64,000 bases of DNA from Trueperaceae bacterium (GTDB lineage: Bacteria > Deinococcota > Deinococci > Deinococcales > Trueperaceae), in contig CBDCDZ010000004.1 in assembly GCA_965215565.1 (NCBI GenBank), positions 3,648,001-3,712,000 on the forward strand. The letters run 5' to 3'. Of this stretch, positions 1 to 64,000 are shown piece by piece; within the stretch, counting starts at the first letter, position 1; each line of letters starts with the position of its first letter. Below the pieces are notes generated by a model. The model was not told the origin of the DNA and made no database searches. It was given only the letters and a program-made list of their open reading frames with translations. The translations under genes were made by a program, and so were the position numbers.

Positions 1-734
1 AAAAGGGCGCTCGCCGCGAATAGCCCGAGAATGAGAGCGCCGCCGAAGCCGCGCTGCTGCCCCAGCGTAAGCGCGAGTAGAAGCGCCAGAAGACAGCTAA
101 AGAGCACCGCCGCCCCCGGCAAGTCGAAGTGCTGCCCGCCTTTAGGCTCGTAAGCCGGAACGAAGCGGAGCGCCAAAAGCGTGCCGAGGATGCCTATCGG
201 CACGCCGATAAAGAAAACCCAGTGCCACGAGAGCGTATCTACGAGAAAGCCGCCCAACGTCGGACCGATGACGATACCGCTCGAGAGCACCGAGCCCGTG
301 ATGCCCAGCGCTTTGCCCCGCTCGTTATCGGGAAACACATCGGTGACGATCGCCAAGCTGAGCGCTGTCAGGAGCGCCGCGCCCGCGCCCTGTAAAACCC
401 GAAAGCCGATCAACCAATACACCCCTTGTGAGAGCCCGCAAAGGAGCGAGCCGAGCGTAAAGATGACGTAACCCGCGATAAAAAGCGACTTCTTGCCGAG
501 CATGTCCGCCAAGCGCCCGACGATGGGCAAGAGCACCGCGTTCGTCAGCAAAAAAGAGAGCACCACCCACTGCACGACTGCAAATTTCGTCCCTAACACG
601 CTCACGAGCGAGGGCAGCGCTACGTTGACGCTCGTCGCCATGACCGTGCCTAAAAACGTGCCGAGGCTCGCGGCGATGAGAACGAACCACTTGCGGTTGT
701 CGGCTTCTTTGTCGCGATTGGATTCAGAGGGCAT
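1..734 (-). CDS. MFS transporter (DHA2/EmrB-QacA-like), runs off the window edge
   Basis: My translation from ATG at 734: MPSESNRDKEADNRKWFVLIAASLGTFLGTVMATSVNVALPSL...GRLADMLGKK...FRVLQGAGAA...ERGKALG...GPTLGGFL (MFS motif A and DHA2 motifs). Not in the ORF track because it is open at the edge. Confidence 0.9.
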   Translation of the reverse strand, partial: MPSESNRDKEADNRKWFVLIAASLGTFLGTVMATSVNVALPSLVSVLGTKFAVVQWVVLSFLLTNAVLLPIVGRLADMLGKKSLFIAGYVIFTLGSLLCGLSQGVYWLIGFRVLQGAGAALLTALSLAIVTDVFPDNERGKALGITGSVLSSGIVIGPTLGGFLVDTLSWHWVFFIGVPIGILGTLLALRFVPAYEPKGGQHFDLPGAAVLFSCLLALLLALTLGQQRGFGGALILGLFAASAL

Positions 735-1274
735 AATAGTTAAGTAGAACACGTTTTGTGTAGAAGAGGTTAAGCGCAGCCTACGGAGGAGATTATGTGG
801 AGATTGCGTGGGAACGGCTGGACATGCTGTTCGCCTACCCCTAAACCTCTTATTGTTGTCTCACCCCCTACTGTCTCACCACGTGAAAGAGTCGTCAATG
901 AAGGCCTCCGAACTGCAAAGAGCGGCGGCGTGGCAAGAGCGGCGGTGAGAAATTCGAAGAGGTCTGGCGTTACGCCTGCTGGGACGTTGCCTCACATCAC
1001 GCTGCTCCGCATCGCTTTGCCGCACCGCTTCTTTTCAGAGCAGGTTCCATACAAAGATTAGGGAGAACGCTCGTCCCTCACGCGCGTTTATAAGAAGACT
1101 TAAAAACGCACGCAAAATTGCTCACATGTAGGTCTGCTGACCGGCTCGAGTGACGAAGCCCACGCCCTTTGGCGCGTGAAGACCGTACAACTAGGGAAGC
1201 TATGACCAACTCTATTTTGCGCTTCATATCTTTTATTACGCGGGCTCGTGTGACCGGTTTAGCGTCAACTCGGG

Positions 1275-3332
1275 ATGGTTTTATATCAAAGGACCGCCGT
1301 GCAGCCTACTGACCGAACCCCCCTCACAGAGACGGCGCACGAAACGCCCCGCAAGCTGCGCTGGTCTGTGCGCACGCGCTACCTCACGGCGTTAGCGCTC
1401 GTGGGCTTGCTCAGCGTCGGCGCGTTCGTCGCGCTCAGCAGCGTGATTCAGACGCAAGGGCACTACGGTACGATTATCAACGTGAGCGGACGCCAGCGGA
1501 TGCTCTCGCAGCGCACCGCGCTCTACGCGCAGATGCTCGCCTCTACGCAGAACCCCGGCGAGCGCGAGGCGTTGGCGCAAACTTTAGCGCGTGACACCGA
1601 CCTGATGGAGCGCTCGCATATCGGGCTCACCGAAGGGGACGAGGAGCTAGGTCTGCCCGGCAACCCGTCCCCTGCGGTTGCCGCGCTCTATTTTGGCGCG
1701 CCGACGGACCTAGACGCGCAGGTTCGTGAGCACATAAGCCGGGTGCGCAGCCTTCTAGCCGCGCCCAGAAGCGACCTTACGCCCAACAACCCCAACTTAC
1801 AAGCGATCCTCGCCACCGCGCCTACGACGCTCCTACCCGCGCTTAATGACGTGGTCGCGCAGTACGAGGCGGAGTCGAGCGCGCAGGTGGCGCGGCTCAA
1901 ATGGGTGGAGACCGGCGTGCTGCTCGCGACGTTGCTGACACTGGTCTTAGAGGCGGTGTTCATCTTTCATCCGATGGAGCGCGCCATCCGCTCGAGCCGC
2001 CAAAAGCTCGTCCACGACGCCTTTCACGATGACCTCACAGGTGTGCCCAACCGCGCGCTCTTTGTGAGGCGCTTGAGCCGCGCGATCGGGAAGCGCCAGG
2101 AGAGCGAACGCGCCTACTTCGCCGTGGTCTTTTTAGACCTAGACCGCTTCAAGACCATCAACGACTCGCTCGGTCACTCGGTGGGCGACGCGCTCCTCGT
2201 TGCCTTTTGCGAGCGGCTCTCGCGGTGCGTGCGTCCGGGTGATACGGTGGCGCGGCTCGCGGGCGACGAGTTCACAGTTCTGCTCGAGGATATGAGCAGT
2301 CCCGAGGACGCGCTCAGCGTCGCCGAGCGCATCGAACACGCCTTAGAAGCCCCCTTCAGTTTGACGGGTCACAGCGTTCACGCGACGGCGAGCCTGGGCA
2401 TCGTCTCCTCGGAAGAGGGCTACACCACTGCCGAAGAGGTCTTGCGCGACGCCGACATCGCCATGTACCGCGCGAAGGTAGGTGGTCGCGCCCGGCACCA
2501 GCTCTTCAGCCCCGAGATGCGCGAAGAGGTCGTTCAGGCGATGGTTTTCGAGCGCGACCTGCGCAGCGCTGTCCCTAAGGGCGAGTTAGAGGTTCACTAT
2601 CAGCCTATCGTGTCGGTGGCGGCGGCTAAAACTGTCGGCTTCGAGGCGTTGGTGCGGTGGCGTCACGCTCAGCGTGGGTTGGTCTCGCCCGCTGACTTTA
2701 TCCCTATCGCTGAGGAGACGGGCGTCATCGTCGACATCGACCGTTGGGTTTTACGCCAGGCGTGCGCGCAACTCGTCATCTGGCAAGCGCAGTTTGCCAA
2801 CCCCCTCACCCTCAACGTCAACCTCACCTCACAGCAGTTGGAGCGCCCCGACTTCGTGGAGGTTGTGCGCAAGACGCTCGCCGAGACGGGTTTCGAGGCG
2901 GCGCAGCTCCACCTGGAAATCACTGAAAGCACGCTGGTCAACCGCACGGAAGAGGTGATGGCGGCGCTCGGGCAGCTCGAGTCCCTGGGCGTCGAACTCC
3001 ACATCGACGACTTCGGCACGGGCTACTCGTCCTTATCCTACCTGCAAGGCTTCCCGGCTGACGCGCTCAAAATCGACCGCTCCTTCGTCAATAAGCTGAC
3101 CCAAAACGCGGAGAGCGCGCGCTTAGTGCAGACCATCGTGGCGATGGCGCACGGGCTCGGCTTGCGCGTTGTGGCTGAGGGGGTGGAGACGGTAGAGCAG
3201 CTAGAGCACCTGCGCGGCTTAGGCTGCGAGTACGCGCAAGGCTTTTACTTCGCCAAGCCGTTAGAAAAAGACGCCGTCGCAGAGTTTTTGACGCTTTCAT
3301 CCAAGGAGAGGGCGGACAAGGCGGCGGCGTGA
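1275..3332 (+). CDS. Membrane diguanylate cyclase/phosphodiesterase (PilJ/NarX-like sensor, GGDEF, EAL)
   Basis: Two TM helices flanking INVSGRQRMLSQR; HDDLTGVPNR, DLDRFK, RLAGDEF; FEALVRW, DDFGTGYSSL, VAEGVE. Confidence 0.92.
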   Translation: MVLYQRTAVQPTDRTPLTETAHETPRKLRWSVRTRYLTALALVGLLSVGAFVALSSVIQTQGHYGTIINVSGRQRMLSQRTALYAQMLASTQNPGEREALAQTLARDTDLMERSHIGLTEGDEELGLPGNPSPAVAALYFGAPTDLDAQVREHISRVRSLLAAPRSDLTPNNPNLQAILATAPTTLLPALNDVVAQYEAESSAQVARLKWVETGVLLATLLTLVLEAVFIFHPMERAIRSSRQKLVHDAFHDDLTGVPNRALFVRRLSRAIGKRQESERAYFAVVFLDLDRFKTINDSLGHSVGDALLVAFCERLSRCVRPGDTVARLAGDEFTVLLEDMSSPEDALSVAERIEHALEAPFSLTGHSVHATASLGIVSSEEGYTTAEEVLRDADIAMYRAKVGGRARHQLFSPEMREEVVQAMVFERDLRSAVPKGELEVHYQPIVSVAAAKTVGFEALVRWRHAQRGLVSPADFIPIAEETGVIVDIDRWVLRQACAQLVIWQAQFANPLTLNVNLTSQQLERPDFVEVVRKTLAETGFEAAQLHLEITESTLVNRTEEVMAALGQLESLGVELHIDDFGTGYSSLSYLQGFPADALKIDRSFVNKLTQNAESARLVQTIVAMAHGLGLRVVAEGVETVEQLEHLRGLGCEYAQGFYFAKPLEKDAVAEFLTLSSKERADKAAA

Positions 3333-3336
3333 ACCC

Positions 3337-4203
3337 CTACCCCTTCACCGATCCCGCCAAGAGCCCCCGGATGAAGTAACGCCCTAAGATGATGTAGATA
3401 AGGAGCGTCGGCAGCGCCGCTAAAATCGCCCCCGCCATCGGCAGGTTCCAGTCCACTGCCTGCCCGCCCGCAAGCTGCGCGAGCGCCACGGTGATGGGCT
3501 GCGAACTCTGCCGCGTTAGGGTGACGGCGAAAAGGAATTCGTTCCACACCTGCGTGAACTGCCAGATGATCACCACGACGAAACCCGACACTGAGAGCGG
3601 AAAGACGATGCGGCGGTAGAGCCCGAAAAAGCCCGCCCCGTCAATCTTCGCCGCCTCCAACATCTCGTCGGGAATCTCCGCGTAGAAGTTGCGAAAGATG
3701 AGCGTGGTGATCGGTAAGCCGTAGACGATGTGCGTGAGAATGAGCCCCCAGAGCGAGCCGTAGAGCCCTAAGTTGCGCAAGAACTCGAAGAGGGGAATCA
3801 GCACGCTCTGATACGGGATGAACATGCCGAAGAGGATGAGTGGAAAAACGATGTTCGCCCCCGGAAAGCGCCACTTCGAGAGGATGTAGCCGTTCATCGA
3901 GCCCAGTAGCGCCGCGCCGAGAGTCGCTGTCACCGTGAGAATCAAGCTGTTCAAAAGTTTAGGCGCGAACGCCTCCCACGCTTCGGCGAACGACTGCCAG
4001 TACCAGACCTCGGGCAAGCTCCAGGTGTTCGCGAGGTTGATGGCGGCGGGCTCCTTGAGGCTCGTCACAATCACGAGGTAGACGGGCAGCAAGAAGAACA
4101 CTGTAGCAATGCCCAAAAGGAGGTAGATAACCCAGCGCGTCCCCGCGCCACGTCTGCTCGTCTGCACCTCTTGTTTCGTCGCCGCTTTCTGCGTTGTGCT
4201 CAC
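3337..4203 (-). CDS. Carbohydrate ABC transporter permease (MalG-like)
   Basis: EAA loop ([11 protein letters not shown]), WNEFLFA, multiple TM helices. Confidence 0.93.
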
Positions 4204-5318
4204 CGCCTCACTTCCCCGCGCAAGCTGGTGTAGAGGTAGGGGATGATGACCGCCGCTACCATAACGAGCAGCACGACGGCTATCGCCGCGCCTTCCGCGA
4301 ACTGGTTCGCCCTAAACGAGCGCAGGTACATGAGAAGCGCAGGCACGTCCGTCGTCGCGTTGTCCGCACCCGCCATCGCGAAGATGAGGTCGAAGATTTT
4401 TAGGCTGATGTGTCCTAAGATGATCATAGCGGAGAGCGTGATAGGCGCGAGGAGCGGAAAGATCACGAAGCGGTAGAGTTGCACCTCAGTTGCGCCGTCC
4501 ACCCGCGCCGCCTCGCGTAAATCGTCGGGGATGCCGCGCAACCCCGCTAAGTAGAGCGCCATCGTATAGCCCGACATCTGCCACACCGCCGCCATGATGA
4601 TGCCGATAAAGGCGAGGTTGAACCCATGTGTCTCGCTAAAAGGCAACAACGCGACTGAACGCGCCCCGGTGAACAGCCAAACGATGAGCACCGCCGCCGA
4701 AACGCCTGCAAGCAAACTGCGCCGAGTGTTGCCACTACGAAAGGCGCGAAACGCCACCCATAACAAGATAAGTGCAACTAAAATACCCGTATAAATATGG
4801 AGGTTTTGCCAGTTAAATTGCCAGACCTGCTCACGACTCGCCAGCCAGCGAAACTCGCCCTTGGGGAGTCCAACCACCGTCGGCAAGACGTTGACGCCCC
4901 CTTGCGGTTGCAACATCCAGCGCCAGATGGTGCCCGTAACGATAAACGCTAAAGACATCGGAAAGAGAAAAACCGTGCGAAAAAAGCCCTCGCCGCGCAC
5001 GTTTTGCTCGAGCAAAATCGCCAGCAAGAGCCCTACACCCAAGCAGCCCGCCAAGAAAAATATCGTGAAAAAGAAGGTGTTGACCAAATCCTGACGAAAG
5101 CGTGCGTTCGTCGCGCCCGTGAAGAGGCGGTCGTAGTTGGCTAAGCCCGTGAACTCGAGCTTGGGGTTGAGCGCCAACGCCTGCGCAGGGTCCTGCCCCC
5201 AGTTGGTCAGCGACACCCAAAAGGTCTGCCCGATAAAGCCGTAGACGAAGATGCCCAACAAGACGAGCGAGGGCAGAAGCATCAAGATAGCAGTGAGTTT
5301 GTCGCGATAGTTTTTCAT
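4200..5318 (-). CDS. Carbohydrate ABC transporter permease (MalF-like)
   Basis: [13 protein letters not shown] loop, LKIFDLIF. Likely start is MKNYRDK at 5318. Confidence 0.92.
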
Positions 5319-5440
5319 AATGATCCGTCTCTTGCGGTTACGAGTTAAAAGCGAGTTAAAAGCAATGAGCAATGAGCCTAAAGGTTTTCACTCATTGCTC
5401 ATTGCTCGGTACTCATCGCTGTTTTCTGCTCATTGCTGTC

Positions 5441-6673
5441 TTAGTTCCCGATGCCCGTCTGCGACGCAATCTCCTGCGCGGCGTTCGCTGCCGCTTCGGG
5501 ATTACGCGAGCTTAAAAAGCTCTCCATCACGCTGGCGAATTCGCTCATGAACGTCTCGTTGGCGACTGCGCCGTGTACGAGCGAGCCGACTTGCGTATTT
5601 TCCTGATAGTCCTCAGCGGCGGACTGCGAGTAGGCGTTGTACTGGCTTAAATCGCTGTCTAAGCGCGGCGAGATGGAGCCTTTGAGCGGGTTGAAGGTGT
5701 CCTGACCCTCTTGCGAGCCCACAAGTCTCAGCCACTCCCGCGCGTTTTCGGGATGCGGCGCGCCGACGGGCAAGCCGAACGAGTCGGACAAGAGCATGAA
5801 GTTACCTTCCGTACCGGGGGACGCCGCCCAACCGAAGCCTTCGCTCGGGGTGAGCCCCAGCGTCGTGCTCATGTAGCCCGCCGCCCAGTCGCCCATGACG
5901 TTAAAGGCGGCGTCGCCGTTCGCCACGCGGTCGGTGGCTTGCTGCCAGGTCAAACCGGTGGCGTCCTCGTTCGTACAGTCTAAAATCTGCCCGAAGGTCT
6001 CCCAGACCTCCACCACTTCGGGATCGGTAAAGGAGAGTTCGCCGCTCCAGAGCCGCCCGTAGTTTTCGGTGCCGAGCGTCGCCAACGCCACCGATTCCCA
6101 GAGGTGCTGCTGCGTCCAGTTCTCGCCGACGACCAAAGGCGTGACGTTCTGCTCTTGCAAGGCGGGGCAGGTGGTGTTCAAAAATTCGTCCCAGCTTGAC
6201 GGCACGCTGACGCCCCACTCCTCCAAGTTACTCGGCATGTACCAGAGGACGTTCGAGCGGTGGATATTGACAGGTACGCTCCAGATGCCCCCCTCCGTGC
6301 TGATGAGGTCGAGTAGCCCTTGCGGGAAGGCGTCCATCCAGCCCTCTTCCTCGAAGAGCGGGGTGAGGTCTTCCATGCGCTCCGCTGTGACCCAGGTGCC
6401 GATGAGTTCTTGCCCGGCGTGAACCTGGAACGAATCGGGCGGATCGCCGCCCAACATGCGCGTTTTAAGAACAGCGCGCGCGTTCACGCCCGAGCCGCCC
6501 GCGACGGTGGCGTTGATGACCTCGGTGTTCTCGTATTCCTGCTGATATTGGTCGATTAGCGCTTGTAGCGCTGGACCCTCGTCGCCCGCCCACCAGGAGA
6601 AGATTTCAAGCTCCTCTTGGGCGTAAGCGGCGCTCAAGAAGAGGGTGAGAAGTAGAACGGCTAATCGTTTCAT
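5441..6673 (-). CDS. Sugar (glucose-type) ABC transporter substrate-binding protein
   Basis: Signal peptide [18 protein letters not shown] after an [41 protein letters not shown]. Confidence 0.9.
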
Positions 6674-6908
6674 GATGTCTCCTTTTTCAAATCTTTCCGA
6701 GTAGTGAGGTCTGAGACTCGAGGGTTGTGAAGAAGCCGTTCCGGTGCTTGCTACTACCTCAAAATCGCCACTAGGGAAATTGAGCATACCGCTAAGCAGC
6801 GCGGCGTTCTTTTGGTTCCATCCGAGTTGTGACCTTCGCTCCTCAGCATAGCGCGTTTTTGTTGGCGGGTAAAGAAGCCTGCTAAGCTGAGTACACATTG
6901 ATGAAGAG

Positions 6909-7970
6909 GTGAGCGTTGTGCACGTAACGAAAGAACCCTGGGGCGAGGTAAACGGCGAGGCGGTGAGCCTCTTTACGTTGAGGACCGAGAATGGTCTGAG
7001 CGCCAAGATAACGAACTACGGCGGCACTTTGACCGAGTTGCGCGTGCCGGACGCGAGAGGCGCGTTGGCTGACGTCGTGCTGGGCTTTAAGCGGCTCGAG
7101 GATTACAGGTCCGACGCCTATGAGGAGAGTAGCCCCTACTTCGGCGCGCTCGTCGGGCGCGTTGCTAACCGCATCGCAGGAGCGCAGTTTTCACTCGGTG
7201 AAGAGGTCTACACGCTTGCGGCAAATGAAGGCGAGCACAGTATGCACGGCGGCGCTCGCGGCTTTGATAAGCGGGTCTGGCAGGCTCAAGTTTTGGACGA
7301 GGGGCTCGAGCTTCGCTACACCTCACCGGACGGCGAAAAGGGCTATCCAGGACGGCTCCGGGTGAGCGCACTTTACACTCTGAAAGAGGGCAGGCTGAGG
7401 CTCGAGCTGCGCGCCGAAGCGGACCGAGCCACGCCCGTCAACCTCACGCAGCACAGCTACTTCAATCTTGCCGGAGAGGGCTCGGGTGACATTCTGGACC
7501 ACGAGTTGACGCTGAACAGTCGCTTCTACACGCCGACGGATGAGACCTCTATCCCAACGGGAGAAATTTTAGAGGTTGAGGGAACGCCCTTTGACTTCTC
7601 GGTAGCGAAAAGGATAGGTGCAGACATCGAGCAGCCAGCCGTGCAGCGCATCTCGGGCGGCGGCTACGACACGAACTTCGTCATCGCGGGCAGGGGCGAC
7701 TTGCGGTTTGGAGCGCGGCTCCGTGACCCCTCTTCAGGGCGGACGATGGACCTTTACACAACGCAACCGGGGCTGCAAGTCTACAGCGGCAACTTCCTAG
7801 AGGGAAAGTTGAGAGGTAAAAGCGGCGCACTCTACGAGAAGCACGCAGGGGTGGCGCTCGAGCCCCAGCACTACCCCGACGCCGTCAACATCCCGCACTT
7901 CCCTAACACTATCTTGCAGCCAGAAGAGGTCTACCGCCAAGTGATCGAATACAAATTTTCAGCTCGGTAA
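6909..7970 (+). CDS. galM: Aldose 1-epimerase (galactose mutarotase)
   Basis: [29 protein letters not shown] motifs. Confidence 0.93.
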
Positions 7971-8233
7971 AGGTGGAGTAGAGGCGGAGTGGCTCGAGCT
8001 TTATCCGGTTCTCCTACCGCGTCACCGAAATACCTAGCGTCTCCGCGGAAAACTCACAGTCGGGATAGAGACCTCTTAGGTTGTGGGCTGCTCGCGCAAC
8101 TGACCGCAGGCCCGTGGTGCCCGTGTGAAGTTCGCGATACTGGGCTCGTCACCCCGGCGAACGCCGAGAAAGTGCGGCGCTAATGTGGACTTTATCAGGT
8201 CACCTCGTGAGGGGGGCGCGTTAGACTGACGGG

Positions 8234-8992
8234 GTGCGATTAGGGCAGATAGGTCACGGTTCAGATGTCGGCAGGGTGAGGTCTCTCAACGAGGACTATC
8301 ACCGGGTGTGGCAGTTCCCTTGCGCGGACGGCTTGGCGCTGCTCGCCGTAGCAGACGGCATGGGCGGCGCGGCGGCGGGTGAAGTCGCGAGCAAGCTGGC
8401 GATGGAGGTTATCGACGAGGCGTTCAGCCGCTACGTGGGCGCGCTCCAGCAGGGGCAACCCGTTGTCGGCATCGACAAGCTGACCGAAAAGGCGCTGCGC
8501 TTAGCCAACCGCCGCGTGTTCGAAGCGGCCACCTCGAATACGGGGCGGCAGGGCATGGGCACGACGCTGACCCTAGTCGCGGTGAGCAACCATAAGGCGT
8601 ACTTAGGGCACGTGGGCGACTCGAGGGCGTACCTCATTCGCGGCGAGCAGATTTACCAACTGACCAAAGACCACTCGTGGGTGGAAGAGCAGCTCGAGCA
8701 GGGTCTCTTGAATGAGGAGCAGGCGCAGAACCACGCCTGGCGCAACCTCATCACCCGCGCGCTCGGCACAAGAGCGCAAGTCGTGCCGGACATCGCGCAG
8801 ATCGAGGTGCAGCAGGGAGACGTATTTATCATCTCGACAGACGGCCTGCACGGGCTCATCCAACCCGGCGAGATTTTGGATGAGGTCAGGAGGCGCTCGA
8901 GCCGTCAAGCGTCGGTGGAATACCTCATCGACTTGGCTAACGAGCGCGGCGGTCCCGACAACATCACGCTGGTCATCGCGGAGGTCGGCTGA
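8234..8992 (+). CDS. PP2C-family Ser/Thr phosphatase (Stp1/PrpC-like)
   Basis: NED, VADGMGG, GMGTT, HVGDSRAY, TDGL, GGPDNIT. Confidence 0.95.
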   Translation: MRLGQIGHGSDVGRVRSLNEDYHRVWQFPCADGLALLAVADGMGGAAAGEVASKLAMEVIDEAFSRYVGALQQGQPVVGIDKLTEKALRLANRRVFEAATSNTGRQGMGTTLTLVAVSNHKAYLGHVGDSRAYLIRGEQIYQLTKDHSWVEEQLEQGLLNEEQAQNHAWRNLITRALGTRAQVVPDIAQIEVQQGDVFIISTDGLHGLIQPGEILDEVRRRSSRQASVEYLIDLANERGGPDNITLVIAEVG

Positions 8993-10986
8993 TGCCCTGG
9001 TTGCTACTAGGTCTCGCCCTCATCGCAATTATCGCCTTGTTGCGCGCGCCGCGCTGGGTGAGCGCGGCTTTGTTCGGCTTCTCGCTGCTGCTGAGCGCCG
9101 GGCTCATGGTGCTCTCTGGACCGGAGCGGGCGATCGCGCCGATCTTGCTGCACGCTTTCGCCTTAGGGTTGTTCGTGCCGGCGGGCGCACGCGCGACGCG
9201 CATGGCGCGCGTCGCGCCCGCGCAGCGGCGCAGGGAGGCGCGCGAGGCTGAGGACACCTCGTCACCTTTTGATATTTCCGACATTCCCGGCTACGACGTG
9301 TTGGAAAAGGTCGGCTCGGGCGGCATGGCGAGCGTCTACCGCGCGCGCCGCAAGCGCGACGGGAAGACGGTAGCGCTAAAAATTCCGATGGAGCAGTACG
9401 TCGCCGACGCGAAGTTCATCCGCCGCTTCCACCGCGAGGCGGAGGTGGCGCAGCGCTTAGACCACGTCAACATCGTGCGCACTTTTGAGCACGGCAGCGT
9501 CGGCGCGAAGCACTTCATGGCGATGGAGTTCGTGGACGGGCGCTCGTTAGAGAGCTACGTCGAGGGGCGAGAGCTGAGCCTCGAGTCGAGCGTCCAGATC
9601 ATGCGCCGCGTGGCGGACGCGCTGCAACACATCCATATGGCGGGCATCATTCACCGCGACATCAAACCTGCCAACATCATGATTATTAGAGGGGGCGTCG
9701 ACGAGGGCGACGAGTGGGACGACCCTTACGTCGCGCCCGACGCCGTGAAGCTCATGGACTTCGGCATCGCGGGCGGCAAAATCTTGTCGCGTCTCACCAT
9801 GACGGGCGCGCGCATCGGCACGCCTATCTACATGTCGCCCGAGCAAGCTAGAGGGCTTAAAATCGACCACCGCAGCGACATCTACAGCTTAGGGCTCGTC
9901 TTTTACGAGATGCTCACGGGCGAAACAGCTTTTAAGGGCGGCTACGAGGTCATCGTGCACCAGCAGATTTTCCAGATGCCGCCGCCACCTAGACAGCTCA
10001 ATATTGCGATTCCGCAAGCGCTGGACGCGCTCGTGATGCGCATGGTGGCCAAAGACCCCGACGAGCGCCCGGAATTAGAGGAGATCGCGGCGCTTTTGGA
10101 GGGCAACTTAGAGGTGCCTCTCGCAGGCGTCGCAGCGTCGAGCGACCGCCTCATCTTGGCGGCGAGCGCGCGCCAAGGGGTGCTGCGTGTCCTCGATACG
10201 AACGGCAACTTGTGCGCGTCTTTCGGTGAAGTGGGCGCAGGTGAGGACGACTTCTCCGCTGCGCCGCAGTCCGTCGCGGTGGACCGCAGCGGTAACTTCT
10301 ACGTGGCGATTTTCGAATACCGCGTGGGTCAGGCGAGTTGTCCGATGATCCACAAGCTGAGCCCTTCAGGGGCGCGTCTCCTCTCCTTTGGGCATTACGG
10401 CATGAAACCCGGAGAACTGCTCTACCCGACCGCCGTTTCAGTCGGACCCGACGATACGGTCTACGTACTCGACGCGGAGACCTGCACCGTGCAGCGTTTC
10501 GACGTGGACGGAGACCACCTGGGTAGCTTCGGCGGACGCGGCGAGGGACACGGGCGCTTCAACGATCCTAAAACTCTGATTGCCGATGAGCGTGGCGTCT
10601 ACGTACTCGACTATGGCAACCGCCAGATTCAGCGCTTCGACGCCGGGGGTCATTACGAGACCCGCTGGGCGTTCAAGATGGACGAGGGGATGCGCACGCT
10701 GAGCGGTCTCGCGCCGGACGAAGCGGGCAACCTCTACATCGCGGAGCGCTCGAGCGGCAAGGTGCGCAAAGTCACCCCGGCGGGCGATATCGCGGCGTCT
10801 TTTACCGTTCAACCTCTGCAAGCTGACAGCGACGCGCTCTTAGACCTCGCGGTAGACAGCGCGGGCAACCTCTACGCAGCGCAGCGCGGCGAGCAGCTCA
10901 TCTATATCTACGACGCCGAGGGCAATCTCACCGACACAGCTGAGGTCTACGCGCCCATCAGTCAGATGATTTTGGCAAGAGGGTAA
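8992..10986 (+). CDS. Membrane Hanks-type Ser/Thr kinase with C-terminal NHL beta-propeller
   Basis: N-terminal TM helices; GSGGMASVY, HRDIKPAN, DFG, YMSPE; NHL-type repeats (AVDxxGNxYV, GxFNDP). Coupled to the PP2C gene by a TGATG overlap. Confidence 0.93.
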   Translation: MPWLLLGLALIAIIALLRAPRWVSAALFGFSLLLSAGLMVLSGPERAIAPILLHAFALGLFVPAGARATRMARVAPAQRRREAREAEDTSSPFDISDIPGYDVLEKVGSGGMASVYRARRKRDGKTVALKIPMEQYVADAKFIRRFHREAEVAQRLDHVNIVRTFEHGSVGAKHFMAMEFVDGRSLESYVEGRELSLESSVQIMRRVADALQHIHMAGIIHRDIKPANIMIIRGGVDEGDEWDDPYVAPDAVKLMDFGIAGGKILSRLTMTGARIGTPIYMSPEQARGLKIDHRSDIYSLGLVFYEMLTGETAFKGGYEVIVHQQIFQMPPPPRQLNIAIPQALDALVMRMVAKDPDERPELEEIAALLEGNLEVPLAGVAASSDRLILAASARQGVLRVLDTNGNLCASFGEVGAGEDDFSAAPQSVAVDRSGNFYVAIFEYRVGQASCPMIHKLSPSGARLLSFGHYGMKPGELLYPTAVSVGPDDTVYVLDAETCTVQRFDVDGDHLGSFGGRGEGHGRFNDPKTLIADERGVYVLDYGNRQIQRFDAGGHYETRWAFKMDEGMRTLSGLAPDEAGNLYIAERSSGKVRKVTPAGDIAASFTVQPLQADSDALLDLAVDSAGNLYAAQRGEQLIYIYDAEGNLTDTAEVYAPISQMILARG

Positions 10987-11041
10987 TTGAGGTCAAGGTT
11001 CTGCCGTTACATCTTTGAAACTACGTGCGTTGTCGTTAAGC

Positions 11042-11256
11042 TAGCACTTCCAAAACATATTGAGACAGAGTGCCGCAGGTATCACCTCACAATGTGCGTG
11101 CTAAGTACTTCGACTTCAATAATCTAAACTATCTCGAGGAAGTTTTTGCGCTCAGAACGAACTTCGTTGACATTCTCTAGTTTAGGTTATTTCGACACAT
11201 CTACTTAAACAGTGTTTTCTACAGTGAGGGTGTCTCAGACCAGATGATACCTGCTA
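11042..11256 (+). repeat. TAGCA...TGCTA MITE-like element, copy 1 (with ~100-bp internal hairpin)
   Basis: Shares blocks TAGCACTTCCA, CGCAGGTATCA, AATGTGCGTG, AAACAGTGTT and ACCAGATGATACCTGCTA with three nearby copies. Confidence 0.75.
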
Positions 11257-11298
11257 AGCTTATCAGCCCCGGCTGAAGGCTCCTTTGCGCGCAGAAAA

Positions 11299-11409
11299 TA
11301 GCAGGTATCATCTGGTCAGCTACACTCTTACTTATAAGAACATTGTTTAGCACGCACTCTGAGGGATGATATCTGCGGAGAAGTGTAGCAATGAAACGTG
11401 GAAATGCTA
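11299..11409 (-). repeat. TAGCA...TGCTA MITE-like element, copy 2 (inverted, compact)
   Basis: Reverse complement reads TAGCATTTCCA...CGCAGATATCA...GTGCGTGCTAAACAATGTT...GACCAGATGATACCTGCTA. Confidence 0.75.
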
Positions 11410-11413
11410 AAAG

Positions 11414-11569
11414 ATACGGATTCCGATGAGCTTCACGAAGTACCCCTGAAAGGGACGGAATCAACTCCGACTCCGTAGAAGCGCGAAGCGTCTGCTGGTT
11501 ACGAAGTTTCCCTCCGGGAAAGCAAAATTTCATAACGGAGTGTATGCAGTAATCAATCGGAATCCATAT
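11414..11569. repeat. Palindromic ~156-bp element with 14-bp terminal inverted repeats (Deinococcus SRE-like)
   Basis: ATACGGATTCCGAT ... ATCGGAATCCATAT termini (1 mismatch); nested stems ACTCCGT/ACGGAGT and TTACGAAGTTT/AAATTTCATAA. Confidence 0.65.
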
Positions 11570-11607
11570 GAGAAGAGACATTCTGCCTTCTGTATTCTGC
11601 CTTTACT

Positions 11608-11788
11608 TAGCACTTCCAAAACATACTGAGACAAAGGGGCGCAGATCTCTGTCCGCAAGGACTAGCGGGATTTCATCTCATAATGTGCGTGTTGATTACG
11701 GAGTTTTCGCAAGGCGAAACAGTGTTTTTTATAGTGAGAGTGTTGCTTCGCAAAACTTACGTATACTCAAACCAGATGATACCTGCTA
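11608..11788 (+). repeat. TAGCA...TGCTA MITE-like element, copy 3
   Basis: TAGCACTTCCAAAACATACTGAGACA ... AATGTGCGTG ... AAACAGTGTT ... CTCAAACCAGATGATACCTGCTA. Confidence 0.78.
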
Positions 11789-11847
11789 ACTCTATTCAGC
11801 CGGCTGCTTTAGGTCTTTCGCCAAGTCTCACGTCGCGAAGCGTGAGC

Positions 11848-11979
11848 TAGCAAACAGTGCGTTAGATAAAGCAGTTCACAGAAGTACTGAATTGGAATAG
11901 CGCAAACATCATTTAAGAATGTGTGTGCTCGTCGGTGTTCTCCAACGTGAGACTGGCTCAAACCAAATGATACTTGCTA
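11848..11979 (+). repeat. TAGCA...TGCTA MITE-like element, copy 4 (degenerate)
   Basis: TAGCA start, AATGTGTGTGCT, CTCAAACCAAATGATACTTGCTA end. Confidence 0.6.
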
Positions 11980-11992
11980 TAGTATCTGAACG

Positions 11993-12769
11993 TCAGGCGG
12001 CGATAGGTAGCGCCCGGGTGAGTGCGCCGAGCATCTCTTCAGCGCTGCCGTAGCGCTCGCAAGGGTTGTGTAAGAGCGCCTTTTTGATGATAGGTGCTAG
12101 AGGCGCAGCCTCGTTTGGCAACGCGCCGAGATGCACAGTTGGGTCGCCCATGAGAAAGCGAAACACGTCTTTGCCGTAGGGGGGACCGCCCGTCACCATG
12201 TGGTAGAGCACCGCGCCTACCGCGTAGAGGTCACTTCTTGGATCGCGCCGCTCGCCCGCGAACTGCTCGGGCGGCATGTAGTTGGGCGTCCCCAAAGACA
12301 CGCCCTGCTGGGTGATCGCCGCGAGCGCTAAGTCTTTGGCGAAGCCGAAGTCTGTCAGGAGTGCCTTCTCGCCGTTGATGAGGATATTCGACGGCTTGAC
12401 GTCGCAGTGAATAACGTCACTCTTGTGGGCGTAGGCGAGCGCTTGGAGCACGTCCGTAGCAATCTTGATGCTCCGCTCTAAACTGAGCGTGCCTTGATTC
12501 AGCGCTTTCTCGAGCGACACGCCGGGGCAGTACGCAAAGATGAGGCTCATATCTTGCACAGCTAGGAGGGGCACGATGTTGTCGTGCTCCAAAAAGGTGA
12601 CCACCGCAGCTTCGCGCCCTAATCGGTTGGCGAGCGAGGGCGAACCCCCTCTAAGCTCTTTAACCACCACGAGTTTATCGTGCCAGCGGGCTAACTCGAC
12701 CCTCATAGGTCCGTGGTCCGAAAGTACGCGAATGGGAGTAAACATTGCCATAAGGTTATCATGTTTCAC
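11993..12769 (-). CDS. Small cytoplasmic Ser/Thr protein kinase
   Basis: VVVK, HCDVKPSN, DFG, GTPNYMPPE, SDLYAVG. The glycine-rich loop looks degenerate. Confidence 0.88.
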   Translation of the reverse strand: MKHDNLMAMFTPIRVLSDHGPMRVELARWHDKLVVVKELRGGSPSLANRLGREAAVVTFLEHDNIVPLLAVQDMSLIFAYCPGVSLEKALNQGTLSLERSIKIATDVLQALAYAHKSDVIHCDVKPSNILINGEKALLTDFGFAKDLALAAITQQGVSLGTPNYMPPEQFAGERRDPRSDLYAVGAVLYHMVTGGPPYGKDVFRFLMGDPTVHLGALPNEAAPLAPIIKKALLHNPCERYGSAEEMLGALTRALPIAA

Positions 12770-12772
12770 ATC

Positions 12773-13478
12773 TTAATAATCTTCATGGACAACGTGATTT
12801 TTCTTACTTTGAGTCTCAAGTGCGAGCTTCACCGCGCCCCCAACATGAGTTTGTAAGACGCGAACGCCGTGAGCCTGGAGCCGCTCCAAAACGCCCGTGT
12901 GTGGGTGCCCGTATCCATTTCTGCCGTAAGAAAGAACCGCCTGCTCGGGCTGCGCGGCCCTCAGGAGCGCGTCGGACGTTGAATGTTTCGAGCCGTGATG
13001 CGCCACCATTAAGATATCGACGTCGGGCACGAACAGCTCCCTTTCGACGGGGCTCGAGAGGTCCCCCAAAAAGAGCGCCTTAGTGCCTTTTACGTCCAGC
13101 ACAAAGGCCACCGAGTTGTCGTTGTCGCTCTCGTAAGGGACGGGCGGCGGGTTGAGAATCTCGAGGTCAGCCTCGCCTACGCTCAGCCTTTCGCCGCGCG
13201 TCACCTGCATCACCTTGACGCCCTTGCGCGCCGCAACCTCTAGGAGCGCGTCGAACACGGGTTTACCCGGTGCGGGTGCGCCGATGAGGAGCGTTTGCAC
13301 GGGCATGCCCTCTAATACACTGACGAGCCCTTCGATATGATCGGTGTCAGGGTGCGAGGCGACGACGAGTTCTAGTTCGTCCACCCCTTGCGCTCGCAGC
13401 GCAGGCAGCACCGTGCCCTTCCCCACGTCGAAATCGCTGAAGGGCGTCCCGCCCCCGTCCACTAAAATTTCGATGCGC
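12773..13478 (-). pseudogene. comEC: 3' portion (MBL/beta-lactamase domain) of competence protein ComEC/Rec2, cut by a transposon end
   Basis: R-IEILVDGGG...SHPDTDHIEG...NDNSV...LFLGD...HHGS...SYGRNGYGHP. The frame runs directly into the transposon terminus at 13479, and the DVGQGD motif and membrane domain are absent. Confidence 0.85.
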
Positions 13479-13545
13479 TGTCAGATACAATAATCTATGC
13501 GACTAAACAATAATCCTTGCGACTCTCACAATAATCTCTGCGACT
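13479..13545 (+). repeat. Transposon end: 8-bp terminus TGTCAGAT plus three TnsB-binding-type repeats
   Basis: ACAATAATCTATGCGACT (13487-13504), ACAATAATCCTTGCGACT (13507-13524), ACAATAATCTCTGCGACT (13528-13545). Same geometry as Tn7-family ends. Confidence 0.88.
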
Positions 13546-13562
13546 GACGTATACTCACCTGA

Positions 13563-15345
13563 GTGAGTGTCGTACCGCCTATCGACAAATTTGTTTTGGG
13601 GGACCAATTATACTTCCTCGACTGGATAGGCGGTGTGACGCACAATCCAGGAAAGTCCAGCGAGCCCCTCATGCAGGTATTCACGAGCCCGGTCATAACG
13701 AACAGCGGCGGCATGTCTTACGGAAAGCAGTTCGCTATGAACGTCGGCGTCGGTTTACTCCCTTACATGAAGATCGGCTCCCTCTGGTATGAAGGCAACC
13801 GTATCGGCCTGTTTCCTCTCCGCAAAGTCACCTTTAAGTTAAGAATCGCATCCGACAACCCCATCGTCTCGACGCTTCAGGAAGCTCTGGGAGATGAGCC
13901 CGGTGCGAGTAGGGGCGGGCGTACAGTACTCGGCACCGCTTTGTTCGACACGATAAGTCGAACGAACTGCTTGGTTTACCGTTATGACACGACGCGCAGA
14001 AAGAAGAGCATACTCAGTAGCATCATCTTCCCGGTCATGGAAATTGTCAGGTTCTACTACGCGACCGGGACGAGGCTTAGCAACGCCCTCTTCACGGGCG
14101 AGGTGCAAGGGGAGGACTTGTCGCGACTGTGCAGTGAGGGTTCGGGTCTCTATGACGACGTCGCCATCGTCAAGCTGAAGTCCGAATACGCCGACAGCTC
14201 TGCTTACATCATCGGCAGATGGCTGGGGTCGCCTCACGCCAGGGCGCAAGCGATTAAAATCTACCAGACTGTCCGCAAGGGAACCATCAACCGGCGGGCC
14301 GACCCTTCGAGCGATCTGCACGTGTCGCCGGAAGTCACCTTTCCCTTCCTCGGACCCACCGATCTGAGTGTCCAAGGCACTTACCTTACCCGAGAGAACG
14401 GCGAGCGACATTTCCTGGTCAGTCGTCTCCTACGCTGCACTGCACCTTTTCCCTACGAGGCGGTCACAGTCGAGCGTCCCCTCGGCAAGATCGAAGAGAC
14501 GTTAGAAGGAGAAGAGGGTAATCCCATCTACAGGCGACCCTTTACTCGGAAGCGCAAACCTAAAGGCAGAATCAAACATCACAACGAACCGAACCTCGGA
14601 CTCCGAACCCTGAGCATCGACCTTTACGAAGAGAACTTCCCCGACTTAGAGAACAAACCCCTCCACAAGACCTACGGGGAAGCCTATATCCACCGCACCA
14701 AGAAGCGGAAAGAGGGCGAGGAAGGGGACGATTTCTCGAGCGGCTCCGGCGTCCACGGCGGCTCGGGTCCTAGAGGTATCAGGCTCAACACCGATCCTGC
14801 GGACGAGCCTCCTAAAGCGCAGAAAAAGCGTGCCACGCCGGTGCAGTTGGCGTTCACTAAAGACGCGCTGGACACGCTCAGGGACGCATATAAAGTTCCC
14901 TATACGCTCCTCGATGCCGACGGTCAGGAACTATCAGAGGGGGAAGGATTCGCACTTCTCCCTAGCGAACTTCGGCTGCTGAACGACTGGGCGGAGTACG
15001 AGGTGGGTGAGGAACAACACGCGCCACGTCCTCATCGCCGAACTCGAGCACGAATCTGGGCTTTTCACCATCTTCGAGGTCGAGCGGCGACTGAGCGGCG
15101 AGAGCGGTCGCTACCGGATGCTCATCGCCCATCTGATCACGATGGGAAGTTTGCGGTGGAATGTCAAAGCGATGCTCCAGGTCTTTGCAGAGGAGCAAAG
15201 GGTGTTCCTACCCGAAAAGAAAGCGTTGCAGGCGCTCAAGCCCAAATATTTCAATCATAAGATCGGAGAGACTGCGCCGGAATTTGCCAAGAGAGTATTC
15301 GACTACATGGAGGCACTAGCGAAGCGATCCCGTAAAGAAGGGTGA
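13563..15345 (+). pseudogene. tnsE: TnsE-like target-selection protein, split by a +1 frameshift near 14980-15010
   Basis: IIFPVMEIVRFYY (cf. Tn7 TnsE HIPQLELARSLF), RWLGSP, FPFLGPTDLSVQG, FLVSRL. The second frame (15007-15345) supplies RHVLIAEL...FTIFEVE...NH...FAKRV, resembling the TnsE C-terminal domain. Confidence 0.68.
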
Positions 15346-15403
15346 TTCCCTCATCTTTAGGCGTGTTAAACTCCCCCGAACTAAATCAAGGGGGATAATT
15401 TTC

Positions 15404-15685
15404 ATGGCAAACATCTCGAAAGCCGACCTCGTAGACACGCTCGCCGGGGAAACCGAACTCAACAAGAGCCAGGCGAAAGACGCTTTGGAAGCGGTTCTGA
15501 GCACCATCACATCGCACCTCGAGAAAGAGGACAAGGTCACTTTAACCGGCTTCGGCACCTTTGAGGTGAGAGAGCGCAACGCCAGAGAAGGGGTCAAGCC
15601 GGGTACGAGCGAGAAGATTCAGATACCCGCGACTAAATACCCGGCGTTCAAAGCAGGAAAGAACCTCAAGGATCGCGTGAAGTAG
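15404..15685 (+). CDS. hup: HU family DNA-binding protein
   Basis: SKADLVD...LTGFGTFEVRERNAREG.KPGT.E.IQIPA...PAFKAGK.LK. Confidence 0.95.
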   Translation: MANISKADLVDTLAGETELNKSQAKDALEAVLSTITSHLEKEDKVTLTGFGTFEVRERNAREGVKPGTSEKIQIPATKYPAFKAGKNLKDRVK

Positions 15686-15718
15686 GCATTTATCTCGTTC
15701 AGCGCTTAAACTGTAAAG

Positions 15719-15985
15719 GTGACCAAGCCTTCCCTCTTCGACCCTGCCGTGCTCGATCAGTTGGAAGGCTTGAACGAGCGCTACGCCAAGCTGAGCGCTC
15801 GCATTGAAGAGCTGGAGGCCAGGATCGACGCGGGCGTAGCGTTCGACCTGCCGCCCGACACCGCGCAACTCGGCAGCTTGGTAGACACGCGACGTAGAGT
15901 CGAAGTTACGAAGTTTTCCGAAGGAAAGGAGGCTGTAGCGTTGCTCGAGACGCTCCTCAACGAGTTGAGAGAAGCAGCCCCTTAG
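15719..15985 (+). CDS. Hypothetical coiled-coil protein
   Basis: Compact ORF between HU and the sulfotransferase; TAAACT -10-like box 6 nt before GTG. Confidence 0.6.
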   Translation: MTKPSLFDPAVLDQLEGLNERYAKLSARIEELEARIDAGVAFDLPPDTAQLGSLVDTRRRVEVTKFSEGKEAVALLETLLNELREAAP

Positions 15986-16044
15986 TTCTGCTGCCACCTT
16001 CCCCAATCGCATCCTATCTAATCGTCTAGTTTAGGGAGGTTCTC

Positions 16045-16731
16045 ATGGCACTTCAAGTCATCGGCGCAGGCACAGGACGCACCGGCACTATGTCGCTCAA
16101 GCTCGCCCTAGAACAACTCGGCTACGGCAGGTGCTATCACATGGTCGAGCTGCTCCAACATCCCGAGGACGTGGTCCACTGGGAGCGGGCGAATAGGGGC
16201 GAGCCGGTGGACTGGGACACGCTCTTCGCAGGCTACCGTGCTACCGTGGATTACCCCGGCTACCTCCACTACAAGACGCTCATGCAGCGCTACCCTAATG
16301 CCAAAGTCATCCTTACCGTGCGCGACCCCGACGCCTGGTATGAAAGTGCTCTCGCGACGATCTACCGTGCCGAGCCCGGTTTGGCGCAAAAGCTCAAAAT
16401 GGGCTTAGCCCTCCCTTTCTCCCCGAAGCTCCGCAAGCTCCTGCGCGTGTTCCAGCTCTCGGGCGAGGTTTGGGAGCGGGAGTTCGAGGGCAGGTTCGAG
16501 GACAAGGACTTCGCGGTAGCGAGGTTCGAGCGGCACAACGAAGAGGTCAAGCGCACTGTGCCCGCCGACAAACTTCTCATCTATGAGGTCAAGCAGGGGT
16601 GGGGACCTCTTTGCGAGTTCCTGGAGGTATCCGTAGCCGACACGCCCTTTCCCCGCTCTAACGACCGACAGGCGTTTCAGGCGCAGCAGAGGCGGGGATT
16701 GCGAGCCTTACTCAGGAATGACATCGCTTAG
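16045..16731 (+). CDS. Sulfotransferase family protein (Sulfotransfer_4-like)
   Basis: VIGAG.GRTGT.SLK.ALE.LG, CYHM, AKVILTVRD...WY.S, GW.PLCEFL, FP..N. Confidence 0.88.
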   Translation: MALQVIGAGTGRTGTMSLKLALEQLGYGRCYHMVELLQHPEDVVHWERANRGEPVDWDTLFAGYRATVDYPGYLHYKTLMQRYPNAKVILTVRDPDAWYESALATIYRAEPGLAQKLKMGLALPFSPKLRKLLRVFQLSGEVWEREFEGRFEDKDFAVARFERHNEEVKRTVPADKLLIYEVKQGWGPLCEFLEVSVADTPFPRSNDRQAFQAQQRRGLRALLRNDIA

Positions 16732-16763
16732 CGGAGAGGTTGCTCAAAACCGTTCTTCACATG

Positions 16764-16800
16764 AAAGAACACCCGCTACTCGGTGTAGCGGGTGTTCTTT
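16764..16800. terminator. Intrinsic terminator (bidirectional-looking)
   Basis: AAAGAACACCCGCTAC-loop-GTAGCGGGTGTTCTTT perfect stem just after the sulfotransferase. Confidence 0.8.
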
Positions 16801-16904
16801 CGGTTCGAGTCGACATGTGGTGTCATTGTTGCGAGAAGCAACTGTAGAGCGTTGTTCCAACCTCTCATGCTACGGTCGCTGCTAGTCGATGCCTTCTGGC
16901 ATTT

Positions 16905-16945
16905 ATACCTAGGCGCTCCGCAAGCAAAGCGGAGCGCCTAGGTAT
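16905..16945 (-). terminator. Hairpin immediately after the lipoprotein stop codon
   Basis: ATACCTAGGCGCTCCG...CGGAGCGCCTAGGTAT, 16-bp perfect stem. Confidence 0.7.
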
Positions 16946-16948
16946 TTA

Positions 16949-18007
16949 CTATTGGAAGTTGAAAGAATCAGAGGTATTACAGGTGCCGGTTCTACCTCTA
17001 TCCGACGCCGTGTGAGTCGTCGACTCCGAGCCGGACACTTCGATGTTCAAGCCTGCAACCCAGTAAGGGATTCTAGGCAGCGCCGAACCGTAGCGGCTGC
17101 TGGTGTAAGTGCCTGTCCGACTGCCCACCTCTTTAACAACGGTTCCTGAAACTGTAACGTTTTTCCGAACGCTGAGGCTCAAGTCTCCTTTGTTGGGCGT
17201 GTATATCCGACCCACATTTCCGGTTCCGGCGAATAAGCCGTATACCGAGGGGTTTCCTGGTAACTTGATCCAGGTGAATTTTGCCGCGCCGCTTGCGCCC
17301 ACAACACGTCTGGCCCGGAGCCGTTTTTTGTAGTAGGTATCTACGCAGCTATCGGCGGCTAGCTCAGCTTTGGGGATCAGATATTCTTTGATGAAGGAAA
17401 TCAACCCTTGCGACTCCAAAACCGACGTACTCTCTACTGCGGCTGTAGAGCGCTCGATAGGGCTGTAGGCGACACCTAAATCCCTATTTGCCTGGGTGCT
17501 GAGAGACTCAGGCGTAGCAACAGCGCTCAGGTCGACCTGGGATAGAGAATCGACTGGGATAGCAACAATGTTATCGTCAGTGACAAGGTAAACGATGTCC
17601 GCGATCTGTACTAGACCCTTCTCGTTTAGAATACTTTGAAGGTAAGGGTCGTGAATGATGGTCCGGGGTAAGAGGTCTTGATCAGCGAGAGATTCACGCT
17701 CCTCTGCACTGAGTTGAGCGAAATCCTCCTCCATAGAGAGGTTTTGCTGCTCAATTGTGTGTCTTTCCGAAGTGTAGCCCATGCGTTGCTCGAGACTATT
17801 CAAGAACGCTTCATCCTGATTGATGAGGCTACCCCAATAGGTTGCGAAGGCGTCGAAATCCGGAAATGTAAGGCGACCGTCGACAAGCGACGCTTGAGCG
17901 GCAGAGTCGTATTCCTCTGGGGTTTGTACTGAGTTTTGCGTACCACACGCAGTTAAACCCACTGTTACAGACAGTAGTGCGACTAGTAGTAAGGATGTGC
18001 TTTTCAT
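16949..18007 (-). CDS. Hypothetical lipoprotein
   Basis: CAGGAG RBS, then MKSTSLLLVALLSVTVGLTAC (lipobox LTAC). Confidence 0.78.
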   Translation of the reverse strand: MKSTSLLLVALLSVTVGLTACGTQNSVQTPEEYDSAAQASLVDGRLTFPDFDAFATYWGSLINQDEAFLNSLEQRMGYTSERHTIEQQNLSMEEDFAQLSAEERESLADQDLLPRTIIHDPYLQSILNEKGLVQIADIVYLVTDDNIVAIPVDSLSQVDLSAVATPESLSTQANRDLGVAYSPIERSTAAVESTSVLESQGLISFIKEYLIPKAELAADSCVDTYYKKRLRARRVVGASGAAKFTWIKLPGNPSVYGLFAGTGNVGRIYTPNKGDLSLSVRKNVTVSGTVVKEVGSRTGTYTSSRYGSALPRIPYWVAGLNIEVSGSESTTHTASDRGRTGTCNTSDSFNFQ

Positions 18008-18250
18008 AATTATCTCCTGTTTGAAAGAACTCGGGTCAGTCAAAGCTGAATCCAACAGACGGGACTTTGGAAACTCAGGGGTGTGAGTGCCGAATGTTAG
18101 ATACTCGAACGAATCATGCTTACGGTGCTAAACGTAGCGTTGCTCCAGGCGCTTTGCAGCAAGGTGTCGAAATTTAGGTAGGATGTGCCCGCTCTACCTA
18201 TGCAGCTATGTACCGTGAAGAAAGCTTCCCTGCACCTACCTCCCTTTCTT

Positions 18251-18377
18251 TAGATTTAGGCTGTAAGCGTTACTAGTAACTTCAGCGATCAGTTGATCCA
18301 CTAACAACCTTGACCTAAATCAAAAGCCTTCGAGGGTTCCCGGACGGAGCCACAAATCCTGGAACCTATTTGGAACC
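18251..18377 (-). promoter_or_regulatory. Conserved cis-element copy A (GGTTCCA direct repeats plus structured leader)
   Basis: Colinear homolog of 60207-60328 (see findings). Confidence 0.7.
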
Positions 18378-18437
18378 AAATACAAGTAAGGCTGTAGGCA
18401 ACTTCGTTGAACTTGCGAAGCCGACAAGTAAGAAAGG

Positions 18438-18719
18438 ATGACGACCATGAAATATTTGCGCTTAGTTTGTCTTGGTATCCTCTTATTAGGGTTTGGTGCA
18501 CAGGTCTACGCCGAGCCAGCGCCCCCTTCGCAGGCTCAACACGAGAGCGAAGCGAGCGAGCATACCGACGCCGAAGACGCTTCTGGGCAGCATGAAGGTG
18601 GCTCGGACGAATCTACCGACCCTGAAGACCCAGGTGACTCAGTGGGGATGCCCTGTCCTTCAGGGGTCTGTGACAATAACGGGGGTGGCGCACGTAATCC
18701 GGTCGCTGCCGACCCGTGA
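18438..18719 (+). CDS. Small secreted acidic protein
   Basis: AAAGGA RBS, signal peptide ending VYA, acidic body, CPSGVC near the C-terminus. Confidence 0.6.
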   Translation: MTTMKYLRLVCLGILLLGFGAQVYAEPAPPSQAQHESEASEHTDAEDASGQHEGGSDESTDPEDPGDSVGMPCPSGVCDNNGGGARNPVAADP

Positions 18720-18781
18720 GCCTCAATTCAGTCCGCAGTTGAGGCGAAGCAGGACGAACCGAGCGCCCAGGCTGGCTTCTT

Positions 18782-18970
18782 ATGAACACGGTCGGAAAAG
18801 CGACGCCGGACGAGCAGGTTACCGAGCAGAGCACTGAGGACGAAGGACACGACGATTCCAAACAAATTCTGAAAGACCTCGAGATTGAGAAAGCTAAGGC
18901 GAGGGTGAAGGTTGCAGACGTCACCCTCGCCGCTTTAATCAGGCGACAACGCGAGAAAGATGAACCGTAG
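18782..18970 (+). CDS. Hypothetical small protein
   Basis: 62-aa ORF filling the gap before the convergent regulator. Confidence 0.35.
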   Translation: MNTVGKATPDEQVTEQSTEDEGHDDSKQILKDLEIEKAKARVKVADVTLAALIRRQREKDEP

Positions 18971-18975
18971 GTGCG

Positions 18976-21486
18976 CTAAAGAGCTAACTCGGCTCTCAAC
19001 TGCTGAATGCGGCTCAACACAATAGGGGTGCGCGGGTCGCTGGGCGACAGACGTTCCGGCAGCGTCTCCCACAACGCCAAATCGTCCACCATGACGGTCG
19101 AGAGATAGTATTGCGCCTCGAGGTCTCCTGTAGACATTACGGCCTCTCTCAGGGCGCGTTCGAGGAAACCCTGCTCCTCGATGAGCCGTGGCGACTCCGC
19201 TGCCGCCAACAAAGGACCACGGTAAAGCTCTATCGCCTCGGAAATGTCGCCGCGCTTCAAGTGTGAGAGGAGCGCATTGAAATCGGCCTCGACTTGCCCG
19301 CTCAGGCGGTAGGGACGTGTCGAAATCGGAACGTGTTCGCGGAGCCGCGCAAGCAGGGATTTGATACTCGCCGCCGCTGCGTCCTCGCCGTATAAGTAAG
19401 AGGCCAAGCGCTGTCCGCTCAGACCCTCCGGGTAGAGTGCGAGCAGGGCGAGCACCTCGAGTTGGCGGGTGGACAAGGTGAGTATTTGACCATCGAGCCG
19501 GACTTGCGGCGGTCCGAGGAAGGTCAGCTCGAGGTGCGCCTTACCCTGCTGCGTCCCGGCAACGACCTTCTGAAAGATCGTTGCGGGACCGACGAGGTAA
19601 CGCTCGCCGCTCGTGCCGAGCGCACTGAGGTAAGGCTGCACGTCTTCCATCACACGGTGCGCCGTCACCGTGTCGCCGCGCTCGACGTAGGTGAAGGCCA
19701 AATAGCTACAAGCGCGGGCATAATGTACGGCTTGAATAGGCGACTTGTAATGGTCCACCGTCCGCTGTAGGTAAGGCTCTGCCGCTGCTGCGTCGCTCAG
19801 AGAAAGTGCCATACCGAGGCTGAGGTCGGCTGCCGCGCGGTCTGTGGCAAGGTGCTGTGCGCGTTGCGCCCACTCCAGCGCAGCTTCGTGCTTGCCGAGT
19901 TCGAGCAGTGTACGCACGAGGTTGATGGCGTTCTCGCCGAACTGCGCCCTGTCCAAAGATTGCGCGTTGGCTTCGTAGTAGGGCAAGGCCCGGTCTGCCT
20001 GACCTTGCGACAACCAATAGTCACCCAAGGTCGAGCGGACTAGGGCCGCGAGCCCCGGCACGCTGGAGGCGAGATGGGCCTCTGCCTCTTCGAGCAGTGT
20101 TTCGAGTCCTGCCGTTTTACCCGTTAAAATACGCCCGAACGCCCACTCGTTGGCAGTGACCAACCACCGATAGGTATTTTTCAAATCGTGCTTATCGAAC
20201 AGCTCCAACGCCCACCCCGCCCAGGTCGTCCCCACATCGTAGCGGCCGACTAAAATGTAAGTCGCAGCGAGCGACCAAGCGTTTCTGACCACAGCGTACC
20301 CGTCCTCTTCCGCCTCGGCTTGCTCGACTGCCTCGTGCAAAACCTCGATGGCTCGTTCGGGCGCGTCGTAGTTCAAGGCCAGACCATACTCGTAAAGCGT
20401 AAAGGAGGTCCGTGCGAGCGCGACCGCACGTTCCGCCTGTGTAAGGTGGGTGTCGCCGCCACTCAAGGGTGCGTAGAACGCACGCAAACGAGGGGCATCG
20501 TGGTGCTGGAGAAAAGTCTCGATACGCGCCAGAAGGGGTGCGACTTGACCGACACGTCGCGCCGCGACCAGGAGCCAAAACAGCACGGCTTCGTTCTCTT
20601 GGTGCGTTTCGTCTAGCTGATTCAAGTGGCGCCACAACTGCCGATAGAGCCCCTGCGCTAAAAAGTAATTGCCGGACGCCTCGAGGATGGTGGGCACTTG
20701 CTCCGGTTTGAAGCGCACCGACAATTCCAATGCTTCAGACCATCGTTCCGTGTAGAGAAGGCTGGTGAGCACCTCACCGATGCTCGCTTCCTCCTCGAAG
20801 CCTTGTACGTACCAGTAGCCCTTCGCCGTCGGACGTAACGGAACGGGTCCGCCGTAGTGCTGATGGAGGAGCGCGAGAAAAGGCTCGAGCGCGCTGCGGC
20901 TTTCGGCCAGTAGGTCTGCGAGTACTGCGTCCGGAAGATCGGGGCTCAACTCACGTGCGTCGCCTAGCGACAAGGTGAGGGCGTCGCGGTCGAGGACGAG
21001 GCTGTTCGGGTAGGACAGCGGCAGCGCCTCATCGCTCGTCAAGATTAGGGAAGCCGTGCCGAGCGTGTTGCCTACGTCGGCGACGAATTGGGGGTAGAGG
21101 TCGGCGTAGGAGATCGCGATCTGGAAGGGGTCGAGGGCGTCGCGGCAGCGTTGCAGGACCGATAGCCCGTAGGGGTAGGGCATACCGTGCTGGAGGAGCG
21201 GACGACCGAGTGCACGGGTGAGCGCGTCGGCGAGACGGTTACCCAAGTAGACGGGGTCGCCCTGATCGTCCGGCTCCAAACTGAGCCAGGCGAGAGGTCG
21301 GTCCTCGGTCGGTAGACGATGGATGATCTGATGACTGCCCCAGGCCGGGTCGCCGGTAAATAAAACGGGCCCCTCGTGGTGCCGGATGCGCTCGGTATAG
21401 CGCGTGAGCCATGTGCTGTCGGCAAGGCGACCTAGAGTGACTGGCGCGGCGGATTCCCCTTGTCCGTACGAGTGTCTGCTATCCAT
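18976..21486 (-). CDS. Large MalT/SARP-like transcriptional regulator (degenerate NTPase-like N-terminus, TPRs, C-terminal wHTH/BTAD-like region)
   Basis: AWLSL..DD.GDPV, TPR-like helices, LTFLGPPQV.LDG...EVLALLAL...L.RLR...Y.L...VEADF...AIELYRGPLL. GGGGA RBS before MDSRH at 21486. Confidence 0.72.
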   Translation of the reverse strand: MDSRHSYGQGESAAPVTLGRLADSTWLTRYTERIRHHEGPVLFTGDPAWGSHQIIHRLPTEDRPLAWLSLEPDDQGDPVYLGNRLADALTRALGRPLLQHGMPYPYGLSVLQRCRDALDPFQIAISYADLYPQFVADVGNTLGTASLILTSDEALPLSYPNSLVLDRDALTLSLGDARELSPDLPDAVLADLLAESRSALEPFLALLHQHYGGPVPLRPTAKGYWYVQGFEEEASIGEVLTSLLYTERWSEALELSVRFKPEQVPTILEASGNYFLAQGLYRQLWRHLNQLDETHQENEAVLFWLLVAARRVGQVAPLLARIETFLQHHDAPRLRAFYAPLSGGDTHLTQAERAVALARTSFTLYEYGLALNYDAPERAIEVLHEAVEQAEAEEDGYAVVRNAWSLAATYILVGRYDVGTTWAGWALELFDKHDLKNTYRWLVTANEWAFGRILTGKTAGLETLLEEAEAHLASSVPGLAALVRSTLGDYWLSQGQADRALPYYEANAQSLDRAQFGENAINLVRTLLELGKHEAALEWAQRAQHLATDRAAADLSLGMALSLSDAAAAEPYLQRTVDHYKSPIQAVHYARACSYLAFTYVERGDTVTAHRVMEDVQPYLSALGTSGERYLVGPATIFQKVVAGTQQGKAHLELTFLGPPQVRLDGQILTLSTRQLEVLALLALYPEGLSGQRLASYLYGEDAAAASIKSLLARLREHVPISTRPYRLSGQVEADFNALLSHLKRGDISEAIELYRGPLLAAAESPRLIEEQGFLERALREAVMSTGDLEAQYYLSTVMVDDLALWETLPERLSPSDPRTPIVLSRIQQLRAELAL

Positions 21487-21672
21487 ACATTCCCCCAAAG
21501 ACCGTGCTAGAGCACATGAGTACATGGAAGATACGAGGCTTGCCCTGAATTTCATCTGACTGCAAGCCTGTGGAGGCTGCTTCATACGTCTGAAAAAGTA
21601 TGTTGCGGTTCGCAACAGGTGGACGCAGACACCTGGGCTTGGTCTAAAACCTTGGACACTCAAAGTATACAG

Positions 21673-22645
21673 CTAAGCGGCTAGGCTCACCTCCTGAGTC
21701 TCTTTTCGCTGCTGGGATAGTTCAAAGGTGTCAGGCGTCTCATAGCCGAGCGAGCTGTGCAGCCGCTCGCGGTTGTAGTAGACCTCGATATATTCGAACA
21801 CCGCGACGCGGGCGTCATCGCGTGTGGCAAAGCGCTCAATGGGATAAACGAGTTCGCGTTTTAGTGTCGCCCAAAAGCTTTCAATGATGGCATTGTCGAA
21901 GCAGGCTCCTTTGCCTGTAAAGCTCGGCAGCATCTTGTGCGCTTCGAGTTCGCGCTGATAAGCGTAGGAGGTGTATTGAGAACCCCTGTCGCCTAGGTGA
22001 AGGCTAAGAGCCTTTGAGCTTCGCTCTAACCTTGTGATGAATCAAACCGGGCTGGGGCTTGCGCCGCGTCGTGGCTGAGCATAGGGCTTGCAGCACGAGG
22101 TCAGTCTTCATATTGTCACTCATGGCGTAGCCCACAACGCGCTTAGAGAAGCCGTCAATGACGCCCGCTAGATAAAGCCAGCCCTCGGCGGTCGGCAGAT
22201 AGGTAATGTCAACATGCCATACCTGATTGATCGCTGTTGGGCGTGGTTGTTCCAGCAACAGGTTCTGGGTCTCGAGATCACAGCGCTCATACTTAGTGCG
22301 GTGTTTCTTGTGACTCACAGCGTAGAGCCCTTCACGACGCATAAGACGTTTGACTCTGCCTAGCGAACACGAAACCTGCTGCTTCTTGAGTTCGGCGTGG
22401 ACACGGGGGCTGCCATATCTGCCCTTATTCTTCTCGAATACCGCTTTGATCTTCTCCAACAGCTCGGCGTTGCGCTTTTCGCATTTGCTCGGCTCCCGCT
22501 GCTGACGAGCCCGCCAGTGATAGTAGCTGCTCCTAGCCACGCCCAAGACCTTGCACAGCGCCGAGACGGAGAACTCGCTCTGGTGCGCCTCGATGAACGC
22601 GCACTTTAGGTTGTCTGTTTCGCAAAGTAAATGGCGGCCTTTTTT
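21673..22645 (-). pseudogene. IS3 transposase OrfB (DDE), interrupted by a 40-bp insertion at 21993-22032
   Basis: YGSPR, WHVDITY, LIHH|SDRGSQY (restored when the 40 bp are removed), DNAIIESF, YYNRERLHSSLGY.TP. Confidence 0.88.
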
Positions 22646-22911
22646 ACGATCGCCAACTCTGTTTCAAGTCGCTTCACCTCCGCCTGGAGCCGTTTCAGTT
22701 CGGCTTCGTCAGCGGTCGGTTGTGCTCTTTTATGACCCATCACGAGTCGTCCCTCGCGGTATTGTCTACGCCACTTATGGATGTTCGACTCAGCAATACC
22801 CAAGCTCCGTGCCGCCTCGGTGATGCCGTAGCCCTTTTTCTCTACCAGTTCCACCGCATCGATCTTAAACTCCATTGGATACTGCCGAACCACCCTCTTG
22901 CCTTCTGCCAT
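22606..22911 (-). CDS. IS3 transposase OrfA (HTH)
   Basis: QYPMEFKIDAVELV...AARSLGI...W...ELKRLQAEVKRL..E..IVKKAAIYFAK. Confidence 0.9.
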   Translation of the reverse strand: MAEGKRVVRQYPMEFKIDAVELVEKKGYGITEAARSLGIAESNIHKWRRQYREGRLVMGHKRAQPTADEAELKRLQAEVKRLETELAIVKKAAIYFAKQTT

Positions 22912-23580
22912 CGTCTTCCTCCTTAGCAAAGTCTATTCCTACTAACTTTGTCCAAGGTAGTGGGCCAATGCCAACCTTAGCAAGCGAAGGTGCTCGAGGA
23001 ATAGTACGTAAAATCACAAAGAGATGTACTTTAACGTTTGATGAACGCTCAACGGGAGTTGACGAGGAGAGGCTGCGAAAGCGAACACTCGCCCGTTCGT
23101 TGTCTGGATTGAAGGGGGTCGAGGCTCTCCTCGACGACGCTTTCAAAGCGCTCTATCCGGACACACTTTTCCTTCGTAAAGACGAATTTTGCGGAGGTTG
23201 CCCGGAGACGAAATCGCTCAACGCCAACCCTTTAGCGACCACTGAGAAAGCCGCCAGGTCTTGAACCGATCCGACGGCTTTCTCTCGTTGTAGTTCCCCC
23301 GGCGGAGCACTCTTATTTTAACGCCGTCGTCATATCGAGAACAGGTGTGTACGGACTAGCTAATTCGGGGTTGGAGAACCTACAAAGAAAAAGCTCGAGG
23401 GGACCTCCAACCGGGGGGCGGGATGTAGAAGGTACGGTCCTCGAGACTTTCCTCAGCCTAGCCGCTCTCGGTCCCTCCGAATGAGCCATTGCGTTACCGA
23501 ACGTCACTGTGAAAAGGTTCACTCTTTCCGCCGAGGTGTAACAAATAATCGGAGTAGAGCACAGATTTACTTGCTTTCAC

Positions 23581-23874
23581 ATGTCTATAATTGTAAACAA
23601 AAGTATGATGCTAAAGGTGAAAAAGTCGAGTAAGCGCACCTCTTACGAACGGGCATTCTTTCGAGCAGTAGGTGCACGCATAGAGCTGTTCAGGTTGCGG
23701 CGCGGGCTGAGCTTGGAGGAAGTTGCTGCCCATACAGTGCATCCGCCCGAGTGGCTGAAGGGGCTCGAGGCGGGAGTGGAGGAACCGAGGCTCGACGACC
23801 TATTCGGCATCGCCAAGGCGTTAGGCACCGACCCCAGCGAACTCGTGAGGGTGGAGCCGAAGGTGTTTTCTTGA
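23581..23874 (+). CDS. XRE-family HTH regulator
   Basis: VGARIELFRLRRGLSLEEVA...LEAG...PRLDDLFGIAKALG. Start codon uncertain. Confidence 0.8.
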   Translation: MSIIVNKSMMLKVKKSSKRTSYERAFFRAVGARIELFRLRRGLSLEEVAAHTVHPPEWLKGLEAGVEEPRLDDLFGIAKALGTDPSELVRVEPKVFS

Positions 23875-23924
23875 TACGGTCAGCTCTCACGGCAGCATAG
23901 GGGAACGTGTGACACGATGAGGGC

Positions 23925-24164
23925 ATGTCAGGACGCCGCAAGGACCCGGAATACCAGGCTTACAACCGCAAGGTCGGGGAGAGGATCAAGGAGCTGAGGC
24001 GGGATAAGAACCTCTCTCAGGAGGAGTTTGCTGCCGAGGTCGGACTCAGCCGCTCGTACCTGAGTTTGCTGGAGACGGCTAAGCAGGACCCGTCGCTCTC
24101 GACGCTCTTTAGGGTGGCGAAGGTTTTGGGGTTGAGTGTGAGTGAGTTGCTCGAGGTGGAGTAG
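23925..24164 (+). CDS. XRE-family HTH regulator
   Basis: VGERIKELR..KNLSQEEFA..VGLSRSYLS.LE....PSL.TL..VAKVLG. Confidence 0.9.
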   Translation: MSGRRKDPEYQAYNRKVGERIKELRRDKNLSQEEFAAEVGLSRSYLSLLETAKQDPSLSTLFRVAKVLGLSVSELLEVE

Positions 24165-24180
24165 CGTCACCAGAAACTCT

Positions 24181-25848
24181 TCAGTAATCTATATTCATAG
24201 CTGCACTATCGGCGATTTCGTCTGCTGCTAAAGATAGAGCGTGCCTAAGTGCTTCCTGATTTTCATTCTTGAGCAAGCTGAATCGCGATTGACTCTGTTC
24301 GGGCAAGAGGGTTACGCCCGCCTTTTGAAGAAGTCCTCTATACGCAGGATTAGCCACGAATCCTATCATGTTGGAATAATCGTGCTTATACTTTTCTATG
24401 AAATACATAAGCCTTTCGTAAACCCGCGCTTGAGCTGTTTTATCGCGTTTAGATAAGAGGAAGTCGTAATTCAAAACAGCGGGCTCTTTCACGTAACGCA
24501 GAGGAACAGGTCCGTAAAGCCCGGATAAGAAAACAATGTCGATATCGTTCTCTAGTCCCTGTAAACTTTTCACGACTCGCTTATATGACGATGAGTCGGT
24601 GTACGGTTTAGCCTGAGAACAGGTGAGAATTAGACAGATAGGTTTCTTGGCCTTAAAACGCCTTTTACGTATATCGAAGGCAGTAGGGTCATTTCTGACT
24701 GGCTTCACCTCCACTGCTTCCGGTAGAGGCTCGCCCTCAAGCAAGGCGCGGAGCTGGGCTCTTGGACGAGCTAGTTCAACGAGATAGTCTTCCAGTACGC
24801 CTTTCTCCCGAGCAGCAATTGCCTTATCAAGGATTTGCATATCCATTTCAAGATTGTGAAGTGCAGTCGCAGCATAAACGACACTCTTACGTCCCCGCTT
24901 AACCTCACCTTTTTTGGCTCGCATTACGAAAACATCTTCATGCACATCGCGCGAGTAGCAGACTTGACATGTACATGGATAGGACAAAAGTTCCCAAAGA
25001 CGTCGTTCTTTGTAATTGGGGGTGATGTATTTAAGTGAGCGAGCTTTCTGAATATAACCACTAGTGTCGAAAGTAGTCGCCCCTGCATGTAAGAGGAAAG
25101 GGACGAGAAGTCCGGTGACACCAAAAACATGCATCGGTAACTCTCCTGCAGCGCCACGTACAGCGCGGACATAACGGACGATCTCCTGCTGTCTCCCCGC
25201 CTTTCTTAACGGAACTATGGAACCTAGCCCTACCCCGTGAACGATCTGCATGAGATTTTCCTTGTCGAGACGTTCAAGCACCTCCTGCGTGAAGATGGCA
25301 GCTTGCTCGGGTGTATTCCCGTGAACAGGAACTACAAGATTTATATCTTTATCCGGTCTCTCAGAAAGAATTCTTGCGCAGTAAAGTGCATTTTGAAGTG
25401 TCTTGTTCAGTCGGTTACGCGACTCTTCTTCAGTTAATCCAGGCGGTATCGGGTAATCTAAAGACACAATCCTCGAAGCGCCTAAAGCTAGCTGGAGTTC
25501 GAGAATCTTTTCCTGCATGTTATGTTCAAAGAAGCCGTAGCGATCCAATCCAGCGGGTGGACCCTGCATGAACACGTAACCACCTGAGTCAGCTAAAATG
25601 TGTGCATGATAATCTAAGTCGAAATTGCCATTGTAGTGTTTACGCAGAGGTTTAGACAGCCACATCTCGAGTTGTTTTGGTAGTATGGCACCGTAGTTCA
25701 AAAAGTGTAGTGCTTGAACCATCACGGGTATATTACGCCTCAATAAACCTTGTTCCATGCCATGCAAGAGTTGCTTATACATGCCGCCGCCGTTTGGCGT
25801 TGTACCTGTCATCATAGCCGTAACTGGGTATAGGATAGAATTGTGCAC
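24181..25848 (-). CDS. tRNA-guanine transglycosylase (TGT/DpdA-like) fused to a C-terminal DUF5591-like domain
   Basis: DSGGY, LDYP, PVHG, MHVFG, FDTS, Zn site CTCQVC...HNL; C-terminus LTCSQAKPY...SGLYGPVP...YDF. Confidence 0.82.
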   Translation of the reverse strand: MHNSILYPVTAMMTGTTPNGGGMYKQLLHGMEQGLLRRNIPVMVQALHFLNYGAILPKQLEMWLSKPLRKHYNGNFDLDYHAHILADSGGYVFMQGPPAGLDRYGFFEHNMQEKILELQLALGASRIVSLDYPIPPGLTEEESRNRLNKTLQNALYCARILSERPDKDINLVVPVHGNTPEQAAIFTQEVLERLDKENLMQIVHGVGLGSIVPLRKAGRQQEIVRYVRAVRGAAGELPMHVFGVTGLLVPFLLHAGATTFDTSGYIQKARSLKYITPNYKERRLWELLSYPCTCQVCYSRDVHEDVFVMRAKKGEVKRGRKSVVYAATALHNLEMDMQILDKAIAAREKGVLEDYLVELARPRAQLRALLEGEPLPEAVEVKPVRNDPTAFDIRKRRFKAKKPICLILTCSQAKPYTDSSSYKRVVKSLQGLENDIDIVFLSGLYGPVPLRYVKEPAVLNYDFLLSKRDKTAQARVYERLMYFIEKYKHDYSNMIGFVANPAYRGLLQKAGVTLLPEQSQSRFSLLKNENQEALRHALSLAADEIADSAAMNIDY

Positions 25849-25888
25849 AGGAAGACCTTACCGTACGAAGAGCGATAAAGCAAGACCT

Positions 25889-26335
25889 TCAAGTAGGAAG
25901 CAGGAATTCGTACCGCAACATTTTGCTTATATTCCTATGCGGGTTATCTACGATAAGAACGGTTTCAGCGTTGCGGTAAAAGCTGCCCCAGAGGAAGTTT
26001 GCTGACCCCACTAGAGCGATTTCATCAGTGATCAAACCCTTGCTGTGCAAGTGAGGAACAATGTGGTGTTTATCAGGCGTAAAGCGCGATAAAAGTGCAT
26101 TGAGCCTCCGGTCCGGTTCTCTCGTATAGATTGAGGTTCGATGCCCCTGTCCTTGTAGATAAAGTAGCAAGGTGCTCAGTCGTTGCGGTCCCGATTTATT
26201 GACAGGATAAGGTAGCTGTAGGGGTAGATCGTCCATCCAAGGGCTGACAATTGCGATGTCACCCTCGCTACTCAACATAATCTGAGGAACCAACCACGGC
26301 AGCTTCTTAGAGGCTAAGAACACGGTTAGGTGCAC
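25889..26335 (-). CDS. Phospholipase D-like nuclease (DpdK/DrmC-like)
   Basis: IVSPWMDD; single HKD motif LHSKGLITD...GSANF...N.E. Confidence 0.82.
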   Translation of the reverse strand: MHLTVFLASKKLPWLVPQIMLSSEGDIAIVSPWMDDLPLQLPYPVNKSGPQRLSTLLLYLQGQGHRTSIYTREPDRRLNALLSRFTPDKHHIVPHLHSKGLITDEIALVGSANFLWGSFYRNAETVLIVDNPHRNISKMLRYEFLLPT

Positions 26336-29300
26336 CGCTCTCGAGAACCATCGGTAAGTTTTTCCCCTCTCTAGCCCTTTCGGAAAGTTCTTTGTTGCTC
26401 ATCTCTATTATCAGCCTCGATAGTATTGACTCAGCGAGTAACCTTGAAGGCTCCTCGTCACCGATCTGCTGAGTACCGACACAAACGGGGCAGCCATCAG
26501 TTTCTAAACAGGTGTATTGGAATGGCTCCCCACTCGCTCGTTGGTTGATCAACCGGGTAAGTTCGTTTGAAACTTCGACGAAAATATCCTCTGGTAGCGT
26601 ACTCTGGGGATCGGGTAGGTTGAGGCGTGCCACCGTACGCGTACGTAATAGTTGGGCGTCTATACCATCGCGCAATGCCTCTTCAGCTAAACCGACAGGG
26701 CATAGCACAACACGTAGCAGTTCTTGGTAAACCTGAAGTGCATCAGCCTCAAGTGCTTTCTGGAAAACTTCGATAAGACCCGCGCCCCCCTCAAAAACTT
26801 CCCACACCGAAACGTTATTGTCGCCGATCGCAGACTCTAAATCTTCACGGTGCACGCCGACGACACTTGCTACTGCCCGATGAAGCAGCTCTCGAGCGGT
26901 GGCAAGTGCCACTCCTCGGAGTTGCTGCGGCTGCGCTCGTCCCTCACTAAGCTCGTTGAGCAAGTCATCGAGCTGCCATCCAAGTGCTTGCGTGTCTATC
27001 GTATACACCATTGGCTCAAGGTAACGGACTTCAAAGCGGTCTGGATCGCCGCTAGCCCTGAAATACTCTGCGTCCGCGTCTCTATCGTTTGAGTTACTCT
27101 TCAGATAACGATGTGACTCAACGTCAGAACCTAAAACTCTGGTCCTCCCTTGTCCCTCAAATACACGCAGTCGCTCGCTAATACACGTTCCCGTATGATT
27201 TTCGAAACGCCTCTCTAAGTAGGGCTGGGCGTAGAGCTTTCGAAATTCAAGTTGCCCGCCACATTCACAAACCCGCTTACTAAGACTGTGAACCTTGTAG
27301 CATTGCTTACAAAATTTAACGACTTGGCGTCCTTGACGGTCCGTACGGACGCCGCGTAAAGGTACAATCTGAGGACGTACACCCCCTTCTACACTTAAAC
27401 CCTCAATGGGTAAACGCACCCTGACCCTGCTTCCGTCAACCCAATCAGGGTGGTGTTCCGTATCGAGGGTTGCCAAAGTCGTGTCTCCATAATGACGATA
27501 AGTCAGTCTATACGGTAAATAAAGACTCGCTAAGTTGGAAACTTGCTCCTCTATGTAGTCAGAGCTGCCGCTAGAGTAACGCTTTTCGAAACGCAAAGGC
27601 TTTACGGTTTGAAAGTAAGATGAGGGTAGGAGAGAGCTGATGGAGACCGGACAGTTGTTCTCTACGCAGGTGTGGCTAGGTTCGCTTACTGCGTCGACGC
27701 CAGCGTGTAAATAGTAAAGCGAACCTAGCGTTACTTTTATGTCTTGTGGAGACGATTGGAAGGACCACCCTTTATTCCAGTGCTCCTTTAACGTGAAAAA
27801 GAAGTTGTGGAGCCGCTCGTAGTCAGAGATGCTTCCTTCGCCTGTTCGTCTTAGGTTATAGAGGTGAGCCCTAAGGTTAGTAAGCAAGGTCACTACTTCT
27901 GCGAGATGCTCGGCACGTTCAGGTTCATCAACGAGAATCTGGCTTACTTGGCTGATAAGACTATTGGTAGTAAGACGCTGTGTCGGCTGTGCTCCTCCAG
28001 CGAGGTAGTTGTCGATCTGCTCTCGGAATGCATCTAAGTCATTCATCAACTCGGTGGGAAAAGCGCTTCGAAGTTGAGTCAAATGGCGTCTCAAATCGAG
28101 GATAGGTCCGGTTCTCTCTAATTCTCTATCAGCCCAGCCAATCAAAGCATCTTTGAATCCAGAAAGATCGAAGTAGCCTGCAAATCTGTCTCTAAAATTG
28201 TCAAAGTCTTCCTGATACTTAGCACTCAATGTTGGGCAGGCTTCGAGCTGGTCGAGGATGTAACGTGCTATGGCCTTAGGTGGAAAACTTTCGTTTTGTT
28301 GGTAGTACTTGGCATATTGACTACGGTCCCGCTCCAGTCTCTCGTGTAATTGTTGAATAACCGCATTGTCCGTATTGAGGGGGATGTCGAAAACGCCATT
28401 TAGTAACCGTTGACGTCTAAAAAGTGCGAAGTTATCCGGAGCGTCGTTACCCAATATAAGGATGCTATGACTTAGATCGCCTTGCTTTCGTCCAGCGCGT
28501 CCGCGCCTCTGAGTAAAACCTGCTAGAGAACGCGGTGGTCTGTATTGGACAACAGCTTTGATCTGTTCATTGTCCACGCCTACCTCCAGTGTAGGCGAAG
28601 CGACAAGAAGATTGGGACTAAGATTTTTACCCGTCTTCGATGTGACTTGAGCTACTGAGAGAGGCTCTTCACTAACTACTTCTGCTGGTTCATAGCAATC
28701 TTTGCCACCATGTATTCCTCTCCAGCACTCGCCCGCACTATAGATATCGCAGCGCATAGGTTCCTTGCGAGGGCAGGGTTCATTATTCCCATTTAACGGG
28801 TAAGAAATATCTTCGACTACCGTGCGGAATGCCCAAAGCCCTTGATTGTGTTCAGCGTCTCGAAGCTGATTAAAAAAGCGCCCCGTCTGATCGAGAGAAT
28901 CCGCAAAAATGATAACCTTCTCTTGAGGGGTCAAAAAAGCGTGCCCGAGTGCCATAGCGCACTGGATGAGTAAGGAAGACGGAGCAGGGCTTGACTCATC
29001 AGTTGGCGTCTGAAGCGTGACAAACCCTTCTATTCCTCCCAACTCTTGCTCTGCTTCGTAGGCACTTGAAAGAGCCTCGTGTGCTCGGACTCCCTGGTCA
29101 CTCCCGTAAAATAATCGGCTCGCGAAACGTATAGGGTCCGAAATGGTTGCGCTGGCAGCAATGAGCGTGAGTTCTTTGCCAACAAGTTTCTTCAGCCGAT
29201 TGATGAGCTGATGAACGTGGACGCCGTAAAGCGAATCGTACAGATGCGCCTCGTCGATAACAATTCCGCTGAGTCCTGTAAGGAACGGTTCAAACTCCGG

Positions 29301-30194
29301 CCGAAGGTAGAAGGAATCGAGCGACTCGGCTGTCGTTACCATTATCGGTGGGTTTGCCTTGATATGCCCTTCACGCGATATTGACACCGCAAAAGTTTTT
29401 TTGCAATCTGGGCACTCAAGTTCTCGGTAGGGTTGCTCTCCTTTTGGAAGGAGTCGCAATTTGACCTTCGCACCACAGACGGGACATTCTTCTAGCGATT
29501 GAAATTCTCCTGATTCGAAGAGGGGAGAGCCATCATCGTCATATTGATTATCGACCGTTAATTGGTCAGAACGCTTGACGGAGCCGAACTGAATTCCTAC
29601 CGGAATGACATGACCTTGCTGTCGCGCGAAATAGGCTGCGCTCAACACCCGCGCAAGTTGATCCTCAAGCAGGGCGATGCGAGGATAGACTAAAATGAAA
29701 CGCTGGGTGGGGTTCTTCAAAAGACTGTAGATAAGAGGAAGTACGAAAACTTCCGTTTTTCCGGCTCCCGTAGGTGCCGTGATGACGAGTCCAGAGCGAT
29801 TCTCCACTGATCTCAAAACTTCAGCCCAACCGTCGACCTGAAATCTACTAAATTCTGGGTACGGGCTCAGTTTGGCGACAGCTTCCTGTTCGGTCGTAGG
29901 AAAAGTGCTTACGCTGCGAATAGGTCTTGTGCGAGGTATGGCGTCAAAACGGAGGCGTCCAACAAGAACATTGCCGCTTTCGCTCGCTCCAAAGCGCTGT
30001 TTTACCGTCTCCAAAATCCGCAGTAGCTCAAGCGTTCGTGGCACCTTGACACTAGGGGAAAGGGCGACCATATGTGCATCTGTACTGATAGCATTAGAAC
30101 GCCGCGCCACAACCGCCGCATCTGGCGTTGTGTTGTTGCGATTTACTTCTGTGCTAATTCGCTCCAATTCTGCGAGTAGTTCAGGCAGCATCAA
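26307..30194 (-). CDS. DEAD/DEAH SF2 helicase with Zn fingers and C-terminal DUF1998-like domain (DpdJ-like)
   Basis: FQ Q-motif, APTGAGKT, DEAH, SAT, LEVGVD, QRRGRAGR; several CxxC pairs; C-terminal LLH...WEVFEGGAG...C..DGCPVC. Confidence 0.85.
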   Translation of the reverse strand: MMLPELLAELERISTEVNRNNTTPDAAVVARRSNAISTDAHMVALSPSVKVPRTLELLRILETVKQRFGASESGNVLVGRLRFDAIPRTRPIRSVSTFPTTEQEAVAKLSPYPEFSRFQVDGWAEVLRSVENRSGLVITAPTGAGKTEVFVLPLIYSLLKNPTQRFILVYPRIALLEDQLARVLSAAYFARQQGHVIPVGIQFGSVKRSDQLTVDNQYDDDGSPLFESGEFQSLEECPVCGAKVKLRLLPKGEQPYRELECPDCKKTFAVSISREGHIKANPPIMVTTAESLDSFYLRPEFEPFLTGLSGIVIDEAHLYDSLYGVHVHQLINRLKKLVGKELTLIAASATISDPIRFASRLFYGSDQGVRAHEALSSAYEAEQELGGIEGFVTLQTPTDESSPAPSSLLIQCAMALGHAFLTPQEKVIIFADSLDQTGRFFNQLRDAEHNQGLWAFRTVVEDISYPLNGNNEPCPRKEPMRCDIYSAGECWRGIHGGKDCYEPAEVVSEEPLSVAQVTSKTGKNLSPNLLVASPTLEVGVDNEQIKAVVQYRPPRSLAGFTQRRGRAGRKQGDLSHSILILGNDAPDNFALFRRQRLLNGVFDIPLNTDNAVIQQLHERLERDRSQYAKYYQQNESFPPKAIARYILDQLEACPTLSAKYQEDFDNFRDRFAGYFDLSGFKDALIGWADRELERTGPILDLRRHLTQLRSAFPTELMNDLDAFREQIDNYLAGGAQPTQRLTTNSLISQVSQILVDEPERAEHLAEVVTLLTNLRAHLYNLRRTGEGSISDYERLHNFFFTLKEHWNKGWSFQSSPQDIKVTLGSLYYLHAGVDAVSEPSHTCVENNCPVSISSLLPSSYFQTVKPLRFEKRYSSGSSDYIEEQVSNLASLYLPYRLTYRHYGDTTLATLDTEHHPDWVDGSRVRVRLPIEGLSVEGGVRPQIVPLRGVRTDRQGRQVVKFCKQCYKVHSLSKRVCECGGQLEFRKLYAQPYLERRFENHTGTCISERLRVFEGQGRTRVLGSDVESHRYLKSNSNDRDADAEYFRASGDPDRFEVRYLEPMVYTIDTQALGWQLDDLLNELSEGRAQPQQLRGVALATARELLHRAVASVVGVHREDLESAIGDNNVSVWEVFEGGAGLIEVFQKALEADALQVYQELLRVVLCPVGLAEEALRDGIDAQLLRTRTVARLNLPDPQSTLPEDIFVEVSNELTRLINQRASGEPFQYTCLETDGCPVCVGTQQIGDEEPSRLLAESILSRLIIEMSNKELSERAREGKNLPMVLESGAPNRVLSL

Positions 30195-30633
30195 CGTCGA
30201 CCTCTACTCAACTCTGTATTCAGTTGCTTCGAAGCGGTGCTCACTTCATCGGAAGTCTTTGACATTTTATTGAACTCCTCTAGCACTCCAGCGCGTTCGC
30301 TCTTTGCGCTCCCCAAGCAGAGATTGTGGAGAAATAGTCTGAGAAAGGTTACTCCACATTCCCTTTTCTATCTGCTAGCTCTTTCCCCTTCCTTCAGGAA
30401 CTCATCGGTAAAAATTCACAAGAACTAAATGGAAGCGTAACACGACGTAACGACCTGATGCCATAGTGGATTAAGGGCGTGAGGAACTTCACAACTACCG
30501 TTAGAAATGGCCCTAATCTTCCGCTGAACCAAAGGCATTACGCACAGCATCTTGAGACTAGCTTCTTATATTCGAAATAGGTTAGCGTTATGAAGCTTAC
30601 GGCGACTTCAAAGTTTGAGAGAGTGAGATAAGA

Positions 30634-31245
30634 GTGCGAAGAGACGTGTTGATAACGGTTTTAGTAGCCATCTATATCGCTACTGAGTTAGTTTCGAACG
30701 CCACAGCGGGCCGCCTCGTGCAGCTAGGCGCATTTGTCTTCCCTGGAGCGATTTTTCTCTACTCCCTTACCTTTACACTGCGAGATGCGGTGCATACAGC
30801 GGGCGGTTGGCGCGTCGCCAAAGCGCTCATTTGGGCTGGCTTCATCGCGAACGCTATTCTCGCGCTTTACGGGTTGTCCATTAACGCATTTCCTAAACCA
30901 GTCTGGTTCGATGACTCAGCTTACCAAGCAGTGTTCGGAACGACGGCAAGGGTAGTCGCCGCTTCTCTGGTTGCTTATCTCGCGTCCACCTGGCTCGACG
31001 CTCTCATCTTTGAACGTTTCAAGCGCTCGATAGTCAACCGCGTGCTTGCCTCAAATGTCGTTTCTACGTCTGTCGATTCTGTCCTCTTTATTACTATTGC
31101 ATTCGCCGGCACAGGTGCCCCGCTGCTCAACCTCATTGTCGGACAGATAGTCGTTAAGATGATCGTAAGCACCCTACTCATCCCTGTCGTATATTGGGTG
31201 CGGGACACTTTACGTGAACAAGGGTTGGCGATGGAGGGATACTAG
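30634..31245 (+). CDS. yhhQ: Queuosine-precursor (preQ0/preQ1) transporter, VUT family
   Basis: TM protein with F.L.D, R...ASL.AYL.S...D...F, R...SN.VS..VDS..F..IAF. Directly upstream of queC. Confidence 0.85.
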   Translation: MRRDVLITVLVAIYIATELVSNATAGRLVQLGAFVFPGAIFLYSLTFTLRDAVHTAGGWRVAKALIWAGFIANAILALYGLSINAFPKPVWFDDSAYQAVFGTTARVVAASLVAYLASTWLDALIFERFKRSIVNRVLASNVVSTSVDSVLFITIAFAGTGAPLLNLIVGQIVVKMIVSTLLIPVVYWVRDTLREQGLAMEGY

Positions 31246-31941
31246 ATGTCAAGAGCAGTCGTTCTACTCTCGGGTGGACTCGACTCCGCTACAGCAGCTG
31301 CACAGGCTATCGCAGACGGCTATGATCTCATGGCCCTTTCCTTCCGATATGGTCAACGTCACGAACGGGAACTCGAAGCTGCTAAAGCGGTAGCCGAAGC
31401 GCTGCACATTCAAGAGCACTTCGTTAGCGACGTCAACTTGGCACAGTGGGGTGGGTCGTCTCTCACCGATGAAGATATAGACGTGCCTACAGGAGGGAGC
31501 GACGCGAATGCCATCCCCTCGACCTACGTTCCCGGACGCAACACCGTCTTCATTGCGATTGCGCTCTCGCTCGCCGAGGCGAAAAACGCTGAAGCCATAT
31601 ACCTCGGTATCAACGCCGTGGACTACTCGGGTTATCCTGATTGTCGACCTGAGTACTTAGAAGCGTTCAAAAATCTCGCTGAGCTTTCGAGCAAAGCAGG
31701 ACTTGAAGGTAATGCGCCTAGGCTTGTTGCCCCACTCGTTATGGACTCGAAGGCAGACATCGTCAGGCGTGCCCTCAGGCTAGGTGTGCCCATCGAGAGT
31801 ACATGGTCCTGCTATCAAGGCATGGAGGAGCCGTGTGGAGTCTGCGATTCCTGTCGTATCCGTGATCAGGCTCTTATTAAAGCAGGGAAAGCAGACTTAG
31901 TCGGCTCCTTCAATTTATCTCGCGCTGTCCCGAGTTGCTAG
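31246..31941 (+). CDS. queC: 7-cyano-7-deazaguanine (preQ0) synthase
   Basis: [36 protein letters not shown]...CGVCDSC. Confidence 0.96.
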
Positions 31942-32641
31942 CCCCTGGTTCATTGTCCGCTCCAATAAGGTTCTTATAGCTTTCGGCAAAAAGTGAAAGC
32001 GCAAATATAGTTTCATCAATAACTTCAATTGTCAGGTTGCTTGCTTTCTGAATGGAATCGAATTGAGGTCTCCAACCATTTGCTTTACTAATAAGTGTAA
32101 GTTTAGAAATTAGTTCGGGGTTCATTGTTTCTTTAGTAATTTTCCAGTCATCATGGGGATCATGATCAACTATGTAGCTATATAACGGAGTTATTCCCCC
32201 ACCTCCCGGTCGATCAAAACCGTAGAAGGTATATAGCGATGTTTCCCTGCCTTCAGGTAATGTGTAGAGACAGTTTCGCGCTCTTTCCTCTAACCATTTA
32301 GCCATCCAAGGATTAGAGCCATGTTCGCGCTCACTAGCAACCTTGATCAATTCCCTCAGAATACTTTGGAAGTCTTTGAGGACCCGCTGAACTAAAGAAC
32401 AATAATTTAGCAGATGCGTAGCAACGGGGTAGTAGACAGTTTCTTGGATCAAATACCACGCAGCTATGTCTCCTCCCAGAACGCCATCTTCGTCAACGAA
32501 CGTTTTAGCATGTCGCTCAATCATCACCGAATACATCTGTTCTAACGCCGACGCACGAGGGTACCAATCTTCATGACCTAGTTCTCTAATGTCACTAAAT
32601 ACAGAATTATCTGACTCGTCAGGGATCATTTCGTCTCCCAA
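31910..32641 (-). CDS. Hypothetical protein (visibly AT-rich)
   Basis: 243-aa ORF in AT-rich DNA, convergent with and overlapping the end of queC; no recognisable motif. Confidence 0.6.
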
Positions 32642-32730
32642 TCTAAACGTGAGAACTTAGAGTACAATATCTACAATTACAACATTTTCGCATGGTCCAA
32701 TTGTTTAGGATTTCGAGAAAAGTAATACAA

Positions 32731-32975
32731 CTATGGCAATGACTCACAAGCCACTCCAAACGGTGCGGGTCGCCCGGCCCCGCAGCTCCGTAGAACGCTT
32801 GCGCCTCAGCCTGCGAGGAAAAGTTGCCACAGTCGTGATCCATCCCTTGGGGGTCGCAAGTGAGGCTTGGTGGACTCGAGACCTCATCAGTAATATTCGG
32901 TACGACAGGCTCAAGCTGCACCTGCTGCGTCGGTAGAGCCTCCGCCGATACCTCGTGAATCCCATCCTCCGACGA
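32731..32975 (-). pseudogene. 3' remnant of a paralog of the ComEC-like MBL/excalibur gene (43163-44194)
   Basis: ...[36 protein letters not shown] [deletion] GVACESLP*. Confidence 0.8.
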
Positions 32976-33147
32976 TCACGAACCCGCTAAGCTCTACGCC
33001 CTCTACGCGGCAGCGAAAGCCCTGCGTGACGAGCACGAAGATACTATCTTCGACCTCGTCGCTGAGAAAGAGGTCGGGTTGACGCTGACCGTCAACTCGA
33101 GCCGCTTAGCTTTCACGCTCGCCTACTTGCTCGCAGAAAAGGAATGA
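32970..33147 (+). pseudogene. 5'-truncated paralog of the 77-aa ORF at 40003-40236
   Basis: DDHEPAKLYALYAAAKALRDEHEDTIFDLVAEKEVGLTL..N.SRLAFTLA.LL*. Confidence 0.78.
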
Positions 33148-33157
33148 GGAGCTAGAC

Positions 33158-34022
33158 TCAGTAGAACGCCTCCGCAAAGAAGATGAGCACGTCGTCCAGC
33201 GCCTCAGACCAGACCGCCCAGGTGTGTCCGCCGTCGGTGACGCGTAGTTGCGACTCTATCTCCGCTTCTTGGAGCGCAGCGTAGAACGCGGTGGAGCTCT
33301 CGAAGAAGTCGAAGACATCGTCATCACCAACCGTGATGTAGACAGGTAGGGGGTCCTCTGCTGACGCAACCTCAGCGATGAGCATGAAGGGGTTGCGTTC
33401 CTGCTATAACGTCGAGTTAAAGGGCTCCGAAGGCTCCTGCAAGCAGCTCCTCGCGGCTCAGGCCCGCGTTGTCTTGCGGTGGCACACCCTGGAACAGTGC
33501 TCCGCTCATCACTCCCACCGCCGCATAGGTATCCGGATGGCTGAACGCCAGGTACGCCGCGCCGTAACCGCCCATCGAGAGCCCGCCGATGGCGCGGGAG
33601 GTGCGCTCGGGAATGGTGCGGTAGGTCGTGTCGATGTGGTCGATCAAGTCTTCAGTGAAGGCCGTCTTAACATCGCCGAACGCCTCTGAAGGGACGTACC
33701 AACTGTTCTCTCCGTCGGGCATCACGATGATGGTTGGTGGGATGAGATTCTCGGCGATGAGCCGACCTGCTGTATGCGCCACGTCGCCGAAACGCACCCA
33801 GTCGGTGTCGCTGCCGCCGTAGCCGTGTAAAAGGTAAACGACGGGGTAGGCGCGGCTGTCACTGTCGTAGCCCTCGGGTAGATAGAGACTGTAGGTGAGC
33901 GTGTCGCCTAAGGCGTTGCTCTCAAAGCTCTGCCCCTCGAGCACCGTCCCTGCTGCCGCTCGGGAAATGAGTAGAAAAGCAATGAGGACAAAAAGAGTGG
34001 TGCGGAAGCCGTGACGTTGCAT
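33158..34022 (-). pseudogene. Secreted alpha/beta-hydrolase (putative esterase), with frameshift and stop near 33400-33430
   Basis: YPVVYLLHG, GGLSMGG nucleophile elbow; the C-terminal GDDD...GGHTW..W lies in another frame. Confidence 0.8.
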
Positions 34023-34336
34023 AGGTGCTCCTCTCAATATTTTAGGTTGCAGCAGGATACCGCCTCGTCCCCGACACCGCGGCCAGAGAGGACACCTCGG
34101 AGTACTCAGTCCGCCAGCCAAACATAGTCCACGTGGGTTGATTGTGCCAATCCCTTCGACCATAGGTCACGTTCGAACACGAGCGCTACCTCACCGTGTC
34201 GGAGGCGGACCTCGGAAGTAACCTTGACCTAGTCGCGTGGGGTGGCGCGCTACCGCTTGAGCGTCACAACAGAATAATTTCAGAAAGCTCACCCGAGGTG
34301 TATGGAGTTAGGCCAACCCGTACGAAGCTCGGCGGG

Positions 34337-34960
34337 TCACGCCCTCGCCTTAAAGAGCCGCAGCGCGAACTGCATCAGCGGTCCGATGAAGAGCGCGAAG
34401 AGCACCGTTCCTAAGCCGACCGAGCCGCCCAAGAGGAAGCCGGTCACGAGCACGGACAGCTCGAGCAGCGCCCGCACCTTCCGGATGCTCAGCTTCAAGG
34501 TCTGTGAAAGCCCCAACACCAGCCCGTCCCGAGGTCCCGCGCCGAGCCCCGCCGTGATGTAGAGCCCGCTCGAGAGTCCGACAAAGACGATGCCGAGTAG
34601 ACACTGCGCCGTTCCCCAGAGGAAACCGTCGGCTACCGGAAACCATCCTTGTGCCACAAAGAGATCGACCCACAATCCAACTAAGACCATATTGAGCAGC
34701 GTGCCGAGCCCCGGCTTGACCCCCGAGAGGAGATAGCCGAGCACAATAACGAGGAGTCCCGTGAGTTGCATGACCCGCCCGAACGAGAGACCCGAGCGTA
34801 AGCTGACACCCTCGTGGAAGACAGGCCAAGGACCTAAACCGACGTTCGCGGTGAGAACCAACGCAACGCCTAGAGCTAAACCGACGAGTCCGAGGTTGAG
34901 TTGCACAAACCGCCGCCAGAAGCGGCTCGAGGCGAGTCTGTTGAGAGGGAGGGTACGCAC
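34337..34960 (-). CDS. YczE/YyaS/YitT-family membrane protein
   Basis: GLGPW..FH.G, PGLGT..N, AGLGAGPRDGL, GG.VGLGT..FAL.IGP. Confidence 0.85.
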   Translation of the reverse strand: MRTLPLNRLASSRFWRRFVQLNLGLVGLALGVALVLTANVGLGPWPVFHEGVSLRSGLSFGRVMQLTGLLVIVLGYLLSGVKPGLGTLLNMVLVGLWVDLFVAQGWFPVADGFLWGTAQCLLGIVFVGLSSGLYITAGLGAGPRDGLVLGLSQTLKLSIRKVRALLELSVLVTGFLLGGSVGLGTVLFALFIGPLMQFALRLFKARA

Positions 34961-35149
34961 GGCTGACAGTCTAAACCGTCGGGGCGCAGCGCGATGTGCC
35001 GGAGTAAGTTAGCAGCGACCCAGGGAAAGCCGATGCGTTTCACCCTACAAGGGGTCTCCGGCGTTTGGGGTCTGCTCGAGCCGACGTTGCGCTCGCTATC
35101 TTTTAGCTCTGCGCCTGCCCCAGTGCTACCCTGAGCCGAGGAGGAAAAC

Positions 35150-35905
35150 ATGGCAACGTATGATTTTGCGAACAAAGTCGCCCTCGTTACGGGCGCAGGC
35201 TCGGGCATCGGCGAGGCGTGCGCACTAACCCTGGCACGAGGTGGCGCGAAGGTTGTTGTAAGCGATGTCGACGCGACAGGCGGTGAGCGGGTGACGCAGG
35301 CAATTCGAGAGGGCGGAGGCGAAGCGACGTTCGTTAAGACCGACGTGTCCGACCCGGAGCAGGTCGAAGCGCTGGTGCAGCAGACCCTAGACAATTACGG
35401 TCAGCTCGACATGGCGGTCAACAACGCAGGCATCGGCGGCGAGTCCAAGCCGACAGGCGAGTACAGTTTGGAGAGCTGGCATCAGGTTATGGGCGTCAAC
35501 CTGCACGGCGTCTTCTACGGGCTGCGCTATCAGCTTCCCGCCATGCAAGAACGTGGCGGCGCGATCGTGAACATGGCGTCGATACTCGGCAGCGTCGGTT
35601 TTGCGCAGTCGCCCGCCTACGTCACCGCGAAGCACGGCGTCGTGGGGCTCACCAAGAATGCGGCGCTCGAGTACTCCGCGCAAGGAATTCGGGTCAACGC
35701 GGTCGGTCCCGGTTTTATCAAGACGCCACTCTTAGACGAGAACTTGGACGACGAGACCCAGAAGATGCTCGCCGGGATGCACCCCATCGGGCGCATGGGT
35801 ACAGCGCAAGAGGTCGCCAATTTGGTCGCCTTCTTGTGCTCGGACGACGCCTCGTTTGTGACCGGGAGCTACTACACGGTGGACGGGGCGTACACGGCGC
35901 AGTAG
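35150..35905 (+). CDS. Short-chain dehydrogenase/reductase
   Basis: TGAGSGIG, NNAG, YVTAK. Confidence 0.95.
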   Translation: MATYDFANKVALVTGAGSGIGEACALTLARGGAKVVVSDVDATGGERVTQAIREGGGEATFVKTDVSDPEQVEALVQQTLDNYGQLDMAVNNAGIGGESKPTGEYSLESWHQVMGVNLHGVFYGLRYQLPAMQERGGAIVNMASILGSVGFAQSPAYVTAKHGVVGLTKNAALEYSAQGIRVNAVGPGFIKTPLLDENLDDETQKMLAGMHPIGRMGTAQEVANLVAFLCSDDASFVTGSYYTVDGAYTAQ

Positions 35906-37120
35906 CTACTCGATGATTTCTAGCACGTCCTTAGGCTCAATCTTGCCCTTAAACCAGATCACCTTGGCGCGGGTCTTGCTCACGTCCACACCCGCACCCT
36001 CGAGGTTGAGCCGTTCGGAGACCGCCAAGACCAGGTCGTCCCTGCCCGACTTCTCCACCTGCATAAACTTTTTGCGCAGATACTCAGGACGCCAGTAGCC
36101 CACGATCTCGAAGAGAAAACTGCGTCCATCGGGGTGGACCAGGCGGAAGTCTGGGATCATCACACTGCCGGGGATGGGGACGAGGTCGACTTCGCGCTCC
36201 AAGCGCCACTCGGTCTGTTGGGTGTCCCAGCGCTTGGACAGGGCTTGCTCGAGGATGGAGTCGTAGACCTTCCCCTTCTTGTAGTGGGAGACCAAGCCAC
36301 TGTTGGGCTCGAGTGTATACCTCGCTTCTTCGGGCACACCGTCGTAGGTCTGCTTAGGATTCAAGACTGCCGTCATCTGCCAGCGGGTGACATGTAAAAG
36401 GGCGGGGAGGAACTTGGCCAAGTCCACACCATAGCGCGTGGAGGCTTTGAACAAACTATTCGGACCGTCCACTGTAATGGTGAAGCCGTGCTCAGGGTCG
36501 CCCTCAATATAGGCGAGTAAGCGAAAGAGCTTCAGGTAGCGGAAGAGCTGCTTGTACTCGCCGGGGTCGTTGCGATACGCCGTTAGGACGAGCTCGCTGG
36601 CGCGGTAGAGGACGCCCTGCGCTTGCGAGAGGTTGTAGCGGTGGATGAGGGCGTCAGGGGTAGGGGACTCGAAGCTCACCATGATCTGGTTCTCCGCTAG
36701 GTCGGCATAGAGTCCGGCTCTGACTTGACTGGGTTCGACGTGGGTCTCGAGTTCTCGGCTCAGGGCGTCGGCGACTTCGCTGTGAATAGCCGTCTCCACC
36801 GCTTCGTCCGGTGCTTGCCTTGCAGCCAAAGCGAAGGCCCGCTCCCTAAGCTCTTCCGGTTCTAAGGGGCTGACCGTCTCGAACTCAGCAAAGCCGGAGG
36901 TAAGGAGATGGGCCAACCCTCGTTTGACCCGGTAGTCCGTCTCTTCCCCCTCGAGCAGTTGCAACTCGGTATCGAGCACGTGACGCGGCTTATTCAAGCA
37001 AGCACAGAAGACCTGAATGAGTTCTTGCGCCGTCGCCAGGTTCCCTTTACTCAGCTCGAGCCACTTGGGGACGATCTCCTCACCGTTGTAGCGGTGCATC
37101 AACAGCTCGCTCGGCAGCAC
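35906..37120 (-). CDS. DUF790 (Bax1-like) endonuclease
   Basis: MLPSELL start, YNLSQAQG.LY, DGP.SLF....RYG..LA.FLP, C-terminal IPDF...EIVGYW.PEYL..K nuclease motif. Confidence 0.88.
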   Translation of the reverse strand: MLPSELLMHRYNGEEIVPKWLELSKGNLATAQELIQVFCACLNKPRHVLDTELQLLEGEETDYRVKRGLAHLLTSGFAEFETVSPLEPEELRERAFALAARQAPDEAVETAIHSEVADALSRELETHVEPSQVRAGLYADLAENQIMVSFESPTPDALIHRYNLSQAQGVLYRASELVLTAYRNDPGEYKQLFRYLKLFRLLAYIEGDPEHGFTITVDGPNSLFKASTRYGVDLAKFLPALLHVTRWQMTAVLNPKQTYDGVPEEARYTLEPNSGLVSHYKKGKVYDSILEQALSKRWDTQQTEWRLEREVDLVPIPGSVMIPDFRLVHPDGRSFLFEIVGYWRPEYLRKKFMQVEKSGRDDLVLAVSERLNLEGAGVDVSKTRAKVIWFKGKIEPKDVLEIIE

Positions 37121-38565
37121 TACAGATCCTCGAAGCTCAGACTATCTTGGATTGGCACGTGCTCCATCACTGCTTTAGTCGGCTTCTTGAGGGGTTGCCC
37201 TTCACCCCGCCTGCGCCTTGAGACCCCCTCCTCGCTGGTGTTCTCGGCGATGACCTCATATAAGACCGCGAGCTTGCCCTCACCCTTGCGCAGGATTCTA
37301 CCTAAGCGCTGCACGTACTCCCGTGTCGTGCCCGTCCCCGACATCACGATGGCGACGTTGGCTTCGGGTACGTCAACGCCTTCGTTCAGAACCCGCGAGG
37401 TCACGATACGCGGGTAAACCCCTTCTTTGAACTTCACTAAGGTGCTGTGCCGCTCTTTAACCTTCGTCTGATGCGTAATCGCAGGAATCAGATAGGTCTG
37501 CGACACCTTGTAGACCATCGCGTTGTCGTCTGTAAAGACAAGTACCCTATCGTGTTCGTGCCGTTGCAGCAGCTCAAGCAACACCCTCAGCTTCCCTTCA
37601 GTTCCAAACGCAATCGAACGTGCCTCGCGGTGCGCCAACATCGCCGCCCGTCCCTCTTTACTCCTCGCACTCTCCCTGACGAAGCGTTGCCAGCCCTCGA
37701 GCGTCCCGAGACGGATACCGCGTCCTTGCAGGAAGTTGTTCCTCAGCTCCATATATGCGTCGTAACGCTTGCGTTCGTCGTCCGTCAGCTCGACCTTGAT
37801 CTGCTCGATGCGGTGCTCGGCTAGGGCGTGACCGGAGAGTTCTTGCGGTGTCTTGCTGTGAACAACGGGGCCGACGAGCGTTTTTAGGTCCTCATGCTTA
37901 CCGTCACCACGCTCTAAGGTCGCGGAGAGCCCTAAGCGGTAGGGTGCGAGTGAATACTCGGCAATCACTCGGGTGAAGTCCGCCGGTAGGTGGTGACACT
38001 CGTCGAAGATGAGTAAGCCGTAGCGACTACCGAGCTTCTCTGCGTAGATGGCGGCGCTGTCATACGTCGCCACTAGAATCGGACTCTCGTCTTTACTGCC
38101 GCCACCAAGCAATCCTATCTCCGTCTCCGGGAAGGCGACCTCGAGCCCGGCGTACCACTGGTGCATGAGGTCCAACGTCGGCACAACGATGAGCGTACTC
38201 CTGGGCGTGGCTTGCATTGCCAAGTAAGCGACGAAGGTCTTGCCTGCGCCTGTAGGTAGCTCAGCGATACCTCGGCGTCCTGCCCTGAGCCAGGCGTCTA
38301 AGGCATCTTGCTGGTGCTCGTATGGAGCGTGTTCGCTGATTAGCTCGAGATTAAGCTCGCTCCAGCCCTTCGCCTTGTCGTTCACCTCTATCCCATCGCG
38401 CTTCATCATTTCCAAAAAAGCACGGTACTGCATAGCGGGCAGGCGGAACTTCTCGATGCGGTCGTCCCAGGTGACAAAGTCGAGCCAGGCTCTGCCCTTG
38501 GGCGGGGGATGCAGGATCAAGGTGCCGCGGTCAAAGGTCAGGGTAGAGGTACGGGTGCGTGCCAC
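37120..38565 (-). CDS. XPB/Rad25-like SF2 helicase
   Basis: FDRGTL, PTGAGKT, DECHH, LGLSAT.ER.D, LNEGVDVP, QRLGRILR. Confidence 0.9.
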   Translation of the reverse strand: MARTRTSTLTFDRGTLILHPPPKGRAWLDFVTWDDRIEKFRLPAMQYRAFLEMMKRDGIEVNDKAKGWSELNLELISEHAPYEHQQDALDAWLRAGRRGIAELPTGAGKTFVAYLAMQATPRSTLIVVPTLDLMHQWYAGLEVAFPETEIGLLGGGSKDESPILVATYDSAAIYAEKLGSRYGLLIFDECHHLPADFTRVIAEYSLAPYRLGLSATLERGDGKHEDLKTLVGPVVHSKTPQELSGHALAEHRIEQIKVELTDDERKRYDAYMELRNNFLQGRGIRLGTLEGWQRFVRESARSKEGRAAMLAHREARSIAFGTEGKLRVLLELLQRHEHDRVLVFTDDNAMVYKVSQTYLIPAITHQTKVKERHSTLVKFKEGVYPRIVTSRVLNEGVDVPEANVAIVMSGTGTTREYVQRLGRILRKGEGKLAVLYEVIAENTSEEGVSRRRRGEGQPLKKPTKAVMEHVPIQDSLSFEDL

Positions 38566-38619
38566 CTCGTTAGGCTAGCATTTGTAAGCGGACGGTTCGA
38601 GGGTCCGAGCAATTTCGAC

Positions 38620-39882
38620 TCAGAAAGTTTCTGTAACAAGCTCCGCTATCTCACAAGGAATAGTTGCCGCGACAATTGCGCCAAGGTTATATACTTCTTC
38701 CTCGACCCCGTCGAAGCGTTCCAAGCTGACATACCTGAGCAGCTCCGGGTCGAGGTCGCTCGCATCGCAAGCACACCCAACACCCTTATGACAGGTATAG
38801 GATCGGCTGATACAGCTATTCCCACACGCCTTACCCTTGCTACAAATTTTGCAACAACTCCTGACCTGCTGAGGCGGTTCATACGTTGGCTCAGGCTGAG
38901 GTTCGGTCATTGTTGAGGCTTGAAGCTGGTCGTAAGCCGAGGTGCCCAGGAGGGCGAGGTTCTGCGCCACGTAATCAACGGCTCGCAGATCGTCCTCGTT
39001 GCGCACGCTGGGATCCGCCCCTAGCTCGAATAGCCTGAGTACCACCTCAGGGTTGGGATTATCCCGAACCGCGTACATCAGCGCCGTCCAGCCCGCTAAG
39101 CTGGTCACGTCAAGCGCTGCGCCCGCCTCAACTAGCAGCGAGACGACCTCCGGGTCCTCGTTGCCCGCGGCGTACATCAGGAGAGTTTGCCCGTAGGCGT
39201 CGGCTGCGTTCACGTCTATGCCGGCCTGCAACACCGCGCCAACCTGCTCGCGACCTCCCTCCTTGACGAGGGTAAAGAGGTCGGTGAAGGACACGTTCTC
39301 TGTTTCTGTAGGGCTAAGCGAAGGTTCACGTGTGCCAACTTCATTTGTTGGTGTGCTCGGCGGCGAGGGTGTTAGCGTAGGGGGTAAGGACAGTCGGTCT
39401 GCTGACGGAGCTTCAACAGGTGTAGACGGAGTCAGGGCTGCTCGCGCGGGATCGCTCAATTGTGCGAGGGCTGCTGTGCCGGTCAGGGCAGTATTAGCGC
39501 TGGCGTAATCGAGGGCGCTCTGCCCTTCCTCGTTGCGCAGCGCAGGGTCCGCGCCGCCCCCGAGCAACACCAAGATCACCTCGGGGTTCGAGGCGTCGCG
39601 GGCGGCGTACATGAGGGGCGTCCAACCCGCTAAGCTCCGGGCGTTCACCTCGACGCCGTGGTCGACGAGCAGATTGACGACGTCGGGTGCGTTACTCGAG
39701 GCGGCGTACATAAGGGGCGTCTGACCATAGGCGTCCGCCACGCCAAAGTCCGCGCCCGAACTGAGTGCCAGGACCACGTCGTAGAAGCTGCCCTCTTTCG
39801 CGAGGGTGAAGGCATCCTGCGCGAGGGCGGAAGTGACGAGGCAAAGACAGAGCAGACACGACAAAAGATAGTAGCGCTTCAT
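38620..39882 (-). CDS. Secreted ankyrin-repeat protein with a Cys-rich C-terminal motif
   Basis: Signal peptide; two blocks of GQT(P/L)LMYAA / GWT(P/A)LMYA ankyrin repeats; CCKICSKGKACGNSCISRSYTCHKGVGCAC. Confidence 0.85.
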   Translation of the reverse strand: MKRYYLLSCLLCLCLVTSALAQDAFTLAKEGSFYDVVLALSSGADFGVADAYGQTPLMYAASSNAPDVVNLLVDHGVEVNARSLAGWTPLMYAARDASNPEVILVLLGGGADPALRNEEGQSALDYASANTALTGTAALAQLSDPARAALTPSTPVEAPSADRLSLPPTLTPSPPSTPTNEVGTREPSLSPTETENVSFTDLFTLVKEGGREQVGAVLQAGIDVNAADAYGQTLLMYAAGNEDPEVVSLLVEAGAALDVTSLAGWTALMYAVRDNPNPEVVLRLFELGADPSVRNEDDLRAVDYVAQNLALLGTSAYDQLQASTMTEPQPEPTYEPPQQVRSCCKICSKGKACGNSCISRSYTCHKGVGCACDASDLDPELLRYVSLERFDGVEEEVYNLGAIVAATIPCEIAELVTETF

Positions 39883-40002
39883 GGCGTTCTCCCTAGGTTT
39901 TAGCGTTCTGAAAACTTTACCACGTCCAGGCTGTGGAAAAGTTCACATTTGGGAGAGGTGGTGCTAACCAAGAAGACCTGCGCAACCCTTATACTCTGAG
40001 CT

Positions 40003-40236
40003 ATGAAGCTCGACCTCCAGCTCGCCGAGGAGCGGCGCTTCAGGGTCCTCTTCTCCCGCGATGACCATGAACCTGCCGAACTCAACGCCCTCTACGCGAC
40101 AGCGAAAGCCCTGCGCGACGAGCACGAGGACACCATCGTGGACCTCGTTGCCGAGAAAGAGGTCGGACTGACCCTGCTCGTCAACCCGAGCCGCTTAGCC
40201 TTCACGCTCGCTCACTTGCTCACGGACAAGGGGTGA
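40003..40236 (+). CDS. Hypothetical protein (paralog remnant at 32970)
   Basis: TATACT box 7 nt before ATG; amino-acid conservation with the remnant copy supports coding. Confidence 0.7.
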   Translation: MKLDLQLAEERRFRVLFSRDDHEPAELNALYATAKALRDEHEDTIVDLVAEKEVGLTLLVNPSRLAFTLAHLLTDKG

Positions 40237-40252
40237 AGGGGAAGGGATAGGG

Positions 40253-40590
40253 TCAGTAGTACGCCTCGAAACTCTCCGCAAAAAACACCAGTACCTCGTC
40301 CAGCGCCTCAGACCAGACCGCCCAGGTGTGCCCACCGTCAGTGATGCGCAGCTCTGACTCTATCTCCGCTTCTTGCAAGGCAGCGTAGAACGCCGTCGAA
40401 CTCTCAAAGAAGTCGAACACGTCATCATCCCCGACAGTGACATAGACAGGTAGGGGGTCCTCAGCCGACGCGACCTCGGCGATGAGCCGGTCTGCGGTAT
40501 GTGCAACGTCGCCGAAGCGCACCCAGTCGTTGTCACTGCCGCCGTAGTCGTGCAGAAGGTAAACGACGGGATAGGTACGGCTAGTCTGTT
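40253..40590 (-). pseudogene. Internally deleted copy of the esterase at 33158-34022
   Basis: YPVVYLLHDYGGSDNDWVRFGDVAHTADRLIAE joined directly to VASAEDPLP...GGHTW; the catalytic Ser region is missing. Confidence 0.8.
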
Positions 40591-40854
40591 TGTCCTCTGG
40601 TACTCAGCCCATGAGCCAGACGCTGTTGACCGTAGTGTCGCCTTTAAGCTTGAGGTCACGACTCGCGATTCTCGTTCGCACCGCGTAGAGCGACGCTAAA
40701 GAATGGGTTGGAACCTGAGCTAAAGGGTATTCAGAGGCGCATAGTGGTGGTTGCAATTATTAGGGCAACGGGGAGGCTGTGCAGGCAAAACTTTATGTAA
40801 CGAAAGAGGCGAGTGAGGTTCACTCGCCTCATCAGCTTTTCTTGAGCCTTATCT

Positions 40855-42051
40855 CTATAAGTCGAGATCAACGACCATCCCGTCTCCCTCGTTGACCGTT
40901 CCTCGGATGTCGTACTCACGCTCCGGCTTGATGCACTGGTTCGCCGTCCAGGGGCTGCTGGACTCTGAGTCGCTGATGTCCCAAAGCTCCTTTCGCTCCC
41001 ACACCCGCTTGTCCTCGAACGAGTCGAATTTATATTCGCCTAGCAGCGCCCTAAAGACACGGATGTCCTCGAAGCGTGCTCCTGAGTTGAAGTCCGCTTC
41101 GAAGATGTTTCTTCCGTTTTCACGCCGCCCTTGAGCGAGGTTGATCTCCATTTTGAGGTTGATGTCGCGCCCGTCGTAGTCCCAATCGCGCCCCGAGCAG
41201 CTCGAGGTAGCGCAGACAAAGCGTATAAGACCTTCCTCGGTCTCACCACCCTCTCTAGGACCCCAATTGCCTCGCACGCTGACGACCGGATTGTCGTCTT
41301 CGTCCACATAGAACCACATCCTGACGATCTGGTTGGGTGGTAGCCGCCTCGAGTCAACGGTGTAGATGGGATCGCCCGAGGTCTTGGTAAAGAGCGACCA
41401 GTTGTTGAACCCACAGTTCCATTGCAAGCCTGCGTCGATATTTTGATAGTTGATGCCTTGCGAGTGACCCCCTAAAAAGATATAGGGCACTTCGAACTCA
41501 TCCGTGCGGTCGTTCGGGCACTCTGGGAAGTTGTCTTCCTCGACGTCAATGTCATTCTGCGCCCTAGAGGGCAGATACAGCCTTGTGTAGAGCGCGTTGA
41601 AGCCGTCTCTAGGGCTCGACTCGGTGAGAAAGAAGCAGCCGTCTCTCAGAAAAGTGCAGACAGTGAGCTTTTGGCTGGGCTGAAGTTCACTTTTTTTTTG
41701 CGCTTCTTGCTCTTGGCGAACTTGCTGGTCGCGTGCATTCAAGTAGTCGCCCAGCGTCTCGGCGCTCTCACCCGAGTTCGGCACGAGTTTTCCTTCTACG
41801 TCGCCTTGTGCCGTTGTCTCTAACCCTTCATCCGTGTAGTCGTACTCGATTAACCCTTCGTCAGTAGCGACGTACTGTGCGATAAGCATGGACTCATCTA
41901 CCGTATCCGCATCGGGGTCTATCGACATGAGGCTCTGAGCTTCTTTCAGAAAGGCTTCCTGACTCATTTCATTGTTCTGAGTAGGCACGGTTGCGCTGTC
42001 GCAGGCAGTGAACAGCAGCGGCATAAAACAGACCCAAAGCATCTTTTTCAT
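40855..42051 (-). CDS. Lipoprotein, C-terminal half possibly YrpD-like
   Basis: Lipobox LFTAC; PYIFLGG...IDAGLQWN...W. The YrpD resemblance is from memory and weak. Confidence 0.65.
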   Translation of the reverse strand: MKKMLWVCFMPLLFTACDSATVPTQNNEMSQEAFLKEAQSLMSIDPDADTVDESMLIAQYVATDEGLIEYDYTDEGLETTAQGDVEGKLVPNSGESAETLGDYLNARDQQVRQEQEAQKKSELQPSQKLTVCTFLRDGCFFLTESSPRDGFNALYTRLYLPSRAQNDIDVEEDNFPECPNDRTDEFEVPYIFLGGHSQGINYQNIDAGLQWNCGFNNWSLFTKTSGDPIYTVDSRRLPPNQIVRMWFYVDEDDNPVVSVRGNWGPREGGETEEGLIRFVCATSSCSGRDWDYDGRDINLKMEINLAQGRRENGRNIFEADFNSGARFEDIRVFRALLGEYKFDSFEDKRVWERKELWDISDSESSSPWTANQCIKPEREYDIRGTVNEGDGMVVDLDL

Positions 42052-42231
42052 ACGTCCCTCACACTCATCGTGGATTAGGGCGTGGTGATGGCGCAGTGGG
42101 CGACGCGGTGATAACGTAATAAATTTTATCCCTAAGGTGATTGTAGGGCGCTCTCATGAGCAGATGAGTAAGAAGCTGCTCCTTTGCGCTCATGAGAGCG
42201 CTCTAGGATGCTAGAGCAGAGGAGGTGCAAG

Positions 42232-42981
42232 ATGAACCTGATAAGCAAGCTCGTCTTTTTCGTGTTCCTGCTTCTAGGAGGTGCAGCCGGGGCGCAAAGC
42301 TGCCAGGCGCTCGAGGAGGCGGGTGCAACCCCCGCATTCGAATATTCGAACCTGAAAGAGATGTCGCTGGGCGACCTGCTCGAGGTTCTCACCTCCCGCG
42401 ACTTACTGGACGAGGGCGAACGCGCCTCTTTCACCTCCGACGGTGAGTTCGACCCGGACACGCTCGTCGGGGCGTCCTGTTTCGGTCCTCTCCTCTTCAC
42501 GCTCAAAGGACAAACCACATTGGTGACATACAACGTAGCCGAAGGGCGCAAGGTTTCGGAAATTGATGGTCTGAGTTATCCCGTTGAGCTGCTACCTGTG
42601 GATGGGGGGCTTTACGCCGCAACCCTGCTCGCGCCGGGCATAGGAACCGCGAGCGCAGTGCTCAACTTGACGGAGGGGCGCGTTCTGTCCGCTCCTGAAT
42701 TCGGCGCGTCCAGCAGCTCGAGCGTCGAACTCACTCTAGCCAACCGGGTGCTGGTTGAGCGCAGCTTGTTAGGTCAGGAGCAACCTTCGTCGGGTCTCGC
42801 TATATACCAAGTCGAAGAGGACGCAGTTCGGGAACTAAGTGCTTGCAGGATAGACGCGCCGCCCGCTGACGACTACGCGGTGTCAAGTCGAGGCGTTTAT
42901 GCACTCACGGAAACTTCGGAGGGCGTCGAGGGCAGGTTGCTCTCTGGGTGTCAGGAGGTGGGTGCTGCCCTGCTGAATTAA
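42232..42981 (+). CDS. Hypothetical secreted protein
   Basis: GGAGG RBS, signal peptide ending AGA. Confidence 0.65.
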   Translation: MNLISKLVFFVFLLLGGAAGAQSCQALEEAGATPAFEYSNLKEMSLGDLLEVLTSRDLLDEGERASFTSDGEFDPDTLVGASCFGPLLFTLKGQTTLVTYNVAEGRKVSEIDGLSYPVELLPVDGGLYAATLLAPGIGTASAVLNLTEGRVLSAPEFGASSSSSVELTLANRVLVERSLLGQEQPSSGLAIYQVEEDAVRELSACRIDAPPADDYAVSSRGVYALTETSEGVEGRLLSGCQEVGAALLN

Positions 42982-43166
42982 GGTTCGGGCTCGAAGCGGA
43001 TGCCCCTGTCTCCTGGATAGGGTTCGCGGTGGTCGTGCTCGCCGTCTAAAATTGCATTCGGTATCCGCTCGGGAAAGGCGGCGCAGCGAGCGGAGCCGAA
43101 GTGATGAGTGCAGCGGTTACACAGCGGACTGTAGAAGGTCATGCCCTCCTCGACAATCCTGCTCAT
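42978..43166 (-). CDS. Small Cys-containing protein (C..C.H...C.AFP..IP..I..G..DH..P..GD.GI.FE)
   Basis: Coupled by an ATGA overlap to the MBL gene; compact metal-binding-like motif. Confidence 0.65.
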
Positions 43167-44194
43167 GGCAGCGACTCACACGCCACGCCGTCGTTGTTGC
43201 CGTCAAGTCGGTGAGGGTCGCCCGCCCCAGCAGCCTCATAGAACGCTTGCGCCTCAGCTTGGCTCGAGAAGTCCCCACAGTCCCTATCCGGTCCGCTCGG
43301 GTCGTAGGTGAGGCCGCTCGAGGTGGATGTGCTTGGAGCTGAGCTGGTAGCGCTCGGCGCATCAGGCTGAGGCTGCACCTGCTGTACGGGTGACGCCGCG
43401 CTCACTTGATAGGTTCCATCCTCGTTCGCCACGACAACGACCGTCCCTTGCAAATCAGTGCGGTAGATATCAGCGTTCACTGCACTATATAGCCTGAGCG
43501 CCCTTTCTGCCGGGTGATTGTAGGAGTTGTCCAAGCCTGCCGAGATAACCACTGTCTCCGGCTTGAACCGGCTCATCGAAAGCGGCGTGTCTCCGTTCTC
43601 ACTCCCGTGGTGGCTGGCTTTGTACACATCTACGTCCTCGAGCAATTCGGGCACGTTCTCAACCCACCACGCGAACTGCGCCCGCTCCGCGTCACCCGTG
43701 AGCGCGAGCTCGAACGCCCCGTAGGTGAGGACAAGTCCTACCGAGTTGTCGTTGTTACCGAGCGAAGGAATGCCAGGCGGCGGCAAGACTTGTAACGACG
43801 CCTCCCCTAAGCCGATGCGCCGTGCCGTCGGCGGCACCTTGGCGATACCTAGCTCGTTGAGTGCGGCGTCTAAGTCTCTGTAGGCGGCGCTCCCGTAGTC
43901 GAAGCCGTTGTCCAGGAACGCCCTCGGCTGGTACGCCCGCACCACCGCCTCCAAGCCGCCGATGTGGTCGAAGTCGGGGTGGCTGGCGATGACCAAGTCG
44001 AGTGACTTGACCCCGACATCTTGGAGGTACTCGAGTACCTGCGTCTCCCTACGTCCGCCATCATAGAGAACGTTCCTACCGTCGTGGGTGCGGATCAGCA
44101 CGCTGTCCCCTTGCCCGACATCAACGAAGTGGATTTCGAGTTGGGCGGACGCGACGCTCAGCAGGAGCGCCAGGAGGACGGCGAGCCGTTTCAT
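43163..44194 (-). CDS. Secreted ComEC/Rec2-like MBL-fold hydrolase with C-terminal excalibur Ca-binding domain
   Basis: Signal peptide; [41 protein letters not shown]...[15 protein letters not shown]. Confidence 0.9.
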
Positions 44195-44457
44195 AGCTCG
44201 AGGTCCCCCTCGGGTACGACGGGGCGATCCTCGCGCGACGCCCTAAGTTCCTCAAGGCGTCTTTCCTTCTCCTCTTCGTCGACGGTGAAGCTGATGCGGC
44301 TCGCCTGACCTTGAGACGCGATATCGACTTTGAGGATGTCGCCCTCCTTAGCGTCTTCGGGTAGCCAGTCCCTGGGGACGTTGAAGGTTTGTCTGTCTTC
44401 TCGTTCTAGGGCGACCCAGCCGTTGTCCTCGAAGCGGTCAATGAAAACGTGACGCAT
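44191..44457 (-). CDS. DUF3006-like protein
   Basis: IDRFED...ALE......VP..WLP....EGDIL; overlaps the start of the MBL gene. Confidence 0.8.
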
Positions 44458-44755
44458 GGCTTAGTGTAGAGGGTTCATAGGAGCAGCGCCATATAACCTT
44501 CTTCATAGTCCCTACGACGAAAGGTTGCCTTTGCAGCGGGGCGTGGTAGAAAAACCCTATGTCCATCGACTCGAGAAAGCGCGTTATCGATCTGAGCAAG
44601 AAAGCCGAGGTCGAGATTCAGAAGAGCGGGCTCGCAGGCAGGAAAGCTCAAGTCGCTTTGAATATCTACATCCCCTTCATGCCCACCGTGCCGAAACCTC
44701 TATACTCGCTTCATATCACAGTCCAAAAGGGCGCTACGCCCGGGGAGGAATTGCT

Positions 44756-45520
44756 ATGGCACTACTCGAGAACAAGGTCGCACTCATCACCGGCGCAGCC
44801 AGCGGCATCGGGCGCGAGATCGCGCTTCTCTACGCCGAGCACGGCGCACACATCGTCGTCGCCGACCTGCAAGCAGAATCTCGCGAAGGCGGGGAGCCGA
44901 CTCACGAACTCTGCGAACAGAAGGGCGTCAGTGCCCGCTACGCCCTATGCGACGTGACCAAGCGAGAGAACCTCGAGAACGCTGTCGGCGCAGCCGAGGA
45001 GTTAGGCGGCGTGGACATCATGGTCAACAACGCGGGCATCTTCCGGCAGCACAACTTTTTAGAGGCGAGCGAAGACGACTTCGAACAGATGATGGCGATT
45101 AACGTCAAGGGCGTCTACTTCGGCGCTCAGGCAGCGGCGAAGCGTATGGTGGAAAAGGGCAAGGGCGTCATCATCAACCTCTCGAGCGTGGCGGGCTTGC
45201 AAGGAACCGCAGGCTTCTCTACCTACTGCGCCTCGAAAGGGGCGGTGCGGCTCCTAACCTACGCTTTAGCAGGCGAACTCGGACCACACGGGGTTCGCGT
45301 CGTCGCGCTGCACCCCGGTCTCATCGCTACCGACATGACCACTGAGGACGTGCCTATCGTCGGTACGGATACGGGCGAGGGCTACTTAGCGCAGATTCCC
45401 CTCAACCGTTGGGGTCAGCCGGAGGACGTGGCGAAGACGGCGCTCTACGCGGCGAGTGACTTAGCGGAGTACGTCACGGGCGCGTCGCTGCTGATCGACG
45501 GGGGGATGCTGCGGGTCTAG
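44756..45520 (+). CDS. Short-chain dehydrogenase/reductase
   Basis: GGAGG RBS, TGAASGIG, NNAG, YCASK. Confidence 0.93.
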   Translation: MALLENKVALITGAASGIGREIALLYAEHGAHIVVADLQAESREGGEPTHELCEQKGVSARYALCDVTKRENLENAVGAAEELGGVDIMVNNAGIFRQHNFLEASEDDFEQMMAINVKGVYFGAQAAAKRMVEKGKGVIINLSSVAGLQGTAGFSTYCASKGAVRLLTYALAGELGPHGVRVVALHPGLIATDMTTEDVPIVGTDTGEGYLAQIPLNRWGQPEDVAKTALYAASDLAEYVTGASLLIDGGMLRV

Positions 45521-45631
45521 CCCCAGTCTAGTAGGCGAAGGGTCTTGATGGAATGCTCCGTGGCTTTCAGCTCGAGCCTCCTCGCTGTGCGACGCTGCTT
45601 AGGTGCGATGGGACCGCGTGTGTAGGGGTAG

Positions 45632-46885
45632 CTACAGGCTTGACCGTTTCTCCTCACCAATAAGTAGTGGGTCGTTCGTCTCCTGCATCCACCCTTCGAG
45701 TCGCTCCTGGAGACCTCGAGCCGTCTCAAGCTGGTGCTCGGCAAGGTTACTTTGCTCGTAAGGATCGCTCTCCAAGTCGTAAAGCTCTTCGGCGGCGTTC
45801 GGCAAGTAGGAGCGCTCACCGAGTAGCGCGTCTGCTGAGGGGCTCTCTGCCACGTCGTCAGGTAAGTAAACCTGCGGCTCCGCTTCGAAGTGCCTGATGT
45901 ACTTCCACTTCTTGGTACGGATACCGCGCACCGGCGCGTAGCGGTCGTGCCAAGTCAGCTCACACATGAAGTGGTCACGAACTTCTTGCGTCTCGCCCCG
46001 CAGCAGCGGCAGAAAGCTCCGCCCGGCAAGCGTGGTATCTGCTTCACCGCCCGCCGCCTCGAGCAAGGTCGGCAACAGGTCGATGTTGCATAGCAGCTCG
46101 GCGCAGCGCAACGAGGCGCGAATCTCATCTGTCCAGCGGATGACGCAGGCTGTCTCTAAACCCGCGTCGTAGAGCGTACCCTTAGCTCGCGGAAAGGGGA
46201 CACCGTGATCGGTGGTGAAGATGAGCAGGGTGTTTTTTAAGCCTGCCCGGTCTAAAGCGTCTAAGATTTGCCCTAGCGCTTCGTCAACAGCCTGAATCAT
46301 GCCGTTAAAGGCAGCAACGTCGCGCCGCACCTCCGGCATGTCCGGGAGGTGGAAGGGCACGGCGACCTCCTCGGGGTTATCCGGGGTATACGCGCCCTCG
46401 GCGAGGTTGAAGGGGCGGTGCGCCTCAAAGAAGCCGACGGAGGCGAAGAAGGGCTGCGCTGAATCTCGTGACGTCAAGAACTCGAGCAGCAGCGGCACGA
46501 CTTTCCCCGTGATGTTCGGAGCTTCTGTCGCCACCGCACGGTCATACCCAAGCACCTCCGCACTTTTCGCTTCGTGCTGCAAGCCAAAGAGGTAGGTCTC
46601 GTAGCCTAGCCGCTTCAAGCGGTGCGGCAGAGCACGCTCTGGCTCCTTGAGCTGCCAGCCTAAATGAGCGAGCCCCAACATACCGTTGACGTGGGGGTAC
46701 TGCCCGGTCATCAGGCTCGCCCGGCTCGGGCTGCACTGCGGCGCGGGGCAAAAGAGGTTCTCTAGGAGCGCACCTTCCGAGGCGAGGCGCTCGACGTTGG
46801 GCGTAACTACCTTGTATCCGTAGGGGCTAAAAGCACGCCCCATGTCGTGACCGTGGACGAGCAGGATATTGGGTTTCGTCGTCAC
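45632..46885 (-). CDS. Sulfatase
   Basis: CSPSRASLMTG formylglycine motif, TTDHG, ELYDL..DP.E..NL. Confidence 0.93.
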   Translation of the reverse strand: MTTKPNILLVHGHDMGRAFSPYGYKVVTPNVERLASEGALLENLFCPAPQCSPSRASLMTGQYPHVNGMLGLAHLGWQLKEPERALPHRLKRLGYETYLFGLQHEAKSAEVLGYDRAVATEAPNITGKVVPLLLEFLTSRDSAQPFFASVGFFEAHRPFNLAEGAYTPDNPEEVAVPFHLPDMPEVRRDVAAFNGMIQAVDEALGQILDALDRAGLKNTLLIFTTDHGVPFPRAKGTLYDAGLETACVIRWTDEIRASLRCAELLCNIDLLPTLLEAAGGEADTTLAGRSFLPLLRGETQEVRDHFMCELTWHDRYAPVRGIRTKKWKYIRHFEAEPQVYLPDDVAESPSADALLGERSYLPNAAEELYDLESDPYEQSNLAEHQLETARGLQERLEGWMQETNDPLLIGEEKRSSL

Positions 46886-48153
46886 TGCGTGGGTAAGCCT
46901 GTCAGCTCCTCTAAGTCGAGCGCCAGAATCGCGAGCGCATCTTCGGCGTTTTCGTTGCCCATCAGGACGCTGTGAACTGTTGTATAAAACTCCCTCGAGA
47001 CCTGGTTGTACTGCGAGCCCGTGACCGTGGAGGGGCGCGGCACCGCGTTGGTGAAAACGTCGGCGAGCCGCCCGAAGAAAGGATTGACCTCGAGCACCTC
47101 TTCGTCCTCATACAGAGAAGCGATGGTCGGGCTCAAACTCCCCTCGACCGCGCGGTACTTCTGACTTTCTATAGAGGTGAGGTAGAGCGCGACGTCAGCG
47201 GCGACCTCGACGTTCTGGCTGTACTTAGACACCGCGAGCTGTGCGCCCCCTAAGGTCGCTGTAGGCTCGCCGCCCTCTACACCGCCTGCTGGCAGTGACG
47301 CGACCTCGAAGTTACCTGCAATGGCGCTGTCCTCGGCGTTGCCCAAGCTGTAGGCGTAGGGCCAGTTGCGCATGAAGGCGGCGTTACCTGCCTGGAAGAA
47401 GTTGCGGGCATCCTCCTCGGCGAAGCCCGTCACACCTGTAGGCGAAATCGTGCCGACCCAACCCGCCACGCGGCTCAAGATGTCGGCAGCGTTGGAGTTG
47501 TCGATGGTAATGACGCCGTCTGTACTGATGATGCGTCCGCCACCGTTGGAGTGGACCCACTCGAGCGCGTCGCAGGTCAGTCCCTCGTAGGCGTCGCCTT
47601 GCCAAACGAAGCCCGAGAAGTCAGGGTTGTCCTGCCGCTCGCCCTCTTGAATGGTCCGCGCCATCTCTTCCAGTTCAGCCCAGGTCTCGGGCGGACCGTC
47701 GTAACCGTACTCCTCTAAAAGGTCAGTGCGGTAGTAGAGCAGCCCTGCGCCGATTTGCAAAGGCATCGCGGTGAGTGCGCCGTCAACGAGATTGTTCTCG
47801 ATGAACGCCTCGAAGTGTTGGTCGATGACTTCATCTGCGCCGTAGGGGTTGAGGTCGACGACGTGCGGCGCGACGATGCCTGTCCAAATCACGTCCGTTT
47901 GCACGATGTCAACCTCGCTCGATTGCGTTTCGAAGTACTGCAAGTAGAGGGCGAGGCGGTCGTCCGCTTGATCGGGGGTCTGCACGAGGTTGATCGTCAC
48001 ACCTGGGTTAGCCTCCATGTAGCGTTCAGCCAGTGTCTGCGTAATCTCAAACTCTTCGCCGACGGTGACAATCGCAACGGTGATGGTGACATCTTCTTGC
48101 GCCCAGACGGTGCTCACGAATAGAAAAATAGCGAGAGAGATAAAGCGAACCAT
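46882..48153 (-). CDS. Orphan sugar ABC substrate-binding protein (trehalose/maltose type)
   Basis: Signal peptide, DVIW, LYYRTDLL, QG.AYEGLTC, AAFMRNWPYA. Confidence 0.88.
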   Translation of the reverse strand: MVRFISLAIFLFVSTVWAQEDVTITVAIVTVGEEFEITQTLAERYMEANPGVTINLVQTPDQADDRLALYLQYFETQSSEVDIVQTDVIWTGIVAPHVVDLNPYGADEVIDQHFEAFIENNLVDGALTAMPLQIGAGLLYYRTDLLEEYGYDGPPETWAELEEMARTIQEGERQDNPDFSGFVWQGDAYEGLTCDALEWVHSNGGGRIISTDGVITIDNSNAADILSRVAGWVGTISPTGVTGFAEEDARNFFQAGNAAFMRNWPYAYSLGNAEDSAIAGNFEVASLPAGGVEGGEPTATLGGAQLAVSKYSQNVEVAADVALYLTSIESQKYRAVEGSLSPTIASLYEDEEVLEVNPFFGRLADVFTNAVPRPSTVTGSQYNQVSREFYTTVHSVLMGNENAEDALAILALDLEELTGLPTQ

Positions 48154-48473
48154 AGTGACCTCTTTTCAGCGCTCCGAGTTGTGTGCTCAAGTTTAGTATA
48201 GCCTGAATAGTGGTGTACCCGCCACAATTACCCTCATCGATGCGCCCTTCGCCTTTCACCTGAACCGGCTCTGCCTAACGGCTTCGGGTGCTCCCGCTCT
48301 GGCTTTCGGAAGCTTCCGAGATATACATTACCGCTAGTAAAGGAGTCTCGCTATCAGCATAAGCGATGACCGTTGCTCGGCTCATGACTGAAGTAGAGGC
48401 GTAGAGGTTACTTCGTTAGCGCATCTAGCGTGGCGAAGAGCCGCCTCGCCTCCTCATAGGAGAGGCCATTATT

Positions 48474-48950
48474 CTACTCACGCAAAAAAGGAACGAGATG
48501 TTCCAAGGTCATGCAGGAAACACCCTTCGCCTTGCGACCTTTGACCTCGCCCGTAAAGACCAGGACTGGCATGACGAACTGTCCTTCTAGGAGGTCGTTG
48601 AGCTTATAAACCTGCCGCCATACCTGCTTGGTTACCTTATCGTTCGGCTTCTTATGCCCATGCGTGTAGAGCCCCTTATGTGTCGCCAGCACCGAGCCGG
48701 TATAGTTCTTCGCCTCGACGACGAAAACGCCTTTAGCCGACGCGACGACATGGTCGAGGTTCTCGCCGCCGATGTCCAGGTCGTGCCAGACGCGCCAGCC
48801 CTCGGGGAGCTTCTTCAGTTCTTTGCCGACCCGACGCTCGCCTTGCATCCCTTTAGAAGCCGCGTGAAAGTCTTTGTCCGAGCCGAAGAACATCGTCTTG
48901 AGCGATTTGCCGATGAGAGTTTTGCCCGCCGTTCCTCTTACGATTGCCAT
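48474..48950 (-). CDS. NERD (nuclease-related) domain protein, possibly truncated by a premature stop
   Basis: G..GE..V...L, HD......LDHVV....GVFVVEAKN..G. The frame continues 21 codons past the TAG to a TAA at 48408. Confidence 0.8.
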   Translation of the reverse strand: MAIVRGTAGKTLIGKSLKTMFFGSDKDFHAASKGMQGERRVGKELKKLPEGWRVWHDLDIGGENLDHVVASAKGVFVVEAKNYTGSVLATHKGLYTHGHKKPNDKVTKQVWRQVYKLNDLLEGQFVMPVLVFTGEVKGRKAKGVSCMTLEHLVPFLRE

Positions 48951-49084
48951 ACCACTAAGGGTAGAAGAGGAGAGCTTACGGGATTCTTACACCTACAGCG
49001 CCGAGAGTCGGGCATAGCGCCACAGTTCCCGGCCCGAAGTCCTGCGGTAGACTGCCTATGCTTCATCATCTCCAGGAGGTAAGT

Positions 49085-49843
49085 ATGGGTAGACTCGACA
49101 GCAAAGTAGCGCTCGTCACGGGCGCGGCATCCGGGTTAGGCAAAGCCATCGCCACACGCTTCGCCGAAGAGGGCGCGAAGGTCGTCATCGCCGACGTCGA
49201 CGAGGAGAAAGGACGAGAGGTGGCGGACTCGCTAGCGGACGCCCTCTTCGTTCAGGTAGACGTAACCAAAGCCGACTCGGTCCAAGCGATGGTAGGGGCG
49301 GCGAAAGACCACTACGGACAGCTCGACATCCTGATCAACAACGCCGGCATCGACGGCGAGCAAGCCCCGACCGCCGAAGCGAGCCTGGAGAACTGGCACC
49401 GCGTCATCGACATCAACCTGCACGGCGTCTTCTACGGCATGAAGTACGGCATCGCGGCGATGAAAGAGCGGGGCGAAGGGGGCGTGGTCATCAACATGGG
49501 TTCGACAGCAGGCCTGGTCGGCTTCGGCGACATCCCTCCCTACACAGCGTCTAAAGCCGCCGTCATCCACCTCGCTAAAGCCGCCGCCTTGGAGTACGCC
49601 AAAGACAGTATCCGCTGCTACGCCATCTGCCCGGCAGTGGTCCTCACGCCTTTGGTCGAACACTTCATCGAATCGTCACCCGACCCGGACGAGCGCCGCG
49701 CCATGTTCGAGAACATGAACCCGATGCCGGGTATGGCGAAGCCGGAGGATGTCGCCAACACCGCGCTCTTTCTCGCCTCCTCGGAGGCGCGCTACCTGAC
49801 CGGCGTGGTCGTGCCCGTGGACGGTGGCTACACCGTGCAGTGA
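49085..49843 (+). CDS. Short-chain dehydrogenase/reductase
   Basis: AGGAGG RBS, TGAASGLG, NNAG, YTASK. Confidence 0.93.
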   Translation: MGRLDSKVALVTGAASGLGKAIATRFAEEGAKVVIADVDEEKGREVADSLADALFVQVDVTKADSVQAMVGAAKDHYGQLDILINNAGIDGEQAPTAEASLENWHRVIDINLHGVFYGMKYGIAAMKERGEGGVVINMGSTAGLVGFGDIPPYTASKAAVIHLAKAAALEYAKDSIRCYAICPAVVLTPLVEHFIESSPDPDERRAMFENMNPMPGMAKPEDVANTALFLASSEARYLTGVVVPVDGGYTVQ

Positions 49844-49901
49844 GGCGTCTCGAGTGAGGAATGTAAGAACGTCGTAAGGCGCACCTTGCTAGGCTGATCG
49901 G

Positions 49902-51731
49902 ATGGAACGAGAGACGGAGACGACCGCGATGCCGACACCTCACACTTTCCCCGGGCCCGACCCGCATTACCAGGCTACCCTGGCGGCGTTAGCGGAGAGC
50001 CAGGCGCACCTGCACGAAGTTATCGGCTCGGCTGCCATCGTGCTCTACGCCCTGGATAGAGACGGCATCTTCACCCTGTCCGAGGGCAAGGGGCTCGAGG
50101 CGCTCGGGCTCGAGCCGGGTCAGCTCGTCGGTCAATCGGTTTTCGAGGTCTACAAGGACGTACCGCTCATCCTCCGCGACGCGAAGCGGGCGCTGGCGGG
50201 CGAGCGGGTCGTCTCGTTCACCGAGGTAGCCGGGATGGCGTTCGAGTCGCGCTATCTCCCCTACTTCGACGCCGAGGGGCGGGTCGAGCGGGTGGTCGGC
50301 GTGTCTCTGGACGTAACCGAACAGCAGCGGGCGAAAGAGGCGCTGCAAAGGGCGCACGACGAGTTGGAACGGCGTGTCGAGAAGCGCACCGCCGAACTCG
50401 CCGCGCTGAATGCGCAGCTCGCTCACGACGCCTTCCACGACCCCTTGACCGGTCTTCCCAACCGTGCTCTGTTCATGGACCGCCTGGGTCACGCGGTCAA
50501 GCGCAAGCGACGCGAACGCGCACCCGGTTACGCCGTGCTCTTTCTGGACCTGGACGACTTCAAGGTAGTCAACGACTCGCTGGGTCACGCGGCGGGTGAC
50601 GCGCTGCTCATGGAGGTGGGTAAACGCTTAGAGACCTGCTTGCGCCCCGGTGACACGGTCGCCCGCTTGGGCGGCGACGAGTTCGCCGTGCTGCTCGAGA
50701 ACGTGACGGACGACGCGCATTTGGAACAGATCGCGACGCGCATCGGGCGAGCCTTTACCCCCTTTACCTTGGAGGGGCACACGCTCCGCGTCACCCCCAG
50801 TATCGGCGTGGTGTCGAGCGATGTCGGCTATACGGAGGTCGCGGCGCTGCTGCGCGACGCCGACATCGCTATGTACGAGGCGAAAGCACAGGGTAAGGGG
50901 TGCTACGCCCTGTTCGACCCGGCGATGCGTGAGCGTGCGAGGACCCGGCTGACCCTGGAGACCGAACTCCGCAAGGCATTGACAGAGGGCGAACTGCGGG
51001 TCCACTATCAGCCCATCGTCGCCACCCGGACGGGCGACCTCGTCGGGTTGGAGGCGCTCGTGCGTTGGCAGCATCCAGAGCGCGGGATGATCTCGCCCGC
51101 CGACTTCATCCCCTTAGCCGAGGAGACCGGTCTCATCGTCGAGTTGGACCGTTACGTCCTCCAGGAGGCGTGTCGGCAGGTGCGGGCGTGGCAAGAGATA
51201 TATGGACGCGACCTCACCTTGAGCGTCAACCTGTCGGGTCAGCAGTTTACGCATTCAGACCTCGCGCCCTATATCCGGACCGTTCTACAAAACACCGGCT
51301 TGGACGCGCGGCAGCTTCACCTCGAGCTGACCGAGAGCTTGCTCATCGGCGGTTCGGCGCAGGTGAGCGACATTTTGGCGGCGCTACGGGCGCTGGGTGT
51401 CGAGCTCCACTTGGACGACTTCGGCACGGGCTACTCGTCGCTGTCCTATTTGCAGCGCTTCTCGGCGCACACCATCAAAATCGACCGCTCGTTCATCCGC
51501 AACCTGACCGAGAGCCAAGAGAGCGCGACCTTGGTGCGCACTATCATCCTCATGGCGGACGCGCTAGGGATGCAGGTCGTTGCGGAAGGTGTGGAGACCG
51601 AGGCGCAGTTGGCACACCTCAAAGCTCTGAACTGCGATTACATCCAGGGCTATCTGTACGGCAAGCCGCTGAGTGCAGGCGAGGCGGAGGCATACCTAGA
51701 GCAAAGGTTTCCCGAGAGCACGTTCGTGTGA
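49902..51731 (+). CDS. PAS-GGDEF-EAL diguanylate cyclase/phosphodiesterase
   Basis: PAS/PAC region, HDPLTGLPNR, RLGGDEF, LEALVRW, DDFGTGYSSL. Confidence 0.93.
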   Translation: MERETETTAMPTPHTFPGPDPHYQATLAALAESQAHLHEVIGSAAIVLYALDRDGIFTLSEGKGLEALGLEPGQLVGQSVFEVYKDVPLILRDAKRALAGERVVSFTEVAGMAFESRYLPYFDAEGRVERVVGVSLDVTEQQRAKEALQRAHDELERRVEKRTAELAALNAQLAHDAFHDPLTGLPNRALFMDRLGHAVKRKRRERAPGYAVLFLDLDDFKVVNDSLGHAAGDALLMEVGKRLETCLRPGDTVARLGGDEFAVLLENVTDDAHLEQIATRIGRAFTPFTLEGHTLRVTPSIGVVSSDVGYTEVAALLRDADIAMYEAKAQGKGCYALFDPAMRERARTRLTLETELRKALTEGELRVHYQPIVATRTGDLVGLEALVRWQHPERGMISPADFIPLAEETGLIVELDRYVLQEACRQVRAWQEIYGRDLTLSVNLSGQQFTHSDLAPYIRTVLQNTGLDARQLHLELTESLLIGGSAQVSDILAALRALGVELHLDDFGTGYSSLSYLQRFSAHTIKIDRSFIRNLTESQESATLVRTIILMADALGMQVVAEGVETEAQLAHLKALNCDYIQGYLYGKPLSAGEAEAYLEQRFPESTFV

Positions 51732-51773
51732 ACGGTATATCGCTCTAGCCGAACTTTCCACCACGAACAGCGG

Positions 51774-52073
51774 CTACTCCATCTCGGACTTGAACACGCG
51801 CCGTTTGTTTCGCTTCAGCGAGCGCGTTAGCTCCTCTTCGGTAGGGGTTCGCATCAACTCCTCTACAGGCGTTTTCAGAACCGCAGCCAGTTTGAGCAGC
51901 GTGTCCAAGGTCGGGTTGAACTTACCCCGGCCACCCTCGAACTCCTGATAGCGCCTGAGCGATATCTCGGAGCGCTCGGCTACGTCATCTTGGCGCAGCC
52001 GCCGTTTAAGCCGTATCTGCCGCAGCCGCCAGCGTATAACCCGTTTGTAAGCGTCGTTGACATCGTCGGGCAT
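51774..52073 (-). CDS. XRE-family HTH regulator
   Basis: LRQIR....LRQ.DVAE.SEIS.R.YQ.FE.G...NPTL.TL.KLA..L. Confidence 0.85.
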   Translation of the reverse strand: MPDDVNDAYKRVIRWRLRQIRLKRRLRQDDVAERSEISLRRYQEFEGGRGKFNPTLDTLLKLAAVLKTPVEELMRTPTEEELTRSLKRNKRRVFKSEME

Positions 52074-52151
52074 CTGCCCATCATGGCGAGCCCTCCTCCA
52101 TCTTTGTACGCCCTTATAGTGCGTGTTGTAGAGTGGGGCAGGTCATGACAC

Positions 52152-52649
52152 ATGGGAGGTTTTATGACGCGACCTATTCGGTTTTCGATTCTATTCATGT
52201 TGCTCGTCGGTTGTGCTCCGGTGCTCGAGGTCTTAGAGGGAGAAAGCCAGAGCCAAGCCGAGGTTCTCTGGGCCGCTCAGGTCAGCCGCGTGGAGCGCTA
52301 CGCCGGGCAGTACCAGGGCGAGCAGGGTAGCGCCACCGTGCAGGACGGGCGGGTGCTGGAGCTGGAACTCTCAAACCGGGCCTTTGGTGGCAGTGCTCGC
52401 TTCAGCGACAGTAGCCTAGACAGCCCACCCATGCGCGTCTCCTACAGCGGAGGCGGCTTCTTCGAGGGGCAGGCTACAGCGACCTTCGAAGGTGCAGGCT
52501 TCTCGAACTACGTCTTCTTCATAGGCGAAGCTGAGCCGAATTTGGTGGCGGAAGACGGGCTCGTTACGGGTTCCTTGCGCTTCACCGGGTCGGACGATAT
52601 AGGTCAGGTCATGGATGTCGTGGTCGAGAACATCCGGGTGCCTTACTGA
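52152..52649 (+). CDS. Hypothetical lipoprotein
   Basis: Lipobox LVGC. The start may be the next Met (MTRPIR), after a GGAGG RBS. Confidence 0.65.
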   Translation: MGGFMTRPIRFSILFMLLVGCAPVLEVLEGESQSQAEVLWAAQVSRVERYAGQYQGEQGSATVQDGRVLELELSNRAFGGSARFSDSSLDSPPMRVSYSGGGFFEGQATATFEGAGFSNYVFFIGEAEPNLVAEDGLVTGSLRFTGSDDIGQVMDVVVENIRVPY

Positions 52650-52708
52650 AGGACGAGAGAAGCCAGTCTTTCGAGGTCTTTAGGGAACGACGAAACCATT
52701 CACCTGTC

Positions 52709-53425
52709 ATGGGAGGACATGTGACCCGACACTCATATCTACCGCTGTTTTTTGCGCTCGCTTTATGCTTACTTTCATCTTTTGCCTCTGCCCAACTCGA
52801 GCTGACTACCCGCTTGACCCCTTGGCCCCCCGAGGGCTGGCCCGCGAGCACTGAGGGAGAAGTGCACGCCGTCGCCGTAGCGGATGCCACCCTGGAGGAC
52901 TACAGCGAGGAGAACCTCACGACTGTGTTCTCCTTCCCCGTGAGCGAGACAGGCGAGGTGACTTACCGCCTGCCCGAGGAGTTACCGAGGAACGCCAGAC
53001 GCTTCTACCAGGAGGCGAGCTTAGACGACTTCCAACTCTGCCCTGAGGTCGCTCCCTCCTTGTCACCGCCGGGTGCCCAGATGGTCCTGCTCAAACTCGC
53101 CCTCTACGCCGATGGGCAGTTCTGGGGCATTGTAGACCTCACTGCCGAGCAGGGCGGTCTCTTCGATTATGAGTTGCGCACCCTGCTCGGGCTCCTCTAC
53201 GCACCTGAGCCCTTTCGGGTGGCGGGCAGCGGCTTCTGCGCGGGCGAGGGGTCGCAGGTGACGACCGACCTGGACTTACAAGCGGGGCTCAATTTACTCG
53301 AGGTCTCGGGATCGGCCAGCTTAGCGGGCGGAGAGATGCTCCTTACAACGACCGAGACGTTGGACCTGCCGCAGACGCCGATTGGGATAGATGTCGGTGG
53401 TGGGGTTAGTGGCGGTGCGCCTTAG
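52709..53425 (+). CDS. Hypothetical secreted protein
   Basis: Signal peptide ending ASA. Confidence 0.62.
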   Translation: MGGHVTRHSYLPLFFALALCLLSSFASAQLELTTRLTPWPPEGWPASTEGEVHAVAVADATLEDYSEENLTTVFSFPVSETGEVTYRLPEELPRNARRFYQEASLDDFQLCPEVAPSLSPPGAQMVLLKLALYADGQFWGIVDLTAEQGGLFDYELRTLLGLLYAPEPFRVAGSGFCAGEGSQVTTDLDLQAGLNLLEVSGSASLAGGEMLLTTTETLDLPQTPIGIDVGGGVSGGAP

Positions 53426-53451
53426 CGCAGCGTCGCCGAGGGGAGGAGCTT

Positions 53452-54000
53452 GTGCCGAGTCAGCTTCAGAATCACCTGAGCATCCACGTCGCGAGCGAGG
53501 GGGCAAGGCAGGGCGTTTCCGAACGCTTGAAGCAACTCGACTTCGACGTGCCGGTAAGCCTCGTGTTGGATGACCGGCCCGGCTACGCCTTAAAGGTATT
53601 GAGCGCGCTCGGGCGACCTTTACCCGTCTTGCTCATCACCGCCAACCGCTCACCTCACTACCTCTTGGACCTGCTCGAGCACGAGCCGCAGGGGTTGTTA
53701 GTCACCTCGAACCTTCCTCCGGCTCGAGCTTTAGCTTTTTACCTCTCCCGCGTCGCCATCGGCGAGCACTTCTATGAGGGTCCCACACCCAGCAAAACGC
53801 CTTTGACGCCGAGAGAACGCGAGGTATTGAGGCGAACTATGTACGGGGAGAGCGTCGAGACGTTGGCCCGGTCGCTCGGCATCATCCCCTACACAGCAGG
53901 AGAGCATCTGCGGCATATCAGGGAGAAGCTCGGGGTAGAGCGCAACGCCGAACTCGTCCTAGCCTACTTCGCCGGGGACACGGCGCAGCTCGCGGTATGA
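53452..54000 (+). CDS. LuxR-type HTH regulator with degenerate receiver-like N-terminus
   Basis: LTPREREVL....G......A..LGI...T...H...I..KLGV....EL. Confidence 0.8.
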   Translation: MPSQLQNHLSIHVASEGARQGVSERLKQLDFDVPVSLVLDDRPGYALKVLSALGRPLPVLLITANRSPHYLLDLLEHEPQGLLVTSNLPPARALAFYLSRVAIGEHFYEGPTPSKTPLTPREREVLRRTMYGESVETLARSLGIIPYTAGEHLRHIREKLGVERNAELVLAYFAGDTAQLAV

Positions 54001-54019
54001 GGGGCGTCGCGGAGGGCAG

Positions 54020-54310
54020 ATGAATAGGGCGACCCGCAGTAGAGAGGTGCAGGAGTACCGCCTGGACGAGTTGGAGCGCGAGCAAGACCGGCTCGCTAAA
54101 CAGCTCTACCGCATGGCTCTGCGCCATGAAGACGTGCGGCAGGAGCTGAAAGACAGCCGCAAAGAGACGAAAGAGCATTTCGATAACTTAGGGGACTTCC
54201 TGCACAGCCGCTTCTTCTGGTTGATGCTGGCGCTCCTCGGCGGGCTTTGCATCTTAGGCATCTTATTCGTGGACTTCAGGATGGACCTGGCGCAACTGCT
54301 AGGTCCATGA
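54020..54310 (+). CDS. Hypothetical coiled-coil protein with a C-terminal TM helix
   Basis: GGAGG RBS; heptad-rich N-terminus and hydrophobic tail. Confidence 0.6.
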   Translation: MNRATRSREVQEYRLDELEREQDRLAKQLYRMALRHEDVRQELKDSRKETKEHFDNLGDFLHSRFFWLMLALLGGLCILGILFVDFRMDLAQLLGP

Positions 54311-54338
54311 CAATGCGTTTTATGGAAAGGGAGAATAG

Positions 54339-55445
54339 ATGAACCACTCGAGCTATAGAACTCGTCGCTTACACCTCACTTGCCTGGTCTTAGTAAGCCT
54401 TCTACTCGTCGCCTGCGGCGAGACGACCGCCACGCCTGAGAACCCGCCCGGTCCTATCGAGGTTCCGCCAGGCGAACCTACAGGCAGCTTGCAGGTGACC
54501 GTTCAAGGTTTACCCGATGGCGCAGATGCGAGCATCCTTATCGTTGGACCAGAAGAGTACAGCGCTACAGTGGCAGGCAGTCGCACCTTGCAGGACCTTC
54601 GAACCGGCTCCTACATCCTCGAGGTCGAGAGCGTCGAGTATAGAGACGCCACCTACAGCGGCGCGTTCGAGGGGAATAATCAGAGCGAGACGATCGTCGA
54701 CGTCACCGAGGACGAAACGACCACAGTCGAGGTGACCTACACCTCGGTCGGCTCGGTCGAAGAGGGCGAGATCGCCCCTGGCACAGCGAGAGAAGGGCTC
54801 GTCGCCGAGAACGCCTTCGACGACTACACCTTCAACGGTGCAGCCAACGTCCCCCTAACCTTCGACTTCACCGGGACAGGCGAGGAAAACCAGGGTAACT
54901 ACCGCATCCTTATCTTCGACACCGACGACTTGGAAGAACCGCTCTACAGCAGCAGCGTCTTGGGCACCTACGGACGTGCCCCCTTGATCGGCTTTTCTCC
55001 CACAGAGGACGGGCAGTACGTCCTGCGCATCCGGGGCGAGAACAACGTGGTGGACTACCGGGTCAGGGCGCAGTACCTGAACGGGTCGCTCGAGGAGAGA
55101 CAAGAGCCGACGATGCTCGATTACGGCGACACCGCCACAGGCGCAGTCACCGCAAACTCCTACGACGCCTACCGCTTCACAGGCTCCTTCAACGAGCCCG
55201 TCCTGCTGAGCTTCAGCTACGACGACGAGGACTCTCGCTACAACGGCCTCTACCGGGTGGAGTTCTACCGCGTCGGGCAAGACGAACCTTTGGAGACCTC
55301 CCAGACGTACGGCACCATCGGCATACCCCCTGAGATCGACTTCACGCCGCCTGAGGACGGAGACTACCTCGTCCGAGTCGTAGGGGCAGGAAGCCAAGGC
55401 AGGAGCTTGGTGAGGTATAGCTTCGTGCTGGAGAGGTTGGAGTGA
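54339..55445 (+). CDS. Lipoprotein with two tandem PPC-like beta-sandwich domains
   Basis: Lipobox LVAC; repeated D.Y.F.G...P....F...Y......F.P.EDG.Y..R modules. Confidence 0.72.
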   Translation: MNHSSYRTRRLHLTCLVLVSLLLVACGETTATPENPPGPIEVPPGEPTGSLQVTVQGLPDGADASILIVGPEEYSATVAGSRTLQDLRTGSYILEVESVEYRDATYSGAFEGNNQSETIVDVTEDETTTVEVTYTSVGSVEEGEIAPGTAREGLVAENAFDDYTFNGAANVPLTFDFTGTGEENQGNYRILIFDTDDLEEPLYSSSVLGTYGRAPLIGFSPTEDGQYVLRIRGENNVVDYRVRAQYLNGSLEERQEPTMLDYGDTATGAVTANSYDAYRFTGSFNEPVLLSFSYDDEDSRYNGLYRVEFYRVGQDEPLETSQTYGTIGIPPEIDFTPPEDGDYLVRVVGAGSQGRSLVRYSFVLERLE

Positions 55446-55528
55446 AAGTGATCAGAACCTCCCGAGTATGGAGATTTGCGTGACAATGTAGATAAGACGG
55501 TGAAGACCCTCTACTTAACTCAGCCGCT

Positions 55529-57169
55529 TTATGTAGAGACCAGCGAACTTCTTACCAACCGTGAATCTGTTGTAAAGGCAGATTCCTGCTGCGGGGGCAG
55601 CGCTATCACTCTGTCAAAATTATGGCGAAGGTCGTGTGCGTCGTGAGCTATCACGATAAGCCCTTTTCCTCTCGTGTAATGCAGAATAGCGTCATTGACT
55701 ACCTTCCTGCCGCTGTCATCGACGTTGGCGAAAGGCTCATCTAAAATGTATAAGGAGGCAGTCTTGAGTAGTACCATCAGGACAGAAAACTTCTTTTTCT
55801 GACCTAATGATAAGTCGTCGAAGCGGTTGTCAAGGCATTTATCGAGTTTGAGGAGGTACAGTAACTTTTGCGCTTCCTCTAACCTCTCCCCAGCGATAAG
55901 CTGACCGATCGGTAGATTCGGGAAACAGACGGGTTCGACTGCGGCGCTGACCTCTCCCGACAAAGTCACCTGGCCTTCAGTCGGTTTTAGAAAACCTGAA
56001 AGGATGTTGGCCAGGGTACTTTTACCCGACCCGTTGGGACCTATGAGCAAAACTCTTTCGCCCGGTTCGAGATTGAAGTAATAATTCTCGAACACAGGTA
56101 CATCCTCGTAAGCATAACAAAGGTTCTGGACGGAGAGACGTGCCCCGGAATAAGGGAGACGTACTTGGTGTGTATCCTCCTTTCCACATAACTCCGTGAC
56201 TCGGTCGACTGAGGCCATGAGCGAGGCCAGTTCGGGCACTAAACCTATCAGCGTACTGGTAGAACTGACAACGTTCCAGAAAGCGTTCATGAAACCCATG
56301 AACCCACCGAAATTTAGCGTCCCTGTCAGTACAGCATAGCCGCCAGCGATAGTGGCTATGAATTCGATGAGGCTCATGGAGATGCCGCTCAAAGTCGCGT
56401 AAGTACTTTCGGTCTGAACCTTAGTCTTTTGAGAGTTTGCATAGGCTTGGTAGTGTCTGCGGGAATGCAACTGCACTAGAGCGCGTAGATCGAACATGTT
56501 CACGGTTTTATGAGCTTTGACGATACCGGTAACCCAACCTTTGAAGGCAGCTTCCCCTTCGTCGGTATCTCGACTTTGTTCATAAACCTTGGACGAGAAG
56601 TGTGTGGTTGCCCAGAGGAGGAAGGGAACGACACAGAGCAAGGACACTGTTAGTTGCCACGAAATGAATGTGATGACAGACAGCGCCCCTATCAGGCTCA
56701 CGATCGTCGTTACAACAGTAAGAACGCTATCGACGATAGGACGTGAGGCTTTATCCGACTCATCTACGATTCTGGACACGTAGTACCCCTCATCGCGTTC
56801 TATAGTTTCCTGGTGAGGCGTTCTCAAAAACCCTTGAAGTGCTCTTAGTGTCAGGGATTCGCCTAACCTGAGCTTCAACTGCTCGACATAGTTCATATAT
56901 CGAAGATCGAGCAGGCGTAGACCCGTAAAGAAGATGAGCGACCCCAACCCCAAAGCTACGAATAGGCTGAAGTTTCCTGCTATCACGCCTTCGTCGAACA
57001 TGTATTTGATGACGAGCGGGTTGACAACCGAGACGACAAGTGCCACCGACGATCCCCACAACAGAGAGAACAGAAAACGCTTTCTCGAATCCCCGACGAT
57101 AGCACCTAACTTCTTCACCCCACTCGCCACTTGCTGGACGGTTAGGGCCTTCCTCTTTGAGGCGCTCAC
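55529..57169 (-). CDS. lanT: ABC exporter (TMD plus ATPase), lanthipeptide LanT-type without peptidase domain
   Basis: Six TM helices, GPNGSGKS, LSLGQ, ILDEP; overlaps the end of lanKC. Confidence 0.85.
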   Translation of the reverse strand: MSASKRKALTVQQVASGVKKLGAIVGDSRKRFLFSLLWGSSVALVVSVVNPLVIKYMFDEGVIAGNFSLFVALGLGSLIFFTGLRLLDLRYMNYVEQLKLRLGESLTLRALQGFLRTPHQETIERDEGYYVSRIVDESDKASRPIVDSVLTVVTTIVSLIGALSVITFISWQLTVSLLCVVPFLLWATTHFSSKVYEQSRDTDEGEAAFKGWVTGIVKAHKTVNMFDLRALVQLHSRRHYQAYANSQKTKVQTESTYATLSGISMSLIEFIATIAGGYAVLTGTLNFGGFMGFMNAFWNVVSSTSTLIGLVPELASLMASVDRVTELCGKEDTHQVRLPYSGARLSVQNLCYAYEDVPVFENYYFNLEPGERVLLIGPNGSGKSTLANILSGFLKPTEGQVTLSGEVSAAVEPVCFPNLPIGQLIAGERLEEAQKLLYLLKLDKCLDNRFDDLSLGQKKKFSVLMVLLKTASLYILDEPFANVDDSGRKVVNDAILHYTRGKGLIVIAHDAHDLRHNFDRVIALPPQQESAFTTDSRLVRSSLVST

Positions 57170-59886
57170 CGCGCGACCAACCGTACCGTTCGGGATTCTG
57201 ACGTAGCAGCTTCGATAGCAGCGCGCAGAGGTTCATCTAAACAAAAGTTGAGGTTCCCGGATTGACTCGCCAATCTATGACTGAACAGGGCGATGCCCGC
57301 AGACCCCGTTGCCAAGTCCGTACTTATCCTGAGGAGGTGGTCGCCGGGGAAAGCGGTTCCTGTCTCTTTGGCTATAGCGAACAGCTCGATACCTTCGTAG
57401 ACCCTGTTGCACGCGTCCAAGGCTTCCGACTCACCTGTGAACTGGTGATAGTCGAGTAGAAAGTTTCCGAGGCCGGCGAGACCGTTGAACAGACCCGGAA
57501 AGATGGTGTATTTGCGGGTCACATCGGGTAGCAGCTTGAGGAGCATATTTCCGTACTCTGGATCGCCCGTGAAAGCGTAGTACCTGAGCAGCGTAGTGCC
57601 AACGCCGGCACTACCATAGGCCAGGTAGGGGTAAATGATTGACCTGAAGTTCGTCTCTTCGGGAAAGCTGAGGTAGTTCTCTTCGGTTAGAGTCGCATAA
57701 CTCAGATCGAATGCGAGTGCTCTACGACCCCACTGCAGATAGACGGGTTTACCCGTCGCGACATGGAGATGTAAGAAGAACAGTGCGATTCCAGACGCAC
57801 CTTGCATGTAGCCGACATAGGTGGTCCCGTCGAAGCTGGGCCAGTAGTCTCCCCGCTCATTCTCCTGCTTGAAGTCGTTCAAGGTTCGAGCTATTACTTC
57901 AGCTCTTAAAAGCGAGTTTTCATTACCTATGGCATACCACTGATTGAGGTGACTCAACCCGACCCCGGCGGCACCGGTACCTAATCCGGAGGCCTGATAC
58001 AGGAGTGGGTGATGATAGGCGTTATCCAAAAGTTCTAGCGCGTCGTCCGCCTGACCTAATACGGATAGGACCCAAGCCATACCGGATGTTCCGTTATATA
58101 GCCCTGGAACGTAATGCACAAAGTCCGGAAGACGCGAGTTTATCCAGCGCATAACGTCCTTCGGGACATTTCCTAAGAGGTGCTTTAGAACATAAACGAC
58201 ACCTAAGGCGCCGTGGTCGATGCTCAGAGGGTTTTTCGCCTCTATATCGTTTGGGAAGAGACGATCGGTTCTATCGAAACTCGCTGTGCTCAAGATGTAT
58301 TGGGCGATGCTGCGATTTAGCGAGACGAGTTTTGAAGGTTTTTGACAGTGGTGTTTAATCTCAGGTACAGTTTTGAGTGCCCGGAAACACTCGACCACTT
58401 CGTCGAGCCCAGGGCGCTCGTCCTCCTTTTCGCTCAGAAGCCGTAGAACGATCTTTTTAAGGCCGAGATCGAGGCCGAAATCCTTGAGGATCGCGTCTAA
58501 AAACTTAGCGGGCGCATCTGCGTGTAGCGGCGCGAGAATAGCTGCGGGGGTGCAAAACGCAAGGATAAGCGCACCCAGAGCGTAGAGGTCGTCCTCCAAC
58601 CGTGCCGTGTTCCGCTGACTTCGATCCTTAGGCGTGAAGCCATATGTGAACATTCCGGAGCGCTCATCCGAATCCATCTCGGAAGCGCCCTCGAGGTCGA
58701 TTAACTTGACCTCCAGCGTGCTGGGATCGATTAAGACGTTGCCCAAAGACAAATCACCGACGATAATTCCGTGAGCGTGTACGGTTTGGATCGCATTAGC
58801 GAGGTTGATCACGACACACTTAAGTTCGTTGAACCAGGCCGCCACATCTTCGGGGGTACAACTCGCTTTGAGCGTTATATCTCTTTGTCCGACGAAATCC
58901 GACAGGGTTTCGCCTTCGATAAGTTGCTGAGCTAGAAATCTATGTTCCCACTCGTAAAATAGGGATAGTGGCTTGGCGGTTAGTCCTGTAGATTTGAGTC
59001 GCTCGAGAACCCTATGCTCCTTTTCTAAGCGGTTCGTCACGTCCGCGCCGTCCATACCGACATCTATGAAGGGGCGCGCCTCTTTCACCACCACAGTCTC
59101 ACCTGTTGTAGTGTCCGTCGCTTGATAAACGCCCCCTGTGTTGGAGTAGCTCAAACAGTCGAGTACGAGAAACCGTCCGTTATCGAGCACCAGCTCCTCG
59201 TCTACGTCTTCGGTAGGAAACGGGTCCACAGCCCAAGGAGGTGGGTTGAAGTAGGGGGTCCGGATGTCTTCATACTTGCTTCCGTTCGGGGCGACTAGAA
59301 AAGACAATTCTTGCCCAGAAGGGTCCAAGGAGCTTAGCGAGGCTACGCCGCCATACCGGTAGTACAGCACTTTGCAGTCTTTGTACCGCTTGTCACTCAG
59401 GATGTAAGGGCCGCTGAAATCTTTGAGCACCTCGTAGAGCGCTTGAATAAGGTGCTTGAACGCTTCTTCGTCGGCTGGGTATACAGTCATAAATTTGCCC
59501 GACCCGCCGCGCGACCAGCGTTTCGAATTCATCTCGGAGAAGATGAAACGGTCGGCGGCGAACTTGAACGCCGTACCGTGTTGAGCGATGACCGGGATCG
59601 ACGCCTCCACAATTTCGTGCAAGTTGAGGGGCGTGGCCGAGATGTGTATTTTCCAGCCTTGGATAATCAGGTCAGATTTAGGGGGGCTACAATGTTGCCA
59701 CACATTTTCGGCTTTGATACGCCAGGTATCTGGTAGAACCTCTTCCACAAATCTGCGGATATCGTTATCCGGCCTATAGTCGCTCAACGTCTCGTAGAAA
59801 TCCGACTCGATGATCAGCGCCTCGCTCATATACTTGATCTTTCGATCCCATCGCTCTAGCCTTGCTTCTCCTTGCGTGCCTGACAT
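57166..59886 (-). CDS. lanKC: Class III lanthipeptide synthetase (lyase-kinase-cyclase)
   Basis: QGWKIHISA, GKFMTVYP, GPYILSD.RY, YYRYGG; GGVY.A, VVKEARP, GDLS..N, LIDLE; cyclase YPYLAYGSAG, PGLFNGLAG, FPG..LLRISTDLATGSAG without the Cys/Cys/His Zn ligands. Confidence 0.92.
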   Translation of the reverse strand: MSGTQGEARLERWDRKIKYMSEALIIESDFYETLSDYRPDNDIRRFVEEVLPDTWRIKAENVWQHCSPPKSDLIIQGWKIHISATPLNLHEIVEASIPVIAQHGTAFKFAADRFIFSEMNSKRWSRGGSGKFMTVYPADEEAFKHLIQALYEVLKDFSGPYILSDKRYKDCKVLYYRYGGVASLSSLDPSGQELSFLVAPNGSKYEDIRTPYFNPPPWAVDPFPTEDVDEELVLDNGRFLVLDCLSYSNTGGVYQATDTTTGETVVVKEARPFIDVGMDGADVTNRLEKEHRVLERLKSTGLTAKPLSLFYEWEHRFLAQQLIEGETLSDFVGQRDITLKASCTPEDVAAWFNELKCVVINLANAIQTVHAHGIIVGDLSLGNVLIDPSTLEVKLIDLEGASEMDSDERSGMFTYGFTPKDRSQRNTARLEDDLYALGALILAFCTPAAILAPLHADAPAKFLDAILKDFGLDLGLKKIVLRLLSEKEDERPGLDEVVECFRALKTVPEIKHHCQKPSKLVSLNRSIAQYILSTASFDRTDRLFPNDIEAKNPLSIDHGALGVVYVLKHLLGNVPKDVMRWINSRLPDFVHYVPGLYNGTSGMAWVLSVLGQADDALELLDNAYHHPLLYQASGLGTGAAGVGLSHLNQWYAIGNENSLLRAEVIARTLNDFKQENERGDYWPSFDGTTYVGYMQGASGIALFFLHLHVATGKPVYLQWGRRALAFDLSYATLTEENYLSFPEETNFRSIIYPYLAYGSAGVGTTLLRYYAFTGDPEYGNMLLKLLPDVTRKYTIFPGLFNGLAGLGNFLLDYHQFTGESEALDACNRVYEGIELFAIAKETGTAFPGDHLLRISTDLATGSAGIALFSHRLASQSGNLNFCLDEPLRAAIEAATSESRTVRLVAR

Positions 59887-60042
59887 TGTCTTTCCCTCCT
59901 CAGTCCTCGAATTTCGTCGGTATGACGGCGCGCTTGGCACTGCCAAGCGCGCATAGTCTATCTGCGTTTAGTGGTGAAAGCTGAAAGAATCGGGGTGGAG
60001 AATGAGTAAGTTTCTCCATGCGGCTCACGCTGGTTTAAGAGA

Positions 60043-60189
60043 TCATCTCCCACGCGTGAGTGTTTTACCGCCGATCTGACAACCTCCAGTGGACCTAGCC
60101 GAGCAAGTACCACTTTGTGTGCTTCTGAACAGCAAAGGGCTGGGCGCGGTAGTACGCGAAACGTTCTGCAGCGACAATACTTTTCTCAT
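60043..60189 (-). CDS. lanA: Class III lanthipeptide precursor (48 aa, below the ORF-track cutoff)
   Basis: AGGAG RBS; MRKVLSLQNVSRTTAPSPLLFR-STQSGTC-SARSTGGC-QIGGKTLTRGR, with a VLSLQ leader motif and two SxxSx(2-3)C motifs. Confidence 0.88.
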   Translation of the reverse strand: MRKVLSLQNVSRTTAPSPLLFRSTQSGTCSARSTGGCQIGGKTLTRGR

Positions 60190-60206
60190 GATTCATCTCC
60201 TGGAGC

Positions 60207-60328
60207 TAGATTTAGGTTGCAACGTTACTAGTAATTCAACTGATCATGATCCGCTAGCAACCTTGCTTAATTAAAGACGTTGTAAGGTTCGACTTCGGTA
60301 CCGTAATATTTGGAACCTGCTTGGAACC
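60207..60328 (-). promoter_or_regulatory. Conserved cis-element copy B, directly upstream of lanA
   Basis: Colinear homolog of 18251-18377; TGGAACC at 60311 and 60322. Confidence 0.7.
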
Positions 60329-60394
60329 TGGAGCAGGCAACACTATTTCTATAAAGTGGATATTATTCGCAAGGATGACAATGAAATACTTTCA

Positions 60395-60883
60395 TTAACC
60401 TTGTTTCGTAACACGCGCTACCCCAAAGACCTCTACCCACCCCTCCTTCACCGCCTGCATCCCCATGAGCTTCTCCGGCTCCTCGCTGACGACCATCAGG
60501 ACAGCATTCTCCTCCCTAAGTCTCTCTTTGAGGGTTCTCACTCTACGGGCTACGATGACCCTGCCGTACTTGCCATGCCCGCAGAGTAAGTAATACTTCT
60601 TGCCTTCGGATGAACACAAGCTAATGAGCGAAGGACCCTCCTTCTGTATATAGGTCCAGCCTCGAGCCTCGAGCATTTCTCGCGCTCTGCGCCTGATGAC
60701 ATGTCCAGCAGCGGCGCTAGATGTGGAGTACCCTTGATTTACGCCGAGTGCACTTCTGCCTCTCGTTGTGAGCAAGACCAACTCACCCGAGGAGCTGTCC
60801 AGAGTCGTGAGGTAGCCTCTGCCGATCAAACGCTTCAAATCGACGACGCGCCTCGCTCGCGATATCCATACGGTCCGCACCAT
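60395..60883 (-). CDS. Hypothetical basic protein immediately downstream of tniQ
   Basis: Starts 3 nt after the tniQ stop; the N-terminal L..RGYL......V.LT..G pattern is winged-helix-like. Confidence 0.6.
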   Translation of the reverse strand: MVRTVWISRARRVVDLKRLIGRGYLTTLDSSSGELVLLTTRGRSALGVNQGYSTSSAAAGHVIRRRAREMLEARGWTYIQKEGPSLISLCSSEGKKYYLLCGHGKYGRVIVARRVRTLKERLREENAVLMVVSEEPEKLMGMQAVKEGWVEVFGVARVTKQG

Positions 60884-60886
60884 GCT

Positions 60887-61993
60887 CTAAGAAGTCGCGC
60901 AAGTCGGACCTGTTTGCTCACTCAGGTCACGATAGGGTCCGAGCAGCGCTCGATGCTCCTCTTCGAACCGTATTCTGGCGCTATGCGCTTTCGAGATGGC
61001 GGCCTCGAGCCAGGCGGGAACCTCGGACCAGATAGTCAGCAGCTTAGGCTGAGTCATCCCCGTCTGCGCGTAAGCTTGAATAAAGCGCTCGGGCCAGCCC
61101 TCCATGAGCCACGCCAGCATCGTCATAACTATGTGACGATGCTCGGAAGGCTGGTACTCGAAGTCGTTCGACGTAGCTTTGAGGTCGAAGTCGACGTGAC
61201 CCAGCCCGACACGCTGGGCGACGTAGGTGCTGAAAGGGCGTGTATAGCGCAAACCCATGAGCGTCGTGACGAGGATGCGCAGTCCGTCGAAGTAGGCAAC
61301 GCTCGAAAGGTCGCCGTCGTCGGAAAGGGTGACGGAGCCAGCATCTAGCACGCTCAACAGATGAGCTTGAAACGCGCTTACGCTCGTGTCTGCTTTCTCT
61401 AAATGCGAGACCTCGACTGCGCTCAGGTCTGCGCCGCATTCGTAACAGCGATTGATAGGTATACCGGAGGGAACGCGGCTCTCCGTGTGAGCGCCCACAT
61501 CGACTTTGTAAGGGGCGATAGGCGCGTCGCAACTCGGACAGTGGTCACGCAGGGGCGTATCGTGCTCGGGGCACACGGTGACAAAGGCGAGCCGCCATAT
61601 CCGCCGAAAGTAGAGCGGTTCTTGTGCCAGGCATAGGGGACAATATTGTAAACCGTATCGTCTGCTCCTTCGGCGTATATGACCCACACGCAAGGTCCAG
61701 CGGTTGCTGTTACTAGGGTCGTGCTCGGCGTAGAGCCGACCCGCATAGGACCAGAGGGTCGCTCGGTAGAGGCGCTCGACGCTTACACCGGATTTGAACG
61801 ACAGGGGGAGGAGCAACCGTAGAGAAGCCGATTTGTCGATGTCACGCCACCACACCTCCAAATCCGCGACGGCGAGCGTCGTGAAGTTCTGGAGCTTCTG
61901 CTTGTTTCCCTTCGCCGAGCGTATGAGCCAACTGCTGAGCAGCTCGTCGGGTAGGGGCTGCGGATGGACCGGCCAGAGGTTACCCGAGAGCAT
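60887..61993 (-). CDS. tniQ: TniQ/TnsD-family target selector
   Basis: HPQPLPDELLSSWLIR, QYCPLCL, W.L.....CPEH...L...CPSC, CYEC. Likely start MLSGNLWP at 61993. Confidence 0.92.
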   Translation of the reverse strand: MLSGNLWPVHPQPLPDELLSSWLIRSAKGNKQKLQNFTTLAVADLEVWWRDIDKSASLRLLLPLSFKSGVSVERLYRATLWSYAGRLYAEHDPSNSNRWTLRVGHIRRRSRRYGLQYCPLCLAQEPLYFRRIWRLAFVTVCPEHDTPLRDHCPSCDAPIAPYKVDVGAHTESRVPSGIPINRCYECGADLSAVEVSHLEKADTSVSAFQAHLLSVLDAGSVTLSDDGDLSSVAYFDGLRILVTTLMGLRYTRPFSTYVAQRVGLGHVDFDLKATSNDFEYQPSEHRHIVMTMLAWLMEGWPERFIQAYAQTGMTQPKLLTIWSEVPAWLEAAISKAHSARIRFEEEHRALLGPYRDLSEQTGPTCATS

Positions 61994-61995
61994 CC

Positions 61996-62916
61996 CTAAA
62001 GAAGCTTCTCGACTTCCGCGCGACGCTTGGACACGGGAACCCACTTGAGGGCGTTTAGCGCGTCCTCGTCGATACGCTCCGTGCCCGTGCGGATCGCGAT
62101 GACCGCTGAGCGCGTCAGGATTTTGGAGAGTTCGCCGAGGAGCCCCTCGGACATGGTGAGGAGCCGCGTTGCCATGTCGTTCGCTGTGAGGTTCGAAGGC
62201 TTTGCGAGCGGAAGGGTTTTCTCAAAGCTCACGAGGAGCCGCCCGTACTCCGCGTCTTTCTTCCAGTTGGGCAGGACTTCTTTGTCGAAGCGGCTGTCGA
62301 GGTGAGGGTCGCTTCGCAGAAAGCGGAGCGCTTCTTTCGTCCCTAAGGCGACCAGGGGAATTTTCAGCTCGTTCCCGATATATTTGATAACGTTGCGCAC
62401 CTCCCCCTGCTTCCGCGCCGTGCCGGTCAGTAAGTGGTGGAACTCGTCGATCATCAACATCTTCGTGCCGGTCTCTTGGAGGATGCCGATAGCCTGGTCC
62501 TGCTTCTGGCTCGCCTTGTCCGTCTTGCGGTAGGGGGCGAACAGGACCTTGAGAATCTCCTCGTAGAAACGCCCTTCGTCGGCGACCGAGGGCGCGTGGA
62601 ACGAGACGACAGGCGCGTAGATGGTCTCGCCGTCTGCGTTGTCGCGGGCGGGGAAGTCGCGCTGGAAGCGCCTGGCGAGCTGCGTCTTACCGTTAAACGT
62701 GTTGCCCACGATGAGCAGATTCTGGGCGCGTCCCCGGTCGTAGTGGGGCTCGGTCGGGTCGCCGAGCAGGTCCTCGAGCCGGTCGCGGATTTCGCGGGCG
62801 CGGGTGTAGCCGATCCAGCGGAAGGTCTTGATGTAGCGGATACGCTCCTCGTCGCTCCAGGTCAGAATCTCGCGGGCGCGTTCGGTCAGGTGGTCTTGAG
62901 ACACCGCAGAACCCAT
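61996..62916 (-). CDS. tnsC: TnsC/TniB AAA+ ATPase
   Basis: WIGY.RA, Walker A GNTFNGKT, Walker B MLMIDEFH, L.SRF, FEK.LPL..PS.L. Confidence 0.92.
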   Translation of the reverse strand: MGSAVSQDHLTERAREILTWSDEERIRYIKTFRWIGYTRAREIRDRLEDLLGDPTEPHYDRGRAQNLLIVGNTFNGKTQLARRFQRDFPARDNADGETIYAPVVSFHAPSVADEGRFYEEILKVLFAPYRKTDKASQKQDQAIGILQETGTKMLMIDEFHHLLTGTARKQGEVRNVIKYIGNELKIPLVALGTKEALRFLRSDPHLDSRFDKEVLPNWKKDAEYGRLLVSFEKTLPLAKPSNLTANDMATRLLTMSEGLLGELSKILTRSAVIAIRTGTERIDEDALNALKWVPVSKRRAEVEKLL

Positions 62917-64000
62917 CTAACCCTCCTCGAGTTCGTCGAAGGGCTCCAAATCGTCGAACATGAACGGGGCCTCTTCATCCGGCGTGTCGTCGGTCTTGGT
63001 GGTCGTCTCCGCGACGGGCGCGTCCTCAGCAGCCTTGGCGTGATCGGAACGGCGCTGGACGTTGCGGCGGGCCGACTTGGTTTTGCGGGCTGCTTCGCTC
63101 TCGATGCGCCGCATCTCCGCGATGGCTTTGAACAGGGCGTCCTCGTCGACCTCCTGCTGGAGCACCTTCTTGATGTGTCTGATCGCCCGCTTGACCTCCC
63201 AAATGGACACGGGCGGGTGGAGCGCGTTCCCGTAGGGGATTTCGAAGTAGGTGTCCAGGTCTGGGTCGAGGAAGTAGATGCGGCTCAGGTCCCTGGGGTC
63301 GTAGCGGAAGGTGAAATAGCGCGGTTCCTTAGGGTGGTCGGGGTCTCGTGCGCCGATCCAGGGGTGGAGCACGTCGCTGTAATACTCAATGTAGTTGAAG
63401 GCGATGCCGTAGCGCTGGACGCTGTGCTTATTGTCGTAGGGCATGAAGTCGAGACGAAGGCGCATCTCGTCCGTCGCCTTCTCGGGCAGACCGCGCCCGA
63501 GTTCGGTCTTCGTGCCGAAGATGCCGCGCTTGTACTTCGCCGCCGGGGTGCTCATGATCCCCATGTGGGGGCGGTTGTGATACTTCATCAGCAGGTTCGC
63601 GAACCACGACTCGAACTCGGAAAGCGTCATGATGGCCTTTTTCTCCGAATCGTACTCGCCCTTGTCCTTGTAGTTGCTGAAGGTCGTACCGGGCAGCTTC
63701 TGAATATCGGTGGCGAAAGTGCCCATGAGTCGCTCGATGTGTGCGCCGTGCTTGGGCTCCCCGTTGCCGCGGAAATCCGAGATGATGTCGTACTCCTCGC
63801 AGGCACGCTCAAGCATCTTGCCGCGGAACTCCTTGGCGTTGTCCGCGTGGACCGCCTCAGGGAAACCCCAGCAGTCCCAGGTCGCGTCCACCCCGAGCTG
63901 CTCCAGCCAAGCGTGTTTAGGCAGAATAGCGCGGTACAAGCACATTCCGACGGCATTGGCGTTGGGTGGGTCGAAAGAGATGTAGAAACCCAGCCCGACG
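62917..64000 (-). CDS. tnsB: TnsB/TniA DDE transposase with Mu-transposase C-terminal region (5' part beyond window)
   Basis: G.P..VHADNAKEF, G.HIER..GT, LPGTTFSN, YH.RPH, YDPRDLSRIY. Confidence 0.93.
   Translation of the reverse strand, partial: VGLGFYISFDPPNANAVGMCLYRAILPKHAWLEQLGVDATWDCWGFPEAVHADNAKEFRGKMLERACEEYDIISDFRGNGEPKHGAHIERLMGTFATDIQKLPGTTFSNYKDKGEYDSEKKAIMTLSEFESWFANLLMKYHNRPHMGIMSTPAAKYKRGIFGTKTELGRGLPEKATDEMRLRLDFMPYDNKHSVQRYGIAFNYIEYYSDVLHPWIGARDPDHPKEPRYFTFRYDPRDLSRIYFLDPDLDTYFEIPYGNALHPPVSIWEVKRAIRHIKKVLQQEVDEDALFKAIAEMRRIESEAARKTKSARRNVQRRSDHAKAAEDAPVAETTTKTDDTPDEEAPFMFDDLEPFDELEEG

Follow-up and report, generated by a model that had tools for sequence, protein, structure and literature searches.

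A 52-kb Tn7-like element in comEC of a Trueperaceae bacterium and its sister element in comM

Tn7 transposes by cut and paste through TnsAB, TnsC couples TnsAB to a target selector, and TnsE serves a second, untargeted plasmid pathway. The selector TnsD reads the glmS codons beside the right end of Tn7. Among described relatives, Tn6022/AbaR elements combine TnsABC and TniQ with TnsF and a left-end TnsE, and their att site lies in comM (PMC10293859, PMC11014353). A type I-B1 CAST with a comEC-targeting guide RNA inactivates comEC (PMC9881144, Fig. 8). Other elements also interrupt competence genes: Tsy is found in comM (PMC10293859) and comEC is broken by insertion sequences in Piscirickettsia (PMC12955456). 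A 5-bp target-site duplication has been called characteristic of all Tn7 relatives (PMC11406308).

In the searchable literature, comEC targeting appears once and is RNA-guided (PMC9881144). Among the matches listed by our searches of it were no protein-guided comEC targeting, no Tn7-like elements in comM of Deinococcota and no 4-bp Tn7 target site; the supplements of PMC9881144, PMC10293859 and PMC8649781 may list such cases. The main text of PMC8649781, in its searchable portion, mentions neither comM nor competence.

Ends, target duplication and the two halves of comEC

The DNA analysed here (the window) is a stretch of 64,000 nucleotides, positions 3648001-3712000 of contig C4 in a genome of 4.49 Mb. 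Positions past its end are given as extended coordinates, i.e. the C4 position minus 3648000. A sequence-only reading of the window had placed a Tn7-like end against comEC and a tnsB-tnsC-tniQ core about 47 kb away, and had proposed a single element of more than 50 kb in a Deinococcota-type genome, whose other end should be sought past position 64000. These proposals were borne out. The left end (13479..13545, + strand) consists of TGTCAGAT at 13479-13486 and three 18-bp TnsB-type sites at 13487, 13507 and 13528, with starts 20 and 21 bp apart, and the core was found at about 60.9-64.8 kb. The cognate inverted end and the 5' part of comEC are present 1.6 kb outside the window, beyond tnsB and tnsA. 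This right end (extended 65476-65598) carries four 18-bp sites in inverted orientation and a terminal TGTCAGAT, the array ending at extended coordinate 65598. With both ends found, the element measures 52,120 bp. Allowing up to two mismatches, the 18-bp repeat occurs seven times in the whole 4.49-Mb genome, i.e. the three left and four inverted copies; 0.01 matches are expected by chance in the window and none of 100 shuffles reached three. The termini TG(T)...(A)CA, the asymmetric arrays of TnsB sites (three left, four right) and the 8-bp terminal segment make up near-perfect ends. The right junction is spanned by read contigs of runs X1 and X2, which come from one sample, probably the source of the assembly, and are thus not independent.

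The predicted 5-bp duplicate TGCGC did not hold. The element is flanked by TGCGC before TGT on the left and by GCGCC after ACA on the right. Excising the element plus 4 bases gives VRLPGR-IEILVDGGG, and comEC then matches the intact genes of both congeners in frame and length; excising it plus 5 bases gives a stop. Since only 4 bp restores the congener frame and length, the duplication is GCGC, with its left copy at 13475..13478 (from junction comparison with the congeners) and its right copy at extended 65599-65602. GCGC is palindromic, and readings of 2 bp or 0 bp with longer ends lead to the same empty site; the 4-bp reading keeps the TGT...ACA termini. Both junctions were read for nine elements, of which three, all in comEC, have a 4-bp duplication and six a 5-bp one; 4 bp is thus found in three of four comEC insertions versus none of five insertions elsewhere. 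Because three of the nine have 4 bp, the 5-bp rule is not absolute, and these duplications depart from what was stated for the whole Tn7 family.

The comEC frame that encodes the MBL domain adjoins the left end. This 3' part (12773..13474, - strand; Pfam Lactamase_B, TIGR00361 positions 468-663) encodes the metallo-beta-lactamase-fold nuclease domain without its first two strands and with HxDxDH present. The 5' part (extended 65599-67173, - strand) encodes the DUF4131 OB fold, the Competence domain and DVGQGD. The latter motif ends 27 bp before the element, which places the cut nine codons past it, and the 5' frame runs four codons into the element before a stop. The neighbouring comEA (extended 67158-67658) is intact. 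The sequence-only reading spoke of a knocked-out uptake channel: comEC is indeed split, but the OB-fold and Competence (channel) domains are still coded and only the nuclease domain is severed. The 5' part differs at 6 of 233 conserved columns versus 7-10 in two intact congeners, and the 3' part at 2 of 114 versus 3. As neither half has decayed, the insertion looks recent.

In Legionella, the catalytic residues of the ComEC nuclease domain are needed for transformation and mutants lose it; some competent species are without this domain (PMC12455585). In D. radiodurans, deletion of comEC-comEA abolishes transformation and a second ComEC homologue does not compensate (PMC7314969). The insertion would likely block natural transformation by severing the nuclease domain. 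A benefit of such a block to the element, which the sequence-only reading saw in protection from curing by incoming DNA, is plausible, with two counterpoints: comM is already interrupted by another element in this genome, and under a current model insertion in comEC or another full-block gene would put an element at a strong disadvantage (PMC11441513).

Transposition genes, the sister element and cargo

From the right end inward, the gene order is tnsA, tnsB, tnsC and tniQ, with a TnsE-like gene alone at the left end. In the assembly, a 5-bp gap shifts the frame of tnsA (extended 64797-65448, - strand; Pfam TnsA N and C); both read alleles fill this gap. The tnsB gene (62917..64000, with its start at extended 64788, - strand) encodes 623 aa with DDE motifs present, and tnsC (61996..62916, - strand) a TniB-type AAA+ ATPase with Walker A at 71 and Walker B at 155. 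The tniQ gene (60395..61993, - strand), which encodes an extra C-terminal domain, is split in the assembly into 368 + 162 aa by two opposite 1-bp indels. In the read contigs of X1 and X2, both indels needed for a continuous tniQ frame are present, and the tnsA frame is open too. The open-frame TniQ runs on into the 162-aa ORF, as in the sister element described below (539 aa) and in four other full-length homologues (530-539 aa).

The TnsE-like gene (13563..15345, + strand, with one frameshift near 15000 in the assembly) is assigned by position and homologues. The latter are 24-38% identical, and one has the UniRef name 'TnsE C-terminal domain-containing'; homologues also occupy the left ends of related elements and, in the canonical Tn7 element of genome G077, the position immediately behind tnsD. 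The profile match is weak (TnsE_C, E=0.068 for one of ten rows), and a PDB sequence search with the protein gave nothing relevant.

Neither sister has a TnsF ORF after tniQ, and no tyrosine-recombinase Pfam match was obtained among the 52 proteins scanned. Moreover, no cas genes, CRISPR array or spacer-like match were found in the element, the only cross-matches being of helicases to Cas3 models. CRISPR guidance is ruled out by the lack of both array and spacer-like match, and any targeting must therefore be protein-guided. The TnsD DNA-binding domain PF15978 is absent from the sister's full-length TniQ protein and present in the G077 and G131 elements described below. In a structure model of the sister's protein, the C-terminal part (pLDDT about 80) consists of a small helical/hairpin unit and, behind it, an alpha/beta unit. 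Foldseek gave no match for this domain at E<=0.001, the weak rows being TniQ structures and XisH-type nuclease folds; the model offers a lead that it may have a winged-helix/nuclease fold. Proteins that correspond to the domain alone (31-39% identity) are encoded within conjugation-like operons at all three loci opened, which belong to three genomes of the host's family (L075:6357-6884, L076:6163-6822, L082:6521-7081; 175-219 aa, no Pfam matches). The operon neighbours were named by eye (VirB3/4/9/10- and relaxase-like), and the three scanned had no Pfam match.

The sister, a Tn7-like element of 46.3 kb, lies inside comM of the same genome (G000:C4:2978269-3024607) with a 5-bp duplication. Its TnsB, TnsC and TniQ are 55%, 57% and 58% identical to those of the comEC element, and it has the same left-end TnsE-like gene, a related MBL cargo gene, an intact 539-aa TniQ fusion and no operonic TnsF. 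This gene content makes it a candidate for a TnsF-free comM pathway. SoFic-like and UvrD-like genes are also part of its cargo, as is one that encodes a protein of 3129 aa. The target flanks of the two sisters have no common motif beyond chance, the best 20-mer matches being reached by 24-90% of random stretches. For this reason the comEC site is not a comM look-alike, and that candidate explanation was ruled out. A third, distant Tn7-like core lies in the same genome beside genes that were named by eye as restriction-type (G000:C4 about 1548900-1558000, L025).

In a TniQ tree of 30 rows, the comEC element nests within the fusion clade (97/100); its branch measures 0.40, that of the sister 0.095. 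In the C-terminal domain of its TniQ, 17 of 76 columns conserved in the clade are changed; the number is 4-6 of about 80 in six of the seven other members, and even higher (33 of 80) in the remaining one, P0015. A conserved three-residue motif of the TniQ middle domain is also replaced. As read from the sequences, this divergence would fit both a change of specificity and relaxed selection.

No relative with more than 55% TnsB identity was found in the genomes or the protein library searched (best 54-55%), and scans for relatives in JGI metagenomes and IMG/VR were blank. Run X3, which belongs to another study, contains 86-99% identical pieces together with the intact comEC of a relative, and none of its listed contigs runs across an element end. 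In X2, two tnsA alleles with 10 differences in 178 bases (depth 8 and 10.3) join one right-end/comEC contig of depth 17.7. This reflects either a repeated insertion at the identical base or recombination within a single inherited insertion. Allele variation occurs in patches of tniQ (about 60850-61360) and tnsA (extended 65170-65350, L063) that are common to X1, X2 and X3, and likely results from recombination among circulating variants. In X1 and X2, tnsB and tnsC are uniform; seven of 13 listed tniQ variants are silent and six change a residue.

The cargo of the comEC element includes a block at 24181..31941, with lower GC (47-53%), that encodes a TGT/ArcS-like protein, a DpdK-like PLD protein, a DpdJ-like helicase, a queuosine-precursor transporter (VUT) and QueC. 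These genes, whose Dpd scores are below the NCBIfam cut-offs, could possibly form an atypical 7-deazaguanine DNA-modification defence system. An XPB-like helicase and a Bax1-like nuclease (DUF790) are encoded at 35906..38565 (- strand). A stand-alone ComEC-like MBL protein (43163..44194, - strand), with an apparent signal peptide (by eye) and an Excalibur domain, is 59% identical to one in the comM element. That it rescues ComEC is unlikely, since such paralogues are common and the second homologue of D. radiodurans does not compensate (PMC7314969). A block at 51771..54294 (+ strand) is 86% DNA-identical to the comM element, which suggests either recent cargo exchange or shared ancestry. Furthermore, a class III lanthipeptide cluster (55529..60189, - strand) with a LanKC above cut-off and an ABC exporter lies directly behind tniQ and includes a 48-aa Ser/Thr/Cys-rich precursor candidate (60043-60189).

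Insertions in competence genes across Deinococcota

Of 364 Deinococcota genomes surveyed with a TnsA profile, 55 had matches, 73 in total. Upstream DNA was inspected at 70 loci plus a few further ones, at least seven of them with less than 1 kb upstream. Ten sites are in comM (three positions), two in comEC (the present element and that of G078), one in comF, one in comEA and three after pilC, the rest being scattered or unplaced; these counts are lower bounds, because canonical Tn7-type TnsA (G077, G131) was missed. Of the nine members of a related clade in which a comM site recurs, five lie at scattered other sites. Our survey of comEC 3' parts is also a lower bound; related genomes are not independent, and the Deinococcota and Deinococcaceae labels of the surveyed groups were read from sequences.

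The three other Tn7-family insertions in comEC of Deinococcota are all at other codons than that of the host's element. The G078 element, with both ends confirmed, lies 48 codons downstream, after the HxDxDH motif, in opposite orientation and with a 5-bp duplication. G077 and G131 carry TnsD-type Tn7 elements of 28-29 kb in the comEC channel domain (G077:C68:76655-105518 and G131:C1:1109368-1137577, approximate; L225-L228), 2 bp apart in the comEC of two Deinococcaceae and both with 4-bp duplications. This pair is a real, small comEC-homing lineage, unrelated to the host's element, and provides the best evidence here for a dedicated comEC site. According to the TniQ tree, the four comEC insertions represent three unrelated selector lineages at three sites. 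Since the lineages are unrelated and the sites differ, the other insertions do not vouch for the host's element. Taken with the published guide-RNA case (PMC9881144), the G077/G131 pair and the G078 lineage show that comEC is workable as a target.

In Deinococcaceae, 122 of 125 genomes had a comEC 3' match (40 weaker matches are unlisted). The 21 short or cut frames comprise three Tn7-like insertions, four integrase/prophage-type islands, four breaks without assigned cause, five with frameshifts only and five at contig ends or gaps. In the host's family, 120 of 127 other genomes matched, a tally that counts the unpublished G035 as one intact row; nine of about 21 short rows were fetched and the rest judged from coordinates. 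One member of the family, G360, has comEC split just before DVGQGD, without a Tn7 end. No second insertion at the host's comEC codon was found among the comEC 3' matches of the 127 family genomes or the 125 Deinococcaceae. A GTDB-wide scan (DVGQGD, 12-42 bases and an end motif), which can detect a single type of site motif at the ends and may miss other ends, gave one match, within a RelA-type ORF (by eye) and due to chance.

Several further insertions were observed in or near competence genes. Integrase/prophage-type islands occupy several codons of comEC in Deinococcaceae (L189/L216, L208/L215, L209/L222, L223/L224), and that of G068 lies 3-4 codons from the site of the host's element. In G113 (C1, L152/L174), comF contains a Tn7-like element that is flanked by a 5-bp duplication and has a TnsE-like gene at its left end; in this genome, foreign DNA also cuts comEC short close to the 3' end of the gene. 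Locus L234 (G180:C102) shows a Tn7-like core followed by cas6e-, cas8e- (Pfam Cse1), cas11- and cas7e-like ORFs, named by eye save Cse1. Its right end apparently truncates comEA, and its gene content makes it a candidate type I-E CAST aimed at a competence gene, on a contig that ends before any array. At L117, L127 and L133, tnsA follows pilC (T2SSF), and in G005 a TGT lies just past the stop codon; these elements possibly use a non-disruptive att site.

Possible routes into comEC and comparison with known systems

The TniQ fusion of the comEC element likely descends from a comM-targeting selector: the closest relative whose site is known is the sister in comM, and this TniQ nests in that clade. 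Homing to comEC is likely since a complete element lies in comEC, its sister in comM, and unrelated Tn7-type elements in comEC elsewhere. Targeting of comEC by the host's lineage, which the sequence-only reading had proposed, is inferred; the searches above found neither a second insertion at the codon nor a close relative with a mapped site. Our preferred reading, to which we give slightly better than even chances, is that a TniQ-fusion selector of comM ancestry changed its target to comEC, where it recognises conserved codons next to the right end. The putative winged-helix/nuclease-fold domain at the C-terminus of TniQ would read the DVGQGD stretch, 27-45 bp from the right end, and the comEC-bound fusion would load TnsC. 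Loss of the nuclease domain would then stop DNA uptake and the element would persist longer, as incoming empty-site DNA could not recombine it out. In favour of targeting, comEC represents 2.3 kb of 4.49 Mb (0.05%) and a blind hit would be rare, but the finding was picked for its site. The missing recurrence at the codon, a 4-bp duplication off the family norm and the scattered sites in the related clade speak against it.

The missing recurrence also favours the strongest rival, which we consider appreciably less probable though far from negligible: a one-off untargeted insertion by the TnsE pathway or basal TnsABC, the true site being comM or another one. The insertion would have been kept neutrally, or because uptake-less lineages lose islands more slowly. 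A TnsE-like gene is present, and the TnsE of Tn6022 gives random insertions on plasmids (PMC11014353). Moreover, scattered sites are common in related clades, and comEC is often broken at many positions, as the 21 short-frame candidates in Deinococcaceae indicate. Against this rival, with a target of 0.05% of the genome and four of 73 TnsA matches in comEC, comF or comEA, very strong enrichment by selection alone would be needed, and the divergence of the selector is concentrated in the candidate DNA-reading part of TniQ.

It is improbable that the C-terminal domain of TniQ instead steers the element to conjugating DNA, comEC and comM insertions then arising through the TniQ core or a pathway linked to incoming single-stranded DNA. 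The stand-alone homologues that three genomes of the host's family have in conjugation-like operons point this way, as does the fact that elements at the same comM position in other genera are without the fusion domain; but a plasmid pathway would already be covered by TnsE, and an Atlas match to Replic_Relax (0.82) is a lead only. Finally, a decayed relic or an assembly artefact at the junction is very hard to credit and largely refuted. The frameshifts of tnsA, tniQ and the TnsE-like gene in the assembly would speak for it; against it, read contigs span the right junction with open tnsA and tniQ frames, both comEC halves are undecayed and the ends are near-perfect. The element is complete and likely both recent and still functional.

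A broader version of the preferred reading is tentative and would sooner fail than hold. It supposes a new kind of selector in a Deinococcota Tn7-like clade, namely a TniQ with a winged-helix/nuclease-fold domain from conjugation operons, which exchanged comM for comEC as its target. Competence genes in general, with three positions each in comM and comEC and further sites in comF and comEA, would then be programmed sites that protein- and RNA-guided Tn7 lineages have reached repeatedly, and comEC insertions would tend to 4-bp duplications. That Tn7-like elements inactivate competence in a programmed way is established for comM; a comEC site under protein guidance, if true, would extend this to a complete uptake block, which the current model disfavours (PMC11441513). 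Furthermore, the two sisters lie in different competence genes of a single genome and their selectors are 58% identical; they provide a pair for mapping how TniQ changes target, a basic question for programmable transposons.

Among known systems, Tn6022/AbaR elements resemble the comEC element in their separate TnsA, TniB-type TnsC, TniQ, lone left-end TnsE-like gene and disruption of a transformation gene, and the sister also lies in comM. Unlike them, the comEC element has no TnsF, its TniQ is fused to a different C-terminal domain, its site is comEC and its duplication is 4 bp. The type I-B1 CAST is likewise Tn7-like and inactivates comEC, whereas the present element has no cas genes, array or spacer-like match. 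Tsy and the insertion sequences also cause loss of transformation by insertion; their recombinases differ, and the insertion sequence sites are scattered and not programmed. The G077/G131 elements share with the host's element the gene comEC and the 4-bp duplication, but differ in TnsA/B/C subfamily (TnsB 21-29% identical), in their site about 300 codons upstream in the channel domain and in having the right end on the 3' side. Prototype Tn7, with TnsD at glmS, shares with the comEC element the end anatomy and the conserved coding sequence beside the right end; unlike prototype Tn7 and the G077/G131 elements, the sister's full-length protein has no PF15978 domain.

Follow-up and report, generated by a model that had tools for sequence, protein, structure and literature searches.

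Why does a tnsE-like gene stand at the far end of a Tn7-like transposon, about 45 kb from the transposition genes, and is it still a target selector? We considered this question for a window of 64,000 nucleotides from the genome of a Trueperaceae bacterium (contig CBDCDZ010000004.1, positions 3,648,001 to 3,712,000); positions below are those of the window, and those past its edge are given on the contig as G000:C4, G000 being this genome. We are confident that this gene, likely intact, encodes a target selector of the TnsE family and stands at the distal end of a Tn7-like element of 52 kb, which interrupts comEC and has the layout of Tn6022. Its predicted role is to steer transposition into replicating DNA (incoming plasmids, for example), the long TniQ of the element being the likely agent of insertion into a chromosomal competence gene.

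The element is 52,120 bp long, running from its left end at 13479 to its right end at 65598 in window numbering extended along the genome (G000:C4:3713598). Its hallmarks are those of a Tn7-like transposon, namely tnsA, tnsB, tnsC and tniQ, together with TG-T/A-CA ends bearing repeated TnsB sites, three on the left and four on the right. The left (distal) end (13479..13545, plus strand) consists of a terminal TG-T at 13479 and three predicted TnsB sites, which are 18-bp repeats at 13487-13504, 13507-13524 and 13528-13545; the right end, with four predicted TnsB sites, lies past the window edge (C4:3713449-3713598). The two ends are identical at 26 of 28 positions, and seven of the only nine sites in the genome that match the TnsB-repeat consensus with at most three mismatches belong to them. 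All directed inward from the right end are tnsA (past the window edge, C4:3712797-3713448), tnsB (3′ part 62917..64000, minus strand; 623 aa in full, starting past the window at G000:C4:3712788), tnsC, which encodes a TniB-type AAA+ ATPase (61996..62916, minus strand; PF05621, E 6e-63), and tniQ (60395..61993, minus strand; PF06527), which encodes about 532 aa with a C-terminal extension. An Atlas assignment of the TniQ C-terminal piece to DUF5697/Replic_Relax (0.90-0.91) was flagged by the tool itself as probably wrong and was discarded. At the opposite end, the Tn6022-type tnsE gene (13563..15345, plus strand; about 593 aa in the reading of the short-read contigs, with one extra base in the assembly) has its GTG start codon at 13563, which is 84 bp in from the left end, and is oriented inward toward tnsABC-tniQ; 45,050 bp separate its stop from the end of tniQ. 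The original prediction, which had placed a TnsE-like reading frame 84 bp inside the opposite end, reading inward at about 45 kb from tniQ, was thus accurate on both points.

The insertion has cut comEC, of which the genome holds a sole copy, in two. The 3′ part, which encodes the metallo-beta-lactamase domain (12773..13478, minus strand; TIGR00361 positions 468-663), adjoins the left end, and the 5′ part (G000:C4:3713599-3715173; TIGR00361 positions 68-462) lies past the window edge. The gene is intact and in frame in three other genomes (G001, G002 and G005), and removing four bases here restores that frame. The target duplication, GCGC, occupies 13475..13478 on the left and G000:C4:3713599-3713602 on the right. 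It is only 4 bp long, in the assembly and in the short-read contigs alike, against the 5 bp that is the norm for Tn7-like elements. Because neither junction has an indel in the short-read contigs, the 4-bp duplication stands; it could reflect a 4-bp stagger, or a 5-bp duplication that has lost one base. Among the 14 surveyed elements with both ends found, the duplication is 5 bp in 12 and 4 bp here, and one (G100) has none that matches. At 13377-13478, a contig of low depth from one short-read run (X2) follows comEC up to the insertion point and then diverges, and is possibly the empty allele from a relative.

Between tnsE and tniQ lie about 45 kb of cargo (15346..60394), comprising an IS3 element, a TGT/helicase/PLD/QueC island, a lanthipeptide synthetase with an ABC transporter, and metabolic genes. 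Immediately 3′ of tnsE is an HU gene (15404..15685, plus strand; Pfam PF00216), of which there are three more copies elsewhere in the genome. The island of TGT-like, helicase, PLD, Vut_1 and QueC genes (24181-31941) lies within the transposon and is therefore mobile cargo. The lanthipeptide synthetase (RamC_N, kinase and LanC-like) and the ABC transporter (55529-60200) adjoin tniQ and occupy the slot that tnsF has in Tn6022. A cargo gene with a ComEC-like metallo-beta-lactamase domain is present both here (43163-44194) and in a sister element described below (G000:C4:2983594-2984196); this domain is 33% identical to the host comEC domain severed by the insertion. No cas gene was found in the element by Pfam (59 of 93 window ORFs of at least 100 aa, plus their short neighbours), no CRISPR-like array by a repeat scan, and no target-matching word of at least 13 bases inside it. 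By these scans, the element does not belong to the CRISPR-associated transposons (CASTs), which are defined by cas effectors and an array or att-spacer within the element. Elsewhere in the genome, weak tnsA, tnsC and tniQ matches at G000:C4:1549159-1557922 suggest a third, distant Tn7-like element.

How unusual is this layout? The original prediction had treated it as an unusual split and had likened the position of the gene to that of cas12k in type V-K CASTs. Neither suggestion held: the right comparison is Tn6022, known from Acinetobacter resistance islands. As our comparison sequence for Orf4 of Tn6022 we used what we take to be AbaR4 on plasmid NZ_CP021787, on which Orf4 and TnsF were assigned by position; there Orf4 begins about 100 bp inside its own distal end. 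Like the window element, Tn6022/AbaR4 carries tnsA, tnsB, a TniB-type tnsC and tniQ at one end and, on the opposite strand, tnsE about 85-100 bp inside the other. The core proteins are 25-38% identical (TnsC 38%, TnsB 35%), the TnsE proteins are homologous over their whole length by profile, and both elements sit in a competence gene, comM there and comEC here. They differ in that TniQ has about 532 aa here and about 370 in Tn6022; in that Tn6022 has TnsF behind its short tniQ, where none was found here; in the duplication (5 bp in Tn6022, 4 bp here); and in the host and promoter, the window element having a likely Deinococcota host and a leaderless-type promoter and Tn6022 residing in Acinetobacter. 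Of the strict Tn6022 traits, the window element thus has the distal, opposite-strand, Orf4-homologous tnsE and has neither tnsF nor a comM insertion; lacking these two, it is Tn6022-like in layout and not a strict member. This distal layout of Tn6022 is described in the available portions of Faure 2023 (PMC10293859) and Correa 2024 (PMC11014353), the latter also naming Orf4 as TnsE and showing transposition by TnsABC+TnsE into F. The distal position of tnsE is therefore not new.

Other relatives share fewer of these features. Tn7 has in common with the window element the TnsE C-terminal fold (seen in the paralog), TG-T ends with TnsB repeats, two target selectors, and a TnsE of two domains joined by a flexible linker; in contrast, its tnsE is the last gene of one operon, and it has a Tn7-type TnsC and a TnsD that binds glmS. 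Type V-K CASTs share the TniB-type TnsC clade and a targeting gene near the far end, but differ in that tnsA and TnsE are present in the window element, in which neither Cas12k nor an array was detected. Excerpts of Benler 2021 place Tn6022, Tn5053, V-K and Deinococcus-Thermus elements in one clade. Guide-RNA targeting of comEC is described for a type I-B1 CAST in the consulted part of Hsieh and Peters 2023 (PMC9881144), so that both elements break comEC, that one by a CRISPR guide, whereas no cas gene, array or target word was found in this one.

The layout proved to be usual for homologs in the phylum. Among 364 genomes, 16 carry a homolog of this tnsE, giving 17 loci, two of them in the present genome; a second, broken tnsE-like remnant just 3′ of the intact tnsE of one genome (G167:C1:2288500-2289700) is excluded from these counts. 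In 15 of the 17 loci, tnsE is separated from tnsAB and points inward from a position at or close to a left end; these are not 15 independent cases, as several are close kin (G109 and G114 are near-copies). In 12 loci, one contig carries both tnsE and, convergent with it, a TniB-type tnsC, at a distance of 10-49 kb in eleven and adjacent in one (G044). Three loci are split over contigs, with tnsE at a left end, and a matching 5-bp duplication joins the halves in two of them (G078 and G187). Thirteen of the 15 distal-type loci have a usable start for the gene at 40-100 bp inward of the transposon end. In the remaining two of the 17 (G077 and G282), tnsE follows a long tnsD in the Tn7 operon order. 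A named relative, outside these counts, lies on the mobilizable plasmid NC_017771.1 within a methyltransferase gene, an insertion such as the TnsE pathway would give. The G044 element (G044:C82:40300-71753, joined to G044:C101:1-6889 by a matching 5-bp duplication) has tnsA-tnsB at one end and tnsC-tniQ with convergent tnsE at the other, with tniQ and tnsE tail to tail and the cargo between the two ends. Among this cargo are a CRISPR array, a cas6-like gene and what by eye look like the genes of a type III-B system, and an isolated repeat-spacer-degenerate repeat stands behind the array; as for a guide-RNA reading, no spacer of the C101 part matches the tested flank (17 kb of one contig).

The second homolog in the present genome belongs to a sister element of about 46 kb (G000:C4:2978268-3024605), apparently intact, which interrupts comM, is flanked by a 5-bp duplication and has a right end of the TG-A type. 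It has the same layout, and its TnsA, TnsB, TnsC and TniQ are 45-63% identical to those of the window element, its TniQ being a single ORF of 539 aa that is 58-63% identical. Both comM and comEC are therefore broken in one genome.

By what means do such elements find competence genes? Of the 15 distal-type elements, seven lie in comM, two in comEC and one in comF, so that ten are in competence genes; of the remaining five, one interrupts an ABC ATPase gene, two lie in methyltransferase-like genes and two are intergenic. No TnsF was detected by tblastn with the A. baumannii TnsF in this genome or at any of the loci (E 0.01; a single query of limited reach), and the place behind tniQ where a TnsF-type gene would be expected is taken here by the lanthipeptide synthetase. 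We advance, as a tentative possibility, that these elements form a TnsF-free Deinococcota branch of Tn6022-like transposons, whose one long TniQ, relying solely on protein recognition, has repeatedly been retargeted among competence genes (two comM sites, two comEC sites and one comF site). Quite possible as well, if short of probable, is that the targeting step into comEC used TnsE or some other relaxed pathway instead of a sequence-specific TniQ, and that the insertion was kept because transformation cannot cure it. Several observations agree with this relaxed pathway. First, the window element is sister to the comM element in the TnsC and TniQ trees, so that its closest relative, with a TniQ 58-63% identical, lies in comM and not in comEC. 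Second, the other comEC element (G078) branches apart and is inserted about 45 codons downstream in the opposite orientation; given that these two comEC insertions are not those of sister elements and share neither position nor orientation, comEC was struck twice independently, and not in the way that one fixed attachment site gives. Third, the comEC and comM target regions share no motif (the best match, 15 of 20, is out of register), a third of the elements lie outside competence genes, and the duplication here is 4 bp. Against a relaxed pathway stands the confinement of the seven comM elements to two positions, TIGR00368 282-283 and 405, from which it follows that these TniQs can be site-specific without a detectable TnsF; moreover, with genes of 1-2 kb, chance would seldom place two of 15 elements in comEC and one in comF. 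On the TnsC and TniQ trees, the target labels were no more clustered than shuffled ones (34 and 49 of 200 shuffles, respectively, the TniQ tree being a quick one), and orientation relative to replication was uninformative for the two elements of this genome, which lie on the same strand on opposite sides of the skew minimum. Close relatives with which to judge comEC as a fixed site amounted to two loci at 43% in metagenomes and one other genome among 127 in the family; one locus from genome contigs that had appeared to be a close relative was spurious. We retain TniQ as the likely selector for insertion into a competence gene.

Is the transposition machinery intact? In the assembly, tnsE is split by one extra base, which we mapped to 15011-15012, just past the range of about 14980-15010 in which the original prediction had put a single +1 frameshift; that the C-terminal part lies in the +1 frame was correct. 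Decay, a sequencing error and programmed frameshifting had all been envisaged as its cause. Every short-read contig that covers the break lacks the extra base, and the frameshift is most likely an error of the assembly. These contigs come from two runs (X1 and X2) of one sample that holds at least two variants; runs X3 and X4, from another study, do not reach the break, and X5 is almost empty. In X1 the base is absent at 15011 or 15015 (depths 8.7 and 9.8 of 18.5), and in X2 at 15011 (depth 3.65 of 3.65). The one-base-shorter reading gives a protein of 593 aa, in which the spacing between two conserved residues becomes 11, the modal value among homologs having both (68 of 113). Two other transposition genes are damaged in the assembly. 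In tnsA, five bases are missing that are present in all contigs (depths 18.3 of 18.3 and 8 of 8). In tniQ, an in-frame TAG (60887-60889) sits between two compensating assembly indels, at which the X1 contigs give an open reading (depths 9.82 of 9.82 and 16.2 of 16.2), and the corrected frame fits the paralog.

Real decay, in which an element settled in comEC has lost the function of tnsE, tnsA and tniQ, might be suspected from three lesions that all fall in transposition genes and from the imperfect 4-bp duplication; in addition, the contigs spanning the tnsE break are not identical to the assembly but differ from it by 2-9% (42 letters in 2,430 and 20 in 235, for the contigs other than that of depth 8.7). 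We nevertheless regard decay as unlikely. The reading is open in every contig over each lesion, and both halves of comEC and both transposon ends are undecayed. The lesions in tnsE, tnsA and tniQ each coincide with positions where the two variants of the sample differ, as is typical of consensus errors, and long neighbouring contigs match the assembly with 0-3 differences; from these last two observations, consensus error fits best, and tnsE is probably intact. The two variants diverge most in the middle of tniQ (60617-61162; 44 letters in 307), which could reflect allele exchange in the target selector; tnsC and tnsB, by comparison, are represented over 3.4 kb by one long contig only.

Does the gene truly belong to the TnsE family? 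The intact paralog in the sister element, of 632 aa, is 26-28% identical to the window TnsE, and the N-terminal piece of the latter is homologous to it (E 1e-28). Relatives of the window protein number 562 cluster representatives at E ≤0.001. The family profile, although built without the C-terminal piece of the window protein, matches 14971-15333 at model positions 467-583 (E 2e-13), in the +1 frame; from this sequence match we take the ORF at 15007-15345 to be the true TnsE C-terminal domain. The same profile spans Orf4/TnsE of Tn6022 end to end (77.5 bits) and also matches the gene in the tnsE slot behind tnsD. The structural evidence is that of a model of the paralog, folded from an alignment of 141 rows (pLDDT 89), and not of the window protein itself; an earlier alignment of eight sequences gave a pLDDT of 45, unusable as a search model. 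With this model, the top seven Foldseek matches were all TnsE C-terminal domains, at a probability of 1.00 but an E-value of only 4e-3 to 1.6e-2. In a VIA-align search of 48,161 chains, 5D16 was matched at Z 14.1 (rmsd 2.8, 138 of 161 residues) and the next at Z 6.2, identity to the Tn7 C-terminal domain structures (PDB 5D16, 5D17 and 9D5L) being only 11-14% in structural alignments. The N-terminal part of the paralog (residues 50-302 of the whole-protein model) gave only weak SSB matches (Z 4.1-4.7). The assignment to the TnsE family made by the original prediction is thus borne out, by the fold of the paralog and by the profile match to Orf4.

That the gene is unrelated cargo merely resembling TnsE is highly unlikely. 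In its favour, neither the window protein nor its profile has a match in Pfam, NCBIfam or the PDB by sequence (two profiles were used for the last), and none was found for the protein in the ESM Atlas; pairwise BLAST found no match of the window TnsE to Orf4 of Tn6022, or of the C-terminal piece to a Ralstonia homolog. Yet these library nulls are limits of sensitivity and not evidence of novelty. The Pfam family TnsE_C (PF18623) is absent for the window pieces and for the paralog, and remained below its cut-off throughout a set of 80 homologs plus the paralog, drawn from the 141 alignment rows, with weak hits in four of the 81 proteins and none above 26.7 bits. A PF18623 match above the cut-off is a marker of the library, not a defining trait of the distal TnsE branch; Tn6022-type TnsE was detected weakly in the available part of Faure 2023 (PMC10293859) too. 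Unrelated cargo is refuted by the fold match of the paralog and by the profile matches to Orf4 and to the tnsE-slot gene behind tnsD; TniQ, moreover, is present in every one of the 15 other genomes that carry a homolog. It is extremely unlikely that a short and a full-length TnsE arise by programmed +1 frameshifting of ribosome or polymerase. The break does lie inside the C-terminal domain, and no stop interrupts the first frame for another 80 codons, but no slippery heptamer, long homopolymer or tested +1 motif lies near the break; the paralog and the majority of homologs consist of one ORF of about 540-660 aa; and the absence of the extra base from the contigs largely refutes such a frameshift.

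How might tnsE be expressed from such a position? A TATACT −10 box, part of a predicted leaderless promoter, is present at 13550..13555 (plus strand), 7 nt before the GTG, as had been proposed, and 4 nt from the third TnsB site. The accompanying suggestion of a −35 region within the TnsB repeats was sustained in part: the region overlaps repeat 3 by position, but −35/−10 pair calling found no −35 box upstream of tnsE. In this genome, TANNNT motifs before long ORFs peak at gaps of 5-7 (at gap 6 they precede 122 of the 1548 ORFs, whereas other gaps have about 20), and the tnsE box at gap 7 conforms to the Deinococcota leaderless pattern, TANNNT 6-7 bp before the start codon. Most genes with this pattern in the phylum have no −35 box, according to the accessible text of PMC12340547. 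The paralog has the same box 6 nt before its start, and, these two included, such a motif lies 5-8 nt before a candidate start in only four of the 13 elements with a usable start. With 4 nt between the third TnsB site and the box, TnsB and polymerase would be in competition there. Repression of the tnsE promoter by TnsB is plausible, being allowed by this geometry; in Tn7, the tnsA promoter is repressed by TnsB through the innermost site of the right end, as stated in the part of PMC9308760 available to us.

We return to TniQ and TnsE as two target selectors, and the two-pathway design put forward by the original prediction remains the best reading of a distal TnsE-family gene whose homologs are placed alike. 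By analogy with Tn7 and Tn6022, TnsA and TnsB would cut and paste the element, and TnsC would bridge them to a selector. TniQ would home the element to a competence gene. TnsE's C-terminal domain would bind duplex DNA at 3′-recessed ends and its SSB-like N-terminal part single strands; recognising 3′-recessed replication structures, TnsE would recruit TnsC and TnsAB to plasmids. Tn7 TnsE binds 3′-recessed DNA and the beta clamp and directs insertion into replicating DNA, according to the consulted portion of PMC12153342. The tnsE transcript would be leaderless, and, with its promoter abutting the innermost TnsB site, would be dampened by TnsB, as is the tnsA promoter of Tn7. The tail-to-tail tniQ and tnsE of G044 suggest that the usual point of entry for cargo is between the 3′ ends of these two convergent genes, where its accumulation would push tnsE to the far end. 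Finally, breaking comEC, or comM in the sister, would block loss of the element by natural transformation.

Our literature search, which covered few subscription papers, found no report of protein-guided comEC or comF targeting in Deinococcota or of duplications of 4 bp within the family; Faure 2023 and Benler 2021 have supplements that may list these elements. The distal tnsE is itself ordinary, and extends the known Tn6022 layout to another phylum in a form that escapes Pfam and NCBIfam; the value of the locus lies in its surroundings, with TnsF-free targeting of several competence genes as the lead. In this one genome, two distinct genes for DNA uptake are interrupted by an element that appears complete and by its sister, and neither TnsF nor a CRISPR guide was found. 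If retargeting of TniQ is the true account, the sister pair, with TniQs 58-63% identical in comM and comEC, would be a natural experiment on TniQ target change, and the duplication of 4 bp could be the trace of a changed cutting geometry. If TniQ alone picks the sites, the pair would give a direct test of target switching in protein-guided transposons, and would also test the idea that mobile elements disable natural transformation to escape curing.
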